From contig CBDAOY010000009.1 of assembly GCA_965198225.1 (NCBI GenBank), positions 896,001 to 960,000 on the forward strand: a stretch of DNA of 64,000 bases, given 5' to 3'. Source of the stretch: Terriglobia bacterium. GTDB taxonomy: Bacteria > Acidobacteriota > Terriglobia > 20CM-2-55-15. Below are positions 1 through 64,000 of this stretch, in pieces. A model generated the notes under the pieces. The model was given only the letters and a program-made list of their open reading frames with translations. It was not told where the DNA came from and ran no database searches. Within the stretch, counting starts at the first letter, position 1, and each line of letters starts with the position of its first letter. A program made the translations under genes and the position numbers.

Positions 1-1901
1 ACGTCACCGAGCTTGCCCGTCAGCGTCAACTTGCCGCTGCCCTCCATCAGAGTGGCTTCGGTGGCGAGTATCTCGCCGCCGACTTCGGTCCACGCAAGGC
101 CGGTCACGAGACCGATCTCGTTCTTCTCCTCGGGGCGGTCGGGTCGATACTTCGGAATGCCAAGGTAGTCGACCAGATTGTCCGGCGAGATCTGGGTCTG
201 ATACTTCTTGCCTTCCCGGACGACGGCCCGGGACACCTTGCGGCAGACAGACGAGATCTCCCGTTCCAGATTCCGCACACCCGCCTCGCGCGTGTAGCGG
301 CGGATGATCGTTGGCACGGTCTCCTCGTCGAACTGCAACTGCTTATGGGTGATGCCCGTCGTTTCCACCTGTTTCGGGATCAGGAATCGCGTGGCGATTT
401 CCCGCTTTTCCTGCTCCGTGTAGCCGGGGAGCCGCAGTATCTCCATGCGGTCCTGCAGCGGCTGAGGGATCGTGTGGAGCACGTTTGCCGTGGCGATGAA
501 CATGACCTGTGACAGGTCGTAGTCCACGTCCAGGTAGTGATCGTTGAACGTGGAGTTCTGTTCGGGGTCGAGGACTTCAAGCAGAGCCGCTGCCGGGTCG
601 CCGCGGAAGTCCATGCTCATCTTGTCGACCTCGTCGAGCAGGAACACCGGGTTCATCGTTCCGGCCTTCTTGATCATCTGGATGATCTGTCCGGGCAGGG
701 CGCCGATGTAAGTGCGGCGGTGACCACGAATCTCGGCTTCGTCGCGGATGCCGCCCAGGGCCAGACGGACGAACTTACGTCCCGTGGCTCGCGCGATCGA
801 CATGCCAAGCGACGTCTTGCCGACTCCCGGCGGTCCGGCGAAGCAGAGGATCGATCCCTTCGGTTTCTTGACGAGCTGGCGGACGGCCAGGAACTCGAGG
901 ATGCGGTCCTTGACCTTGTTCAAACCGTAGTGGTCTTCGTTCAAGATCCGCTCGGCTGCCTCGATGTTGCGGATCTCACGTGTGCGTTTCTTCCACGGGA
1001 CGGCGATCAGCCAGTCTACGTAGTTGCGCGAGACCGTCGATTCGGCCGACATCTGGGGCATCATTTCGAGCCGGCGCATTTCCTGCATTGCCTTTTCGTA
1101 CGCATCCTTGGACATGCCGACTTCTTCGATTTTGGCTCGAAGCTCTTCCAGATCGGATTTCTCGTCCTTCTTCCCGAGCTCACGCTGAATCGCCTTGATC
1201 TTCTCGTTCAGGTAGTACTCTTTCTGGGCGCGCTCCATCTGCCGCTTCACACGACTCTGAATGGAACGGTCGACTTGCAGCTTTTCGATTTCAATGTCCA
1301 GCAGGTCGGCTAGCCGCTTGCAGCGCTCGACCGGATTGAAGATTTCAATCAGCTCCTGCTTTTCTTCGATCGAAAGCGTCAGGTGCGAGCAGACCGTGTC
1401 CGCCAGCCGCCCGATATCGTCCATCCGGATCGCCGACAGGACCTGCTCGTAGTTCACGTTCTGGCTCAGCTTGACGTATTGCTCGAAGAGCTGGCTGACG
1501 CGGGAAATAAGGGTGTCGTATCCGGTGAACGATTGGCTGCGGAAGGGCGAGAGTCGGAGGTTGGCCGTCAGGTGGCCGTCGTCCTCCGACATCTGCAGGA
1601 TCCGAGCCCGCTCGATGCCTTCGACCAGGACCTTCGTGTTCCCGTCCGGCAGCTTCAGCGCCTGGACGAGATTCGCAATCGTTCCGATCTGATAGATTTC
1701 GTTCGGTTTGGGGCTATCGACGGATGCGTCGTACTGAGTGGCTAAAAAGATTCGTTTGTCGCCCTCGAGTGCTGATTCAAGCGCCCGCACTGAGGACTTA
1801 CGGCCGATCACGAAGGGCACCAGCATATAAGGGAAGATGACTACGTCCCTGATGGGCACCATCGGTAGCGTGACTTGTTCGTATTTGTCCTTCGTACTCA
1901 T
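1..1901 (-). CDS. lon: ATP-dependent Lon protease (runs off the left edge; missing from the ORF track)
   Basis: Manual minus-strand translation from ATG at 1901 gives [27 protein letters not shown]..., then Walker [26 protein letters not shown] and [14 protein letters not shown]; lies downstream of clpX. Confidence 0.97.
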
Positions 1902-1970
1902 AAGTTCACTTCCGCGTTCAGGACTGTCCAGGGACCCTGAGAGCCGACGGGGAGCATGTCCACGGTTCCC

Positions 1971-3218
1971 CTATCCGGCCTTCTCGTACGGCAACTGTAC
2001 TTCCTTCTTTTCGACCATTTGTTTCGTGATCGTTAGCTCAGATTGGCTTTTTTGTCCCGGAAGGGTGTACATCACGTCGAGCATCAGCTCTTCCATAATT
2101 ATTCGCAGCCCTCGAGCGCCGACATTCCGCTTGATCGATTGCTCTGCGATCCCCTCTATGGCCCCGTCGGCGAACTTCAGCTTGACGTTTTCGTACTCGA
2201 AAAGGCGCTGGAACTGTTTGACCAGCGCATTCTTGGGGGTGGTCAGGATTTCGACCAGAGCGGAGCGATCCAGTTCATGCAGGGTCGCCACTACCGGCAC
2301 GCGGCCGACGAACTCGGGAATCATTCCGTACTTGATCAGATCTTCGGGCTCGACAGCTTCTATGAGTAGCGATTTTTCTTCAGACTTGGCCTTTAGCTCC
2401 CCCTGGAAGCCCATCGTGCTCCTCTTGGCCAGCCTTTTCTCAACGATATTTTCCAGCCCGACGAACGCACCGCCGCAGATGAACAGGATGTTGGTCGTGT
2501 CGACCTGGGTGAATTCCTGGTGGGGGTGCTTCCGGCCGCCCTGGGGCGGTACATTGGCGACGGTACCCTCGAGCATCTTGAGGAGAGCCTGCTGGACGCC
2601 CTCTCCCGAGACATCGCGGGTAATCGAGGGGTTCTCGTCCTTGCGTCCAATCTTATCGATTTCGTCGATGTAGATGATGCCGGTCTGAGAGCGTTCGACA
2701 TCTCCGCCGGCGCTCTGCACCAGACGAAGGATGATGTTCTCGACATCCTCGCCGACGTAACCCGCTTCGGTGAGGGTCGTGGCGTCGACGATAGCAAACG
2801 GCACGCTCAGCAGCCGGGCCAGCGTCTGAGCCAGCAATGTCTTGCCGGTCCCGGTCGGTCCGATCAACAGAATGTTGGATTTCTGGAGTTCGACTTCGGA
2901 TTTCTTGCGTGCGAGTTCGATCCTCTTGTAGTGGTTGTAGACCGCGACTGCCAGCTTCTTCTTCGTCTTCTGTTGCCCGATGACGTACCCATCCAGAAAT
3001 TCTTTGATCTCGGGAGGCTTGGGAAGGTGGACGTTGTGCGGTGTCGGTTCGAAGCTCTGATCTTCGTCAATAATGTCCTGGCAGACGGCGACGCACTCGT
3101 CGCAGATGAAGACGGTCGGTCCGGCGATCAGTTTCCTGACGTCATTCTGGCTCTTGTTGCAAAAGGAGCATCGAAGCACATCACCGTTGTTTTTCTTCAA
3201 ACCGCTTTCCTCCACCAA
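1971..3218 (-). CDS. clpX: ATP-dependent Clp protease ATP-binding subunit ClpX
   Basis: N-terminal CSFC...CDEC zinc finger, [29 protein letters not shown]. Confidence 0.98.
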
Positions 3219-3280
3219 GCCGAGATCCGACCTAGAGACCTGGGATCGCTTAAGTGCAGCTAATTCAGTGAATTGGGGCG

Positions 3281-3892
3281 CTATTGACGTTGTGAAATGA
3301 CGTCGTCAATTATACCATAGACCTTACACTGGTCCGCGCTCATGATGTAGTCGCGCTCCACGTCCTTTTCGATACGTTCCAGTGGCTGACCTGTGTGTTT
3401 AGCCAGGATATCGTTGAGGATGCTCCGCATCCTCAAGATCTCCTTGGCGTGAATTTCGATGTCGCTCGCCTGGCCCTGCAGACCCCCCAGCCACGGTTGG
3501 TGGATCATGATGCGCGAGTTCGGCAGAGCGAACCGTTTGTCGGCCGCGCCCGCGGCCAGCAGCACCGCCCCCATGCTGGCGGCCTGACCGACGCAGATCG
3601 TCGAGACGTCCGGGCGGATGAACTGGATCGTGTCGTAGATCGCCAGCCCGGCCGTGATCGAGCCGCCCGGAGAGTTGACGTAAAGGGATATATCCCGTTC
3701 GGGATCTTCCGCCTCCAGGAACAGCAACTGTGCCGTGACCACGTTGGAGACGTTGTCGTCGATCGGTGTGCCTATAAAGATGATGCTGTCGCGCAGCAGC
3801 CGCGAATAGATGTCGTAGGCTCGCTCTCCCCGGTTCGTCTGCTCCACCACCATCGGGATGAGCGTGTTCTTTTCTTCAAAGTTGTTGGGCAT
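3281..3892 (-). CDS. clpP: ATP-dependent Clp protease proteolytic subunit
   Basis: [29 protein letters not shown] (Ser), RIMIHQP (His). Confidence 0.98.
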
Positions 3893-4034
3893 TTACTCGT
3901 CCACTGAAATAGTCGCCTTGGGCCTCAATTGATACTTATCGGTATATCCTGTTGCAAACTGTCGCCAAAAACAGCATACCTCATCGGCGAGAAAATCAAG
4001 ATAGGATTGGAGATGGCTCTTCCGCGCAGGTCTT

Positions 4035-5366
4035 CTATGACGGTTGTTCCTCCGATGCCTCCGTTTCGGACAGGCTTCCCGCAGGGACGAAGTTCGCCAG
4101 CTCCTGGACCATCCCAAGCACCTTCCTGTTGCGAATCTGGCCCTTGATACGATCCAACCCGTCGTTCTTGGTCAGGATCTCCCGGACATTTTCCTTGGGT
4201 CGGCCCATCTGTCCAGCGATCGCTTCGATCTCTCGTTCGATTTCTTCGTCCTCGACCTCGATCTTCTCGCGTTCGGCCAGATGTTCGAGAATCAGTGAAC
4301 CCCGCACGTCCCGGACCGCCTGTTCGTACTGATCGGCCCGTATCCTGCCCCAGTCCACGTCCAGACCCTGAGGGTTGACACCCTGCTGGGACAGCTCGCG
4401 CATCATGCGTTGGAGTCGTGTCTGAAGCTGTTGCTCGACCAGCGAATCCGGGACTTCGAACTCGTTGTTGTCTTCCAGCCACCCGAGGATCGCCTCGTGA
4501 GTCTGCTCGTCCGCATGGTGCCGGCGGTGCTGTTCCAGGTTCTCACGCACGTTGGCCTTCAGGTCGTCGAGCTTGTCGAAGTCGCCCAGGCTCTGAGCGA
4601 AATCGTCGTCGAGCTCGGGACGGTGCTTTTCCTTAATGGAGTCGACCTCTACCGTGAAGTGGGCGTTCTTCCCTGCGAGGTTCTTGTCCGGGTGGTCGTC
4701 CTTGTATACGACGTCGAACGTCGCTTCCTCCCCGGCCTTTAGTCCGGTGAGGTTTTTGGTGAACTCGCGCAGAGTCGTCTCGCCTCCGATCTCACAGAGT
4801 GCCTTCTCTGCGGAGAGGTCCGGGGCGTCGTCGCCGGCATCTTCGATGGAGCCCGTGAAAGAAATCTCGACGAAATCCCCATCCTTGATCTCGCGGTCTT
4901 CCTCGACGGGCGTCATCTCCGCATGCTCCTCGAGCATCCGCTCCAACGCCTGATCGATTTCGGCGTCCGAGACTTCGGTCGGGATCTCTTCGACAGGAAT
5001 CCCCGTGTGGTTCGTGACGTCGAGCCGAGGGTAGACCTCGAAAACGGCCTTGAAGCTCAAGGCTTCGCCGTTGTCGTAGTCGACATCCTCATAGCTGGGT
5101 GCGTGGACGACATCCAGGTCCTGCTCCCTTGCGGCGTCGGAGAAGTACTTTGGCAACAGGCTCTGGAAGACTTCGGAGAGAATGTCGTCCCGGTAGCGGT
5201 TTTTCACGACGCCGAGCGGCGCCTTGCCCGGTCGGAAGCCCGGTACCCGGGCGCGGCGTCGGAACTGCCGCGCGACCGATGTCACTTCTCCGTCGACGAC
5301 TTCCGGAGGGATCTCGATGTCGAGGCTTTTCTTTACAGTGCTGATGTCGGTCAGTTCTGCCTTCAT
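4035..5366 (-). CDS. tig: Trigger factor
   Basis: PGFRPGKAP ribosome-binding signature, FKBP-like middle domain, tig-clpP-clpX-lon synteny. Confidence 0.96.
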   Translation of the reverse strand: MKAELTDISTVKKSLDIEIPPEVVDGEVTSVARQFRRRARVPGFRPGKAPLGVVKNRYRDDILSEVFQSLLPKYFSDAAREQDLDVVHAPSYEDVDYDNGEALSFKAVFEVYPRLDVTNHTGIPVEEIPTEVSDAEIDQALERMLEEHAEMTPVEEDREIKDGDFVEISFTGSIEDAGDDAPDLSAEKALCEIGGETTLREFTKNLTGLKAGEEATFDVVYKDDHPDKNLAGKNAHFTVEVDSIKEKHRPELDDDFAQSLGDFDKLDDLKANVRENLEQHRRHHADEQTHEAILGWLEDNNEFEVPDSLVEQQLQTRLQRMMRELSQQGVNPQGLDVDWGRIRADQYEQAVRDVRGSLILEHLAEREKIEVEDEEIEREIEAIAGQMGRPKENVREILTKNDGLDRIKGQIRNRKVLGMVQELANFVPAGSLSETEASEEQPS

Positions 5367-5512
5367 ACGGGGCGATCGTGGTCAGTGGTCCGTTGCAAGT
5401 GGTCGTAGCGGGTCACGGCCAACCCGCGCCCAGCCCTTCGGCATTGGGGCAACCCCTCACCGCTGTGAACCGATAGCTGAGGGGAATTCGGTCTCCGTCC
5501 CCGATTCCCCCA

Positions 5513-5594
5513 TGCGAAAGGAGGGACTCGAACCCTCATGGGTTGCCCCACTGGATCCTAAGTCCAGCGCGTCTGCCAATTCCGCCACTTTCGC
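5513..5594 (-). tRNA. tRNA-Leu(TAG), CCA not encoded
   Basis: Reverse complement GCGAAAGTGGCGGAATTGGCAGACGCGCTGGACTTAGGATCCAGTGGGGCAACCCATGAGGGTTCGAGTCCCTCCTTTCGCA: anticodon stem CTGGA/TCCAG, loop CTTAGGA, long variable arm, GTTCGA T-loop. Confidence 0.96.
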
Positions 5595-5599
5595 GTGTC

Positions 5600-5670
5600 T
5601 TCCAAATCAGTGACTTGCCGAATCCTATCACTTTCACTTCTTTCGTCGATGGGGGATCTTGTGGGGGACT
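5600..5670. promoter_or_regulatory. Putative att-site accessory motifs (IHF-like box and arm-type direct repeats)
   Basis: AAATCAGTGACTTG at 5604-5617 resembles the IHF consensus WATCAANNNNTTR; TGGGGGA repeated at 5650 and 5662; lies between the integrase relic and the tRNA 5' end. Confidence 0.45.
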
Positions 5671-5905
5671 CGACTCCCAATGTTTGGAAGTTTTTCGATG
5701 GCCCGTCGCTAGTAACCTGTTACAGGCCACCAGTAGTCCATCGAGAGACGAGTATACCGTATCGTCATCTCCGGGTCCTCATGTCCCATCAGCCCCATCA
5801 CGGCCTTCTGGTTCACATCGGCCATCCCAGGTACGATACGAAGCGGGGCCGCAGACGACGAAAGCGGAAATAGTTCAAGCCGGCGCGATCGACGGCGTTT
5901 GCGGA
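5634..5905 (-). pseudogene. Tyrosine recombinase/integrase C-terminal remnant
   Basis: Manual translation: ANAVDRAGLNYFRFRRLRPRFVSYL (decayed FRFHDLRHTFASYL box), frameshift, then MADVNQKAVMGLMGHEDPEMTIRYTRLS (LMGH...T.RY catalytic box) and RRAIEKLP. Confidence 0.8.
5712..5730. mobile_element. 19-bp collapsed IS630-end relic
   Basis: CTA-GTAACCTGTTACAGGCCAC-CAG matches the fused ends of the IS630 at 51526-52649. Confidence 0.7.
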
Positions 5906-6078
5906 TGTGGTTCTCCGCGGTTACGCCTTTTTAACCCGTGACAACATGCATCAAAGAAAGGCACCATACCGCCGACCCCATGGTCGGCCTGTTCTTCGTC
6001 CCGGGCCCACCCTGCGATGGCCAGGGTTTGAACTGCCACGGTGAGTGAGAGGATCGGGCCACGTAGAGGGTGCGCAGC

Positions 6079-7364
6079 ATGGATGAAGTCACAGTCGGGA
6101 ACGTCGTCATTTCCTGCGACAATCATCGTCTGACCTTCAAGAGCCGAGAGGACCCGCGCCGGCAAGTCACGATCTCCGCGGCCTCCCTGCCCGACGTCCT
6201 CTACTTTCTTCAGAGTGTCAACCCCAGTGGGAGCGACCAGCGTGTGGCTTTTCGCGTACCGCTTGACCGCAAGAGCGCCCTCAGAACCACCCTTGGGGTC
6301 GGCAGTTTACGGTTGCCGGTTTGGGCTGTGGACATCAGCCTGTCGGGGATGCTGGTGGAAATGCCGACCAGTCTCCACGAATTGACGATCGGGTCTTCGG
6401 TGGAAATCACTCTCGAACTCGATATGAAGTCTGCGACGCTCGGCAACGAGGGAAGTTCCGGCCGTTGGGCATTCCGTGTCTCCGGGATCGGGTGGTGCAG
6501 ACGGCGGCGATGCTCTGGACGCTTTCCCGGCTCGGACGTGTGCCTATGTAGGCGGCACCCGTGTCCGGCCGGTAGTTGCAACCAATCCGGTAGCCGAGGA
6601 ACGTCATCGATTCCTCCGGCACCCGGCAGCAGCGGGTCTTCTCAACGTTCATCGCCAACTTCAGACGTTTCATCAGGGCTTCGACCGCCGCTAGCATTAC
6701 CGCTGCCGGCGCGCGACCGATCTCGCCGCTGTTCAGCAACATCTACATGCGGCGCTTCATTCTGGGCTGGAAGGTGCTGGGCTACGCCCGGCACTTCAAG
6801 GCGGAAATCGTCAACTACGCGGCCGAACCGCATGCGGCCGATAGGTCCCTTCCTTCAGGTCCCGCGCCAGTGCTCCCAGCCACCGGTCTACCCCAAGCGC
6901 CTCGATGTCTCCGACCGTCTCGCCGTCCACCCCGGCCGCGCCGCCGTTGCGGCGCACGGCCTGCCAGGCGACTGCGAGCACGTCGTCGCGCCACACCTTG
7001 TCGCTCAGAGAGTAGAACCGGAAGCCCAGAGCTTCCTTCGCTTTCGCATGTAGCGCCGTCTGGAGTCGCTGAACTCTCTCCGAGGCTGTTAGGCTCTCGC
7101 CAGTCCTCATGTCCCTTCCTCCGTCATGCGCTGCTCTGCGTGCCGGTCAATCGCCTCGTAGGCCGGGCTGACCTGTCCCAGGGTGAAGTAGTTCGCCCAA
7201 CCGGTCAGCAACCGGTTGAGGCGTCCCACTACGACCTCCGGCGGCAGGAGCGCGGGATCATATTTGCGGACTGCCAGATGGAAGGGGATCTCGACCCGCC
7301 AGGCTCGCTCATGGTCATCTTCAGGGCGCTTGAAAGGACATGGCTCGCCAGGAAAGTAGAGTAA
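6079..7364 (+). pseudogene. PilZ-domain protein gene interrupted by intron RT fragments
   Basis: 5' part (6079-~6443) has QRVAFR (RxxxR) and DISLSG (DxSxxG); a plausible 3' part GIIFADCQMEGDLDPPGSLMVIFRALERTWLARKVE* resumes at ~7254-7364. Confidence 0.7.
6449..7253. mobile_element. Scrambled group II intron reverse transcriptase/maturase remnant (five fragments, both strands)
   Basis: GKFRPLGIPCLRDRVVQ (+), MNVEKTR...TFLGY (-), ISPLFSNIYM...IVNYA (+), RLQTALHAKAK...GAAGVDG...TYRPHAVR (-), LNRLLTGWANYF (-). Confidence 0.88.
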
Positions 7365-7420
7365 GGAGATAGGAACACGCGCGCCTTTCTTTTCTGAGCC
7401 GGGAGTATCGCCGATTCAGG

Positions 7421-8560
7421 ATGCCCAAGACCGGAGAACAACCCACTCGGAGTTACCGCGCCCGGGTTCTCATACTTGGCGCGGGTGTCGCGATTGTCCT
7501 CTCGATTCTTCCCGATGTCGCAGGGTCGACGCCCGCCGAGGCGCGGTCCCAGGACGCCCCCGATCGCTCACACTTGCGGGTCGTCACAGCGGGAAGCGCG
7601 CCCTTTGTCATGGCGAACGGCGCCGGTGGGGCTGAGGGTCTGAGCCTCGACGTGTGGTCTGCGATCGCAGAAGACCTCGCCCTCGAATACGAGATGGTCC
7701 CGGCGGAGGGCATCTCGGAAGCGATCGACATGGTCGCCGAGGGGCGTGCGGATGTGGTCGTGGGCCCTGTCAGCATCACCGCCGATCGCTCCGTCCAGGT
7801 CGAGTTCACCCAGCCCTACTTTAACGCGACTCTAGCTATACTGGCTCCGGCCTCCAGAAGCCTGCTCGACGGCATTGCGCCCTTCCTGTCGAGGGCCTTC
7901 CTTACGGGCATCTTTTTCCTGCTCGGGATACTTCTCGTCGTCGGAGTTCTGCTGTGGATGGCAGAACGGAGGGCGAACGCCGAACACTTTCCGGATCGTC
8001 CACTGGCGGGAATCGGGAACGGTATCTGGGCCGCCCTGGTAACGCTGACGACCGTGGGCTACGGAGACGTCGTTCCCCGCTCGCTCGCGGGACGAGTCGT
8101 CGCCGGCGCCTGGATGCTCATGTCCGTGGTCGTGGCATCGTCGTTTACCGCGTTTATCGCCACGGCCCTGACGCTTTCCCAGATCGACACGGGATCGATA
8201 TCGACGGCCGGGGATCTCGCCGGGCGGCGTGTAGGTTCGGTTGCCGGTACGACTTCGGCCGAGTTTGCGTCCGAAAACGGAGCTCGTCTCCAGGCGGTGG
8301 CGGACATAGACGCGGCGTTTGCAGATCTTCAGGCTGAGAGAACGGAGGCGATCGTCTTCGACCGCCCGATTTTGCGATACCTGCTCGCCCGGAATCCCGG
8401 CACCGACTTTCTCATTTCGGAGCCTTCTTACCGTCCGCAGGGCTATGGGTTTGCCCTCGCTATGGACTCTGCGGTTCGTCAGGAGATAGTGGTCGCTATT
8501 CTGCGACTGCAGGAAAGCGGAGAATTGGACGCGATCGCTGAGGTTTGGCTGGGACCCTGA
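7421..8560 (+). CDS. GluR0-like ligand-gated K+ channel (PBP S1 - TM - pore - TM - S2)
   Basis: Type 2 periplasmic-binding fold (SITADR..VEFTQPY) split by two TM helices and the TTVGYGD selectivity filter. Confidence 0.85.
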   Translation: MPKTGEQPTRSYRARVLILGAGVAIVLSILPDVAGSTPAEARSQDAPDRSHLRVVTAGSAPFVMANGAGGAEGLSLDVWSAIAEDLALEYEMVPAEGISEAIDMVAEGRADVVVGPVSITADRSVQVEFTQPYFNATLAILAPASRSLLDGIAPFLSRAFLTGIFFLLGILLVVGVLLWMAERRANAEHFPDRPLAGIGNGIWAALVTLTTVGYGDVVPRSLAGRVVAGAWMLMSVVVASSFTAFIATALTLSQIDTGSISTAGDLAGRRVGSVAGTTSAEFASENGARLQAVADIDAAFADLQAERTEAIVFDRPILRYLLARNPGTDFLISEPSYRPQGYGFALAMDSAVRQEIVVAILRLQESGELDAIAEVWLGP

Positions 8561-8564
8561 AGAA

Positions 8565-8628
8565 GCTATCAGCCTTCAGCGTTCAGCTTCCGAACGAAAG
8601 CTCAAAGCTGAGTGCTGATCGCTGATGG
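8565..8628. repeat. Heptamer-based inverted repeat (TCAGC.. / ..GCTGA), possible bidirectional terminator
   Basis: gctatcagccttcagcgttcagcttc...aaagctgagtgctgatcgctgatggc between convergent genes; related tract at 9100-9202. Confidence 0.55.
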
Positions 8629-8695
8629 CACGCATGATCCCCTTGGATCACCCGGTAACTCTTTCCTACCGCCCGGCCTTTGCCACGGCCCCGAT

Positions 8696-8971
8696 CTAGT
8701 AACTCTTTCCTACCGCCCGGGAGTCAATCGGCTTGGCCTCGTTTACCTGAAGCGCACCGCCTTCCAGTTCCTGTCCATGCAGCTCTTCGATCGCTGAGCC
8801 CAGCTGCGATTCGTCTTCCAGTTGGGCGAAGCCGAAGCCCCGGGGCCGTCCGGAGTCGCGGTACGTCAGGATGTGAACCGACTCGAGGGGATATCCCCGG
8901 GATTCGATCCACTCGTGGAGATCGTCGTCAGACACCGAATAGGGAACGTTACCAATGAAGAGTTTGGGCAT
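8696..8971 (-). CDS. RRM-domain RNA-binding protein
   Basis: RNP2 KLFIGNV, RNP1 RGFGFAQ, LQVNEAKP. Confidence 0.92.
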   Translation of the reverse strand: MPKLFIGNVPYSVSDDDLHEWIESRGYPLESVHILTYRDSGRPRGFGFAQLEDESQLGSAIEELHGQELEGGALQVNEAKPIDSRAVGKSY

Positions 8972-9099
8972 GATTTCCTTTCAACTTTTAATGTCCGGAC
9001 GTGTGGGCACACGAAACCCACGTCACCCTTAGATCTAATAAGACGTAAAAGGCCGCCCGTTCCGTGCGGCCTGACTGCGATTTTTGTGGGGAATCTGGA

Positions 9100-9202
9100 A
9101 GCTGTCGGCTGTCAGCGTTCAGTTATCAGCTTCGGAATGACGACAGAATACTCTCCTGTGGCTGCGCGGCTTCCTAAGCCGAAAACTGATAGCTGAATGC
9201 CG
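9100..9202. repeat. Heptamer-based inverted repeat, same family as 8565-8628
   Basis: gctgtcggctgtcagcgttcagttatcagcttcgg...ccgaaaactgatagctgaatgccg. Confidence 0.5.
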
Positions 9203-9258
9203 CCAACACGCTTGCCGCTGAATATGGTAACAAAACACTCGAGCTCGAGGACCAAGGG

Positions 9259-9846
9259 TCAGTGGCCAAGGGCCGCCTCGATGGCTCCCGTTATCTGTCG
9301 CGACTCCGGTTCGACCGCGGAACGGAACCTTCCGATAATCTTCCCGTCGCGTCCGATAAGGAACTTTTCGAAATTCCAGTCAACCTCACCGGGGGAGGCC
9401 TCGTTCGCCGCGCTCGACGTCAGGTAGTCGTACAGTGGCACCTTGTTCGGACCCCGAACGACGATCTTGGCGAACATGTCGAATTCCACCCCGTAGTTGC
9501 GTTCGCAGAAGTCTTTGATCTCGACTGCCGAACCCGGTTCTTGCCGGCCGAAGTCATTGGAAGGGAATCCCAGCACCTTCAGTCCCCGGGCGGCGTACTT
9601 TTCGTGCAGGTTCTGAAGGCCTTCGTACTGGTAGGTGTAGCCGCACTCGCTGGCGACGTTGACGATCAGTACGACCTTACCGCGATACCGCCCCAGCTCC
9701 ACGCTCTCGCCGTCGAGACTATTCATCGTGAATTCAAAAATGCTCGCCATTTCATTCGCCGCGGCGCTCATGTTTCCCACGGCCGCTGCCGACATGGTCA
9801 GGATCAATGCCGTAGCGAACGAAAGTGTCACTCTCATCATCATCAT
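9259..9846 (-). CDS. Exported Cys-type glutathione peroxidase
   Basis: NVASECGYT, LGFPSNDFGRQEPG, WNFEKFLI; signal-peptide-like N-terminus; start at one of four tandem ATGs (9837-9846). Confidence 0.93.
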   Translation of the reverse strand: MMMMRVTLSFATALILTMSAAAVGNMSAAANEMASIFEFTMNSLDGESVELGRYRGKVVLIVNVASECGYTYQYEGLQNLHEKYAARGLKVLGFPSNDFGRQEPGSAVEIKDFCERNYGVEFDMFAKIVVRGPNKVPLYDYLTSSAANEASPGEVDWNFEKFLIGRDGKIIGRFRSAVEPESRQITGAIEAALGH

Positions 9847-9893
9847 CCCTCCAGGATTCGTGTGGGAAAGTGTCAACCCGATTGCTGCGGGAA

Positions 9894-11600
9894 TCAAGCT
9901 CTTTCCCTTCGGCTGGATGAGGCCGGGTAGAGCGTCGGGCCAGAATCGTCGCCGAGAAGCTGGCTCCTGACCAGCCTGATCGGGATACCGCCCTGGCGGA
10001 CGAAGTCGTCATGAAAATCCCGGAGACTGTAGCGGCTCCCTTTCTCCTTGCGATAGTCGTCCCGGAGCTTGCAGACTTGCAGCTTCCCGAGCGTGTACGC
10101 GAGATAGGTCGGGTCGTACGCCCCTCGCCGGGCTTCTTCGTAGGCATTGGCCGGTTCCTGGAAGCCGTTCTCGACAAACACGCGGGCGCCCTCCTCAACG
10201 CTCATGCCGGCGGTGTGCAGCTTCATACCGACGACCCAGCGACAGTCCCGGAGCAATGCCTCGAGGAGTTGCGCGAGACGAATGCGCTCGTCGCCCTGCC
10301 CGTAGCCCTCCTCGCCCATCATCTGCTCGGTATAGTGTGCCCACCCTTCGACATTCGAGTAGCAGCTGACCAACTTGCGGGTCTTGGTCGGGAATTGATC
10401 CGCGTAAAGAAACTGGATGTAATGGCCGGGATAGGCCTCGTGGATGGTGATGACCTCCATGACCGCCCGGTTGAACAATCTGAGGTGCTCCTCTTTGTGC
10501 TCCGGGCTCCAGTCCTCTTCGGGCGGTGTGACGTAGTAAAAGGCTTCGCGCGCCCGGTCTTCATAAGGTCCCGGCGTGTCCATGGCCGCAAAGGCGCCGA
10601 AACGGAAGTAGGGCGGGGTTTCCTCAATCAGGGGCCGAACGTCGGACGGGACAGTAACGATCTTCCTCTCTTCGAGGAAGCGAACGATTCCCTCGATCGT
10701 CTGCTGCGCTCTTGGAATCAGGTTTTCCGCCGAGGGGAAATCGTCCGACAGCGAACGCACCACTTCTTCAGGAGAACGGCCAGGATCGATTCGCCGTGCC
10801 GTCTCGATGAAGTCACGACGATCGCGAGCGAGGTTGGACTCTCCTATCGCGAGCAGTTCGTCAAGAGGGACATCGATCATCTCTTCATACCGCAGCTTGG
10901 CGGCGAAAGCCTCCGCACCGATGGCATACTCCCCGTCGGAGCGGGGAAGCAGGTCGTTCTCGAGCCAGGTTGCGGCCTGGCTGACGGCTTCAGCCGCCGC
11001 CGTCTGTGACCGACGGAATTCGTCGAACATGGGCTCGTCAGTCCCGACCGTGCTCGTCGCCCAATCCTTTATAGTGTCCCCGAAGAACCTGACCGAGCCT
11101 CGGGCGATCCGGATCGCAAGGTCGGTGAACTCCCGCGGTGGGTTTTCCAAGTTGTCCTTCATCGCGCCCAGGATTGCCCCTACGCCGCCCAGTCGAGAGG
11201 TCATCGCGCGCAGGCGTTCCGAGGGAGGCGCGAAGCTACGCTTCATCAACCCGTCGATGGATTCTCCGAGCGACCAGACGTAGTTGATAGGGTTCCTGCG
11301 CCAGCTTTCCAGGGTTTCGAGGTCGAGCAACTCCGCCCGAATTTTCCCGGCCAGGATTTCGGCGTCGATGTGGTCCGAGGCCGAAAGTGTTTCCTGCGTG
11401 ATGGCATCGAGCCGCTCGCTGAACGCGGTCAGGGAATCGATGCGGCCCAGATGTGCGGGTCGTGAGAAGTCGGCAAACTTCGAATCGTAATCATGGATGC
11501 CCGCCGCGGTCGCCTCGCTCGGCTTCCACTCGAAGAGGGCGTCGAAGTAGTCGTCGACGAACCGGGAGAACTCTGTGGGATGCGCAGTTTGTATCTCCAT
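9894..11600 (-). CDS. DUF885 family protein (putative metallopeptidase)
   Basis: HEAYPGHY motif, NVEGWAHYTE, YLAYTLGK, FHDDF. Confidence 0.88.
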   Translation of the reverse strand: MEIQTAHPTEFSRFVDDYFDALFEWKPSEATAAGIHDYDSKFADFSRPAHLGRIDSLTAFSERLDAITQETLSASDHIDAEILAGKIRAELLDLETLESWRRNPINYVWSLGESIDGLMKRSFAPPSERLRAMTSRLGGVGAILGAMKDNLENPPREFTDLAIRIARGSVRFFGDTIKDWATSTVGTDEPMFDEFRRSQTAAAEAVSQAATWLENDLLPRSDGEYAIGAEAFAAKLRYEEMIDVPLDELLAIGESNLARDRRDFIETARRIDPGRSPEEVVRSLSDDFPSAENLIPRAQQTIEGIVRFLEERKIVTVPSDVRPLIEETPPYFRFGAFAAMDTPGPYEDRAREAFYYVTPPEEDWSPEHKEEHLRLFNRAVMEVITIHEAYPGHYIQFLYADQFPTKTRKLVSCYSNVEGWAHYTEQMMGEEGYGQGDERIRLAQLLEALLRDCRWVVGMKLHTAGMSVEEGARVFVENGFQEPANAYEEARRGAYDPTYLAYTLGKLQVCKLRDDYRKEKGSRYSLRDFHDDFVRQGGIPIRLVRSQLLGDDSGPTLYPASSSRRERA

Positions 11601-11640
11601 CGGGGCACTTATTATAGAATCCCACCAGGAGATTCTCGAA

Positions 11641-12012
11641 ATGACATCTGTCCCCGCCGAAGTTCAGCGAGTGCTGATGAGACTCCGGGTCGAGATGCTC
11701 ACTCATCTCGGCCGTGGCGAAGACGACACCGACTTCTGCGGACGCTGCCATCTCCCTCTTCCGGCCGGAGACTTCGAGTCTTACGAATTCTGCCCGTGGT
11801 GCTGCCAGTCGATCAACGGGTTCGTCCCGCGGTTGGACGAATCCCGTCGAATCGTCGAACACCAATGGGACGTCAACACCGAGATCCAGTGCGGTGAGTG
11901 CGGCGGTGAGTACGAGCAGCCGACCCGCTACGCCTTCCGTTTCTGCCCGCACTGCGGCGCACCCTTCGCCGAACACGACGAGCTCATGATCGAACTGCCT
12001 TTCTTGATTTGA
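11641..12012 (+). CDS. Small double zinc-ribbon-like protein
   Basis: Four CxxC pairs (CGRC, CPWC, CGEC, CPHC); AGGAG RBS upstream of ATG 11641. Confidence 0.7.
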   Translation: MTSVPAEVQRVLMRLRVEMLTHLGRGEDDTDFCGRCHLPLPAGDFESYEFCPWCCQSINGFVPRLDESRRIVEHQWDVNTEIQCGECGGEYEQPTRYAFRFCPHCGAPFAEHDELMIELPFLI

Positions 12013-12050
12013 TTGTTGCGCGGTGACTGATGGTTGTGTCGTTTTAGAAC

Positions 12051-12115
12051 GTTCCTGCTTATCGGACGACCGGGGACAGGGCAAGCCCTGTCCCCCTCAC
12101 ATTGATTCTCTCACG
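12051..12115. repeat. REP-like family B (GGGGACAGGG-loop-CCCTGTCCCC with TGTGAG foot)
   Basis: Homologous to copies near 41050, 47200 and 48860, flanks included. Confidence 0.75.
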
Positions 12116-12173
12116 TAACCGTCCTCTTTAACGATCCGCAGGTGTCGTAGGCTATTCGTGGCGGAGGGCGATC

Positions 12174-12362
12174 ATGGGTCGACCACTTCTTCCGGTGCCG
12201 AACTCCTTCGACGTCGTGCGGAGACCGGAGAGAAGAACAATAACTTACGGGGAGTTTGTCCGAGCAGTTTCGGAGGTGCCCCAAGGCAGGGTTCTCCATT
12301 GGGTCTTTCGGATGAAAAAGCATCGATTCGAGCAGTGTGCCGGTCTGCGCGGCCTCGTGTAG
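12174..12362 (+). CDS. Possible small hypothetical protein (62 aa)
   Basis: GGAGG RBS before the ATG; fills the gap just upstream of the phosphatase gene; no recognised motif. Confidence 0.35.
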   Translation: MGRPLLPVPNSFDVVRRPERRTITYGEFVRAVSEVPQGRVLHWVFRMKKHRFEQCAGLRGLV

Positions 12363-12380
12363 AATGTCGGAGAAGAAGCG

Positions 12381-14019
12381 ATGACCAAGCGATTCTACTT
12401 CTTGGCTATCTGGACGCTCGTACTTGCCCCGACCGCAGGGACGGCGCTTCCGCAAACCACGGAGAGTCCCCGCCTGATCCTTTTCGTGGTGGTCGATCAG
12501 ATGCGCTTCGACTACCTCACCCGGTTCGACGACATCTACTCGGGGGGGCTGAGAACCCTGCTGGATCGGGGAGCCGTTTTCAGCAACGCCAGATACCGCC
12601 ATGCGCTGACGCAGACCGGCCCCGGACATTCCGCTCTGATGTCGGGTCGACATCCACGGCATTCCGGGATCGTCGCCAACAGATTGGTGGGACCCGTTGT
12701 TGAAGAAGATAGTCAACGTCGTCGATGATCCCTTCCAGCAGCCGCTCGGGGGACCGGGGCGATCGGCGTCACCGGTGAATTTCGACGGGTTCACGATCGG
12801 TGATGTCCTGAAGCAGCGAAATCGCCAATCCAGAGTCGTCGGTGTGTCGACCAAGGACCGAGCGGCGATTCTGATGTCGGGTCGGTTGGGAGACGCGGCG
12901 TTTTGGTTCGAGGAAGAGGGCGGCAACTTCATAACGAGTACCTACTACATGGACGAAGCCCCCGATTGGCTCGAGCAGTGGAACCGGCGCCGCATGGCCG
13001 ATTCCCGTGCCGGGACGGTCTGGACACGCCTGATCGATGACGAATCACAATACAGGCGCTACGCCGGGCTCGACGCCGTCGTCGGAGAATGGACGGCGGA
13101 AGATACTGTCTTCCCGCACCGGATTCCGGGAACACCCCCGGACCCGGTGTTCTACAAGTACGTGAGGCGTACCCCGTTTGCCGATGAGATGACGCTGTCG
13201 GTCGCCTTATCTGCGATGGTGGCGCATGACATCGGCGAAGACCAGTTCACCGACATCCTCGCAGTCAGCTTCTCCGGAACCGACCTGGTCGGACACGAGT
13301 TTGGTCCGGACAGCCAGGAAGTCATGGATCAGCTCCTGCGATTGGACCGACTGCTCGGCGAGTTGCTGGAAAGGATCGACAGGCGCACCGGTCTGGACCG
13401 GACTATGGTCGTATTGAGTTCCGACCACGGTGCGCTACCGCTGGTGGAAGTTCTCGAGGAACGCGGACGAGGGGGGCGGCGTTCGACTCGACAGGTGCTG
13501 CTGGGTGTTCTCGAGGCGGCCATGCTCGAACGCCACCCGAATGCTCAAGGGGTGATTTCGGCAATGGAGGCTTCGGGGGTTTACCTCGACGAAGGTCTGA
13601 TCGCGGCACGAGGTCTGGACCGGGCCTCGATCGAGGCAACGATCACCGACGCTCTGGAAGCGACCGGCCTGGTTGCGGCCGTTTACACCCACGAGCAGAT
13701 GGCAGGCGGCACGCCCTCCGACGACCCGTTCCTGGATCTGTACCGTAACTCGTTCGTTTCGTCCAGGAGTGCTCATTTGACGTACCGTCTGGCAGAGCAC
13801 GTCTACATCGATGGGGCCGATCCGGGTGGCACGGGTCACGGAACTCCGTACGAATACGACCGGCATATACCGATTATCTTCATGGGTCGCGGAATCCAAC
13901 CCGGGTGGTATCCCGATGCCTGTGGTCCGGAAGATATCGCACCGACGCTGGGCCATATTCTCGGTCTTGAAATCCCGAAGGAGCCCGCCGCACGGATTCT
14001 GACGGAAATGCTCAACTAG
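12381..14019 (+). pseudogene. PafA-like alkaline phosphatase family protein, +1 frameshift near 12681
   Basis: VVVDQMRFDY and TQTGPGHS in frame 1; STKDRAA, DLVGHEFGPDS, SSDHG and GHGTPYEYD in frame 2; removing one A restores ANDWWDPLLKK. Confidence 0.88.
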
Positions 14020-14281
14020 TGGCCTGTAACAGAGAGAGTGATAGTGGCGTTCGGAGCGCAACGGTACCGGATTCTAGGAGCGCCGCCCGAGGTAATGCCG
14101 CTTCATTGCGAGAAGGCGCGGCAACGAAGACGGTGCTGTTCCGCCGCACCCCGAAGGGACGATGGGCCTTGCCAGCCACGCAGAGGAGTTAGGAACAGCG
14201 ATGGTTTTCCATCGGCGACGACTCGTGAGAGGATCTGCAAGGCCCATCGGCGACGCTGTCACTATCTCTTTTACAGGCTAC
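14019..14281. mobile_element. IS630-ended MITE (~263 bp) inserted at the TA of the phosphatase stop codon
   Basis: Left TA-GTGGCCTGTAACAGAGAGAGTGATAG, right CTGTCACTATCTCTTTTACAGGCTAC-TG; ~30-bp imperfect TIR whose outer part matches the IS630 ends. Confidence 0.8.
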
Positions 14282-14415
14282 TGGGCCACTGGTGACGGCC
14301 GTCAAGCTTTTCGCTTCCTAATCTTTCGGATGCCGTCATAAACTCCGGTAGTTGTCCAAGCAGTCTTGACAGAGACGATCCGTGGTTCGTTCGATTTTTC
14401 CGGAGGGAGTATTCG

Positions 14416-16848
14416 ATGAAGACTCTAAAGCTTTTCGTTCCCGTCCTCGCGATCATCGCGGTGGCGTCCCTCAACGCATCGGCCCAGCTTGTGAGTCAGT
14501 CCGAGCTGACGAGAGCCGATGTCGATCCGGACTTTGAACTGACATTGGACCATCTGTCCTACGATTCCCGGTGGTTGGGACTGTCTCCGAGAGGCGTGAC
14601 GTGGTCGCCCGACGGAGGGACCGTCTACTTCCGTTGGCGGGATGATCCGGCATCCGGACAGAATCCGGACACCGATCCCTGGCATGCCGTCAATCGCGCC
14701 GGAACACGTGTCCGGATGGTCGATACCGAAGAAGTCCGGAGGATCCCCTCGGGCAACCTCAGTTGGTCCGGGGACCGTGCCGTGGCTGCCTGGTCCAAAT
14801 CGGGTACGCTGTTCCTCTGGAACCGGGGTCGCGGAGCGCGTGCCGTGTACACGGCGGCCTCCGGTTTGGGCAATCTTCAGACGGCTCCTGATGGCTCTCG
14901 CGTCTTCTTCTCCACGGAGGGCTTTGGTCGGACCTCTCCCGAGTCATCGAACAACCACAGTTCGGACCTTTGGGCCTATGACGTGGACGGCGGTCACGTC
15001 CGTCAGCTTGCCGCCATTACCGAGAAGGAGGAGGACCCGAGTGATAAGGAACACGTGAAGTGGCTCGAAGACCAGCAACTGGAGTTGATCGAGATCGTCC
15101 GGCAGCGCAAGAACGACCGTGAGGAGTCCGACGCGCTGTCGCGCGAACGCGAACCGTTCCGGCCTCAGGTCATCTCGATCGAGAAAGGTGCGCGCGCCTA
15201 CAACATTCGGTTGAGTCCGGACGGGCACTACGTCACCTTCCAGTGGATGAAGCGGGCGTCTGCCGCCGAGCGCACGAGCTTCCTCGAGTTCGTCAACGAG
15301 AGCGGACAGGCCACGGAGAAGGAAGCGCGACCGAAAGTGGGCGACCCGGTGCCTGAATACAAGATGGGCATCGTCCGCCTCGACCCGCTCGTCGATCCCG
15401 AGGATGTGGAGATTACCTGGGTGGATACGGGAGTCGAGGGGGAGACCGTTGTGCACGGACCGTACTGGAGCCCGGCCGGAGATCACGGCATCGTGCAGAT
15501 CCTCTCGATGGACCACAAGAACCGCTGGATCTCATCCCTCGATGTCGCTACCGGCCAGGTCACCCCCATCCACCACGAACACCAGGACGAATGGATCGGC
15601 GGGCCGCTGGTAGGGGGTCGCTGGAATCCCGGCTATCTCCAGTGGCTCCATGACGGGAGCGCTTTTGGGTTCGTCACCGAAGAGACAGGCTGGACGATGC
15701 TGAACCTGGCCGATGCGGACGGTAACGTGACACGCCTGACCGATGGCGAGTTCGAGGTTCGGGGAAGTCTGCTCGGGGCCGACGGAAACTGGTACCTCAC
15801 CACGAGCCGCGAACACCCCGGCGAGATCCATCTCTACCGACTCGGCGCGCGCGGCGGTGAACTCGAACGGATCACGATGGGGGAAGGACGCAACAGCGCG
15901 ACCCTCTCGCCCGACGGTCAACGCATTGCTGTGCTGTATCAGTCGACGCTGGATCTGTCGGACCTCTACCTCCAGGACAATCGTCCTGGAGCCGAGAAGC
16001 AGCGGATCACCAAGGCCGGGACCGACGATTATTACCGCTACGATTGGATCGACAGCGAGATCATCAGCTTTCCGGACGCCGCGGGGGAAACGACCTGGGC
16101 CAAGATCTGGGAGCGGCCGCAGGACCCCAACGGCGCGGCGGTCGTCCACATTCACGGGTGCGGCGAGTGCGCTCAGGGCGTCACGAAAGGGTGGCAGGGC
16201 TCGGCGGGTGTCTATGCCAACTATCTGCACCAGATGGGCTACACGTCGGCTTCCCTGGATTATCGTGGCAGTTCCGGGTACGGCCACGCCAACCGGACGT
16301 ATGCGTACCGCCAGATGGGGATTTCCGATGTCGACAGCGGGCTGGCGCTGCTGGATGTCCTCGTGGACTCCTACGGCGTCGAGCGTGAGCGAATCGGCCT
16401 CTACGGCGGTTCCTACGGAGGGTTCTTCACGATCATGTCGCTGTTCCGCAATCCCGGCAAGTGGAAGGCGGGAGTGGCACTGTATCCGGTGACCGACTGG
16501 GCCCACTACAACCAGGGTTACACCAGCCGGATCCTGAACGGCACACCCCAGTCCGACGACGAAGCCTACCGGCAGTCCAGCCCGATCTACTATGCCGAGA
16601 ACCTGCAGGATCACCTGCAGATCCAGCATGGCCTGGTCGACAACAATGTCCAGATCCAGGATTCGTTCCGGTTGTCACAAATCCTGATGGAGATGAAGAA
16701 AGATTTCGACCTGGTCGTATACCCGGTCGAAGACCATGGCTGGGACGAGGTTCCGAGCCGCCGTGACAGTTATTTTCGGATGACACGGTGGTTCGACCGC
16801 CACCTCCTGGGCGAGGGCGCCGGTGTCGCGACGCAGCAGAATAAATGA
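14416..16848 (+). CDS. S9 family peptidase (DPP-IV-like, secreted)
   Basis: Signal peptide, beta-propeller SPDG repeats, GGSYGG, HGLVDNNV, EDHGW. Confidence 0.92.
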   Translation: MKTLKLFVPVLAIIAVASLNASAQLVSQSELTRADVDPDFELTLDHLSYDSRWLGLSPRGVTWSPDGGTVYFRWRDDPASGQNPDTDPWHAVNRAGTRVRMVDTEEVRRIPSGNLSWSGDRAVAAWSKSGTLFLWNRGRGARAVYTAASGLGNLQTAPDGSRVFFSTEGFGRTSPESSNNHSSDLWAYDVDGGHVRQLAAITEKEEDPSDKEHVKWLEDQQLELIEIVRQRKNDREESDALSREREPFRPQVISIEKGARAYNIRLSPDGHYVTFQWMKRASAAERTSFLEFVNESGQATEKEARPKVGDPVPEYKMGIVRLDPLVDPEDVEITWVDTGVEGETVVHGPYWSPAGDHGIVQILSMDHKNRWISSLDVATGQVTPIHHEHQDEWIGGPLVGGRWNPGYLQWLHDGSAFGFVTEETGWTMLNLADADGNVTRLTDGEFEVRGSLLGADGNWYLTTSREHPGEIHLYRLGARGGELERITMGEGRNSATLSPDGQRIAVLYQSTLDLSDLYLQDNRPGAEKQRITKAGTDDYYRYDWIDSEIISFPDAAGETTWAKIWERPQDPNGAAVVHIHGCGECAQGVTKGWQGSAGVYANYLHQMGYTSASLDYRGSSGYGHANRTYAYRQMGISDVDSGLALLDVLVDSYGVERERIGLYGGSYGGFFTIMSLFRNPGKWKAGVALYPVTDWAHYNQGYTSRILNGTPQSDDEAYRQSSPIYYAENLQDHLQIQHGLVDNNVQIQDSFRLSQILMEMKKDFDLVVYPVEDHGWDEVPSRRDSYFRMTRWFDRHLLGEGAGVATQQNK

Positions 16849-16850
16849 CC

Positions 16851-16920
16851 TGTAGGTGCGCTCTATGAGCGCACAAGACGTTGCACCCGAGACAACGAGC
16901 GGTCATAGATCGCAGCAACA
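16851..16920. repeat. REP doublet family A (TGTAGGTGCGSTCTATGASCGCAC)
   Basis: Inverted pair of GTAG-footed palindromes; further copies at 23473, 48915, 51365 and 57651. Confidence 0.82.
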
Positions 16921-17011
16921 CCGGCCGAAGGATCCGTTCAGCTAAGGGAGTAGCAACCATCGATTGAGGGGCTCTAAAGTGTCGAACAATAAGAAGGAAG
17001 GCCTGCTGGCC

Positions 17012-18709
17012 ATGAATCGTCGGCGTTTCGTCGGCTACTTCTCAGCCGTCGGTCTGGGATCCAGTCTGATTCCCGGTGCGCTGACGGCTGTGGCTCAGGA
17101 TGCCGACACGATCACTCCGGAGATGGTCCAGGCCGCTTCGAACCTGGCCGGATTGACGTTCACAACCGAGGAAGTCGAGAAGATCGCCGAAGATTTCAAC
17201 GGTCGCCGGAGCCCGCTTCCGCAGTACGAATCGCTCCGCGACATGGACCTGGGCAACGACACGCCGCCATCGCTCGTCTTCAACCCGGTCCCCGCCTCGA
17301 TGAAGCTGCCCGCCGGCCGCCGGCCGTTCAAGAGAAGCGAGCCGGACGTGTCGATGCCGGCTACCGACGACGAACTGGCCTTCCTGCCCGTGACCCATCT
17401 CTCGAGGCTCATCGAAACCCGGCAGGTCAGCTCGACCGATCTCACCAAGCTGTACCTGGCGCGCCTGAAGGCGCACGACCCGACCCTGCTGTGCGTCGTC
17501 AACCTGACCGAAGAAATGGCGTTGCAGCAGGCCCGGAAGGCAGATGAAGAGCTTGCGGCAGGGATGTACCGGGGACCGCTGCACGGAATTCCGTGGGGAG
17601 CCAAGGACCTGCTGGCGGTCAAGGGGTACCCGACCACGTGGGGTGCCAGCCCGTACAAGGAACAGATCATCGACGTGAACGCGACGGTGTTCGAGAAACT
17701 CACCCAGGCCGGCGCGGTTCTCGTGGCGAAGCTGACGCTCGGGGCTCTGGCCCAGGGAGACCGCTGGTTCGGAGGTCGGACTCGAAACCCCTGGAACCCG
17801 GAGCAGGGATCCAGTGGATCTTCGGCCGGTCCGGGATCGGCGACCGCTGCCGGCCTCGTCGGGTTTTCGATCGGCACCGAGACCCGGGGTTCGATCATGT
17901 CTCCATCGGGCCGAAACGGGGTGACCGGGTTGCGGCCGACCTATGGACGGGTGAGCCGTTACGGTGCCATGGCCTTGAGTTGGAGTATGGACAAGATCGG
18001 GCCGATGTGCCGGTCGGCGGAGGACTGCGCGCTGGTCTTTGACGCGATCTATGGCCCCGACGGAAGGGATAACAGCATCATCGATGTCCCGTTCAACTTC
18101 GACGCTACCGCCGACGTTCGGAAACTGCGTGTCGGCTATCTCAAGGATCGATACTTTGCCGATATCGAGGACGATCCGGAGAATCCCGAACAGGTCGAAA
18201 GACGACGGGAAAACAAGAAGTTCGACGATGCGGCGCTGAACCTGCTGATGTCGATGGGAGTCGAGTTGAAGCCGATCGAGTTGCCGGACCTGCCGAGTGA
18301 TTCGATCGGGTTCATCCTTTCGACCGAGTCCGCCGCCGCCTTCGACGATCTGACGCGCAGTGTGCGGGACAACATGATGGTGCCCGAGGAGAGCAACTGG
18401 CCGGACACGTTCCGCCGCCAGCGGTTCATCCCGGCGGTCGAGTACATCCAGGCGAACCGTCTGCGGACCCGGATCATCGAGGACTTCAACGATGTGTTCG
18501 ACGATCTGGATCTGTTCGTCGGGAGTAACCTCGGTTTGACCAACCTCACCGGACACCCTGAGATCAGCGTGCCTCACGGGTTCAACTCGGAGGGGAATCC
18601 GACCAACCTGAGGTTCACCGGAAAACTGTTCGGCGAAGCCGAGGTCCTGTTGCTTGCCCACGCATTCCAGAGCGCGACGGACCATCACCTGAAACATCCG
18701 AGGCTGTAG
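17012..18709 (+). CDS. Amidase signature family enzyme with Tat signal
   Basis: MNRRRFVG twin-arginine leader; GPLHGIPWGAKD, GSSGSSAG, GTETRGSI. Confidence 0.92.
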   Translation: MNRRRFVGYFSAVGLGSSLIPGALTAVAQDADTITPEMVQAASNLAGLTFTTEEVEKIAEDFNGRRSPLPQYESLRDMDLGNDTPPSLVFNPVPASMKLPAGRRPFKRSEPDVSMPATDDELAFLPVTHLSRLIETRQVSSTDLTKLYLARLKAHDPTLLCVVNLTEEMALQQARKADEELAAGMYRGPLHGIPWGAKDLLAVKGYPTTWGASPYKEQIIDVNATVFEKLTQAGAVLVAKLTLGALAQGDRWFGGRTRNPWNPEQGSSGSSAGPGSATAAGLVGFSIGTETRGSIMSPSGRNGVTGLRPTYGRVSRYGAMALSWSMDKIGPMCRSAEDCALVFDAIYGPDGRDNSIIDVPFNFDATADVRKLRVGYLKDRYFADIEDDPENPEQVERRRENKKFDDAALNLLMSMGVELKPIELPDLPSDSIGFILSTESAAAFDDLTRSVRDNMMVPEESNWPDTFRRQRFIPAVEYIQANRLRTRIIEDFNDVFDDLDLFVGSNLGLTNLTGHPEISVPHGFNSEGNPTNLRFTGKLFGEAEVLLLAHAFQSATDHHLKHPRL

Positions 18710-18729
18710 AGACCCTGGAGGGCAACTGA

Positions 18730-20358
18730 ATGGGACGCTCAAAGAAAGGACTTCTGATGCGATGCCGTTTCCGAGCCTTCGCCTTGCTTCTGGTGATTGC
18801 TCCATTGTTTGCTGCCTGCTCCTCGTCACCGCCGATCATCCGCGGAATCGAGTTGGACAGGAGGCCCAGCGCCACAGTTCCGCTCGCCGCGCAACTCGCC
18901 TTCGTCACGGATCGGCCGACCACTTTCTTTCTCGAAATCGACGACGGCTCGGGGGTGCGGCTCGTCAATCCCGGTATGCCCCCGGCCACTGAACACATCG
19001 TGCCGGTGCTGGGGATGCGCCCGGACACCCGGCACACCGTTCAGGTCATCGTCAGCGCTCGAAACGGCGCCACGGCGTCCTCGCTCCCGCTTCAAGTCGA
19101 TACCCCGCCGCTACCCGCGGATTTTCCGCCCATCGAACTGTCGATGAGCGACCCGGCCCGGATGGAACCCGGCGTCACACTCTTTAACTTGATCCACTGG
19201 CCCGAGTCCGGGAACGACGCGGCATACGGCCTGCTGGTCGCTCTCGACGAGCGTGGCGAGGTGGTCTGGTACTACCGGCCCGATCACGGCGTGGGCGATG
19301 CGCGCCGCCTTCAAAACGGCAACCTCCTGTACATGTCCGGACGAGCCGGTCATCTCTATGAGATCGATATGCTCGGCAACGTGGTCGCCGAATGGCATTC
19401 CAACCGCGCACCGGAAGACGAGTTGGGCCCCGGAAGCGTTCCTGTAGACACCGAATCCTTCCACCACGAAGCCTTCGAAACCGTCTCCGGGAACATCCTG
19501 ACGATCAGTTCGGAGATCCGAGCCTACGAGGGGTACCCGACGAGCGCAACGAACGCGGCCGCACCGAAATCGACGGCGAACGTGATCGGTGACGTCCTTG
19601 TCGAATTCACCCGGCGGGGCGAGATCGTTCGAGAAGTGAAGCTGCTGGATGTGCTGGATCCCTACCGGGTCGGCTATAGTTCGCTGGGAGCCGGGTTCTG
19701 GTCTCCGGTGTACACGGAAGAATACGAGTATCCTCTGAGGGATTGGGCGCACACGAACGCCGTGGCGAGCGATGCCAGCGGCCGCTATGCCCTGGCTTCC
19801 CTGCGAGCGCAGGATGCCGTCGTCAAAATCGATCTCGAAACCGGTGAACCGTTGTGGATACTTGGCCATCATGATGGGTGGGCTCCCGAATTCGAGGACC
19901 TTCTGCTCGAACCGGTTGGCGACCTGCTCTGGCCCTACCACCAGCACGCTCCGATGTTCACTCCGGAAGGAACCATCCTGATGTTCGACAACGGCAACGA
20001 ACGGGCCTGGCCCTTCCAGACCAGGACACCTCCATCAGAAGCCTTCAGCCGCGCGGTCGAATATCGAGTAGACGAAGACAACATGGAGGTCTCCCAGTTG
20101 TGGGCTTACGGTGGGCCGGGTAGCGAGTATTTCTTCTCGACCTTCATCAGTGACGCCGACTGGCTTCCCACGACCCGGAACGTGCTGGTTACCGACGGCG
20201 GCAAGGTGACCGACCCGAATGCTCATCATTGGGCGAGGATCGTAGAAGTCACCCACACGACGCCAGCGGAGAAAGTCTTCGAGATCTTCATCGACGACGA
20301 GGCGCCGGAAGGTTGGGCGGTCTACCGCGCCGAGCGCCTCGCGAGTCTGTATCCCTGA
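18730..20358 (+). CDS. Aryl-sulfate sulfotransferase family lipoprotein
   Basis: Lipobox FAAC, N-terminal HIVPVLGMRP domain, FHHEA, DWAHTNA, HQHAP, MFDNG, SRAVEY. Confidence 0.88.
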   Translation: MGRSKKGLLMRCRFRAFALLLVIAPLFAACSSSPPIIRGIELDRRPSATVPLAAQLAFVTDRPTTFFLEIDDGSGVRLVNPGMPPATEHIVPVLGMRPDTRHTVQVIVSARNGATASSLPLQVDTPPLPADFPPIELSMSDPARMEPGVTLFNLIHWPESGNDAAYGLLVALDERGEVVWYYRPDHGVGDARRLQNGNLLYMSGRAGHLYEIDMLGNVVAEWHSNRAPEDELGPGSVPVDTESFHHEAFETVSGNILTISSEIRAYEGYPTSATNAAAPKSTANVIGDVLVEFTRRGEIVREVKLLDVLDPYRVGYSSLGAGFWSPVYTEEYEYPLRDWAHTNAVASDASGRYALASLRAQDAVVKIDLETGEPLWILGHHDGWAPEFEDLLLEPVGDLLWPYHQHAPMFTPEGTILMFDNGNERAWPFQTRTPPSEAFSRAVEYRVDEDNMEVSQLWAYGGPGSEYFFSTFISDADWLPTTRNVLVTDGGKVTDPNAHHWARIVEVTHTTPAEKVFEIFIDDEAPEGWAVYRAERLASLYP

Positions 20359-20380
20359 TGTTCCGAGCGCTCCTCAAACC

Positions 20381-20525
20381 ATCGCAGATTGGTTATCGGA
20401 CGAATCCGCATTGGAAGTTGGAGATTGCGGATTGCTCATTTCCCTATCGGTCGGAAAATCTGAAATGAAGCAATCTCCAATGAGCAACGTGCAATGCGGA
20501 TTACTCAAATATTGCGATTTGCAAT
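20381..20525. repeat. Dispersed inverted-pair repeat family C (AATCCGCATTGGAA core)
   Basis: 20403-20426 is the exact reverse complement of 52715-52738; related units near 30570 and 50780. Confidence 0.75.
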
Positions 20526-20607
20526 GGCTCCCACCAACCGCGGCCCTGCCGACGATCTTCAACGGGGCCTGTGGTGATCCATGGCCTGAAGGAAACCGAC
20601 CCAGCCG

Positions 20608-22551
20608 ATGAGTCCAATGACCGCCCCGTGTGGTTCCTGGGCGTCGCCCATCACCGCATCTCTGATTACCTCGGCGCAGGTGTCACTGGCCGAACCCCGC
20701 TTCTCGGACGGTACGCTCTATTGGCTCGAGGGTCGCCCGCTGGAGGCCGGGAGAGTGGCGATGGTCTCCCGTGGAGCGGACGGATTGGTTCGGGATGTAA
20801 CCGACCCGAATGCGAACGTCCGGACGCGCGTGCACGAATACGGGGGCGGACCTTATTTCCTCCACGGCGAGTCCGTGTTTTTCTCGGACTACGGAAGCCA
20901 GAGAATCTACCGGCAGGATCCCGGCATCGGTCCGAGGCCGTTGACGCCGGAGCCTACTTCCGACGCCGGATATCGCTACGCCGATGGCTGCGTCAGTCCG
21001 GATGGACGATGGATCTTCTGTGTCCGGGAGATCCAGGCCGAAGGCCAACCGGTTGTCAACGACATCGTGCTCCTCCCGTCAGACGGCTCCTCCACTCCTC
21101 GATCGATTATCTCCGGGGCGGACTTCTATTCGTCCCCACGCGTCAGTCCCGACGGGTCCCAACTGCTCTGGACCTCCTGGAACCATCCGCGGATGCCTTG
21201 GGACGGGACCGAGCTCTATTCGGCGAGGCTCGATGACACCGGATCGGTTTCCGATCGACGCCTGATCGCCGGTGGTGAGGAGGAGTCCATCTTCCAGCCG
21301 GAATGGGCTCCCGACGGGTCGACCCTCTTCGTTTCCGATCGTTCGGGTTGGTGGAACCTCTACAGCCGGAGGGACCGCCGGACCGTTGCCGTCGCCCCGA
21401 TGGAAGCCGAATTCGGCTACCCGCAGTGGATCTTCGGCCTGTCTCGATACGCTTTCGTCGGCGGGAATCGATTGGCCGCCGTCTATGCCCGGGATGGAAT
21501 CGAGCACGTAGCCGTCATCGATCCGACATCCGGCACCCTCGACCGCATGGAACTGGGGTACACGTCCATCTTCTGGCTTGTCAGTGACGGTGCGAATCGA
21601 ATCGCTCTCGTCGCCGCTTCTCCGTCGCGCGCCCCCGAGTTGGCCCTTGTCGATATGAAGACGGGAGTGCTTGACGTCGTGAAGCGAAGCGTCGAACTGG
21701 ACATCGACCCAGGATACCTGTCGTATCCGTCGCACTTCGAGTTTCCGACTACAGGGGAGCGGACGGCCTTTGCGTTCTTCTACCCCCCGGCGAACAAAGA
21801 TCATGAGTCCCGTCCTGATGAGCGCCCCCCCCTGCTCGTCACGAGTCATGGCGGGCCGACCGCGACGGCTTTTGCAGCCTTGAATCTTGGGATTCAGTTC
21901 TGGACGAGCCGAGGTTTCGGCGTCGTCGACGTCAACTACGGCGGAAGTACCGGCTACGGGCGCGCTTACCGTGAGCGGCTGCAGGGAGAATGGGGAATCG
22001 TCGATACCGACGACTGCGTGAATGCCGCTCTGTACCTGGTCGCGAAGGGTGATGCCGATCGGGCTCGTATGGCGATTCGGGGAAAGAGTGCGAGCGGATT
22101 CACGACGCTCTGCGCGTTGATGTTCCGCGATGTGTTTGCCGCTGGTGCGAGCTATTACGGCGTGGCCGATCTCCGCGGCCTCGTCGCCGATACCCACAAG
22201 TTTGAGTCACGCTACCTCGATGGCTTGATCGGCCCCTATCCGGAAGCCGACGAACTGTACCAGAATCGCTCTCCACTGGAGCATGCCGCCAGGTTGTCGA
22301 CGCCCGTCATACTGATGCAGGGCCTCGAAGACCGGGTCGTCCCGCCCTCTCAGGCCGAAGTCCTGGTTGAAGTGTTGCGCGAGAAGAAATTGCCGTTCGC
22401 TTACGTGACGTTCGAAGAAGAGGGCCACGGGTTTCGCAAGGCCGAGAACATCAAACGCGCTCTCGAGGCCGAACTGTATTTCTACTCGCGCGTGTTCGGG
22501 TTTCGCCCTGCGGATGACATCGAACCCATTACCATCGAGAACCTTCCATGA
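20608..22551 (+). CDS. S9 family peptidase (acylaminoacyl-peptidase-like)
   Basis: APCGSWASPIT, VRTRVHEYGGG, HGGPT, GKSASG nucleophile, DTHKFESRY, EGHGFRK. Confidence 0.92.
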   Translation: MSPMTAPCGSWASPITASLITSAQVSLAEPRFSDGTLYWLEGRPLEAGRVAMVSRGADGLVRDVTDPNANVRTRVHEYGGGPYFLHGESVFFSDYGSQRIYRQDPGIGPRPLTPEPTSDAGYRYADGCVSPDGRWIFCVREIQAEGQPVVNDIVLLPSDGSSTPRSIISGADFYSSPRVSPDGSQLLWTSWNHPRMPWDGTELYSARLDDTGSVSDRRLIAGGEEESIFQPEWAPDGSTLFVSDRSGWWNLYSRRDRRTVAVAPMEAEFGYPQWIFGLSRYAFVGGNRLAAVYARDGIEHVAVIDPTSGTLDRMELGYTSIFWLVSDGANRIALVAASPSRAPELALVDMKTGVLDVVKRSVELDIDPGYLSYPSHFEFPTTGERTAFAFFYPPANKDHESRPDERPPLLVTSHGGPTATAFAALNLGIQFWTSRGFGVVDVNYGGSTGYGRAYRERLQGEWGIVDTDDCVNAALYLVAKGDADRARMAIRGKSASGFTTLCALMFRDVFAAGASYYGVADLRGLVADTHKFESRYLDGLIGPYPEADELYQNRSPLEHAARLSTPVILMQGLEDRVVPPSQAEVLVEVLREKKLPFAYVTFEEEGHGFRKAENIKRALEAELYFYSRVFGFRPADDIEPITIENLP

Positions 22552-23471
22552 CGCGCCTCAGCTGCTTGTGGATTGTTGCCGGCCTCCTCTGGATGCAGCC
22601 GGTTGGTGCCCAATCCGTCGGGTGTGAAGCCTGGGGCCAAGCACGCCGGATCGGAGAGCTGCCAAAGATCATCGATGAGGCCAGTGGAGTGGAGGTATCC
22701 GGGAGATTCCCGGGCCGCTTCTACCACGTTGACGATTCCTCGGCGACGATTCACCTGACCGATTCGGTGGGCGGAAACGTGCAAGTGGTCCGCGTCTCGG
22801 GTGGAGGTGGAGTGGACGTGGAAGATCTCGCGCTGGGACCCTGCCCGGAAGGCTCCTGCCTGATCATTGCCGACATTGGCGACAACCGGGTGGGACGAAA
22901 CACACTCGAGCTGATCGTCGTCGCTGAGCTCGACGTCTACCCGCCTCTGGTCGAGTCGTTGAATCGGGTCCGATTCCGGTATCCGGCTGGTCCGAGAAAC
23001 GCCGAAGCTCTCGCCGTGCATCCGAACGGGGACATCTTCGTCGTATCGCGCAAACTCTTTCCTGCCGCCGATGAGACCCACGCACGGATCTACCGCCTGC
23101 CTGCCGCCGATTGGCACGCTACCCGCGCCGAAATACGTACTCTGATCCCCGTCGTCGATCTGGATTTCAGCCCGCTTGCCGATGTGTTGCCCGGCCGGCT
23201 AGTTACGGGGATGGATATTTCCAACGACGGTCGGCACATGTTGTTGCTGACCTACGAGGACGCCTTTGAGTTCCAGATCGATCCAGAGGAGGCGAAGTTG
23301 GGAATTTCCGAGGATCCGTCAGCCGGCTCCGACTACATGAGGATCGAACTCGTCCGGCTCCGCCAGCAAGAAGGGGTCGCCTATACGGCGGACTCAAAAG
23401 GATTCATCTACACTACCGAGGCGGGAAGGGGCGGCGCGCCCATTATGCAGGTGGATTGCCTTGAGCAATGA
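22548..23471 (+). CDS. Secreted hypothetical protein, probable beta-propeller
   Basis: Signal peptide; EASG, DVEDLALGPC, IADIGDN, NAEAL and QQEGVAY motifs; ATGA overlap with the upstream gene. Confidence 0.75.
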   Translation: MTRLSCLWIVAGLLWMQPVGAQSVGCEAWGQARRIGELPKIIDEASGVEVSGRFPGRFYHVDDSSATIHLTDSVGGNVQVVRVSGGGGVDVEDLALGPCPEGSCLIIADIGDNRVGRNTLELIVVAELDVYPPLVESLNRVRFRYPAGPRNAEALAVHPNGDIFVVSRKLFPAADETHARIYRLPAADWHATRAEIRTLIPVVDLDFSPLADVLPGRLVTGMDISNDGRHMLLLTYEDAFEFQIDPEEAKLGISEDPSAGSDYMRIELVRLRQQEGVAYTADSKGFIYTTEAGRGGAPIMQVDCLEQ

Positions 23472-23472
23472 A

Positions 23473-23763
23473 TGTAGGTGCGGTCTATGACCGGAACCAT
23501 TCATTAGCGTCGGGCCCACCGTCCCCCTCACGACGAAAGCGTGAGCGTTCGAGTACCGATCGCAGTGCGCGGGTGTGTGGAGAAAGACAGCTGGTCCGGT
23601 CCCCCCACGCCAGCTCTATCAGCGTCGGGCCCACCGTCCCTCTCACGACGAAAGGCTGAACGTTCACGGACCGAACTGCAGTGCGCGGGTTCGCGGAGAA
23701 AGCCAGTTGGTCCGGTCCCCCCACGCCCTCCAGAACAGAGTGCGGTCATAGACCGCACCTACA
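23473..23763. repeat. Family A REP pair enclosing two ~115-bp tandem direct repeats (BIME-like)
   Basis: agcgtcgggcccaccgtccc...tggtccggtccccc.acgcc occurs at ~23506 and ~23621. Confidence 0.8.
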
Positions 23764-23794
23764 CTCGCCTGAGCGAGCCGCAGTGCGACCACGA

Positions 23795-25738
23795 CTACAG
23801 GTTTCGCCTTGGACCCAGAATCTGGAGTGGAGAGGGTTCGGGGGGCGCTGTCGCCTTGTCTTCCTCCTCAGCATCCCCATCCGTCTCACCTGGATTCACG
23901 AAGCGGTTTGCCTCCAGGCCGGCCTGCCGGGTGTAGAGGTCGAAGTATCTGCCCTGGACAGCGAGCAGTTGTTCGTGACTGCCCCGCTCGACGATCTTGC
24001 CGTCTTCCAGGACGAGTATCTGATGGGCGCTCCGGATCGTGCTCAACCGGTGGGCGATGACGAAAGTCGTCCTTCCCTTCATCAGGGCCGCCAGGCCTTG
24101 CTGGATACATGCCTCACTCTCGGTGTCGAGACTCGACGTGGCCTCGTCCAGGATAAGGATTCGGGGATCGGCCAGGATCGCCCGGGCGATCGCGACACGC
24201 TGGCGCTGGCCGCCGGACAGCTTAACGCCACGCTCCCCGATGATCGTGTCGTACTTCTCTTCCATTCGTAAGGCAAACTCGTCCACTCTGGCGATGGCCG
24301 CGGCCTGGTCCACGTCCTCCGGACTCGCGTCCGGCCTGCCGAAAAGGATGTTCTCGCGAATCGAGCCGTCGAAGAGGAAATTGTCCTGCAGGACGACGCC
24401 GAGCTGCGCGCGGTATGAATCCAGAAGAACCGTGGACAAATCGATGCCGTCGACGTAGACGGCACCGGATGTCGGCTTGGCAAAGGCGGAGACGAGCCCG
24501 ATGAGCGTACTCTTGCCGGAACCGGACGGGCCTACCAGGGCCGTCACCGTGTCCGGCCTTGCCTCGAGGCTGATTCCATGGAGGACGGGTTTGCCGGCGT
24601 CGTATTCGAACGTGACCTCGTCGAACACGAAGTGACCCTGGGTCCCGTCGACCGTCCGCACGCGATCCGGATCGACGTCTTCCGGCGTCTCCGCCAGCAC
24701 TTCCTGGACCCGGTCCAGGCCGGCCACCGCCTCGGTCAGCTGGCTGCCGATCGAGACGACCTGGATGACGGGAGCGACCATGAAACCCATGTACAGGGTG
24801 TAGGCAAAGAAGTCGCCGACCGTCATCGCACCGGACATGATCAGCCGGCCGCCCACGATCATGACCGTCACCGTGACGATTCCCATTAGCAACGTTGAGG
24901 CGAAGGTCACCGCGGCGGTCGCCGTGAGGGTCTTTCTGACGTTCTCGAAAAGCCGGAGAGCACCTTCTGCGAAAGTTTCGGCCTCGCGTTCCTCGGCGTG
25001 GAAGCCCTTCACGACCCGGATGCCGCCAAACGATTCCGTCAGCCGCCCCGTTACCTCTGCCCGGATCTTTCCACGCTCCCGGAACACCGGCCGTATCGTC
25101 CCGAACGCCTTCTTGAGAATCAAGGCGAAGACAGCCAGGAACCCCAGCGCCAGCAGGGTCAGGGTAACGTTGATCGTCAGGAGAAGGATGAAGGCAAGAA
25201 CGGCGGTGATCAGGCCGCCGATGAACTGGACCAGCCCGGTTCCGATCAGGTTGCGGACACCCTCGACATCGGACATGACCCGTGTGACGAGCGCCCCCGC
25301 CTTGTTGTCGTCGAAGTACCGGATCGGGAGCCGTCCCACGTGTTTCTGGATTTTAATACGCATGTCCGCGATCAATCGCTGAGCCGAGGTGCTGAGCAGG
25401 ATCGTCAGCGCGAAGGCGGTGACAGCCTGAATCGCGACGGCCAACCCCACCACCAGCACCAGCGGCGTCAGCATGGCGGTGTTGTTCGGCAAGACGACGT
25501 CGTCGATCAGGAACTTCATCGAGCCCGGCAGGACGAGGCCCGAAAGGCGGTTGATGATGACGAGGGCCAGGCCGAAGCCCAGCATGGCTCGTCGTGGCCA
25601 TATCAAGTCGCGAAATTCCCCGATTGCCTTTGCGGGCGGGACCGATCTTCGTTTTGTGTCGCTGCCGGAATTACCGTTATCGCCCGATCTTCTGCTCAAA
25701 GCACCCCCGTGATCAGTAGATCTTCCATCGTAACCCAT
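23795..25738 (-). CDS. ABC transporter, fused permease/ATPase (MsbA/MdlB-like exporter)
   Basis: Six-TM N-terminal half, GPSGSGKS, LSGGQRQR, ILDEATS, IAHR. Confidence 0.95.
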   Translation of the reverse strand: MGYDGRSTDHGGALSRRSGDNGNSGSDTKRRSVPPAKAIGEFRDLIWPRRAMLGFGLALVIINRLSGLVLPGSMKFLIDDVVLPNNTAMLTPLVLVVGLAVAIQAVTAFALTILLSTSAQRLIADMRIKIQKHVGRLPIRYFDDNKAGALVTRVMSDVEGVRNLIGTGLVQFIGGLITAVLAFILLLTINVTLTLLALGFLAVFALILKKAFGTIRPVFRERGKIRAEVTGRLTESFGGIRVVKGFHAEEREAETFAEGALRLFENVRKTLTATAAVTFASTLLMGIVTVTVMIVGGRLIMSGAMTVGDFFAYTLYMGFMVAPVIQVVSIGSQLTEAVAGLDRVQEVLAETPEDVDPDRVRTVDGTQGHFVFDEVTFEYDAGKPVLHGISLEARPDTVTALVGPSGSGKSTLIGLVSAFAKPTSGAVYVDGIDLSTVLLDSYRAQLGVVLQDNFLFDGSIRENILFGRPDASPEDVDQAAAIARVDEFALRMEEKYDTIIGERGVKLSGGQRQRVAIARAILADPRILILDEATSSLDTESEACIQQGLAALMKGRTTFVIAHRLSTIRSAHQILVLEDGKIVERGSHEQLLAVQGRYFDLYTRQAGLEANRFVNPGETDGDAEEEDKATAPPEPSPLQILGPRRNL

Positions 25739-25942
25739 GCCGGATCGGATTTGGGGTCGATGAAGCTTCCATCATGTCTAAAGGCGTGGTATAAACCGAT
25801 GTTTTGAGCTTGGTTGGAATGCGAGCAGACTGGAGAGGAGCCGGATAGCCCCGACGTCGTTGCGGTCAACTCCGTGGACTTCCAAAACGCTGCATGTTCT
25901 AATTGAAAGACAGATTTCTTGACAGAGGACTCGGAGGTAACT

Positions 25943-26884
25943 ATGTACGCAACCCTGCTGCTGCTCGTGTTCCTGCCTATCCAGCAGGCCGACCCAGAGG
26001 AAGCCTATCGTCGCGACTACTCAGAGTACAACGAGATTTCGGCGATGACGGACCCAGCCGCCCAGGCCGAGCGGTTTTTTGCCTTCATCGACAAGGGGTA
26101 CGATGCAAGGCTGGAGGGCTCGATTCTCGCGGGGCTGCGGGGTGACATGGAAGCGCTCACCCAGGCTCGGAACTATGACGCGGTTTTCGATGTGGCAGAC
26201 AAGTGGGCCGCCCGTAACGGAGGTTTGGATCCGATCGCGCTTGCGTGGAACGCCGGTGCCGTTGCCGGCAACAACCAGGCCACGGTCAAGTATGGAGAGC
26301 AGCTATACGCGGCTCAGGCCATCCCCCAGGTTGCGATGAGTCTGGCGAATGCATACATGGCGCTGGGGAATGCCGCAAAGCTGAGGGAGTTCGGCGAGAT
26401 CGTCATCGACAGCCAGCCGATCACCGAGACCTGGAGCATCGCGTATGAGCTGGTCGGCCAGCACGAGTCGGCCGGGCGATTCAACCAGGCTTCGGAGATG
26501 GCGCGGAAAATCCAGAGTGGCCTGACATCCGCACCCGAGGGTATTTCCGGGACCGAGTGGACGCAGATTCGGACGTACTTGCAGGAAACCGTCGGCCGCG
26601 CCTCCTATGAAGCAGGCCGGTATGGGGCGGCAATTCAGCAGTTCAACGCCGTGCTGCGTTTCAACAGGCGGAACGACAAGGCCTATTACTACATCGGCGA
26701 GAGCCTTCTGAAGACCAACGAGATCGCCCCTGCGATGAACAGCTTCGCCAAGTCCTACCTGCTGAATGGCGGCTATTCCGCCCGTTCCAGAGGCATGCTG
26801 GAGACGATCTACAAGGCCAATCACGGCGGCAACCTGGTCGGCCTGGAAGACATCATCAACACGGCGCGCCGCGAGTTGAACTAG
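25943..26884 (+). CDS. Secreted TPR-like protein
   Basis: GGAGG RBS, signal peptide, helical repeats (AYYYIGESL, GRASYEAGRY). Confidence 0.75.
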   Translation: MYATLLLLVFLPIQQADPEEAYRRDYSEYNEISAMTDPAAQAERFFAFIDKGYDARLEGSILAGLRGDMEALTQARNYDAVFDVADKWAARNGGLDPIALAWNAGAVAGNNQATVKYGEQLYAAQAIPQVAMSLANAYMALGNAAKLREFGEIVIDSQPITETWSIAYELVGQHESAGRFNQASEMARKIQSGLTSAPEGISGTEWTQIRTYLQETVGRASYEAGRYGAAIQQFNAVLRFNRRNDKAYYYIGESLLKTNEIAPAMNSFAKSYLLNGGYSARSRGMLETIYKANHGGNLVGLEDIINTARRELN

Positions 26885-26897
26885 CGCCCAGGATCGG

Positions 26898-26927
26898 AAG
26901 GGGCTCAGCCAACCCGCTGAGCCCCTT
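26898..26927. terminator. Hairpin terminator between convergent genes
   Basis: AAGGGGCTCAGC-caaccc-GCTGAGCCCCTT, 12-bp perfect stem. Confidence 0.75.
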
Positions 26928-26935
26928 GTTCCTCC

Positions 26936-28480
26936 TCACTCTCCCCCCGTACCTCCTTCAGCCTCGGAAATCTCTTCGAGCTGATCGAACCCACCGGTGG
27001 CCCCGTGGCCGCCCACGATTGTCCCGACGTTGAGCTCGAGGGTGCCGATTCCTTCGTAAAGACTCGTTGAATCCGGACTCGCGCTGGCCGCTCCCGGTGT
27101 GTACAGATCGCTTTCGAAAAGGATTCGCTCCCGTGGCAGATAGGCGACGACCATCGGCGCGACGTGCGGAGTGTCCTCCAGCGCGAACAGCTGGAGGGTC
27201 TGGTTTCCGTCCGTCAGCTCGTACTGTCCGTCGAAAGTCTCGATCGTGCCCACGTCCGAACTCCGTCCCATCGACGCGTTCGACATTGCGTGGAGTTCAT
27301 CGGGCGAGTATCCATGACGGGCCTCGATCAAATTCCGGATGGCCTCCTCGTGCCGCTGCTCGACGATGATCTTCGCGCCCATGGCGACCATCCTGCGAAG
27401 TCCGCCGACATGATCCGAGTGCGGGTGGGTCACGATGACGTACTCGATGGGTTTCAGGGGCGGGAGTTCCTCATAGACAACGTCGCTCAAGCGCTTACTC
27501 TGAGCGCTGGTTCCGGGAGCCTCGACGACGACCAGGTAGTTCGGGAACTCTACGACCAAGCTATTGTGCGAGAAGCCGACTGCCTGGTAGACCCCTCGCG
27601 CCAGGCGGTTCATCTCCATGGGAACGAACTCCCCGTTGGCGGCGTTTTCCGCTTCTTCTTCTGCCTCTTCGGGAATGGTGAAGACTGCCTCGTCCAGGCC
27701 CCCGTTGATGGTGATCGAGTCGTATTGCATGCTCGAAAACGCGACTCCGTCCTTGGTGATCGTCACCTGATGGGGAACCATCAAACCGCCGACGTCACGA
27801 TAATCTCCGACCGTATACCGAACTGGCACGTCCCCAAGGTGCGGATCGGTCTCCATCAACTCGAAACCGAGGAACACGTTGGTTTCCGGCTCGAAAAACA
27901 AGTCCGTGGCCTGACCTTCGAAATCGATCTCGACGCGACGCGCAGGCGTTCCGTTGAAATCGTTGAGCATCGCAACCCGGGTCGTGGTCGAGACCGCCTC
28001 GGTCGCCGCGAACATCAGGCCCAAGACGTCGCGGTTCAAGGCCATGTTCGGCGTGTCGAAGGCCGAGTAGCCGAGCAAGGCGTTCGGTGACACGACGGTA
28101 CCCCGTTCACCGACCATCGTGTAACCGACCGGCATCGCGTTTGAACCGCGCCCATGTTTCGTCAGCGTCTCGCGGCGATGCTGCCTGAACGAACCGAACG
28201 CCATCTCATACTCGAACGCGGCCCTTCCTCCGAGGAAATCGAGCGATTCGGTGAGGTTGGTCAGTTCTGCGGCTCTCGGCGCATCGCCCGCCGTACGTTC
28301 CTGTGCGAAGATCGTGCGGGTGCCACTACCGGTACGGACCATAGTCTCGATACCCTGCAGTCTCTCCAGGCCGCCCATGGCGGTGACGGCGCTGTCAACT
28401 ACGTCCCGGTACCCGGGATCGTTTACGCACCCGGCCAGCAGAATAACCAAGAGGACCGGGACGACAGATCGAATGGACAT
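26936..28480 (-). CDS. MBL-fold metallo-hydrolase lipoprotein
   Basis: Lipobox LAGC, THPHSDH, ESDL, GGHG. Confidence 0.85.
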   Translation of the reverse strand: MSIRSVVPVLLVILLAGCVNDPGYRDVVDSAVTAMGGLERLQGIETMVRTGSGTRTIFAQERTAGDAPRAAELTNLTESLDFLGGRAAFEYEMAFGSFRQHRRETLTKHGRGSNAMPVGYTMVGERGTVVSPNALLGYSAFDTPNMALNRDVLGLMFAATEAVSTTTRVAMLNDFNGTPARRVEIDFEGQATDLFFEPETNVFLGFELMETDPHLGDVPVRYTVGDYRDVGGLMVPHQVTITKDGVAFSSMQYDSITINGGLDEAVFTIPEEAEEEAENAANGEFVPMEMNRLARGVYQAVGFSHNSLVVEFPNYLVVVEAPGTSAQSKRLSDVVYEELPPLKPIEYVIVTHPHSDHVGGLRRMVAMGAKIIVEQRHEEAIRNLIEARHGYSPDELHAMSNASMGRSSDVGTIETFDGQYELTDGNQTLQLFALEDTPHVAPMVVAYLPRERILFESDLYTPGAASASPDSTSLYEGIGTLELNVGTIVGGHGATGGFDQLEEISEAEGGTGGE

Positions 28481-28715
28481 AAACCCCCTCCTTACTTTCC
28501 AACGATCGAAAAATCTACGTATCTGTTACTTACCTGTACGGATAGCTACGCCAATTGTATTGCTCCTTAGCACGGAGTCAAGTGAAGAAGGATGAAACAG
28601 GGCGGGCCCGGTTCCCAGGTATGAGACAATCTACGTTTTCGGTTGGACGGCTCGGAGAGCCACACGCCCCGCACCGCGAGGCAAGAAACTCGATACACAG
28701 GAGATACCACGTCGC

Positions 28716-30344
28716 ATGAACGGTCATTTCAAAGTGCCAGACCCAGTCAACGAACCCGTGTTGTCATACGCCCCGAACACGCCCGAGAAGTCTGCCCTGA
28801 AAAAGAAGATTTCCGAGATGGCGTCGGGGGAGATCGAGATTCCGATCTTGATCGGCGGAAAGGAGGTTCGAACCGGAGAACTCGGGACACAGGTTGTCCC
28901 GCACAGCCACGGACATGTCCTCGCCAAATGGCACAAAGCCGGTCAGGCGGAAGTAGAGCAGGCGGCCGCAGCCGCCGCGCTGGCACACAAGGAGTGGGCG
29001 GCATGGAGTAACGACGCCCGTGCCGCCGTGTTCTTGAGAGCCGCCGAGCTGCTGGCCGGGTCTTGGCGGCAGACGCTCAACGCCGCGACGGTATTGTGTC
29101 AGAGCAAGACCGCTTTCCAGGCGGAGATCGATGCGGCCTGTGAGTTGATCGACTTCTGGCGCTTCAACGTCCGCTACGCGGAAGCGATCTACGGCGACCA
29201 GCCGCTTTCAGGCCCCGGCATGTGGAATCGGCTCGACTACCGGCCGTTGGAAGGTTTCGTGTTTGCCGTGACGCCGTTCAACTTCACGTCGATCGCCGGC
29301 AACCTCCCGACCGCACCGGCGATCATGGGAAATACCGTCGTGTGGAAGTGTGCCAGCTCGACCGTATACAGCGGCTACTACCTGGCCAAACTCTTCGAAG
29401 CGGCCGGCATGCCTCCGGGCGTGATCAACTTCGTTCCAGGGAGCGGGGCCGCGGTCGGCGGGCCGGCGATGGCGCACCCGGATCTGGCCGGCATCCACTT
29501 CACCGGTTCGACGGAGGTCTTCCAGGGGATGTGGCGTACCATCGGAGAGAACATCAAGCAGTATCGTTCCTATCCTCGAATCGTCGGCGAGACAGGCGGG
29601 AAGGACTTCATCATCGCCCATCCCAGCGCGAACGTCGATGCGGTTACGACGGCCATCATCCGCGCCGGCTATGAGTATCAAGGGCAGAAATGTAGCGCCG
29701 CCTCGCGGATTTACATTCCGGACAACCTCTGGAAGGCCATGAAGGACGACCTCATCGATCAGATCGACGGCATCGCGATGGGCGACCCGGCGGATTTCCG
29801 CAACTTCATGGGCGCCGTGATCGACCGTGAGGCATTCGACAAGCAGTCCGGCTACCTCGATTTCGTGCGCTCGTCGGACGATGCCGAGATTCTGGCCGGC
29901 GGGCAAGCCGATGACGCGGTCGGTTACTTCATCCGTCCAACCCTGATTCAGGCATCTCAGCCGGATTTCAGGACGATGTGTGAAGAGATTTTCGGACCCA
30001 TCGTGACCCTCTACGTCTACCCCGAGAACGAGTGGCAGCAGACTCTGGAACTTGTCAACAACACATCCCCTTACAGCTTGACCGGTGCCGTCTTCGCCGA
30101 GGATCGCCGTGCCATAGCCGATGCCCACCGTGAACTGCGGTACGCGGCCGGCAATTTCTACGTAAACGACAAACCCACCGCCGCCGTCGTCGGCCAGCAG
30201 CCATTCGGAGGGTCCCGAGCCAGCGGTACCAACGACAAAGCGGGCTCCATGCTGAACCTCCTGCGCTGGGTGTCGGCCCGAACGATCAAGGAGACCTTCG
30301 ACCCCCCCACCGACTACCGGTACCCGTTCATGGCGGAAGAGTAA
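28716..30344 (+). CDS. pruA: L-glutamate gamma-semialdehyde (P5C) dehydrogenase
   Basis: EIDAACELIDFWRFN, PFNFTSI, FTGST, GETGGKDF, EYQGQKCSA, QQPFGGSRASGTNDK. Confidence 0.95.
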   Translation: MNGHFKVPDPVNEPVLSYAPNTPEKSALKKKISEMASGEIEIPILIGGKEVRTGELGTQVVPHSHGHVLAKWHKAGQAEVEQAAAAAALAHKEWAAWSNDARAAVFLRAAELLAGSWRQTLNAATVLCQSKTAFQAEIDAACELIDFWRFNVRYAEAIYGDQPLSGPGMWNRLDYRPLEGFVFAVTPFNFTSIAGNLPTAPAIMGNTVVWKCASSTVYSGYYLAKLFEAAGMPPGVINFVPGSGAAVGGPAMAHPDLAGIHFTGSTEVFQGMWRTIGENIKQYRSYPRIVGETGGKDFIIAHPSANVDAVTTAIIRAGYEYQGQKCSAASRIYIPDNLWKAMKDDLIDQIDGIAMGDPADFRNFMGAVIDREAFDKQSGYLDFVRSSDDAEILAGGQADDAVGYFIRPTLIQASQPDFRTMCEEIFGPIVTLYVYPENEWQQTLELVNNTSPYSLTGAVFAEDRRAIADAHRELRYAAGNFYVNDKPTAAVVGQQPFGGSRASGTNDKAGSMLNLLRWVSARTIKETFDPPTDYRYPFMAEE

Positions 30345-30356
30345 AAGAGGGATTTC

Positions 30357-30470
30357 ACCGCAAAGACGCAAAGGCGCAAAGAAAACAAAGAGTGTCAGAG
30401 ACCTAGTTCTCTTGTAGCTGAGTGATGCTTACATAGATGGACTGATACCCTTTGCGTCTTGGCGTGCGGT
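30357..30470. repeat. Inverted repeat of ACCGCAAAGACGCAAAG type (family D)
   Basis: accgcaaagacgcaaagg...ctttgcgtcttggcgtgcggt downstream of pruA. Confidence 0.55.
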
Positions 30471-30554
30471 AAGAGAATACGACCTTTCACTGATTCGATA
30501 CTGCACTGTTACACACGTTAGGCTGCGATGAGCGCTTGACGACAGCCGACGAAG

Positions 30555-30630
30555 GCAATTGCAAGTTTTCGTATCGGAAAATCCGCATTGGAAATCTATC
30601 CATTCGAGATTCGAGATTGAAAATCGAAAA
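30555..30630. repeat. Family C repeat unit
   Basis: tatcggaaaatccgcattggaaat at 30572-30595 followed by TTCGAGA heptamers. Confidence 0.6.
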
Positions 30631-30709
30631 ACGTCAAAAGAGCGGATACCGAGGAGGGGAGTATAGAGGTTGCGGGGTGCTCTGTCCTTAACGGCCTACG
30701 GACAACGGC

Positions 30710-31210
30710 CTACGTCCTCATGACCAGCGTATCGGCGATCATGTCGTGGAGTGCCTGCTTCCGAGCCGAGAACGCCGCCATGATGAAACCGACGCCGAGG
30801 ATGAACGCGGAGAGATACTTGGCAAAATGTCTGCCTGTTGCCCGGCCGAATGTCAGACGCTGTCCATGGACGTCGGTGACGACTATCCCGAGTGCCATCT
30901 TGCCGAGAGTGGCCCTCGGTTCGCTACTCAACATGAGCGCTTCATACAGCCACGGCACGACCAGAAACGCGACGATACCCGGGCCCAACGACACGCCGGC
31001 GATCAAGGTGGTGATGATTCCGACGAAGATCCAGTCGATCAGGTAGGCGACAAACCGAATCCAGAATCCGCCGTATTGGACCGCAGGCGTAGCGACAGGT
31101 GGCGGAGCTTGGCCTGTCGGTGTGGCGCCCACGGGTATGGCCGCACCGCACGCCTGGCAAAACCGGGCGTGTTCAACGTTCGAGTGTCCACATGTAACGC
31201 AAACAGCCAT
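30710..31210 (-). CDS. Zinc-ribbon plus RDD family membrane protein
   Basis: CVTCG..FCQACG; GFWIRFVAYLID, TLGKMALG, QALHDMIADT. Confidence 0.92.
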   Translation of the reverse strand: MAVCVTCGHSNVEHARFCQACGAAIPVGATPTGQAPPPVATPAVQYGGFWIRFVAYLIDWIFVGIITTLIAGVSLGPGIVAFLVVPWLYEALMLSSEPRATLGKMALGIVVTDVHGQRLTFGRATGRHFAKYLSAFILGVGFIMAAFSARKQALHDMIADTLVMRT

Positions 31211-31281
31211 CGCTGCCCCCGTTTCGATCGTGAAACCCGCTAGAGGAGTTCCTGCCGGAGATCCTGGATCCAGCGGGTCTA

Positions 31282-31523
31282 GTGACCTGTAACAGTGCTA
31301 TCGGTACCAGCGTTCGGCGGAACGGGGCCGTCTTCGTTGTCGTCGACTCCTACCAATGAATGAGCATTGCGTCGTCGTCGACTCCTAGAATCCGACCCCG
31401 TTGCGCTCCGAACGATAGCGACGCTATTTCTGACTCAGGACACAAAATTCTAACCGATTTTTCGAACCTGCTCCCTCGACGATTTTGTCGAGCCGCTCCC
31501 TCCAGAGAGCACCTACAGCTACC
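31282..31523. mobile_element. Second IS630-ended MITE-like element (right end degenerate)
   Basis: CTA-GTGACCTGTAACAGT is identical to the IS630 end; 31308-31415 is the reverse-complement homologue of 14048-14155; possible decayed right end agcacctacagctaccag. Confidence 0.65.
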
Positions 31524-31549
31524 AGATACGATCTCGGAACAGATAAAGT

Positions 31550-32800
31550 TCAATCCGCCTCGCACAAAGCCGGTGATGGAACACGCTCGGTGGCAGCCGC
31601 AATCCTGGTCTCACCCAGTCGGGCCAGGGTTTCGCTCATATCGTTCTCCCCAAGGTCCATCATCTGACGGATCTTCTTCTGCGAAAACCAGCAGGTCCCG
31701 GTATAAAAACAACCCAGGGGCTTCGAGGGAACGATCGACAACACCTGGGGGAGGGGCCGGCTTTCGGTCGGGAGGGCTTGTTTGTCGTGCGCCTGCCATC
31801 GAAGCTCGGCCCACTCGCGCAGCGCTTCCTGTCCGCCAATTCCGTCCGAGGGGTATCGTTCGGGTCGCAGTTTCTTGAGGAAGCTCCTGCCGCCGAGTTC
31901 AGGTCGCGCGAGGCTCGTATTGACGACGAAAAGCACATCGATGGCGTCTTCCAAGTCGAACAGCAACGGGGCCAGGGGGATATTGTCGGTCCATCCCCCG
32001 TCCACGACCGCGTTATTCGGGTCGACTCGAGTTGCCAGCATCCCCGGGAAGCCCGTTCCTTTCAGGAGAATTTCGAGAGCCGCCTTTCTGTGCAGCCTAT
32101 CGAGGCGTACGTAGTGAGGAACCCAGCCACCCCACCGCACGGCATCCTCCGTGTAGGGTCGAAAGCGGGAAAGAGTCGCGTAGACGGGCGTTCTCTCGCG
32201 CCTTATCGTTTCGAAGCCTTCTTCGGTGATCGCTTTCTTCAATCGATGAGCGAGCGGGCTGGTCGTCGTGAACATGGGTGTCAGCAAGGCCCAGCGGTTC
32301 ACGTTGTGCGCGAGAGCGACGATGCCCACGACTGCGGCCGTCCACAAGGTCCATGTCGCTACCTGATCTGTACGGGACAGAGCGAATCCTCCCGCCGTGA
32401 ATCCCAGGCAAGCAATACCAAACACGGAGGCCGGTATGTGCCAGCGCTTTGCCGGGTTAGGATGGGTCATGCTCCCGGAGATCCTCAGGATCTTCAGAGG
32501 TGAGAACTCCGACACCAGGTACGCCAGTAGCCAGATCGGCAGGAACACCAGTTCGGCGGGCCTCAGCTTCACGACTTCCGACCAACGCAAGCCGGTCCAG
32601 GCGGACTCGGCTCCTTCGGACTCGCCGGCCGCGATCAAGGCGGCGTTCACTGCGCCGACAGAGGTTCCGGCGATTGCAGCGAACTGAGTCACACCGTGTT
32701 TTCGCAGTGCTCTCCAGCAGCCGATATGGTACGCCCCTTTTGCACCACCACCGGTAAGCACTAGACCTATATGTTTCTGCTTGAGTTGTGAGAGGGTCAT
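31550..32800 (-). CDS. Patatin-like phospholipase with internal hydrophobic (TM) insertion
   Basis: GGGAKG, GTSVG and VDGG motifs; 2-3 hydrophobic segments between the Ser and Asp motifs. Confidence 0.88.
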   Translation of the reverse strand: MTLSQLKQKHIGLVLTGGGAKGAYHIGCWRALRKHGVTQFAAIAGTSVGAVNAALIAAGESEGAESAWTGLRWSEVVKLRPAELVFLPIWLLAYLVSEFSPLKILRISGSMTHPNPAKRWHIPASVFGIACLGFTAGGFALSRTDQVATWTLWTAAVVGIVALAHNVNRWALLTPMFTTTSPLAHRLKKAITEEGFETIRRERTPVYATLSRFRPYTEDAVRWGGWVPHYVRLDRLHRKAALEILLKGTGFPGMLATRVDPNNAVVDGGWTDNIPLAPLLFDLEDAIDVLFVVNTSLARPELGGRSFLKKLRPERYPSDGIGGQEALREWAELRWQAHDKQALPTESRPLPQVLSIVPSKPLGCFYTGTCWFSQKKIRQMMDLGENDMSETLARLGETRIAAATERVPSPALCEAD

Positions 32801-32959
32801 GCAGCCGTCAAACCGTCAGTCCCGCGCTGAATCTGCTCATTGTCGTCACGATCGGGTTTCGCCTAGGATCACAAGCTGTTTCCGGCGACGGATGGGTCTG
32901 GAGGATACCTCAAAACAGGGTATACTGACGCCGAAAAATTTCAGTCAGGATGCGAAGAA

Positions 32960-34769
32960 GTGCAGCCTCGCGATTCGAGCACAGGATGCTCGACCATCGT
33001 TGATCTTCTACAATTCAGAGCTTCAAAGGAACCTCGTCGCCGGGCCCACACCTTCCTCAAGGACGGATTCCGCGAACAGAATCACTTGACCTATCGTGAG
33101 TTGGAGGTGCGTGCGCGGGCCATCGCAGCGTCTCTTCAGGGGGCGTCAAGTCCTGGCGACCGGGCCTTGCTGCTCTATCCCCCCGGCCTCGATTTCGTTG
33201 AGGCCGGATTTCGTTGAGGCCTTTTTGGGCTGCCTGTGTGCCGCCATCGTGGCCGTGCCGGCCTATCCACCTCGCTCGAATCAGGGCTCGAGCAGGATTC
33301 AGGCGATCATACGGGATGCGCGTCCGTCCGTCATTCTGACCACATCAAACAGCTTGCCGAAAGTCGAAGCGATGTGGGGCGATAGAGCGGCCGTCGCAGA
33401 AAGCCGTGTCCTGGCGACGGATGCGCCCGGCTCTTCCTTCCCCGAGAGCCCCGAACAATTGGTGGAAGGTTGGCGGGACTCGCATTGCGAAATCGGCGAA
33501 GGAACCCCTGCATACCTTCAATACACGTCTGGATCGACCTCCGAACCAAAGGGCGTGATCGTGACCCACGGCAACCTGGTGACGAATCTGCGAGACATGG
33601 ATCGCGGCTGGAAGCACGACGCCGACAGCGTCCTGGTGAGCTGGCTTCCGCACTTTCATGACATGGGACTCATCTACGGTATACTCGGGCCGCTGTACGC
33701 GGGAATTCCGGGGTATCTGCTGTCGCCCCTCTCCTTTCTGCAGCGGCCGGTTCGATGGTTGCAGGCAATGACCCATTACAGGGCGACTCACAGCGTGGCC
33801 CCAAACTTTGGGTACGAGCTCTGCGCGCGCAAGATCGCCGCGGAGGAACGAAACAGCCTCGATCTGGGAAACTGGTCCGTCGCTGTCAATGGTGCCGAGC
33901 CAGTCCGCCCAGAGACGCTGGAACGTTTTGCGCAATTCTTCGAGCCCTGTGGCTTCCGCCGAAGTGCCTTCTGCCCCGGCTACGGGCTGGCTGAGGCCAC
34001 GCTGAAGGTCACCGCGACGTGTAGAGATGAATCACCCGTCTTGACTCACCTGTCGAAGCAGGAGCTGGAGGGACACCACGTCGTGAAGTGCGATGCGGCA
34101 GAACAATCTCCCGAAGCCTTCACGCTGGTCGGTTGTGGCCGTTCAATGGTGGGGACCAGGGTCGCGATTGTTCACCCCGAAAAACTGACCTGCTGCTTGC
34201 CGGATGAAATCGGTGAAATCTGGGTGTCCGGCCAGACAGTGGCCGCTGGCTACTGGAACAGAGCCGAGGAGACCGCCGCAACCTTTCACGCATACACCGA
34301 GGACACAAGAGAGGGTCCTTTCCTGCGCACGGGTGATTTGGGGTTTGTGGAGGGAGGTCACCTGTACGTAACCGGGCGTATCAAGGATCTGATCATCATC
34401 CGAGGTCAGAACCACTACCCACAGGATGTCGAGCGGACTGCGGAGCGAAGCCACCCCGCCCTGCGTCAGCCCGGCTTCAGCGCCGCCTTTTCAATCGACG
34501 TCGCCAGCGAAGAGCGCCTCGTAGTTCTGGCAGAAGTCGAGCGTCGGTATCTGGACCAGGACACCGAAGAACTCGTGGGAGCCATCCGGCAGGCCATATC
34601 GGAAAACCACGAGTTGCAGGCATACGACGTCGTAATCGTTCGTCCTGGACGCATTCCGAAGACATCCAGCGGAAAGATCCGGCGGCGCGCCTGCAAGGCC
34701 GCTTATCTAGCCGGAGAGCTGGAAGCCGTCGAGAAAAAAAGGGAAGGGGGCCGTTCGAATGAATCCTGA
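32960..34769 (+). pseudogene. Fatty acyl-AMP ligase (FAAL), frameshifted by a 16-bp tandem duplication
   Basis: TIVDLLQFRA..LTYRELE..GDRALLLYPPGLDF in one frame; YLQYTSGSTSEPKGV, SWLPHFHDMGLI, YGLAEATL, LVGCG, RTGDLG and PKTSSGKIRR in the next; GATTTCGTTGAGGCC at 33191 and 33207. Confidence 0.9.
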
Positions 34770-36603
34770 ACCTGAGCGACCTGCCGTGACCGAACTCCTT
34801 GGCTCGACCGGCCTGTTCAACGTCCTGGACCGACCGACCTTGCAGGCTGTGGAAAGAGAGCTCGAGTGGGTCCGTCTCCCGGGCGGGACGACTCTGTTTC
34901 AACAGGGAGACACAGGAGATTCGTTGTATGTGCTGGTCCACGGCCGTTTGAGCGTTTCGATCGTTCATGAAGACGGACGGGAGCGCCCCATCGGCGAAGT
35001 GAGCCGCGGCGAGGTTGTCGGCGAGATGGCGGTTTTGACCGGAGAGCCGCGATCCGCAAACGTCCGCGCGATTCGAGATTCCCAGCTCGTGAAATTCTCC
35101 AAAGAAGCCTTTGAACGAGTCGTCGGAACCAATCCCAAGGCGATGATGTTGATCGCCCGAAGGCTCATCATGCGTTTGCGCGAGACCAGTCGAGCGACGT
35201 ACCAAACTACCCTGGCCACTTTTGCCGTGGTTCCACTGAGCCCGGACATCCCACTCGGGGAGTTTGCAAGGGGGATTGCCGAATCATTCTCGAGAATCGG
35301 ACCTACGCTGCACCTGAACCGCGACGTTCTTCAGAGTGCCCTCGGCGGATCCGTGAATTCGACACCCGAGGGCCGACGTGTCGAAGAGGTCTCCACATGG
35401 CTCGAAGAGCAGGAGGAGAAGTTCCAGTATGTCATCTACGAGTCGGACGCGGACAGCTCGGCGTGGTCCAATCTGTGTGTTCGCCAAGCCGATCGTGTTC
35501 TCCTGGTTGCCGCCGGCGGAGCCCGCACCGGCTCCACTACAGTCGAAGCTCAAATCCAGAACCTGTGTGCATGCGAAACGATCGCTCGAAAGGAGCTGGT
35601 CTTTCTCCATCGAAACGGCACGACGCGTCCCAGCGGTACTCAGGCATGGTTGGGTAGTCTCGGAGCCGGGGACATGCACCACCACATTCGTCACGAATCG
35701 AGTGCGGACTTTGACAGGCTTGCCCGGATACTTACCGGCAAATCTGTAGGTCTGGTCCTCGGCGGAGGGGGTGCAAGGGGCTTTGCACATCTCGGCATTC
35801 TTCGAGCGTTCGCGGACGTCGGCATCCCGATCGACATGATCGGCGGCACCAGCATGGGGTCCGTTATCGCGGCTCAGTATGCGCTGGGCTGCGATTATCA
35901 CGAGATGATCGAGTTGAACAGGAAGGGTTGGCTCGACATGGATCCACTGAAAGACAAGACGATACCGGTCATGGCTTTGCTGGCTTGCCGGAAGCTTGAC
36001 AGCATGATAGAGATGATGTTCGGTGACGCCAGGATTGAAGATCTCTGGCTGAAATACTTTTGTGTATCTGCCAATCTAACCCAGGCTGAAATGATGGTGC
36101 ACCGGGATGGCCCGCTTGCGAAGTGGGTTCGGGCAAGTATGGCGATACCCGGCGTTGCACTGCCGGTCTTCGACAACGGCGACCTGATCGTCGACGGCGG
36201 AGTGCTCAACAACCTGCCAGGCGACGTGATGAAGCGGATCTGTGGAGGCCCGGTCATTGCAGTCGACGTCAGTCCGCAGAAAGATCTCGCGATCGATCCC
36301 CACATGATCCATGCGCCATCGTCCTGGAAGATCCTCTGGAACAACGTCAACCCGGCTGCGGAACGAATGCACCTCCCCAACCTGCTCGCCCTTATGATGC
36401 GCACGACCATGCTCGGTAGCACGTCAAAGAGTCAGGAGGTCGCGCGAGAAGTCGATCTCTACCTGCGTCCTCCGATCGACGGCTTTGGTATATTCGAATG
36501 GAAGTCTCTGGAGAAGCTTGCTCAGGCGGGGTACGAGTTTGGGATAACAAAACTGGAAGAATGGAACAAGGAACGATCCATCCCGAAACCGAAACCAAGC
36601 TGA
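34759..36603 (+). CDS. cNMP-binding domain plus patatin (NTE-like) phospholipase
   Basis: LFQQGD..GEVVGEMAVLTGEPRSANVRA cassette; GGGGARG, GTSMG, VDGGVLNNLP. Confidence 0.92.
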   Translation: MNPEPERPAVTELLGSTGLFNVLDRPTLQAVERELEWVRLPGGTTLFQQGDTGDSLYVLVHGRLSVSIVHEDGRERPIGEVSRGEVVGEMAVLTGEPRSANVRAIRDSQLVKFSKEAFERVVGTNPKAMMLIARRLIMRLRETSRATYQTTLATFAVVPLSPDIPLGEFARGIAESFSRIGPTLHLNRDVLQSALGGSVNSTPEGRRVEEVSTWLEEQEEKFQYVIYESDADSSAWSNLCVRQADRVLLVAAGGARTGSTTVEAQIQNLCACETIARKELVFLHRNGTTRPSGTQAWLGSLGAGDMHHHIRHESSADFDRLARILTGKSVGLVLGGGGARGFAHLGILRAFADVGIPIDMIGGTSMGSVIAAQYALGCDYHEMIELNRKGWLDMDPLKDKTIPVMALLACRKLDSMIEMMFGDARIEDLWLKYFCVSANLTQAEMMVHRDGPLAKWVRASMAIPGVALPVFDNGDLIVDGGVLNNLPGDVMKRICGGPVIAVDVSPQKDLAIDPHMIHAPSSWKILWNNVNPAAERMHLPNLLALMMRTTMLGSTSKSQEVAREVDLYLRPPIDGFGIFEWKSLEKLAQAGYEFGITKLEEWNKERSIPKPKPS

Positions 36604-37559
36604 GAACCGTCGAGCAAATTGAAGAGTGGCTGACGGTTAACGTCGCCAGGGAATTGGAGCTTGATCCCGACAAGATCGATATCCATCAGCGGCTGAGCCG
36701 CTACGGTCTTGATTCTCTGGTGGCAGTCGGTCTTTCGGGCGAACTGGAAGTGTGGCTGGGACGCGAGCTCCCTCCGGACCTCCTGACGAGCTTTCCGACG
36801 ATCGAGGTCCTGGCGCAGTCCCTGGCGGAAGAGTCCGACATCGGTGGCTCGTCCAACCGGGCCACTCCCAACGAAACGGGTCCGGGCGGAGTCGATTACA
36901 CGCGACTGGACTATCGCGAATGGTCGCCGTCGCAACTCTTCGTTAAAAAGGCTCTGGCCCTCCTGGTGCGACTGCTGTTCCGCCTTCACGTCGAGGGGAT
37001 GATATACCTTCGACCCGAAGGTCCATATATTCTGGCAACCAACCACCTGCACGTCTTTGACGCACCCCTGGTGTTCTGTTTCTTGCCCCGGCCCACCGTG
37101 GCGTTCGTGTCGGAGCACATGAGAGCCGTCCCCGGCGTGAACTGGTTCTTGAAGAAAATGGCAAACACCATTTACGTGGCTCGCGGTGAAGGGGATCAGG
37201 AAGCCATCGGAAATGCGCTGGCTGTGCTCGGTACCGGAGGGGTGCTGGCCTTGGCCCCCGAGGGCAAGATCAGCAAAACAGGGGGGCTGCTTCGAGGGCA
37301 TCCGGGAGTTGTTCACCTGGCGACTCAATCCGGCGTACCGATCGTGCCCCTCGTGATTTATGGCCAGGAGCGGGCCTTCCATCACTGGGCCCGTTTGCGC
37401 CGGGTTCCCGTCTCCGTCCGTATCGGACCCGCCATTCAATTCCCGCAGGGCAAGGCGACCTCGAAACAACTCGATGCGCATCGAGACACCGTGATGCACG
37501 CTCTGGCGCGAATGCTGCCACCGGAGTACCGGGGTGTTTACCGGAACTCCTGGCCGTAG
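36561..37559 (+). CDS. Acyl carrier protein fused to a lysophospholipid acyltransferase (PlsC-like)
   Basis: YGLDSL phosphopantetheine site; NHLHVFD (HxxxxD), APEG, IVP; start codon uncertain. Confidence 0.88.
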   Translation: MEQGTIHPETETKLRTVEQIEEWLTVNVARELELDPDKIDIHQRLSRYGLDSLVAVGLSGELEVWLGRELPPDLLTSFPTIEVLAQSLAEESDIGGSSNRATPNETGPGGVDYTRLDYREWSPSQLFVKKALALLVRLLFRLHVEGMIYLRPEGPYILATNHLHVFDAPLVFCFLPRPTVAFVSEHMRAVPGVNWFLKKMANTIYVARGEGDQEAIGNALAVLGTGGVLALAPEGKISKTGGLLRGHPGVVHLATQSGVPIVPLVIYGQERAFHHWARLRRVPVSVRIGPAIQFPQGKATSKQLDAHRDTVMHALARMLPPEYRGVYRNSWP

Positions 37560-37602
37560 ACCTCGCACGGACGACCCTGCGAAGAGTAGAAAGAAGTGGG
37601 AT

Positions 37603-37754
37603 AACCACGGAGGCACGAAGGCACGGAGCACCTAGAACCGGGGAAAAATAGGTCGTTCCCAGCCTTTCCTGCTCGACGGGACACAGTGGCTCTCGGACGG
37701 ACTTTTTAGCTAAAACCAGACCAAGAAACTCCTTGCCTCTGTGCCTCCGTGGTT
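37603..37754. repeat. Inverted-repeat element (family D)
   Basis: AACCACGGAGGCAC ... GTGCCTCCGTGGTT, 14-bp perfect ends extending imperfectly to ~26 bp. Confidence 0.7.
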
Positions 37755-37818
37755 GGGTGTTGGCTGAGCAGAAGGGTCTGGGACCGCCGCTTCTTCCCCC
37801 GTGGTTAGAATCCCCCCG

Positions 37819-40518
37819 CTACTCACACCTCAACGCCGCAACCGGGTCCACCCGCGTCGCCCGGCGCGCGGGCACGTAGCCCGCAACCAGCGCCACGACG
37901 ATCATCGCAAGCGCGACCGAGACAAACGATATCGGGTCGCGACTGCTGACGCCGTAGAGGAAACCTTCCACCAACCGCGTGGCGGCCAGGGCCGCGATCA
38001 ACCCGATTCCGACGCCGATCCCTACTATCCCGGCCGCCTCACCGAGGACGATAGCGAAGACATCCGCCTGCCGCGCGCCGAGCGCCATGCGGATTCCGAT
38101 CTCCCGGGTGCGCCGGGCCATCGAGTACGACATCACCCCGTAGACCCCTACCGAGGCCAGGGCGAGGGCGAGGGCGCCAAACACCGCAATCAGCGCGACC
38201 CCCAGGTGTGCCGGGAACAGGGACGCGCTCATCTGTTCCGACATCGTTCGGACGTTGGCGACGGGAAGATTGGGCTCGATGTTTCTAACCTGCGCCTGGA
38301 TGGGATTGATGAGTGCTGTTGGATCGGTTGATGTGCGGACATGGAGGGTGACACCCGACTCATGGTTCTGAAGCAGCGGGAAATACACGAACGCGGGAAG
38401 GTTTTCAACCAGGCTGACGTACTTCCCGTCGCGGGTGATCCCGATTACCTCTCGCCTCGGTGAGTCGGGGCGGCCTAGCTGGAGGCGCTTTCCGATTGCG
38501 TTCTCTCCCGGCCAGTACCGCGCAGCCATCGCTTCATTGACAATGCACACGAGCGGTGCACCGTCTCCGTCGGTCCGACTGAAATCCCTGCCCGCGAGAA
38601 GCGGCATTCCCATCGTCCGGAAGTAGTTCAACGAAACGACGTTGGCGCCGACGATGTTCGGCGATCCCTGAGGCGGCGGGGTCTGTCCTTCGATCAGGAC
38701 GCTCACCCGGCGTCCGCCTCCGCCGAGCGCCGACACTCGGGCGACGGCCGCCGACTCGACTCCCGGGAGAGCTCCGGTTTCTTCCAGGACGCGATCGTAG
38801 AATGCCCGACCCTGTTGCTCGGAGTACGACACGAGGTTGATACTGAGCGGCATCAGGAGCATGCTGTCGGTTTCGAATCCCGGATCGATGGCCTGCGTTT
38901 TCTGCAGGCTGCGCAGGAACAGGCCCGTCCCGATCAGCAGCAGCACCGAAATGGCCACCTGAGACACAACGAACGCGGACCGAAGCTTCCATCGCCCCAC
39001 GCCGCGTATGACGGGGTTCAAGCTTGTCCGCGCCGCTTCGATGGCCGGCACGAGTCCGAACAGCCCGGCCGTCCCCAGGCAGGCGCCGAGAGTGAACAGC
39101 AGGACTCGTGTGTTCGGGATTGCGTCGAGCGTGATCGTGATCGGCAACAGGTTGATGCGCATGATCGCAGCAACCAGCAGGTTCGTACCCCAGACAGCCA
39201 GCGCGAGCCCTCCGATCCCCCCGAAGAGCGAGAGCAGGAGGCTTTCGGTCAGGAACTGGCGAATCAGGCGGCCGCGCCCCGCGCCCAGTGCGATTCGCGT
39301 CGCAATCTCGACGCGACGAGCCGTCGCCCGTGCCAGCAGCAGGTTCGCGACATTCGCACAGGCGATCAGCAGGACCAGCCCGACGACGACCATCAGAAGC
39401 GTGCCCGCCGGAGCCAGCGCGCTGCGCGCCTGCGGACTGCCGGAATCGGCCGGATAAGGGGTAAAGAGGACTCCCGAGTTCGTGTCCGGGTAGGCATTCT
39501 CCAAGCGGTTTGCCACGACCTGAAGCGATGCCGAAGCCGTTCCCATTCCCCCACCCGGCTTGAGCCGACCGAACATGTTCAGCCAGCGCGCACCCCGTCT
39601 GTCGAGCAGGTTGGCGTCCATGCCCACGGAGAATCCGGCCCGTGGCGGGCGCACCAGTTGCTGCATCATCGTCGGGACCCAGACGTCGGTGTCCTCGGTG
39701 ATGTTCCGTCCCGTGAACCTGGCAGGAGCGACGCCGATCACCGTGAAAAGTTGACCGTTCAGGGTCATCTGGCTTCCGAGCGCCGTGTCGTCTCCGCCGT
39801 AACGTTGATCCCAGAGTCGGTGGCTGATGACCGCAACCGGATGGGTCCCGGGAGTCTGATCTTCTTCCGGAACAAAGAAACGGCCGCCGGCTGGGTCGAG
39901 TCCGAGCAGGGAGAAGTAGTTTCCTGAAACAACCATCCCGGAAAGCGTTTCGGTCTGCTCTCCCGTGTCCCACGTCAGCGTGATCCCGCCGTAGGTTGCG
40001 AACCCGCTGAATGCGTCCACGTTGTCCCGGATGTCGACGTAGTCGGGGTAAGAGGTGCCGCTGTACGGATTCCGTTCGGAGCCGGAGAAGACGGACAGGA
40101 GTTCTTCCGTGTCCCGACCCGGACTCCCGGCGAACAACGTCGCGTCGATCAAAGTGAATATCGCCGTGTTGGCCCCGATGCCTATCGCGAGCGTCAGCAC
40201 GGCCACGGCGGTGAACCCGCGGTTCTGGACCAGCGTGCGGACTCCGTAGCGGACGTCCTGGAATAGTGTCTGCATGAGACCGTCTCCTTTGCGTTTGCGG
40301 GTTCCCGACGTTGGTGTCTCGTTCCTGAAGCTTCTGTAAAGGCTGAGGACGTCTTTGAAGTAGAGCCGACGCGCTTGACGAGCTCCGAGGAGATCGACGC
40401 GCTTCCGGAACAATTCGTCGATATCGCCCTCGATTTCTTCTCTCCAGTCCGGCCGACAGAGCAGTGCCAGAAACCATTTTGCAGCCGCGGGCGGCAGAGC
40501 CGCTTTAAGGTTTCGCAT
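37819..40518 (-). CDS. ABC-type permease, acidobacterial duplicated orphan permease (ADOP; MacB/FtsX twice)
   Basis: EEIEGDIDE prefix domain, QDVRYGVRTL, LLIACANVANLLLAR, RTREIGIRMALGA, PARRATRVDPVAALR; TGATG coupling to the PadR gene. Confidence 0.92.
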   Translation of the reverse strand: MRNLKAALPPAAAKWFLALLCRPDWREEIEGDIDELFRKRVDLLGARQARRLYFKDVLSLYRSFRNETPTSGTRKRKGDGLMQTLFQDVRYGVRTLVQNRGFTAVAVLTLAIGIGANTAIFTLIDATLFAGSPGRDTEELLSVFSGSERNPYSGTSYPDYVDIRDNVDAFSGFATYGGITLTWDTGEQTETLSGMVVSGNYFSLLGLDPAGGRFFVPEEDQTPGTHPVAVISHRLWDQRYGGDDTALGSQMTLNGQLFTVIGVAPARFTGRNITEDTDVWVPTMMQQLVRPPRAGFSVGMDANLLDRRGARWLNMFGRLKPGGGMGTASASLQVVANRLENAYPDTNSGVLFTPYPADSGSPQARSALAPAGTLLMVVVGLVLLIACANVANLLLARATARRVEIATRIALGAGRGRLIRQFLTESLLLSLFGGIGGLALAVWGTNLLVAAIMRINLLPITITLDAIPNTRVLLFTLGACLGTAGLFGLVPAIEAARTSLNPVIRGVGRWKLRSAFVVSQVAISVLLLIGTGLFLRSLQKTQAIDPGFETDSMLLMPLSINLVSYSEQQGRAFYDRVLEETGALPGVESAAVARVSALGGGGRRVSVLIEGQTPPPQGSPNIVGANVVSLNYFRTMGMPLLAGRDFSRTDGDGAPLVCIVNEAMAARYWPGENAIGKRLQLGRPDSPRREVIGITRDGKYVSLVENLPAFVYFPLLQNHESGVTLHVRTSTDPTALINPIQAQVRNIEPNLPVANVRTMSEQMSASLFPAHLGVALIAVFGALALALASVGVYGVMSYSMARRTREIGIRMALGARQADVFAIVLGEAAGIVGIGVGIGLIAALAATRLVEGFLYGVSSRDPISFVSVALAMIVVALVAGYVPARRATRVDPVAALRCE

Positions 40519-40838
40519 CACGACCTGGCCTCGAGCTGGTGCCACATCTTCTCCCGGATACGCCGCATATCGGTCAGGACGGCGATTCCGAATCGTGTGA
40601 TCCTGAAGAACCTCTTCCGCCGCCCCCCGCGTTGACTGGTAGCGCCGCCAACTCTGGATCGAAGGCACCGCTTGCGCTCCAGGCGATCCAGTGCCGCGTA
40701 GACTGCTCCTATCGAAACCGACCGTTCTGCCCCCTCTTCGAGAGCCTGCTGGATCGTCACGCCGTAGGCGTCATCGCCCAGGCTGTAGATAGTCAGCAAG
40801 ACCAGTTCTTCGAACTCACCGAGATGATTGCCCTTCAT
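40518..40838 (-). CDS. PadR family transcriptional regulator
   Basis: LGEFEELVLL, AYGVTI, GAVYAALDRLE, GGRRKRFF. Confidence 0.93.
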   Translation of the reverse strand: MKGNHLGEFEELVLLTIYSLGDDAYGVTIQQALEEGAERSVSIGAVYAALDRLERKRCLRSRVGGATSQRGGRRKRFFRITRFGIAVLTDMRRIREKMWHQLEARS

Positions 40839-40881
40839 TTCTGCTCAGCTGAGACCTTTCGTATTGTCGGTTGGTCACAAG

Positions 40882-40917
40882 ATATTTCTTATTAATTCGC
40901 AAATGTATAGGAAATAT
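40882..40917. promoter_or_regulatory. Candidate operator upstream of the PadR gene
   Basis: ATATTTCTTAT-N14-ATAGGAAATAT imperfect inverted repeat in an AT-rich promoter region. Confidence 0.4.
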
Positions 40918-41019
40918 GTTTTGAGGTCACGCTTCGACTTTTCTTTGTGTCAGACACGGGATGCCGCCCTGAGGTTGGCACCGCCCTTCTGAAAGATTGC
41001 GACTGACCAAACACCCGCG

Positions 41020-41106
41020 CTCACTCGACCAGGTGCCATGCGAGGGCCATTGTGAGGGGGACGGGGCTTGCCCCGTCCCCGGGTGTTTGCTAAGCGGAAT
41101 GTTGGT
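41020..41106. repeat. REP-like family B copy
   Basis: tcgaccaggtgcc...tgtgagggggacggggcttgccccgtccccgggtgtttg. Confidence 0.75.
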
Positions 41107-41132
41107 AAGAGCGTCTACGTCCTTCAGGCAGT

Positions 41133-41161
41133 AAAAAAGCCGGGGTCCATCGGACCCCGGC
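41133..41161 (-). terminator. Rho-independent terminator of the TonB receptor gene
   Basis: Minus strand GCCGGGGTCC-GAT-GGACCCCGGC-TTTTTT. Confidence 0.85.
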
Positions 41162-41191
41162 CCACGAGCTGTCAATCAGCTGGATCGAAGA

Positions 41192-44100
41192 CTAGAAGAA
41201 GAACTTCAGACCCACCTGAATCTGCCGCGCATCGTTCGCGGCGTTGATCGTTCCGAAGCTACCGGTCGTGCTACCGGTGGTTCCGGCAGCTCCCGGCACG
41301 AACGTCACGTTTGGCGCCTGGAAGTTGGTCCGGTTGAACGCGTTGAAGAACTCGAACCGGAGCTGCAGGTTCTGGTCCTCGCCGATGTACGTGTTCTTGA
41401 TCAGCGACAGGTCCCAGGTATTGCGACCCGGCGCCCGGACGGTGCCCCGACTGGCGTTCCCGAAGCGATTGCCCGGAGCGGCAAAACAGTTCGTGTCGAA
41501 CCAGCGATCCGGAGTCCCGTTGCTGATGTTCGGATTGCAGACGCGGTCGGGACGGAAGCTCTGCCCACCGATCGAGCCCGGCAGCCGCCGGCTGCTCGTC
41601 ACCGTCAGCGGCGTGCCGGTCATTGCCGTGACGATCCCGGTCAGCTGCCATCCGTCGACGATCCGACTGGCAGCTCCTTCCAGGCCGGAGGCCGGAAACT
41701 CGTAGATGTAGTTGAACGAGAAGCGGTGCTTCCGGTCGAACGAGATGAGCCCCTTCTCGGCCCCGATGCGGTTTAAGGCGTCCTGGGGGGACCCCGGGTT
41801 GCCGAAAGCGCTGGCTCCGCCCGTACCGATGTTCTTCGACCAGGTGTAGGAGGCGATGTAGCTCAGCCCGTTCGTCGTACGCTGCTCCAGCTTGGCCTGG
41901 AACGAGTGGTATGTGCTCTGGCCCTCGGTCGACCCGGTTGAGATCCGTCCGACCTGCGGGTACGGCTTGGTGGCCGCGATCTCGGCGGCGGTCTTGGTCG
42001 GGTCCCCGACCAGCAAAGGCTGGTTGCCGTCGTAACCGATCCGATCACGCAGACCCTTCGATCCGACGTAGGCCAGGTCCAGCAGGACGTTGTTGTGCAG
42101 CGCCCGCTGGATGCTCAGGCTCCAACGCTGCATGTAGGTGTTGGCGCTGTCCCGCACGACCGTCCGGATTCGCGTGTTCGACCCCACCGTGATCGTGGCG
42201 GGCGGGTTCGGGAACGGGTTGTCGAACGGCACGTCGTTGAACGCCTGTGCGTTGTTGTTTTCCACCGACGACGACGGTGGGCCCAGGAACATCTGGAACG
42301 GGTAGTTGTGGAGCAGGACGTCGTAGAAGATGCCGCCGCCGGCCCGGATCACGGTGTTGCCGTCGCCGGTGACATCCCAAGCGAAGCCGAGACGCGGCGC
42401 GAAGTTGTTCTTGTCCGTATCCCACGCTCCGTTCGTTCCGATGTCCACCCCGAGCTGGACCAGTTGACCTGTGTCGAAGTTCCACTGCCGCCAGAGATTG
42501 TCCTGTTCGTAGAGCGGCAGCTGGACATCGTGCCTCAGGCCCCAATTGATGGTCAGGTTCGGCGTGGCTTTCCAGTCGTCCTGGAAGAAGTAGGAGAAGA
42601 AGTTCCCCCGCTCGTGTTCGACGCTGTTGCCGACCTTCCGTCCGGCCGATCCCAGGTAACCCAGCAGGAAATCGGCGAAGTTGTCGCCCGTGAACGCCTG
42701 GTTGAACGTGTAGCTCCCCGACGTGTTGGACGGGAAGATCAGGTTCATTCCTTCGCGCCGGAACTCGCCCCCGAACTTGAAGGTGTGGTCGCCCCGCGTC
42801 CAGGTCAACGCCTCCGACACATGCCAGTTGTTGTGGAATCGGGCAAATCCGCCGCCGTTTCCCTGCGGCTGGTCGTAGCCCGAGATGCTGAGTCCCGGGA
42901 ATTTCTGGATCAGATCGTTGTCGCTCGCGAACGACTGCGTTTCGGTCAGGCCGAGCGCCTTCGCATGGAACCCTTCGCGCGCCTCCTTGCGCTGGAGGAT
43001 CTGCGTATTGGATCGGCTGAATCCAAACTTCGTTTCTCCAACCAGCTGGTTCGACCAGATCGAGGTCAGGAACAAGGCTATGGCCTGCGGATTCTTGATG
43101 ACATCGTCACCGAGCCCCGGCGTTGTCGTACGCTGCAACTCCCGGACCGACACGTCATCGGAATGGGTATAACGGCCGAAGAAAGTCTGGTTTTCGGTGA
43201 GCTTCGTGTCGACCCGGATCGTGTACTGATCGATATCTTTCGGGACACCGGTCGAACGGAACGTGTTGTTGGCGCCCGTGACGGAATCGATATCCGGATC
43301 GCTGAAGAACGGCAGGAAAGCCTGTGCCCTTGGACTGAACCGGCTCGACGGGATGATATTCCCGGCGAACGGTTGGCCCGTCGTGGGATCGATGATGGTC
43401 TTTCCCGTCGCACTGAAGTCGCCCTGACGCATCGCCCGTGTCGGTACCAGGCCGCTCCGGTTCGCGTTCGTGCTCTGGCGCGAACCCTCGTAGTTGAAGA
43501 AGAAGAAGGTGTGGTCGGAGACGATCGGACCGCCGATGGTCCCACCGAAATCGCTCCGTTTGAACTCGGGTTTCTCGCGGTTGGCCCGGTTCACGAAGAA
43601 GTTCGTCGCGTCCAGGTTGTCGTTGCGGTGGAAGCCGAACAGCGTTCCGTGGAATTCGTTCGTGCCGGTCTTGGTCGTCAGGTTGACGACACCGCCCGTG
43701 GCCCGGCCGAACTCGGCCGCGAACGTGCTCGTCTGGATCTTGAATTCGGCAAGAGCGTCGATCGAAGGCAGAAGGCGGATCTCGCCGTTGGCCAGGTCGT
43801 TGTTGTCGACGCCGTCCAGGATGAAGTTGTTTCCCCAGAGACGGCCGCCGTTGATGTGGGCGTTTCCGCCGCGCGAGGCCGTGTTCTCACCCTGAGCCAG
43901 CTCCGACACGCCGGTCGCCAGCATGTTCAACCCCAGGAAGCTGCGGCCGTTCAACGGAAGGTCGTCGATCTTGTCGCGGTCGATGACCTGACCCAGCGAT
44001 GCCGTGTCGGTCTCGACCAGCGGAGCGGTCCCGATGACGTCGATCGTCTGGGCGACGTCGCCGACGGCCATCTCGAAATCGATGCGGGCCGCCTGGTTGA

Positions 44101-44419
44101 CCTGCAGAACGACGCCGGTTCGCACCTGCGTGGCGAACCCGGGGAATTGCGCCTCGATCCGGTAGTTGCCCGCGGGCAACGCGGTGATCGTGTAGTTGCC
44201 GGTCTCGTTCGTCAGTATTTCGCGTGTCGCGTTCGTGTCGACGTTCGTGGCCGTGATTGTCACGCCGGGCAGCACCGCGCCGGTCTGGTCGGCGACGCTT
44301 CCGACGATCTGTCCAGTAAAACTTTGAGCGAACGCCGCCGGTCCTCCCGCCGTCAGCAGTAACACTGCCAACGAGGCGACCAGCACAATTCGCCGTCTAA
44401 AGAAACTAAACGTATCCAT
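41192..44419 (-). CDS. TonB-dependent receptor, Oar-like with carboxypeptidase-regulatory-like N-terminus
   Basis: DQTGAVLPGVTI, LPLNGRSF, DALAEFKIQT, TKTGTNEFHG, NNFAPRLGFAW, C-terminal RQIQVGLKFFF; AGGAG RBS at 44419. Confidence 0.93.
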   Translation of the reverse strand: MDTFSFFRRRIVLVASLAVLLLTAGGPAAFAQSFTGQIVGSVADQTGAVLPGVTITATNVDTNATREILTNETGNYTITALPAGNYRIEAQFPGFATQVRTGVVLQVNQAARIDFEMAVGDVAQTIDVIGTAPLVETDTASLGQVIDRDKIDDLPLNGRSFLGLNMLATGVSELAQGENTASRGGNAHINGGRLWGNNFILDGVDNNDLANGEIRLLPSIDALAEFKIQTSTFAAEFGRATGGVVNLTTKTGTNEFHGTLFGFHRNDNLDATNFFVNRANREKPEFKRSDFGGTIGGPIVSDHTFFFFNYEGSRQSTNANRSGLVPTRAMRQGDFSATGKTIIDPTTGQPFAGNIIPSSRFSPRAQAFLPFFSDPDIDSVTGANNTFRSTGVPKDIDQYTIRVDTKLTENQTFFGRYTHSDDVSVRELQRTTTPGLGDDVIKNPQAIALFLTSIWSNQLVGETKFGFSRSNTQILQRKEAREGFHAKALGLTETQSFASDNDLIQKFPGLSISGYDQPQGNGGGFARFHNNWHVSEALTWTRGDHTFKFGGEFRREGMNLIFPSNTSGSYTFNQAFTGDNFADFLLGYLGSAGRKVGNSVEHERGNFFSYFFQDDWKATPNLTINWGLRHDVQLPLYEQDNLWRQWNFDTGQLVQLGVDIGTNGAWDTDKNNFAPRLGFAWDVTGDGNTVIRAGGGIFYDVLLHNYPFQMFLGPPSSSVENNNAQAFNDVPFDNPFPNPPATITVGSNTRIRTVVRDSANTYMQRWSLSIQRALHNNVLLDLAYVGSKGLRDRIGYDGNQPLLVGDPTKTAAEIAATKPYPQVGRISTGSTEGQSTYHSFQAKLEQRTTNGLSYIASYTWSKNIGTGGASAFGNPGSPQDALNRIGAEKGLISFDRKHRFSFNYIYEFPASGLEGAASRIVDGWQLTGIVTAMTGTPLTVTSSRRLPGSIGGQSFRPDRVCNPNISNGTPDRWFDTNCFAAPGNRFGNASRGTVRAPGRNTWDLSLIKNTYIGEDQNLQLRFEFFNAFNRTNFQAPNVTFVPGAAGTTGSTTGSFGTINAANDARQIQVGLKFFF

Positions 44420-44990
44420 TGAAATCTCCTGAGCTTGAGGGCGCCCGGGCCCGTTTTCATTCCACACCCGGACGTTTCCTTCGTTGTAGCTGCTTACACC
44501 CACTCAATACGAGGGATCACAATCGGTCCCCCGCCATTCATCAATACTTCTTTGCTTTCTTTGAGAGTCTAAGACTCCTCCCAGCCCATAACGACCAAGG
44601 GAACTCAGCCAAATATTTTACCCTCGAAAGAACCGAATCCTAGAGAAATAATCTTGCGAGCCGCTTGAGACTCCCGAGCAGCTAGTCAAACTAGCAGCCT
44701 GAAATCAAAGACATGGCGGCGACCGATTGCGTCAAGGTCTTTCCGATTCATTCGATTGGCGCGTCAGTTTTGCTCGATTGGGTCGCGACCTTCGATACCG
44801 AGCGACACTCGAATGATCCTGACGCTTTTGGAGGGCGACCCGGTTGTCGGGCTCGCGGACCGTCCACATATTTATATGCAGTATAGATACTTATGAGTCC
44901 TTGCGGCTGGGTCCGGCCCCAGAAATCCGTGCGTCCCTCTGCAGCGTCGGCATAGAATAACGGCATCGTTTTCTCTCGACGAAACACGAA

Positions 44991-46466
44991 ATGGGAATCC
45001 GAAATCGATTGTTGAGCGCGGTCGCAGTGATGACCGTCGTGCTGACGATGTCGGTCACCTCGGGGTTTGGGCAGGCGTCGGCACCGAGGTGGGAGCAATT
45101 GATGGAGCAGTTCCAGCGGCACCTCGATCGCGATGACTGGAGCCAGGCGTTCTCTCTCGTACAGGCTATCGCCAGAGAGACTCAAAGCCTGGACCCCGAT
45201 AGCCGGGAGAGTCTTCTGACGGCCGCCCAGTTTGCCCGACTGGCCGGCACACTGCGACTGCGGGACCGGTTCGCGGAAGCCGAACAAGTGTACCTGCGCC
45301 TGGTCGGTCTTCGGGAACGTTCGCTGGGAAGTAACCACCCGGCAGTGGGGCAGACGCTGAATGAAATCGGCTTGTTCTACAGGGACCAGTCGAAGTTTGC
45401 TGAAGCTGCAGGAGTCCTGAGGCGGGCCCTGTCGATCGCCGAGGAGGCGTACGGCGCGGAACACGCCGAAGTTGCCGCGGCAGCGAACAACCTCGGTATG
45501 GCGTATCGCGACCTGGCCAACTACTCTATGGCCGGGCCACTCCTTCAGCGCGCCGTCTCGATCACCGAAGATCTCGTCGGGCCCGAGCACCCGGATCTTG
45601 CGGCGGCCCTGAACAATCTCGGGCAGCTTTACCAGGCAATCGGGCGATTGGATCGAGCCGAGCCACTACTGGAGCGGTCCGTCGAGATCAATGAGAAGGC
45701 GCTCGAGGCCGATGATCTTCGACTCTCGACGAGCCTGAGGAGCCTGGCGGGGATCTACACGGCGCAAGGTCGGCCGGCCGCGGCGCTGGCGCTCTATGAG
45801 AGGGCTCTCGGGACGACGGAAGCTGCCTTAGGACCCAATCACACCGAAGTTGCGAGCGCCCTGAACAACCTGGGCGTGACCTACCGCAGCCTGGGCCGCC
45901 TGGACGAAGCCGAACCCCTGTTCGAGAGGGCCCTGGGCATCCTTGAAGACGTTCGCGGAGCCGAGCAAGCGGATGTCGCCGCGACGCTGAACAATCTTGC
46001 ACTGCTCTATTACACCCAGCGTCGCTACTCCAGGGCGGCACCGCTCTACGAGCGCTCCGTCGAAATCTTTAGGAACGTCTTCGGGCTGGAGCATCCCAAC
46101 CTGGCGATGGGATTGAACAATCTTGCCGGCCTATACCGGGCGCAGGGAAGGGCGGATGAAGCAGAACAGCTGTACCGGCAGGCGCTGGAGATTCGGGAGA
46201 AGGCAATCGGCCCGGAACACCCCGAGGTGGCCTCGACTCTGAACGGCCTGGCACTCCTCTACCACGGCGAGCGAAGGTATGCCGACGCGGAGCCGCTCTA
46301 CCGCCGCGCAATCGAGATCCGCGAGACTGCACTCGGGCCTGCGCACCCGGGTCTGGTGACGACGTTGGAGAACCTGAGCGCGCTGCTTGCGGAAACGGGA
46401 AGAGCGGTGGAGGCCGGTGATCTGATCCGACGGGCCCGGGCGATACAGGCGGCGGGCCCTAACTGA
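44991..46466 (+). CDS. Secreted TPR protein (42-aa kinesin-light-chain-type repeats)
   Basis: About nine repeats of GPEHPxVAxxLNNLAxLYxxxGRYxxAEPLYERA; signal peptide. Confidence 0.9.
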   Translation: MGIRNRLLSAVAVMTVVLTMSVTSGFGQASAPRWEQLMEQFQRHLDRDDWSQAFSLVQAIARETQSLDPDSRESLLTAAQFARLAGTLRLRDRFAEAEQVYLRLVGLRERSLGSNHPAVGQTLNEIGLFYRDQSKFAEAAGVLRRALSIAEEAYGAEHAEVAAAANNLGMAYRDLANYSMAGPLLQRAVSITEDLVGPEHPDLAAALNNLGQLYQAIGRLDRAEPLLERSVEINEKALEADDLRLSTSLRSLAGIYTAQGRPAAALALYERALGTTEAALGPNHTEVASALNNLGVTYRSLGRLDEAEPLFERALGILEDVRGAEQADVAATLNNLALLYYTQRRYSRAAPLYERSVEIFRNVFGLEHPNLAMGLNNLAGLYRAQGRADEAEQLYRQALEIREKAIGPEHPEVASTLNGLALLYHGERRYADAEPLYRRAIEIRETALGPAHPGLVTTLENLSALLAETGRAVEAGDLIRRARAIQAAGPN

Positions 46467-47085
46467 AGGATGGCAGGCCGGCTGTCGAGCGCCCTTGAGT
46501 CCGGCGCTTGCGCCCCGATTCGTTCCAGTCGAATCCCAGAAATTCCATGAACGCGCCTTGGTTCTTCGACCCGGTTCGTCGGCGGTTCCACTCCTTGATA
46601 CGCTCCTGGTATTCCTCGGACTCGTCCTCGTTCCATTTGCACACCGCGCGCAAAGTCCGCTTCGCGATTTTTCCGTCGAGTTCGTAAAGACACTCGGACA
46701 CCTTGCTGAGAGACAAGCCTTCCACGGCCCCGGTGTCGGACAGCGTGATGTTGAACGGGTGCTCGCGGCAGGCGACCGGGCGGTGTTCATAAACGGTGCA
46801 CATATCTTCCTTGTCGAGGAAGATGCATCGGTTTCGGCCCCATCGGAGCGCCATGATCACGCGGCGCGTGGCCAGCCGAACCCAGAAGGGATACCGTTTG
46901 GCGATGTTGATTTCGTCTTCTCCGAAGAAACGGATGAATTCCTGTGGAGCCTTGCCGGTACCCTCGACGATCCGACGGACGTCATGATCGGTGAGCATCA
47001 CGATCGTTTCCTTGCAGCAGTTGCCGCAACCCGTACATCGAAACTTCAACAGGTCGGTCCAGTCCTTCACAGTCGGTGTCGCCAT
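46459..47085 (-). CDS. YkgJ family cysteine-cluster (CxxCxxCC) protein
   Basis: FRCTGCGNCC, CIFL, CTVYEHRPVACREHPF. Confidence 0.88.
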   Translation of the reverse strand: MATPTVKDWTDLLKFRCTGCGNCCKETIVMLTDHDVRRIVEGTGKAPQEFIRFFGEDEINIAKRYPFWVRLATRRVIMALRWGRNRCIFLDKEDMCTVYEHRPVACREHPFNITLSDTGAVEGLSLSKVSECLYELDGKIAKRTLRAVCKWNEDESEEYQERIKEWNRRRTGSKNQGAFMEFLGFDWNESGRKRRTQGRSTAGLPSFS

Positions 47086-47180
47086 CCTCGCTACCTCGCC
47101 TCTCCTGATGTTGGTGTGACTGATCATACTAGATTCGAAGACGGACAGATGGGGGGATGTCGGCTGGATTGTCCTCACTC

Positions 47181-47250
47181 ACCAACTTTTCCGCTTACCG
47201 AACATCCGGGGACAGGGCCAGGCCCCTGTCCCCCTCACATTGGCTCCCTC
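47181..47250. repeat. REP-like family B copy
   Basis: Reverse-complement homologue of 41040-41106. Confidence 0.75.
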
Positions 47251-47362
47251 GCGGAACGATCCGGCAGCCCGGTATTTAGGTAGACGGACTGTGGGATTCC
47301 ATATATAAGGCCTGCATGTCAAGTGACCCGACGCCGGCAACTTCAAGTAGCAGCCGCTCCTG

Positions 47363-48796
47363 ATGAAGCACGACCGACTCGAAGACTGGACGCCGGCACA
47401 GATGCCCGCTGCGCCCCCACCCGGCTTCGGCAACTTCCTGCGCGTGATCGGACCCGCCATCATCATGATCGGGATTTCGATCGGCAGTGGCGAATGGCTC
47501 ATCGGACCAGCAGCCGCCGTGCGCTATGGCGTGGCGATGCTGGGTATCGTGACGATCGCGGTCCTGCTCCAGGCCGTCTTCAACATCGAGCTGATGCGCT
47601 ACACGGTCAGCACCGGCGAGCCGATATCCACGGGTTTCATGAGGCTGGGAAACCGGCCCCGGATGGTCGGCCTGATCTATATCATCTTCGGTTTTTTCCA
47701 CCTCGGCTGGCCCGCGTTTGCCGCGGCGTCTGCGGCCGCGCTGTTTGCCGCAATCAACGGACGCCTTCCCGTCGACCTCGACGCCGGCTCGGTGATGCTA
47801 TACGGCTACTTCACGTTCTTGCTGGCGCTGGCGATATTGCTCTTCGGCAAGACCGTCGAGCGGACCCTGGAGCGAGTGTCCTGGGCCTTGATGTCCTTGG
47901 TGTTTCTGTTCATGCTGGTCGTCAACGTTGCGTTCATTCCGGCGAGCGTGTGGTGGTCGACGTTCAAAGGTTTCGGGTTTGTAGGCAGGCTTCCCTCCAG
48001 CGTCGACTGGACGCTTGTCGGAGCGTTTGCGGCGTATGCCGGAGCAGGAGGCATCGCCAACCTGATGCTGTCGAGCTGGGCCCGCGATCGCGGCTACGGC
48101 ATGGGCGCGAATGTGGGTGCGATCGGAGGCGCCGTCGGCGGCAGCCCCACGAAACTGAGCCCGACAGGCCACACGTTTAAAATCGATGAGGAGAGCCTCG
48201 GCAAGTGGAAGCGCTGGATGGGCTTCGTTCATGCCGAGCAACTCGGCGTGTGGGCTCTCTTCTGCCTGATCGGAATGTTTCTCACGGTCAACATGGCTGT
48301 CGGGACGATGCCGGAGGGAACCGACATGACGGGCCTCGCGGCCGGGGCCTACCAGGCCGAGTATCTGCGCACGGAAGTGGGCGAGTTCATGTGGCTGCTG
48401 GCGCTGCTCAATGGTTTCTGGATTCTGCTGTCGACCCAGCTTGCGGTGATGGATGGCCTGGTACGAGTGACCACGGACATCATCTGGGCGGGCTTTCCGG
48501 AAGTCCGGGCTCGCGCCGGTCACGATGTCCGGAAGGTCTACTACACATTGCTGGCGGGCTTCATCGTCTGGGGGTGCTTTGCGCTCTCGATCGCCCAACC
48601 GATTGTCCTGCTCCTCATCGGAGCCAACGTCGCGGGCTTCATCCTGACGTTCGCTGCCGTCCACATCGTCTTGGTAAACAGACGCCTCCTGCCCGAGCCC
48701 CTCCGCCCTTCAGTGATGAGAGAAGCGCTGATGCTCCTCGTCGCCGCCTTCTACGGCTTCTTTGTTGTCATGAACCTTCGCTCGCTCTTTAACTAG
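47363..48796 (+). CDS. Nramp-like (APC superfamily) transporter
   Basis: IGPAIIMIGISIGSGEW, RYTVSTGE, about 11 TM segments. Confidence 0.78.
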   Translation: MKHDRLEDWTPAQMPAAPPPGFGNFLRVIGPAIIMIGISIGSGEWLIGPAAAVRYGVAMLGIVTIAVLLQAVFNIELMRYTVSTGEPISTGFMRLGNRPRMVGLIYIIFGFFHLGWPAFAAASAAALFAAINGRLPVDLDAGSVMLYGYFTFLLALAILLFGKTVERTLERVSWALMSLVFLFMLVVNVAFIPASVWWSTFKGFGFVGRLPSSVDWTLVGAFAAYAGAGGIANLMLSSWARDRGYGMGANVGAIGGAVGGSPTKLSPTGHTFKIDEESLGKWKRWMGFVHAEQLGVWALFCLIGMFLTVNMAVGTMPEGTDMTGLAAGAYQAEYLRTEVGEFMWLLALLNGFWILLSTQLAVMDGLVRVTTDIIWAGFPEVRARAGHDVRKVYYTLLAGFIVWGCFALSIAQPIVLLLIGANVAGFILTFAAVHIVLVNRRLLPEPLRPSVMREALMLLVAAFYGFFVVMNLRSLFN

Positions 48797-48829
48797 GTCC
48801 GTGGGTGGTTGGTACGCACGGGCTTTTCG

Positions 48830-48979
48830 CCAATCGACCAGGTGCCGTGAGAGAGCCACTGTGAGGGGGACAGGGGTATAGCCCTGTCCCCGGGTGTTTG
48901 GGCACGCAGAAATGTGTAGGTGCGCTCTATGAGCGCATCTGCAAACAGAGAAGATGTGCGGTCATAGCCCGCCCCTACA
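48830..48979. repeat. Family B copy followed by a family A REP doublet
   Basis: tgtgagggggacagggg..ccctgtcccc, then tgtaggtgcgctctatgagcgca...gtgcggtcatagcccgcccctaca. Confidence 0.78.
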
Positions 48980-49000
48980 GGAGACAGACCAGCTGGCGAG

Positions 49001-50680
49001 CTAGTCTTCCTTCCTCAACCGCGCCACTATCTCCTCTTCCTTCCTCTGAATCTTCTCTTCGGTTCCTCGGCGGGCGATCGAGTAGTCGGCCATGTCGATC
49101 AGGACGTAGGGAGCAAGCAGAGGAAATTGTTCGGCCACGAGCCGGTACTTCTCCTGCTCGATCCAGCGGTATGCCGGATGCCCCTGCGAGATCGTCCGCA
49201 GCTCGGTTTCCCAGAAGAACTGCCGGAAGTTCTGCCACTGATAGAAGCGGACCCGGTAGGCCAGCGGCACCACGTACTGTGCGAGATCCGGGTCGGCGCC
49301 CTCCAGCTTCCGGAAGAGTGCCCCGGCCCGATCGAGCGCTTCAACAAAGGGCCTTCGAAGACCGGACTCCTGGATCTCGGTCGGGATGTCGTAACCGTGA
49401 TGTACGGAGAACCTCTGCCGCTCCTGGGTCATCATCCGGTGCCGGTGCAGGTCGCGGTAGGAGCCGATGTCGACCATGATTTCGAAACGCAGGTAGGAGT
49501 TCTCCAGCGAGCGACCGACCTTGTACCAGCGTGCCGGCCGGCCGGCGAAATACCGTCCCAGCAAGTCCTTCTTTTCCTCCTCCGACAGCGCCCGAACCGC
49601 TTCGAAGGCTTCACGCCATCCGATATGGGATTGTGAGAACAGGACGCCGGCCAACATCTTGTCCTCAGCTTCCGCATCCCACTCGACGAGTTTCACGCCG
49701 GCTCGATCTCCAGCATCGATCCGATCGGATTGGACCCGTCCGGCGAACTCGCGCACCAGATCATTCCGGCGGGACAAGTACTCCTGATAGTCCCCGGATT
49801 TCTCGTCCCTCACGCGCAGGAGCAGGGAAGGAATCTCCTCGTCGAGCTCCTTCTTCAGCGCTCCGGACAGCCAGCGGAGTTCGCCGATCGAATGTCGTGC
49901 CGTCCGGTTCAGCAGGTACTCGAACGCCTGTGCGTTACCGCGAAGCGCGACCTGCCCGAGCGTGGCCATCGGTAACAGCCCCCGCAGCGTGTCGAACGCC
50001 TTCTTCTCGAGGATCGAAGGCTTTTCGCTGAAGTTTGCCTGAAGCCACTCCTGGAGCGGATCGAGCAGCGCGACGTATGTCTCGAACAGATGATCCATTG
50101 TCGACGTGTATTCATCCAGCAGCGAGAGTCGTACCAGGTCTGGCTTCGGGGTGTAGTAGAGGTAGCGACCTCCGACCTTGCTGCCGAAGTTCACATAGCG
50201 CGTGGACTTCTCGATCGGCTCCAGTCCGATTCGCTGATCCTCGACGAACTTCATGGCCACCTGCGAGATTCCCCAGAGGATGACGTGGGCGCCGGTCATC
50301 TGGGCGATGGAGTCGTCACCGTACTGGGACAGCCACTTGGCGTAGAACTTCTGTGCCCGGTGGTTGTTCAGGATGTTCTTGAAACCGTGATCCTTCAGGA
50401 AACCAACGGTCGCTTCCAGCTCCGCCGCCAGAGCTGGATCGTCCCCGTCGACGATGGGATAGACGTACTCCTTGAGCAGGACCTCGAGCAGGGAACCCTT
50501 GGCGCGGCTGGCCCGCGAGCAGAGGGCGCCGACAATCTCGGGCGGCAGGTTGCGGAGGACCGACACCAGGCCGTTCTCGTTCGTCGCAAACGGTTGTAGA
50601 AACCGGACATCGCGCTCCGACCAACTGTGAGGCGAGAAATCGGGTGCGTACTCGGTGTCGGGAACAGGGACCATCATCAC
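49001..50680 (-). CDS. thyX: FAD-dependent thymidylate synthase, tandem Thy1 domains
   Basis: YGDDSIAQ, EKSTRY and AFDTLRGLLP in domain 1; YRDLHRHR, ELRT and GHPAYR in domain 2. Confidence 0.85.
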   Translation of the reverse strand: MMMVPVPDTEYAPDFSPHSWSERDVRFLQPFATNENGLVSVLRNLPPEIVGALCSRASRAKGSLLEVLLKEYVYPIVDGDDPALAAELEATVGFLKDHGFKNILNNHRAQKFYAKWLSQYGDDSIAQMTGAHVILWGISQVAMKFVEDQRIGLEPIEKSTRYVNFGSKVGGRYLYYTPKPDLVRLSLLDEYTSTMDHLFETYVALLDPLQEWLQANFSEKPSILEKKAFDTLRGLLPMATLGQVALRGNAQAFEYLLNRTARHSIGELRWLSGALKKELDEEIPSLLLRVRDEKSGDYQEYLSRRNDLVREFAGRVQSDRIDAGDRAGVKLVEWDAEAEDKMLAGVLFSQSHIGWREAFEAVRALSEEEKKDLLGRYFAGRPARWYKVGRSLENSYLRFEIMVDIGSYRDLHRHRMMTQERQRFSVHHGYDIPTEIQESGLRRPFVEALDRAGALFRKLEGADPDLAQYVVPLAYRVRFYQWQNFRQFFWETELRTISQGHPAYRWIEQEKYRLVAEQFPLLAPYVLIDMADYSIARRGTEEKIQRKEEEIVARLRKED

Positions 50681-50683
50681 TCC

Positions 50684-50835
50684 AAATCAGAAATGTCGAA
50701 TCTCCAATCTCGAATTTCCATTGCGGAATTTCCAATAGACCAATCTGCAATCAACTCGTCAACTGCGACCTGAATATATCGCAGATTTTTCTATCGGAGA
50801 TTCCGCATTCGACATTTCCTCAGTGGAGACTCGAA
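50684..50835. repeat. Family C repeat (divergent pair)
   Basis: atcgcagatttttctatcggagattccgcatt at 50778-50809 resembles 20381-20412; an inverted unit precedes it. Confidence 0.65.
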
Positions 50836-50933
50836 ATAGGGATTCTTCGGACGGAAGCCGGCCCGAGCCTGCCGCAAATTTTGCGTGTTGACGCTCTTAT
50901 TTCGCCACTAATGCATCCGCACCCGCCGTCGAT

Positions 50934-51356
50934 ATGTACGGCATGGCACACCGGGCGCGGAGCACTGTCGAGAACACTCCGGGAACCGCTTACGCTTCGG
51001 TCTTTCCTGATGGCCATCCCGTACTGGAAATCTCAGACGCCAACTTTGACGTCGACGTGCTCGGCTCCCGACGGCCGTTCCTCCTCAACTTCGGCGCATC
51101 GTGGTGCAAGCCTTGCCGGTTGATCGGCCCGGCAGTAGCTCGGCTGGCAGCCGACTATGCCGGCATCGTCCAAGTCGGCCAGCTTGATGTTGTGGCAAAC
51201 CCCGCCACGAGAATTCGCCTGGGTGTCCGCCGCATACCTGCATTACTGCTGTTCGTCGACGGACGACTGAAGGAGAGCTTCATCGGGACTGACGGCCTGG
51301 AGGAGCTTCATCAAGCGCTGGATGAATACCGCTCGGTAGAGTCGGCCATTCAGTGA
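50934..51356 (+). CDS. Thioredoxin-domain protein
   Basis: FGASWCKPC, IPALLLF cis-Pro loop; start uncertain. Confidence 0.85.
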   Translation: MYGMAHRARSTVENTPGTAYASVFPDGHPVLEISDANFDVDVLGSRRPFLLNFGASWCKPCRLIGPAVARLAADYAGIVQVGQLDVVANPATRIRLGVRRIPALLLFVDGRLKESFIGTDGLEELHQALDEYRSVESAIQ

Positions 51357-51364
51357 CAAGTGAA

Positions 51365-51432
51365 TGTAGCTACGCTCTATGACTGCACATCGTTTCGGCT
51401 CGAAGGCTGTGCGGTCATAGACCGCACCTACA
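51365..51432. repeat. Family A REP doublet
   Basis: tgtagctacgctctatgactgcac...gtgcggtcatagaccgcacctaca. Confidence 0.8.
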
Positions 51433-51525
51433 CGTGAAAGGCTCGGCCACCCGAGTTTGCATTCCCACAATGCGCTCACAGAGCGCGGCGGTCGTGGATG
51501 CTGTCAGTGGCGGGACCGTCAACTA

Positions 51526-52649
51526 GTGACCTGTAACAGTTAAATCGGGTCCGGGAGAATTCGCTTGGAGGCGTCCCGATAGGTCCACTTTATGGGTTTA
51601 GGTTGTTTGTTGTAATGACGAACGTATCGCATGAGCTTGCGAGCCAGATCTTTAACGGAAGTGAAGATGCCGCGGACGATGACATCCCGCTCGATCTTCG
51701 CAAACCAGAGTTCGACTTGGTTCAACCAGGACGAGTAGGTCGGCGTGTAGTGAATGTGAACGTGGGGATGATCGGTGAGGAATTGCCGGACTCGCTTGGT
51801 CTTGTGAGCGGAAAGGTTATCAGCGATAACGTGAATCTCCTTGTTCGGTGGTTGGTGAACCAGCAGATCCGCCAGGAAAGCCACGAACTCTTCGCTGGTG
51901 TGGCGTGGGGCCGTTTTGCCGACAACCTCCCCGGTCTTCGTATTCAGCGCCGCATAGAGCGAGAGCGTCCCATGGCGGAAATACTCGAAGCCGTGACGTT
52001 CCGCACGGCCCGGAGAAAGCGGAAGCACCGGAACCAAACGGTCCAAGGCTTGGATAGCCGTCTTTTCATCGACGCAAAAGACGGCCGCATGCTGCGGCGG
52101 ATTGACGTAGAGTCCGATGATATCGGCCGCTTTCTTCTCAAAGTCCGGATCGTTGGAAGCCATGTAGCGCTCGATTCGGTGGGGTTGCAGTCCGGCGCGT
52201 TTCCAAACCCGGGCGACCATCATGTGAGTCGTTCCCAGATGAGCGGCCAACTTGCGGCTACTCCAGTGCGTGGATCCATCCGGCGGCGGCTTGCTTGTCC
52301 ACGCCAGTATTCGAGCCTCCATCTTCGGCGTTCGTTTTTCCACTGCTCGGCCCGCATGTCGCGAGTACAACCCCGACAATCCGTCTTCGAGAAATCGGTT
52401 CTTCCATCGCGTGATGTAGCTGCGGTTACAGCCCAGCGCTTCACGGATCACCGAGAACGACTGACCGTCGGCAAGCATCAGTATCAAACGAGCCCGTCGC
52501 ACATCATCGGCCCGCAGCGCTCGGGAGCGCACTCGTCTTTGCAGTTCCCGCTCGACTTTCGGCGTCACTCGCACAGCTGTATAGGTCATGCACGAACGTT
52601 AACTCAACGCAGGGACATTACTGGTCCCACTTTCAACGTTACAGGCCAC
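51526..52649 (-). mobile_element. IS630 family insertion sequence, apparently intact
   Basis: TA-GTGACCTGTAAC ... GTTACAGGCCAC-TA terminal inverted repeats with TA duplication. Confidence 0.93.
51540..52589 (-). CDS. IS630 transposase
   Basis: N-terminal HTH, THWSSRKLA, DDE triad VDEKT / ADNLSAH / WLNQVELWF. Confidence 0.96.
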   Translation of the reverse strand: MTYTAVRVTPKVERELQRRVRSRALRADDVRRARLILMLADGQSFSVIREALGCNRSYITRWKNRFLEDGLSGLYSRHAGRAVEKRTPKMEARILAWTSKPPPDGSTHWSSRKLAAHLGTTHMMVARVWKRAGLQPHRIERYMASNDPDFEKKAADIIGLYVNPPQHAAVFCVDEKTAIQALDRLVPVLPLSPGRAERHGFEYFRHGTLSLYAALNTKTGEVVGKTAPRHTSEEFVAFLADLLVHQPPNKEIHVIADNLSAHKTKRVRQFLTDHPHVHIHYTPTYSSWLNQVELWFAKIERDVIVRGIFTSVKDLARKLMRYVRHYNKQPKPIKWTYRDASKRILPDPI

Positions 52650-52651
52650 TA

Positions 52652-52670
52652 GTGACCTGTAACAGGCCAC
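52652..52670. mobile_element. 19-bp collapsed IS630-end relic abutting the intact IS
   Basis: TA-GTGACCTGTAACAGGCCAC-TA. Confidence 0.75.
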
Positions 52671-52694
52671 TAGGGCCATCAGATTCCGAACCGA

Positions 52695-52855
52695 TGAGAA
52701 ATCCAGCAATTTCTAATCTCCAACTTCCAATGCGGATTTGTGCATTAACAAATCTGCGATTACCCGGAACCGTCTTTCTGTCCGATCGCAAATTGCGATA
52801 TTTGAAAGAATCCACATTGTAGGGTGCTCATTGCAGATTTGAGGTTTGAAATCTG
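52695..52855. repeat. Family C repeat (divergent pair)
   Basis: aatctccaacttccaatgcggatt...aatctgcgat, then attgcgatatttgaaagaatccacattg. Confidence 0.72.
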
Positions 52856-52871
52856 GCGCAGTTTGGTCCAC

Positions 52872-54449
52872 CTACTGATTCCGGTCCAGCACCCTCCCAC
52901 CGAGTGAATCTGTAAACTCCCCCTCATCGATTGCGAGCAGACCGTTCACGAAGACATATCGCATCCCTTCGCTGAGTTGGTGCGGGTTCTGATAGTCCGC
53001 CCGGTCGCGGATCGTTTCCGCATCGAAAACGATGACGTCCGCGATCGCGCCGGCTCGGATCAGTCCCCGATCCTTCATGCGAAAGACCGAGGCCGGTAAC
53101 GACGTCATGCTGCGGATCGCTTCGGCGAGAATGATCGCTCCGTCGTCCAGGGCGTACTTTCGTATCTTGCGCGAGAAATTCCCGTAGTTGCGGGGGTGGG
53201 GCACGCCCTCGCCCATGGGGACGAGGCCGCCGTCCGACGACGTCATCGTCCAGGGCTGCCGCATCAGTCGGACGACGTCGGCGGCGTCCATGTTGAACGA
53301 GACGAGCCCGGCGTTTCCTTCTTTTACCAGTTCCATTGCCAGATCGGCCGGCTGCATCGTCCGTTCATCCGCCACGCCCTGGAGCGTCTTGCCCTCGATA
53401 GACGGGTCCGGCTCGTAACGCCGGAACTGCAGTCGATCGGCGCCTCCGCGACGGTCGAGGTTTTCGATCACGTCCTGACGAACCCGGGGGGCCTCCCGCT
53501 CGTCGTTGATCCGGCGGATCAACTCGTCGCGCCCTCCGGCCTGGGCCCATCGTGGAATGAGTGCGCCAGTGATACTCGTGCCGGACGCCTCATACGCGTA
53601 CTGGTCGGCGTACACTTCCAGCCCCTCCGCGCGCGCTCTCTCGATGCGCCGGATCAACGCCTGCGAGTATCCCCAGACACGGGGGCCCAAGGCTTTGATG
53701 TGTGTCACGACTCCGGGAAGCCCGCCCTCGCGTGCGACGCGGATGACTTCGTCCACCGCACCGACGACACCGATGTTGTAGTCCGCCTCGTCGCGGATGT
53801 GACTGGTGTAGAGACCCCCGTATCCCGCAGCGATCTTTGCGAGCTCGATGACTTCCTCGAGTTTCGCGTAGTTGCCCGGTGCGTAGTAGAGCCCACTGGA
53901 CAGACCGAAAGCACCCGCTTCCATGCCCCTGCGGACAAGGTCCGTCATATCCTCGAGTTCGGTTGCCGTTGCCTGTCGATCCTCTAATCCGATGACGTCG
54001 CTTCGTACGGACCCGTGCCCGACCAACTGCGCGACATTGACGCCGATCCCGTCTGCGGTGAGGGCTGCGCGCTGGGTGAGGAGATCGGTCGGTCCACCGC
54101 CATCCGGGTTCACGACAACGGTCGTGATTCCCTGGGCCAGAAGCGGTTGTCCGTGGCTGAGTTCGGGGGTTACGAGCCCGCCGGCCGAATGCGAGTGGAC
54201 ATCGATGAAACCCGGAGTGAGGTAGAGTCCACCTGCGTCGATCACTCGCTTTGCCGGCTCGGTTGCCACGTCTCCGAGGGCCACGATGCGCCCGCCCGAG
54301 ATTGCGACATCAGCGTAGTACCACGGGTTGCCCGTGCCATCGAGCACGCGGGCGTTACGGATCACGATGTCAAAGGGTTCCTGCGCGGATGCCGAGGATG
54401 CGAAGCATACCATCAGCGTCAGCCACAAAAGGAGGAGCTCAGCCCTCAT
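52872..54449 (-). CDS. N-acyl-D-amino-acid deacylase (amidohydrolase family)
   Basis: Own signal peptide MRAELLLLWL; VLDGTGNP, PGFIDVHSH, SHIRDE, THIK, PHPRNYG. Confidence 0.9.
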   Translation of the reverse strand: MRAELLLLWLTLMVCFASSASAQEPFDIVIRNARVLDGTGNPWYYADVAISGGRIVALGDVATEPAKRVIDAGGLYLTPGFIDVHSHSAGGLVTPELSHGQPLLAQGITTVVVNPDGGGPTDLLTQRAALTADGIGVNVAQLVGHGSVRSDVIGLEDRQATATELEDMTDLVRRGMEAGAFGLSSGLYYAPGNYAKLEEVIELAKIAAGYGGLYTSHIRDEADYNIGVVGAVDEVIRVAREGGLPGVVTHIKALGPRVWGYSQALIRRIERARAEGLEVYADQYAYEASGTSITGALIPRWAQAGGRDELIRRINDEREAPRVRQDVIENLDRRGGADRLQFRRYEPDPSIEGKTLQGVADERTMQPADLAMELVKEGNAGLVSFNMDAADVVRLMRQPWTMTSSDGGLVPMGEGVPHPRNYGNFSRKIRKYALDDGAIILAEAIRSMTSLPASVFRMKDRGLIRAGAIADVIVFDAETIRDRADYQNPHQLSEGMRYVFVNGLLAIDEGEFTDSLGGRVLDRNQ

Positions 54450-54498
54450 CTCATGTTTCTGATGAAGCGTCGGCCAAGAAGGGCGACGGGTTCGGGTC

Positions 54499-55028
54499 TC
54501 AGCGGCGTCCGAGTTGGGCACGAATGCGCAACGTCCATTCCCGTTGGTTTTCCGGGCGGGTACCATGTTCTGTTTCCCTGTCATACGTCTGCTGCATTTC
54601 ACGAGTAGGGCGTTGGTCTGCTCCGAGATCTGCTGGAGCCTCTCACGGTTGCCGCAGGGATTGTGGACTCTCCTGAACTCTCTACGGATCTGTCGCGCGT
54701 GAATCGCGGCGATGTCGAAATGGATCTGTTCGTGCTCGAGCAGGCTTGCCGGCATGTCCGGCCGCGCCCAGGAGTTGATCCTTTCGAATTCAGCATCGAT
54801 TCTCCAGTTCGGTGCGTTGTTGGTGCAGGAGACCCGTATCGCTATCGTGAGCGAACTCTGAGCAGCCTGGAAGTCGGGGCTCGCAGGATCGACCGGAGCC
54901 CGAAAATCGCGCCATCGGAGCCGGACTCCTTCCGTCCAGACGATCGGATCGTCTGGAGTCCTTTGAGCTGCCAGAATGCTCGGGATCAGCAGCAGACTGA
55001 TCGCGAGGGAAACGAGGGGTTTCCGCAT
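54499..55028 (-). pseudogene. DUF922-like zinc-dependent protease, 1-bp frameshift near 54605
   Basis: LRWRDFR and LLEHEQIHFDI; the family-typical tail MQQTYDRETEHGT..QREWTLRIRAQL* is in another frame ending at TGA 54499. Confidence 0.82.
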
Positions 55029-55174
55029 GAAGTAATGAGACTACACGATCGGCGTAGGCGCAAGAAGAGCCTTGCAGGTGTGCGGAATCGAGGGGAAGCC
55101 GCTTCCAGATACGCGACGATAGTCGCATCCGGTTGAGCGGACCGCCGATCGCTGGCGGCTGATTGCTTGCCTAG

Positions 55175-57613
55175 TCACTGGCGGGCCGCCGCGTCCTCGG
55201 AGGCAATTGGCTCCATCCGTTTCATCTGGAAGGCGTGGCTCTTAACTACTCCCAGGATGAACGACGACATGCGGTACTCGTTGGCTTCAGCTTCTCCTGC
55301 GATCGCACGGACTGTCGGTTGATCGAAGTACTCGACCGGACGACCCAGCGCGTACGCCATCAGGTTCTCGGTGAACGTCCTCACCAGTGGTATCGGACGC
55401 TTCAGAATGGCGTCGACGAGCTCGCCGGGAGTCGACACCGGAGTCCCGTCGTAGAAATCGCCCCGTGTGTCGAGCCCAATCCCATTTTCCCGGAGTCGCC
55501 ACTTCGCCGTGACGTCGAAGTTATCCAGGGCCAGGCCGATGGGATCGATCAGGCTGTGACACGAGTTGCAGGCCGGGTTCCGGCGATGCATCTCCATCCG
55601 TTTGCCCGTGGTCAACAGCTTGCCGTCCTGCGCCCCTTCGGTCTCTTCCAGCGCAGGTACGTTCGCCGGTGGCGGTGGCGGCGGCGTGCCCAGCAGGACT
55701 TCCATGACCCACTTTCCGCGCAGCACCGGAGAGGTTCGTGTGGCGAGTGAAGTGAGCACCAGCACGCTTCCGTGACCGAGCAGCCCCCTTCGTTTCTCGT
55801 CCGGGTAGTTCACGCGGCGGAACTGCCGTCCGGGGACGTCCGGGATTCCGTAGTGACGCGCGAGACGCTCGTTGACGAACGTGTAGTCGGCCGAGTACAG
55901 GTCGAGCAGGCTGCGGTCTTCGCGAACGAGATCATTGAAAAACAGCTCCGTCTCCCGCCGCATCGCGTCGGCGAGATTCTCGCCGAAGTTCGGGTAGGCG
56001 GTCACGGCCGGACGCACCTTGTAGAGATCCTGGAGCCGGAACCACTGGGCCGCAAACCGGGTCCCGAGCGCATCTGCGCGTGGGTCGGCCAGCAGCCGAC
56101 GAGCCTGGCGTTCGATCTCTCCCGGCTGGGAAAGCCGGCCCTCGCTCGCGAGCGTCTGGAGTTCTTCATCCGGGGTGGTTCCCCACAGGAAGAACGAAAG
56201 CCGCGACGCCAGGTCCAGGTCGCGGATGCGGTAGACCTGTCCGGGTTCGACACCAGCGGGCTCGCGTTCCAGGCGCAACACGAAGTGCGGGCTCGCCAGG
56301 ATCGCCTCCAGGGAGCTGCGGACACCGACTTCGAACCCCCCTTTTTCGGCGCCGGTGTCGTAGAAATGCATCAGGCCGTCGAGATCGCCGGGCGTGAGGG
56401 AGCGCCGGTAGGCCTCGCTCGCCATCCGCGAAACGATCTCTCTGGCGCAGGGCCGTTCTTCGTCGGTCACGGTCGGACGGCAGGTGAAAATCTTATGCCG
56501 GCTCGGCGTGTCGGAGAGTCCCGTGACGTTGTAGGGTCCCTTGATGGTGAGGTCTCTCAGATGGGGCAGCGTCGTGATCCCGGCTCCGCCCTGGCCCCCG
56601 CCGGCGAACGACCAGTCGTGCGGGCGGATCAGGTCTTCGTATGGCCCATCGGACCGCTTGACGAACGCCGCCGAGACCCGGCGCTGGCCGGCTCGGACGA
56701 CGATCGACTGGGTCTCCGCGCCGTAGCCGATCCGATTGTCGAAGCTGGTTGCCCCAGAGTTTGTGTCATAAAGAAGCAAGGCGACCCGCTCGCCGTCGAT
56801 CGAGACGTCGATGTCATCGAGCCTCGTGTTGTTCCCGGCGCTGAACGTGAACCCGAAGATGTATTCGCCGTCTGCCGGAAAGACATGGTCGATCACCATT
56901 CCGCCCCGCGTCCCGTAGGGGGCACCCTCGACGTGGTCCCACGGGTGTTGCGAAAGGTATTGCGAGTTGGTGAATGTCTGATCGATAGCAGGAGCGTTCC
57001 GGTCACCGACCGCCGTCCGGCTGATCGCCGCGGCCGCGTTGAGGTAGGCCTCCAGCAGTGTGGGAGATAGCGTCTGCGCGTCGGCCATGTTGTCGAAATT
57101 GGCGAGCATCTGGTCGAGCGGCAGCCAGTCCGAGGCATCGACGCCCAACGCAAGAAGGTCCCGGATCGCGAGCTCATACTCGGGCCGGTTCAGCCTCTGG
57201 AAGGTTCGTCCTCCCGGGTTCGGGTTCGCAGCCGCATCCCGGTCGATACCGGCTTCCAGCGAGGTCGCGAAGGCATCGAGTGTCGCCGCATCCGGGCGCG
57301 GCGCGCCTTTGGGCGGCATCATGCCGGCTCGCAGCTTGCGGATCATCTTTTCGACGAGTTCGGCGTTTTCTTCAACATGAGCCAGGTCCAGACCGGACAT
57401 GCTCATATCCCCGGATCGCTCGACGTCGTCGTGACAATAGCCGCAGTACCGATCGACTACCGCCTGCTGCGATTCGACCGACAGTTCGAGTGCGGGTCCA
57501 GCAACGGGGGTCGTTGTGGCCTGTGCTGTCTCTGACTGTGCGAGATTGGTGCCGGTGGCGAGAAGCGCCGACACGCTCAAGATGCCCAGAGTCACGAGGA
57601 TGTGTTTCGACAT
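55175..57613 (-). CDS. DUF1592-domain (PSD/planctomycete cytochrome c-type) protein
   Basis: Signal peptide, CGYCH, GMMPP, RLNRPEY, LASRLSFFLW, RTSPVLRGKW, CNSCH. Confidence 0.9.
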   Translation of the reverse strand: MSKHILVTLGILSVSALLATGTNLAQSETAQATTTPVAGPALELSVESQQAVVDRYCGYCHDDVERSGDMSMSGLDLAHVEENAELVEKMIRKLRAGMMPPKGAPRPDAATLDAFATSLEAGIDRDAAANPNPGGRTFQRLNRPEYELAIRDLLALGVDASDWLPLDQMLANFDNMADAQTLSPTLLEAYLNAAAAISRTAVGDRNAPAIDQTFTNSQYLSQHPWDHVEGAPYGTRGGMVIDHVFPADGEYIFGFTFSAGNNTRLDDIDVSIDGERVALLLYDTNSGATSFDNRIGYGAETQSIVVRAGQRRVSAAFVKRSDGPYEDLIRPHDWSFAGGGQGGAGITTLPHLRDLTIKGPYNVTGLSDTPSRHKIFTCRPTVTDEERPCAREIVSRMASEAYRRSLTPGDLDGLMHFYDTGAEKGGFEVGVRSSLEAILASPHFVLRLEREPAGVEPGQVYRIRDLDLASRLSFFLWGTTPDEELQTLASEGRLSQPGEIERQARRLLADPRADALGTRFAAQWFRLQDLYKVRPAVTAYPNFGENLADAMRRETELFFNDLVREDRSLLDLYSADYTFVNERLARHYGIPDVPGRQFRRVNYPDEKRRGLLGHGSVLVLTSLATRTSPVLRGKWVMEVLLGTPPPPPPANVPALEETEGAQDGKLLTTGKRMEMHRRNPACNSCHSLIDPIGLALDNFDVTAKWRLRENGIGLDTRGDFYDGTPVSTPGELVDAILKRPIPLVRTFTENLMAYALGRPVEYFDQPTVRAIAGEAEANEYRMSSFILGVVKSHAFQMKRMEPIASEDAAARQ

Positions 57614-57650
57614 AACACGGCCCTTTTTCGTCAAATGCCCACCGTCCTGG

Positions 57651-57721
57651 TGTAGCTGCGCTCTATGAGCGCACAAATGCCCGCGAAACTATGAGTCGTG
57701 CGGTCACAGACCGCACCTACA
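57651..57721. repeat. Family A REP doublet
   Basis: tgtagctgcgctctatgagcgcac...gtgcggtcacagaccgcacctaca. Confidence 0.8.
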
Positions 57722-57762
57722 CCCGCCGGATAATACCTCTCGGTCATGCTTTGTATGACGCC

Positions 57763-59082
57763 TCAACCGCTGCAAGTGGCGGCGACGTGTCGGATCTCCG
57801 TCGCCCGGAAGATGTCGCGGTCCCCTTCTTTCGCCATCATACCGACGACGGTGACTTCGTGGTTGGTCGAATGTCTCTCCAGCGCCGGGATCCCGGTCAC
57901 GATCGTCTCTTCGCCCGAGTCCTTGTCGGTCAGGATGTAGTACCCGTCCATGTCGTCCTTGTTGAAGCAGCCCGTCAAGCTGTTTGGCTCTCCCTCTGCA
58001 ACCTCGCAAGTTGCGGCGACGTGCCTGATCTCGGTCGCCCGGAAGACGTCGCGGTCCCCCTCCTTCGTCATCATACCGACGACGGTGACTTCGTGGTTGG
58101 TCGAATGTCTCTCCAGCGCCGGGATCCCGGTCACGATCGTCTCTTCGCCCGAGTCCTTGTCGGTCAGGATGTAGTATCCGTCCATGTCACCCTTGTTGAA
58201 GCAGCCCGTCAAGCTGTTTGGATCATCTGCCTCTTCTGCAGGAGCGGGCCCTCCGCCACCTCCTCCGCGCCCGCCTCGACCCCCGCGCCCTCGTCCACGC
58301 CCGCCCGTCGTCTCCTCCTCTGGAGACCATGGGCCGTAACTCAAGTCAGGCAGCAGCCGGGCGATCCATTGCTCGGTGCTCGTCACGATCCCGGCGAGCT
58401 TGGCGTTGACCTCCTGAGCGCCTCCCGGTCCCAGGGCCCGGACGACGGGCGATCCCTGGTCGAGGCTTCCGAAGTTGTCGAGGTAGTACAGATGGATGTA
58501 CCCGCCGTCCCCACCGAGCGCCAGAGCACCGGTCACGTGATGCATCTCCGCCTCGTCAAAATGGGGGAAGAAGTCGGCCTCCATCACGTCGTAGTATTCC
58601 TGCTCGCGGCCGGGGGCGACTTTGGAAAGGTTCACCACCATGACGCCGGGCTCCTCGTCTTCCGGCAGCGGGTTGTCGATGTCGGGAAGGGTCCGGATTG
58701 CGTAGCTCTGGCGGCTGGTGATGCACTTCTCCAGACGGTTCATCAGCGAGGTCAACTCGGCGTCCGCGTCACCAGCGTCGTTGAAACCGGCCAGGTTTTC
58801 ACCGGGGGTGGCGATGAGGAACCTGTAGTTGTCCCCGAACACGGCGGTCCGGCTCACGGTGCGCCACGGCGTGTCGCCGTCTCTGGATCGATCCATGAGC
58901 TCACGTTGGACAGCGATGAATTCGTTGACCATCGCCGGGTCGACCTGCACGATGCTCAGCTGTACCCATGGCGGGGGCTGATCCTCATCCTGTGCCGCAT
59001 CCGCCGAGAGAACCGCCAGCACGCCGACGAGCGCCAGACCGAACAGTGCGACCATTCCGACACGCAAACCTACATTTGCCAT
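57763..59082 (-). CDS. Secreted hypothetical protein: two alpha/beta-barrel-like domains, Gly/Arg linker, two 78-aa tandem repeats
   Basis: Signal peptide; repeat PNSLTGCFNK...HVAATC with a 234-bp period (57961 vs 58195). Confidence 0.8.
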   Translation of the reverse strand: MANVGLRVGMVALFGLALVGVLAVLSADAAQDEDQPPPWVQLSIVQVDPAMVNEFIAVQRELMDRSRDGDTPWRTVSRTAVFGDNYRFLIATPGENLAGFNDAGDADAELTSLMNRLEKCITSRQSYAIRTLPDIDNPLPEDEEPGVMVVNLSKVAPGREQEYYDVMEADFFPHFDEAEMHHVTGALALGGDGGYIHLYYLDNFGSLDQGSPVVRALGPGGAQEVNAKLAGIVTSTEQWIARLLPDLSYGPWSPEEETTGGRGRGRGGRGGRGGGGGGPAPAEEADDPNSLTGCFNKGDMDGYYILTDKDSGEETIVTGIPALERHSTNHEVTVVGMMTKEGDRDVFRATEIRHVAATCEVAEGEPNSLTGCFNKDDMDGYYILTDKDSGEETIVTGIPALERHSTNHEVTVVGMMAKEGDRDIFRATEIRHVAATCSG

Positions 59083-59194
59083 CGTGAACTCCCTTGTTCG
59101 AACTTCGAGAAGATTCCGTCACCCCGTGGCTGACGGATGAGTCTGGCGGGCGCTGAGGGGCCAGGCCGGCGTGACCCGGCCTGACCCGTCCTGC

Positions 59195-61060
59195 CTAGCA
59201 TACCACGCAGTTGTTGTTGTTCTTCGAGCCCAACTTTTCCAACAGCGCAACCGTCTCGGGGAACGGCGACACACGTTGGACCGGCCCATTCGCCATGTCC
59301 GCCGTCGTCTGTCCGTTCCGGGCAACGGCCGTCACGTCGGCGCCCTTGTCCACAAGGTAGAGGATCATCTCGTTGTCCCCGCGTGCCGCGGCATGGTGTA
59401 GCGGAGTGTAACCGCCGAAATCCCTGGCGTTGACATCGACGCCGAGCTCCTCGATGAGGTACTTCACGGAGGCCATCCATGCGTCCGGCGCGTGACGGTG
59501 GGCGTTTCCTGTAAAGCCTTCACCGTAACCGACACCCGACGCGGCGTGAATCGCGTACACGCCTGGTCCGCCTTCCTTGATCTTTGGCAGACCGGATGCA
59601 TCGGGACCAATGCCCCTGGCGTTGGTCGCGGGCCACAGACCTGGTCCAGCGGGCTGCAGCAGGGGCGGCGTTTCGGTGTTGTCCGCGGTGGTCCCACCCC
59701 TCGGCGGTCGCGGCGCCGGCGCCTTGCTCGGGATGTCGGGGTCGGCGTCGTACTCGACGAGTAGCCGCATCGCATCCACATCTGTCCCGTAGGCGGCACG
59801 CCAGAACGCTGTCGAGCCGTTGGTGTCCTCGAGACCGCAATTGCCGTTCCCGCAACCCGTGTAGGTCATGTACCAGGGATGCTTCGTCAGCCGGTTGTCG
59901 GGGTCCGCGCCGGCTTCCAGCAACACCCCCATGACATCAAGGTAGGTGGCTTGCTGCAGGCCGTGCTCCTGCGGCTGCGGGAACCGCGTTCTCGGTTGCC
60001 ACTCCGCGTTGACGGCCGCCCACAGAGGCGCGGCGTTGTGGACACTGTCGGCCAGGTTCGGGTCCGCGCCACGTTCCAGCAACTGCATTGCAAGGTCGAA
60101 CTGGGCGTTGATCACCGCGATCAGCAATGGGCTGGTGGCGTCTGCCCCGCTGACCTGGTTGACGTCAGCGCCACCATCGATGAGAGCCATCGCCGTGTCG
60201 GCGTAGCCCTGACGGGCGGCATGCAGCAGCGGTGTCAGCCCACCGGTTTTCGTGACTGCGGGCGGTCGATTTCGGCGGCCTCCCTGGCCTCCCGCCGCGG
60301 CTCCACCACGACCTCCGCGACCTCTTCCGCGCCTCTCGGGAACTTCGCCGGACAGGTAGAGGTCCCGCGCAGCAAGGACTGCGGCCTGGACCTGGCTCGG
60401 CGTCGGTTCCTGGAACGAATCCAGAACACCGCGTTGGAGATCACGCGCCGCGTTCACCAGCCTGCCTTCGGCCACGAGGTCGACCGTCTTCGAGGCGATG
60501 CCCGGATCGGCGTCATGCTCGAGGAGCACCCGGATCGCATCAACGCGGTTCTGAGACGCCGCGAAAATCAACGGCGTCTGTTCCCATTTGCTCTCCACCG
60601 CGTTCACGTCCGAGCCGTGGCCGATCAGGGCCGTGATCACGTCCGTGTTACCCGACGCGGCAGCCAGATGGAGAGCTGTCACGCCGCTGTTTGTCGTGCG
60701 TGCGGACACGTCGGCGCCGGCCTCGATCAACATGTCGACCACGGGTGAGCTTCCGTTTGTGCTGGCCACGTGCAGCGGCGTGTACTGCCCGATCCGGGTT
60801 ACCGCCGTCACGTTCGCGCCGGCGTAGATCAGCATTTCCGCCATCGCCGCGTCGCTGCGCTCGGCCGCCCAGTGCAGTGGTGTCATGCCGTCGCCGTGGG
60901 CCGCGTTCACGTCGGCGCCCTTCTGCAGCAGCGCGCGCACACCCTCGATGTTCCCGCGCATGGCCGCGTCCGCGACCGGCGAGTCAACCGGAGCTGCCGT
61001 GATGGCCACACTGACGCACAACGCGCCGATGAGCGTCACGGTTAGGACGAGTCGTCTCAT
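59195..61060 (-). CDS. Secreted ankyrin repeat protein
   Basis: Multiple G.TPLH.AA...LL..GADVN repeats; C-terminal NNNNCVVC. Confidence 0.92.
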   Translation of the reverse strand: MRRLVLTVTLIGALCVSVAITAAPVDSPVADAAMRGNIEGVRALLQKGADVNAAHGDGMTPLHWAAERSDAAMAEMLIYAGANVTAVTRIGQYTPLHVASTNGSSPVVDMLIEAGADVSARTTNSGVTALHLAAASGNTDVITALIGHGSDVNAVESKWEQTPLIFAASQNRVDAIRVLLEHDADPGIASKTVDLVAEGRLVNAARDLQRGVLDSFQEPTPSQVQAAVLAARDLYLSGEVPERRGRGRGGRGGAAAGGQGGRRNRPPAVTKTGGLTPLLHAARQGYADTAMALIDGGADVNQVSGADATSPLLIAVINAQFDLAMQLLERGADPNLADSVHNAAPLWAAVNAEWQPRTRFPQPQEHGLQQATYLDVMGVLLEAGADPDNRLTKHPWYMTYTGCGNGNCGLEDTNGSTAFWRAAYGTDVDAMRLLVEYDADPDIPSKAPAPRPPRGGTTADNTETPPLLQPAGPGLWPATNARGIGPDASGLPKIKEGGPGVYAIHAASGVGYGEGFTGNAHRHAPDAWMASVKYLIEELGVDVNARDFGGYTPLHHAAARGDNEMILYLVDKGADVTAVARNGQTTADMANGPVQRVSPFPETVALLEKLGSKNNNNCVVC

Positions 61061-61074
61061 GCTTCTTTCCCCCC

Positions 61075-62493
61075 TCAGGCCTGGCTCGAAACGCTGGACG
61101 GTGCCGTCAGCGAAAGCTCACCCGTACTGTCGCCGAAGGTCTCGATGTCGTCCATGCCGAGCATGCGCATCATGCTCAGCATCGCGTTGGCCATCGGCGT
61201 GTCGTCTTCGGCCTTCACGTGAAGATTGCCTTCGAGATGGCCGTTGGCATGGCCGAGCAGGAAGAGCGGGCACCGCCGATGGTTGTGGATGTTGGCGTCC
61301 GACATCGGGGATCCCCAGACGATCATCGTCTTGTCCAGCAGAGAAGCGTCCCCTTCCATCGAGTTCTTCATCTTGTCCAGGAAGTACGGAAGCTGGCCGA
61401 TGCGGTAAGTGCAGATCTTATTGAAGTCCATGATCCGCTCGTGGTTGTTGCCGTGGTGCGATGCCGGGTGGAACGGCCTTTCCGATCCGCTCTCAGGGAA
61501 TACGCGGTTCTGGGCATCGCGACCCGTCTTGAAGGAGATCACACGGGTCATATCCGTTTCCAGCGCGAGCACCTGGAGGTCGAACATCAGTGCCATGTGT
61601 TCGGAGAAGGAGTCGGGCACGCCGGCCGGCGCTTCGGGTAGCGCGCGCTGTTCGCCGCCGCTGTTGTGCGCTTCAATCATCCCTATGCGGCGTTCGATCT
61701 CGCGAACGTTTTCGAGATACCGGTCCATTCGGAGCCGGTCGGCGGGTCCGAGGTCGTTCCGCACATCGGCGAGATCGCCCAGAATCCAATCGAGGATGCT
61801 CTTGCGCGCCTCCCTCCGCTCGGCCCGGTCTTCGGGTGTCTTGCCCGCACCGAACAGCATGTCGAATGCGACCCGCGGGTCGCGGATCATCGGAAGCGGC
61901 TCGCTGGGCGACGACCAGCTGATCGAGTCCGTGTACGCGCAGGAGTAGTTGTACGTACAGCCGCCCGCCTGGTCGAGACTCTCGATGCAGAACTGCATCG
62001 ACGGCAGCGGTGTGGCCTGCCCGAAGCGCTGAGCATAGAGCTGATCCATCGACGTTCCCACCCATAAATCAGAGCCCTGGGTCTGTTTGGGATGGGATTG
62101 GGTCAGGAACACCGCGCTCGAGCGGAAGTGGTCCCCCCCGATCTCCGGCGGTGAGAGTGCCTCAGCGTTGCGGGCATCGGTGTTGCTGATGATGGTCAGG
62201 TATTCCTGGTAGTCCTTCAGCGAGATCAGCGCGTTGTCCGGGAGGAGTTCGAAATCCTTCCCGGTTGTGGTCGGTTCGAACAGGTGCTGGCTTGCCCCCC
62301 ATACCTTGTTACAGCCGGGAAGCCCGTGTACCTCCTCGATGCAGACCAGACGCGTCTGGTCGACCGCGGCGGCCGCCGTCGCACCTCCGCGTCCGGCCGG
62401 TACCATCGCCTCCATGAACGGCAGCGCCACAGTGGCGCCGACGCCCCGGAGAAAGGTCCGGCGGGGTATGTATTTTCCAGTGATGTAGGACAT
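61075..62493 (-). CDS. DUF1552 (HXXSHH) protein with Tat signal
   Basis: IPRRTFLRGVGATVALP, YSCAYTDSISW, FHPASHH. Confidence 0.92.
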   Translation of the reverse strand: MSYITGKYIPRRTFLRGVGATVALPFMEAMVPAGRGGATAAAAVDQTRLVCIEEVHGLPGCNKVWGASQHLFEPTTTGKDFELLPDNALISLKDYQEYLTIISNTDARNAEALSPPEIGGDHFRSSAVFLTQSHPKQTQGSDLWVGTSMDQLYAQRFGQATPLPSMQFCIESLDQAGGCTYNYSCAYTDSISWSSPSEPLPMIRDPRVAFDMLFGAGKTPEDRAERREARKSILDWILGDLADVRNDLGPADRLRMDRYLENVREIERRIGMIEAHNSGGEQRALPEAPAGVPDSFSEHMALMFDLQVLALETDMTRVISFKTGRDAQNRVFPESGSERPFHPASHHGNNHERIMDFNKICTYRIGQLPYFLDKMKNSMEGDASLLDKTMIVWGSPMSDANIHNHRRCPLFLLGHANGHLEGNLHVKAEDDTPMANAMLSMMRMLGMDDIETFGDSTGELSLTAPSSVSSQA

Positions 62494-62524
62494 GGCTTGA
62501 GTCTCCTCGACTGTAGGGTAATGG

Positions 62525-64000
62525 TTATTGCCGGTTGATGGCTGCCGCGTCCTCGGTATCGACCGGCTCCATCCGCTTCATCTGGAATGCGTCGCTCTTC
62601 ACTACTCCCAGGATGAACGACGACATGTGGTACTCGTTGGCTTCAGCCTCTCGGGTGATCACGCGGATCGCCGGTTGATCGAAATACTCGACCGGCCGAC
62701 CCAGCGCGTACGCCATAAGATTTTCGGTAAACGTCCGTACTAGCGGCATCGGGCGCTTCAGGAGTGCATCGACGAGCTCCCCCGGACTCGACACCGGGGT
62801 CCCGTCGTAGAAATCGCCCCGGGTATCTATTGCGGCTCCGTTCTCCCGGAGGCGCCACTTCGCCGTGACGTCGAAATTGTCCAGCGCCAGACCGATTGGG
62901 TCCATCATGCTGTGGCAGGCGTTGCAGGCCGGGTTCTCTCTGTGTTTCTCCATCCGCTCGCGCGTCGACAGCAGCTTGCCGTCCTCCGACCCCTTGGTCT
63001 CGTCCAGGGTCGGGACGTTCGCCGGTGGAGGCGGCGGGGGAGTCCCCATCAGAACTTCCATGACCCACTTTCCGCGCAACACCGGGGAAGTGCGGTTTGC
63101 CAGCGACGTGAGCACGAGGATACTGCCGTGGCCCAGAACGCCCTGGCGGTTGCCGTCGGGATAATGGACCCGCCGGAACTGGCTTCCCGCGACATTCGGG
63201 AATCCGTAGTGGCGCGCGAGGCGTTCGTCGGCAAACGTGTAGTCGGCCGTGTACAGCTCGAGCAGGCTCCGGTCTTCGCGAACGAGGTAGTTGAAGAACG
63301 TCTCCGTCTCGCGCTGCATCGCATCGGCCATGTTCTCGTCGAAATTGGGGAAGAAGTTCGGGTCGGGACGGACCTTGTACAGGTCCTGGAGCCGGAACCA
63401 CTGGGCGGCGAACCGGTTGCCCAGTGCCTCGGCGCGCGGGTCGGCCAGCATCCTGCGCGCCTGACCTTGCAGTTCTCCTGGAGCCGACAGCCGTCCCTGG
63501 TCTGCGAGCGCCTGAAGTTCCTCGTCGGGGGTGGTTCCCCAGAGGAAAAACGACAGTCGCGACGCCAGGTCCAGGTCGCTGACAGGGTACACCTGCCCGG
63601 GTTGGACGTCGGCAGGCTCCCGCTCCAGCCGCAGAACGAAGTGCGGGCTCGCCAGGATCGCTTCGAGAGCTCCGCGTATCCCGAGCTCGAATCCGCCGTT
63701 TTCGGCGCCCGCGTCGTAGAACTGCATCAGGCCGTCGAGGTCGCCGGGTGTCAACGACCGCCGGTAGGCTTCGCTGGCTAACCGGGAAACGATGTCTCTC
63801 GCGCAGGGCCGTTCTTCGGAGGACCCGGTCGGTCGGCACGTGAAGATCTTCTCGCGGCTCGGCGTTTCCGACAGTCCCGTGATGTTGTCCGGGCCGTTGA
63901 CGATCAGGTCCCTCAAGTGGGGCAGCGTCGTGATTCCTGCGCCGCCGGAACCACCGCCGGCGTAAGACCAGTCGTGCGGGCGAATCAGATCTTCGTAGGG
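62525..64000 (-). CDS. Second DUF1592-domain protein (5' end outside the window)
   Basis: Close paralogue of 55175-57613; LASRLSFFLW, RTSPVLRGKW, CNACH. Confidence 0.9.
   Translation of the reverse strand, partial: PYEDLIRPHDWSYAGGGSGGAGITTLPHLRDLIVNGPDNITGLSETPSREKIFTCRPTGSSEERPCARDIVSRLASEAYRRSLTPGDLDGLMQFYDAGAENGGFELGIRGALEAILASPHFVLRLEREPADVQPGQVYPVSDLDLASRLSFFLWGTTPDEELQALADQGRLSAPGELQGQARRMLADPRAEALGNRFAAQWFRLQDLYKVRPDPNFFPNFDENMADAMQRETETFFNYLVREDRSLLELYTADYTFADERLARHYGFPNVAGSQFRRVHYPDGNRQGVLGHGSILVLTSLANRTSPVLRGKWVMEVLMGTPPPPPPANVPTLDETKGSEDGKLLSTRERMEKHRENPACNACHSMMDPIGLALDNFDVTAKWRLRENGAAIDTRGDFYDGTPVSSPGELVDALLKRPMPLVRTFTENLMAYALGRPVEYFDQPAIRVITREAEANEYHMSSFILGVVKSDAFQMKRMEPVDTEDAAAINRQ

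Follow-up and report, generated by a model that had tools for sequence, protein, structure and literature searches.

A conserved patatin, FAAL and ACP-acyltransferase cassette of Terriglobia-type Acidobacteriota as a candidate operon for membrane acyl exchange

What use would a bacterium have for a FAAL and a dedicated ACP encoded beside two patatin-type lipases, with no PKS or NRPS gene near them? Four such genes lie in a 64,000-nucleotide stretch of Terriglobia bacterium DNA (contig CBDAOY010000009.1; hereafter the window), and a first-pass annotation of the sequence had read them as a self-contained pathway of deacylation, activation and reacylation controlled by a cyclic nucleotide. Here we ask whether the genes are intact, whether they belong together, and which function their homology and arrangement best support.

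Gene layout and integrity of the cassette

The cassette spans 31550-37559 and consists of PatA on the minus strand followed by FAAL, the cNMP-NTE-patatin gene (cNMP-patatin) and the ACP-AT gene on the plus strand (Table 1). Open reading frames, Pfam matches and hydropathy bore out the annotated domains, the overlap of the three plus-strand genes and the divergent, hydrophobic character of PatA. According to ORF coordinates, FAAL overlaps cNMP-patatin by 11 nt, and cNMP-patatin overlaps ACP-AT by 43 nt or 106 nt, depending on whether ACP-AT starts at 36561 or at 36498. Both promoters presumably lie within the PatA/FAAL intergenic region; a sigma-70 pattern scan found no site there, and in runs X3 and X5 a second strain diverged strongly over 32600-32958, intergenic region included.

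Table 1. Features of the cassette and its borders (positions in the window)
Feature	Position	Strand	Remarks
Left-flank MITE-like dispersed repeat	31309-31450	.	Nucleotide matches in own and related genomes
PatA	31550-32800	-	416 aa; Pfam Patatin E=5e-19
PatA/FAAL intergenic region, divergent	32801-32959	.	159 bp, from gene coordinates
FAAL, GTG start	32960-34769	+	Two frames as assembled (32960-33217, 33096-34769); Pfam AMP-binding E=6e-56, AMP-dom_DIP2-like
16-nt insertion in FAAL	33191-33206	+	Repeat family D17; 15-nt direct repeat GATTTCGTTGAGGCC plus one G
cNMP-NTE-patatin	34759-36603	+	614 aa; Pfam cNMP_binding (PF00027), NTE_Ploop (PF24179), Patatin (PF01734)
CNB domain of cNMP-patatin	34870-35130	+	Phosphate-binding cassette G88-E89...R98-S99
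NTE P-loop-like domain of cNMP-patatin	35212-35697	+	
Patatin domain of cNMP-patatin	35752-36219	+	GGGGARG; Ser365 in GTSMG; Asp479 in DGG
ACP-AT	36561-37559	+	332 aa from 36561; alternative ATG 36498; Pfam PP-binding, Acyltransferase
ACP domain	36627-36818	+	Serine in GLDSL
AT domain	36981-37358	+	NHLHVFD (HX4D) and PEG
Right-flank inverted repeat, REP-like arms	37603-37754	.	Inverted repeat I2; arms matched across own genome

Catalytic motifs are intact in all four proteins. PatA carries an oxyanion motif, GGGAKG (residues 17-22), the nucleophile Ser47 in GTSVG and Asp267 in DGG, and its top PDB sequence match was PlpD. Between nucleophile and Asp lies a hydrophobic insert (approximately residues 84-165), and two to three hydrophobic helices are set into the patatin fold (Kyte-Doolittle segments 40-58, 84-102, 124-142 and 147-165); motifs, Ser-Asp dyad and insert are all kept in six orthologues. 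In PDB, the patatin domain of cNMP-patatin matched PlpD, and its CNB domain matched PKA-R and CRP. Across nine sequences its CNB phosphate-binding cassette and patatin Ser-Asp dyad are invariant, and the position after the phosphate-binding arginine is F or L in three of the nine orthologues. Hydropathy indicated no hydrophobic segment in cNMP-patatin, ACP-AT or FAAL, save for a single one in FAAL as assembled, where its N-terminal part is frameshifted, consistent with a cytoplasmic location of the three proteins. Moreover, the N terminus of cNMP-patatin is neither signal peptide-like nor hydrophobic by the same measure, and thus action on external lipids is unlikely.

The annotation had brought up PlsC-type enzymes and Aas in connection with the acyltransferase, and the domain does resemble both. 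Its best NCBIfam matches were models of Aas-type acyl-ACP:phospholipid acyltransferases (PRK08633, E=9e-16; PRK06814; PRK08043) and also PlsC, and the nearest non-fused AT relatives are annotated as plain PlsC-type enzymes, some joined to cytidylate kinase. An AlphaFold model of ACP-AT (pLDDT 80.6) had T. maritima PlsC (5KYM) as its top structural match, and its ACP domain matched carrier proteins. D51-S52, N161-H162...D167 and P233-E234-G235 are invariant in the family alignment. In the AT tree, the cassette and cNMP-patatin-paired AT groups fall outside the main AT-only clade (49 rows; SH-aLRT 97).

FAAL is interrupted as assembled, and the annotation had accordingly supposed that it would need repair. 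Its top NCBIfam matches were FAAL families, which the truncated ORF hit at scores under the curated cut-offs, and the 15 best matches of a PDB sequence search were all FAALs (E=7e-139 to 8e-65). The frame is broken by 16 nt within a repeat region (33191-33221), and these also extend a hairpin (33183-33207). Without it, FAAL is a single frame of 598 codons, stop included, and the read-through protein aligns along eight orthologues. The same 16 nt were absent at full depth from contigs of four runs from four studies (X1, X3, X4 and X5), which elsewhere differed by 0-1 letters. We conclude that the insertion probably arose as an artefact of assembly or represents a rare variant and that, since four independent runs lack it, the natural FAAL gene is probably whole and in no need of repair.

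Recurrence, variation and loss

If the four genes form a functional unit, they should be found together elsewhere, and they are. The gene order is repeated in approximately 13 separate lineages, with proteins 40-60% identical, and the catalytic motifs are invariant among orthologues at that distance, which indicates purifying selection. Sixteen loci extend 300 nt or more upstream of the ACP-AT didomain; in these, cNMP-patatin was directly upstream in 12 and FAAL in 3 (one species), and the remaining didomain was PKS-fused. FAAL was found upstream in all 13 non-PKS ACP-AT loci that reached far enough to score, and PatA was nearby in 10 of the 15 loci whose downstream sequence runs to 700 nt or more. 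We conclude that the cassette genes co-occur far beyond chance.

The lipase genes are the variable part. An LCAT-like alpha/beta hydrolase sits immediately upstream of FAAL in three loci with no PatA detected (L021, L022 and L025; in L021 and L022 the sequence past AT is too short to exclude PatA) and looks like a lipase-for-lipase replacement. PatA is missing from L025, L028 and L101, an in-frame deletion in L021 has left the CNB domain alone of cNMP-patatin, and the species of L001, L023 and L024 lacks cNMP-patatin and has a frameshifted FAAL, the frameshift being present in two assemblies. Beyond the cassette, 13 of 14 fetched cNMP-NTE-patatin loci of the phylum had no neighboring LPLAT; the patatin was paired with an AT-only gene in L063, L069 and L078 (L063 additionally has a fatty-acid desaturase and a cytochrome-b5 fusion) and with a PKS-ACP-AT in L038. 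The invariant core is FAAL plus ACP-AT, and the lipase partners vary.

Repeats on either side had been taken to bracket the block as mobile elements. Both are present, but each is an ordinary dispersed element: the left repeat has many copies across the family, in its own genome (G000) and in at least 20 related genomes at 77-94% identity, and the right repeat has 26-nt arms, 88% complementary and 100 nt apart, with at least 50 matches in its own genome besides its own place (51 counting it). The two belong to unrelated families outside the cassette and do not mark one mobile unit. Moreover, the same-genus genomes G002 and G003 have lost approximately 5.3 kb of the cassette but keep remnants at the same locus, and thus the cassette is ancestral there.

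The loss in G002 and G003, the frameshifts in the window assembly and in the L001 species, and the PKS fusion of distant ACP-AT relatives could together suggest what is left of a PKS/NRPS cluster after truncation, or else a non-functional locus in decay. That reading is highly improbable. The window frameshift is missing from the four runs, the invariance of the motifs implies purifying selection, and the flanks of 11 loci consist of unrelated housekeeping genes with no KS, condensation domain, PKS or NRPS gene. The absence of PKS and NRPS genes noted in the window therefore extends to the closest homologous loci, and a truncated PKS cluster, once proposed as the finding that would overturn the pathway, is unsupported for the cassette loci; only remoter ACP-AT relatives, at approximately 40-44% identity (L035, L038 and P0121), form the C termini of type I PKS/FAS-like proteins.

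A candidate acyl-exchange relay and its alternatives

With conserved motifs intact, a recurrent gene order and no PKS or NRPS, deacylation, activation and reacylation stays the best reading of the cassette. The two patatin-type lipases would act on the cytoplasmic face of the cell's own membrane and release from it both substrates, free fatty acid and lysolipid, with PatA as the membrane-inserted lipase of the pair and the soluble NTE-like enzyme as one toggled on and off by its cyclic-nucleotide-binding domain. FAAL would adenylate the free fatty acid and load it onto the phosphopantetheine arm of the ACP domain, whence the fused PlsC-type AT would move the acyl chain to a lyso-glycerolipid such as lysophosphatidic acid or a lysophospholipid. 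The net outcome would be an exchange of the acyl chains of existing lipids in the fashion of the Lands cycle. Eight class III cyclase-domain matches lie elsewhere in the genome, and thus a cNMP signal could arrive in trans. From gene content we infer each of the enzymatic steps, which lipid is the acceptor, which way the flux runs and that cNMP gates it, and we give a probability of roughly 0.5 to a split Aas/ElbD-like relay wired to lipases, perhaps gated by cAMP or cGMP.

Several known systems share parts of this scheme. Aas of E. coli is one polypeptide in which AT precedes the AMP-binding domain and which uses the cell's general ACP. Together with LplT, it resembles the proposed relay in ATP activation of a free fatty acid, holding by ACP and PlsC-type transfer to a lysophospholipid, whereas the cassette has a separate FAAL-type adenylating enzyme, a dedicated ACP fused to AT and two lipase genes within its operon, with no LplT-like transporter seen. 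NTE (PNPLA6) deacylates phosphatidylcholine and lysophospholipids and has the same order of cNMP-binding, NTE P-loop-like and patatin domains; the cassette protein, in contrast, has one CNB domain, no N-terminal membrane segment and an operon shared with reacylation genes. A literature search found no published function for a bacterial NTE-family member.

ElbD of the Myxococcus ether-lipid pathway (FAR-ACS-ACP-AGPAT) is described as uniting ACS, ACP and AGPAT-like domains (PMC9131029), and as having an AMP-binding enzyme, ACP and AGPAT-like AT as a unit; homologues are reported in Acidobacteriota (PMC9131029; bioRxiv 10.64898/2026.06.23.733905). Unlike ElbD, the cassette has no reductase (FAR/NAD-binding) domain inside or beside it, its adenylating part is split off as FAAL, and patatin genes are inserted. 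The myxobacterial Pfa3 AGPAT domain is presumed to place the finished chain on 1-acylglycerol-3-phosphate (PMC6731297), and in Pfa3 and the PKS/FAS-terminal ACP-AT proteins, whose didomains in L035, L038 and P0121 are homologous to that of the cassette, the LPLAT would take its chain from a carrier of the same system. The cassette, however, builds no acyl chain, and FAAL stands in place of the KS-DH-ER-KR part.

The AT acceptor could be other than a phospholipid. Dedicated synthesis of a specialized lipid is an alternative, possible but doubtful, in which FAAL, ACP and AT would attach one specific fatty acid to an unusual acceptor (an aminolipid, a glycolipid, a hopanoid or lipid A precursor, or a precursor of the glycerol-3-P/DHAP type that has been proposed for ElbD-like proteins) and the patatins would be trimming or maturation hydrolases or transacylases rather than suppliers of a cycle. 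The PKS/FAS-like synthases among the remoter ACP-AT relatives, which build their own acyl chain, point in this direction, as do reductase-less ElbD-like proteins described in other phyla (PMC9131029) and FAAL and LPLAT contexts called uncharacterised in the literature (PMC12820801, PMC8460268). The genome itself contains two further fused AMP-binding-ACP-AT genes, one paralogue being 26% identical to the cassette protein over ACP-AT, and the architecture need not imply a lipase-coupled cycle. Against specialized synthesis, no conserved head-group, sugar, amino-acid or reductase genes lie beside the cassette in 11 loci, the nearest non-fused AT relatives carry plain PlsC-type annotations, and the recurrence of two or three lipase types by the core fits substrate supply better than maturation.

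Salvage of the Aas kind alone, in which FAAL and ACP-AT would build fatty acids, whether exogenous or recycled, into membrane lipids while the patatins, co-regulated but uncoupled, degraded foreign or damaged lipids, is unlikely. The invariance of the core beside variable lipases and the similarity of AT to the Aas AT domain favor salvage, but in 12 of 16 loci the cNMP-patatin gene is set between the other two, overlapping them or at close spacing. This arrangement speaks for stoichiometric co-expression, and the N terminus of cNMP-patatin makes external lipids an improbable target.

Anti-phage defense, which had been thought conceivable and in which an infection-made cyclic nucleotide would set a patatin to destroy the membrane as in CBASS or Pycsar, with FAAL and ACP-AT for repair or immunity, is scarcely credible: CBASS CapV and Pycsar effectors likewise place a patatin lipase or CNB domain under a nucleotide second messenger, and PADLOC/NCBIfam models matched at the domain level (CNB part of TIR effectors, E=7e-16; CBASS lipase, E=1e-7), but scores were far under family level (CBASS_lipase, 31.5 bits where the cut-off is 200), FAAL and ACP-AT had no PADLOC matches and do not fit as partners, no cyclase or CD-NTase gene adjoins the cassette, either in the window or at the 11 loci with scanned flanks, and the flanks are housekeeping genes, with one AbiV-like gene approximately 3 kb off in L002 only.

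We return to acyl exchange as the preferred reading. Homology and synteny suggest, at about even odds, that the cassette is a conserved accessory operon for lipid remodeling in Terriglobia-type Acidobacteriota. We conclude that it is rare and evolutionarily labile, yet repeatedly conserved in soil-type Acidobacteria.

Layout of the cassette and its FAAL reading frame

Within the 6.4-Mb genome G000 (9 contigs), where the window is G000:C9:896001-960000, the cassette lies between an RDD-family gene (30710-31210, - strand) on one side and a duplicated MacB/FtsX permease (37819-40668, - strand) on the other, and its GC content of 0.57 to 0.61 is similar to that of the flanks. Coordinates confirmed the three overlapping plus-strand genes described in the first-pass annotation: FAAL and cNMP-patatin overlap by 11 nt, and cNMP-patatin shares 43 nt with ACP-AT when the latter is taken to start at 36561, as the database protein P0001 does. 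A promoter and terminator scan of 31200-37900 returned 2 promoter-like sites, where 1.4 were expected, and neither lay in the divergent intergenic region between PatA and FAAL.

Features of the cassette locus and related genes elsewhere in G000 (window positions unless a contig is named)
Feature	Position	Strand	Description
PatA	31550-32800	-	416 aa, Patatin
FAAL	32960 (GTG) to 34769	+	two frames in the window assembly
cNMP-patatin	34759-36603	+	614 aa; cNMP_binding, NTE_Ploop and Patatin domains
ACP-AT	36498 or 36561 to 37559	+	PP-binding and Acyltransferase domains
MITE-like dispersed repeat	31309-31450		~90-135 nt, 77-94% identical; many copies across genera of the host family
Inverted repeat	37603-37754		26-nt arms (AACCACGGAGGCAC...); REP-like motif, at least 50 matches in own genome, often paired
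Fused AMP-binding/PP-binding/Acyltransferase gene	G000:C6 ~752139-755930 (L120:640-4431)		true start probably later than ORF start
Fused AMP-binding/PP-binding/Acyltransferase gene	G000:C8 ~804938-807496 (L121:2439-4997)	-

Dispersed repeats do stand on both sides of the cassette, as proposed earlier, but they belong to two different families. Copies of the MITE-like repeat were found on contigs C5, C6, C7, and C9 of G000 and at many places in genomes G015, G021, G005, G012, G019, and G020. Moreover, in the same-genus genomes G002 (loci L005/L011) and G003 (loci L004/L010), a deletion of ~5.3 kb of the cassette leaves only C-terminal remnants, PatA aa 331-416 and AT aa 231-350, between the RDD and MacB genes (~9815-10360 in L004). 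Because the two repeat families are unrelated and the remnants are syntenic, we rejected the idea that the cassette is a repeat-bounded mobile unit.

In the window assembly, the first FAAL frame runs to ~33205 and a second frame continues from there. The frameshift is due to 16 extra nt (a direct repeat of 15 nt and one G) at 33191-33221, and dropping one repeat copy in silico gave a single 598-codon frame whose sole stop is terminal and which aligns along eight orthologues. Logan contigs from four runs of four studies were compared with the window over 32600-33900, with the caveats that contigs drop rare variants and that one run is possibly the source sample. Each of the four runs yielded, at full depth, a contig that had 0 to 1 other differences and in which exactly 16 letters were missing at 33191. 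A local hairpin is longer with the insertion; it accounts for one "terminator" match of the promoter and terminator scan, and its extra length could favor slippage in vivo or, alternatively, an error in the consensus. We conclude that the intact FAAL allele is the one seen in all four runs and that the 16-nt insertion is an assembly artifact or a minor variant. Thus, the gene, once thought broken and in need of repair, should not be annotated as a pseudogene from the frameshift of the window assembly. Separately, runs X3 and X5 contained a diverged second strain that coexists with that of the window and whose sequence shows 35 differences, plus 19 gapped letters, across the 359 nt of 32600-32958, a region comprising the PatA 5′ end and the PatA-FAAL intergenic sequence.

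Predicted activities of the four proteins

FAAL is closer in sequence to fatty acyl-AMP ligases than to acyl-CoA synthetases. The best NCBIfam matches were FAAL families (PRK05850 at 439.8 bits and FadD32 at 413.9 bits), with CoA-ligase models scoring lower, and the 15 best PDB sequence matches were all FAALs or FAAL domains (E=7e-139 to 8e-65). The PRK05850 score falls below the curated cut-off of 775 bits, the scanned sequence being the 557-aa ORF that lacks ~75 N-terminal residues. Hallmarks of FAALs named in PMC8460268 include a FAAL-specific insertion and a CoA-rejecting pocket. In the PDB sequence search, residues 38-545 aligned to residues 75-568 of a 572-residue FAAL chain as one stretch of ungapped length, which bears on these features only indirectly.

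Both lipases carry complete patatin signatures. PatA has a GGGAKG oxyanion motif, a GTSVG nucleophile motif (Ser47), and DGG (Asp267), which agree with the patterns GGGx[KR]G, GxSxG, and DG[GA] and are invariant in 7 aligned sequences except for a DGK in L002. Two to three hydrophobic helices lie between the nucleophile and the Asp and are kept in six orthologues, and therefore the earlier description of PatA as a membrane-embedded patatin is fair. The corresponding motifs of cNMP-patatin, GGGGARG, GTSMG (Ser365), and DGG (Asp479), are invariant in 9 aligned sequences, and hydropathy analysis found no hydrophobic segment in this protein. Its domains, PF00027 (38-124), PF24179 (152-313), and PF01734 (332-487), all scored above their cut-offs and follow the order of NTE/PNPLA6-type proteins, an order also found in 8 orthologues. 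Eukaryotic NTE/PNPLA6 proteins are anchored in the membrane by their N terminus and contain several CNB domains, whereas cNMP-patatin shows no such hydrophobic segment and has a single CNB domain; other acidobacterial paralogues carry two. The phosphate-binding cassette of the CNB domain, GEMAVLTGEPRSA (G88-E89...R98-S99), is canonical; across 9 sequences its G, E, and R never vary, and the position after R holds S (6 sequences), F (2), or L (1). With this cassette intact, the CNB domain is a predicted cyclic-nucleotide binder.

ACP-AT combines the features of a carrier protein and of a PlsC/LPLAT (AGPAT) acyltransferase. In an alignment of 25 sequences, the HX4D motif (N161-H162...D167) and P233-E234-G235 of the AT domain were invariant, and the AlphaFold model (pLDDT 80.6) had a PlsC fold whose best structural match was Thermotoga maritima PlsC (5KYM; E=4e-10, TM 0.59 on target). 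The best NCBIfam scores of the AT domain, which apply at the domain level only, were to Aas-type acyl-ACP:phospholipid acyltransferase models. Residues G49, D51, and S52 of the ACP domain were likewise invariant, the serine being the predicted site of phosphopantetheine attachment, and the domain, whose helices were modelled, gave TM scores of 0.8 to 0.9 to carrier proteins. Three close relatives (P0002 to P0004; 83 to 89% identity) with intact ACP-AT are found on long contigs.

Two of the five PF01553 matches in G000 are genes in which AMP-binding, ACP, and AT domains are fused. This fused architecture is noted but not explained in PMC8460268 and PMC12820801, and the presence of two such genes in G000 makes the cassette a split relative of it. 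Both fused genes are ElbD-like but lack the reductase, and ElbD-like proteins without a reductase domain are among those reported in PMC9131029. G000 also has eight class III cyclase-domain matches, none of which falls in the window.

Recurrence and loss of the gene set

Loci were fetched by ACP-AT alignment (8 from species genomes and 80 from metagenomes) and searched by tblastn with the proteins of the window, and L101 was added from a phylum sample. The pattern scan of species-genome contigs returned only those 8 loci and missed genome G234, and thus it under-counts. Outside the window, 20 loci had the ACP-AT didomain. For the 16 in which 300 nt or more precede ACP-AT, the neighbor immediately before it was cNMP-NTE-patatin in 12 (L002, L003, L021, L022, L025, L026, L027, L028, L031, L032, L033, and L101), FAAL in 3 (L001, L023, and L024, one species at 99.4 to 99.9% identity), and an in-frame PKS KR domain in 1 (L035). 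FAAL was present in 13/13 non-PKS loci that reach far enough, and PatA was found in 10 of the 15 loci whose sequence continues for 700 nt or more downstream. PatA was always convergent and downstream of ACP-AT, as opposed to divergent and upstream of FAAL in the window. All four genes occurred on one contig in five loci (L002, L003, L027, L031, and L032), such that the co-occurrence on which the first-pass proposal depended was borne out.

PatA was not detected in L021, L022, and L025, each of which has a 463- to 465-aa LCAT-like alpha/beta hydrolase directly upstream of FAAL. Only 419 nt (L021) and 544 nt (L022) follow the AT, and therefore PatA may lie farther downstream there. In L003, a 719-aa protein that joins a Zn-dependent phospholipase C to a phosphoesterase-family domain (10415-12574) is encoded ~0.9 kb from PatA and is followed by two Crp-type regulators, all within 8 kb.

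An AT-domain tree placed 19 of 20 cassette rows, window included, in one group (SH-aLRT 86) of ~13 distinct lineages, and the twentieth, L041, grouped with PKS-fused rows. The main AT-only clade (49 rows, SH-aLRT 97) excluded the cassette branch, the PKS-fused group, and a group of AT-only proteins encoded after patatins, and the tree does not settle how these groups branch relative to one another. Distant ACP-AT didomains (40 to 44% identity) are C-termini of type I PKS/FAS-like proteins: L035 encodes (ER)-KR-ACP-AT beside a luciferase-like oxygenase and a desaturase, and L038 encodes a two-CNB NTE-patatin followed by KS, DH, and ER-KR-ACP-AT. The PKS-type protein P0121 was the only longer fused form found, and the search for a close FAAL-ACP-AT fusion came back blank, which is weak evidence. 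AT-only homologues directly follow cNMP-NTE-patatin in L063, L069, and L078, and in L063 (3897-7762) genes for a fatty-acid desaturase and for a 703-aa protein that ends in a cytochrome-b5 domain stand upstream of that pair. Thus, NTE-type lipases are repeatedly paired with LPLATs, and the acyl supply in these pairings is of three kinds.

Sixteen of 401 genomes in the phylum sample, G000 and the unpublished genome G062 included, encoded cNMP-NTE-patatin at E<=1e-40. Among 14 of these loci that were fetched, the cassette was found only in L101, and the other 13 had no adjoining LPLAT; accordingly, we rejected the notion that cNMP-NTE-patatins in general adjoin LPLATs. One stand-alone cNMP-NTE-patatin, in L107 (genome G224), adjoins a 1099-aa ORF (4855-8154) with two cNMP-binding domains, a BFD-like [2Fe-2S] domain, and a nitric-oxide synthase oxygenase domain. 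Losses were also seen within cassette loci. L022 (8131-9981) is whole, whereas the gene of its near-twin L021 (9304-9987) has lost the NTE P-loop and patatin domains through an in-frame deletion and encodes a 227-aa protein with the CNB domain alone. The species of L001 lacks the cNMP-patatin gene, and its FAAL carries a frameshift that is the same in two independent assemblies (L001:8640-8860 and L023:205-425). We conclude that the cassette is a rare accessory set that is frequently lost and that, as judged from the alignments, its predicted catalytic residues are invariant where it is kept.

A candidate acyl relay and its alternatives

We propose, with a probability of roughly one half, that the cassette encodes an acyl relay from FAAL to ACP to AT to a lyso-glycerolipid, with every enzymatic step predicted. 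FAAL would load free fatty acid onto the ACP domain fused to AT, and the AT domain would hand the acyl chain to a lyso-glycerolipid. Both substrates, free fatty acid and lysolipid, would be released from the cell's own membrane by the two lipases, of which the soluble one, cNMP-patatin, would be switched by its CNB domain. A more specific reading, offered tentatively, is a bacterial Lands cycle under second-messenger control, in which an NTE-type phospholipase gated by cAMP or cGMP would act with a membrane-inserted patatin to deacylate the cell's phospholipids and a private FAAL/ACP/LPLAT relay would restore chosen fatty acids.

The cassette might instead belong to a specialised-lipid pathway, which we consider rather unlikely. 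Less probable still is fatty-acid salvage without a coupled cycle. That the cassette is a decaying or truncated cluster is very improbable, since no KS or condensation gene stands beside FAAL in any of the 11 loci, in keeping with the absence of PKS and NRPS noted at first pass. Pfam scans of 104 ORFs around nine cassette loci, plus 5 ORFs each at L021 and L101, showed housekeeping genes of unrelated function, and KS, condensation, and cyclase domains were absent from them; PKS domains were met in distant ACP-AT relatives only (L035, L038, and P0121). A defence role, once thought conceivable, is barely credible: no cyclase adjoins the cassette in the window region or the 11 loci, and PADLOC and NCBIfam scores for CBASS and Pycsar were domain level only.

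The cassette may function like Aas; however, Aas carries its AT and AMP-binding domains in one chain, whereas the cassette genes are separate, and the Aas-type model PRK08043 scored 46.2 bits against its cut-off of 886, such that the cassette is not a member. ElbD joins a FAR-like reductase to ACS-ACP-AGPAT in one chain, whereas Pfam detected neither a NAD-binding nor a reductase domain in the four cassette proteins or in the flanks of cassette loci, and the cassette is not a member. We conclude that the cassette resembles Aas, ElbD-like relays, and the AGPAT off-loading step of Pfa3 in its predicted mode of action, yet it has the architecture of none of them; with NTE, cNMP-patatin shares domain order. 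The literature searched contained no description of the cassette, although supplements of PMC12820801 on FAAL/LPLAT contexts may list such loci, and nothing on a bacterial NTE with cyclic nucleotide and patatin.

Remodelling of the acyl chains of existing phospholipids is central in eukaryotes and is known in bacteria mainly from the LplT/Aas repair path. If the Lands-cycle reading is true, membrane acyl composition would be rewritten on signal without de novo synthesis, and the cassette would provide the first tractable bacterial model of esterase regulation by the CNB domains of NTE/PNPLA6. If the relay is real, some bacteria would own a regulated, self-contained lipid-remodelling machine in which FAALs serve beyond PKS/NRPS pathways, and the homologues of NTE in bacteria would gain a testable context. 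Acidobacterial membrane lipids serve in palaeoclimate proxies, and the cassette bears on the biology of those lipids.
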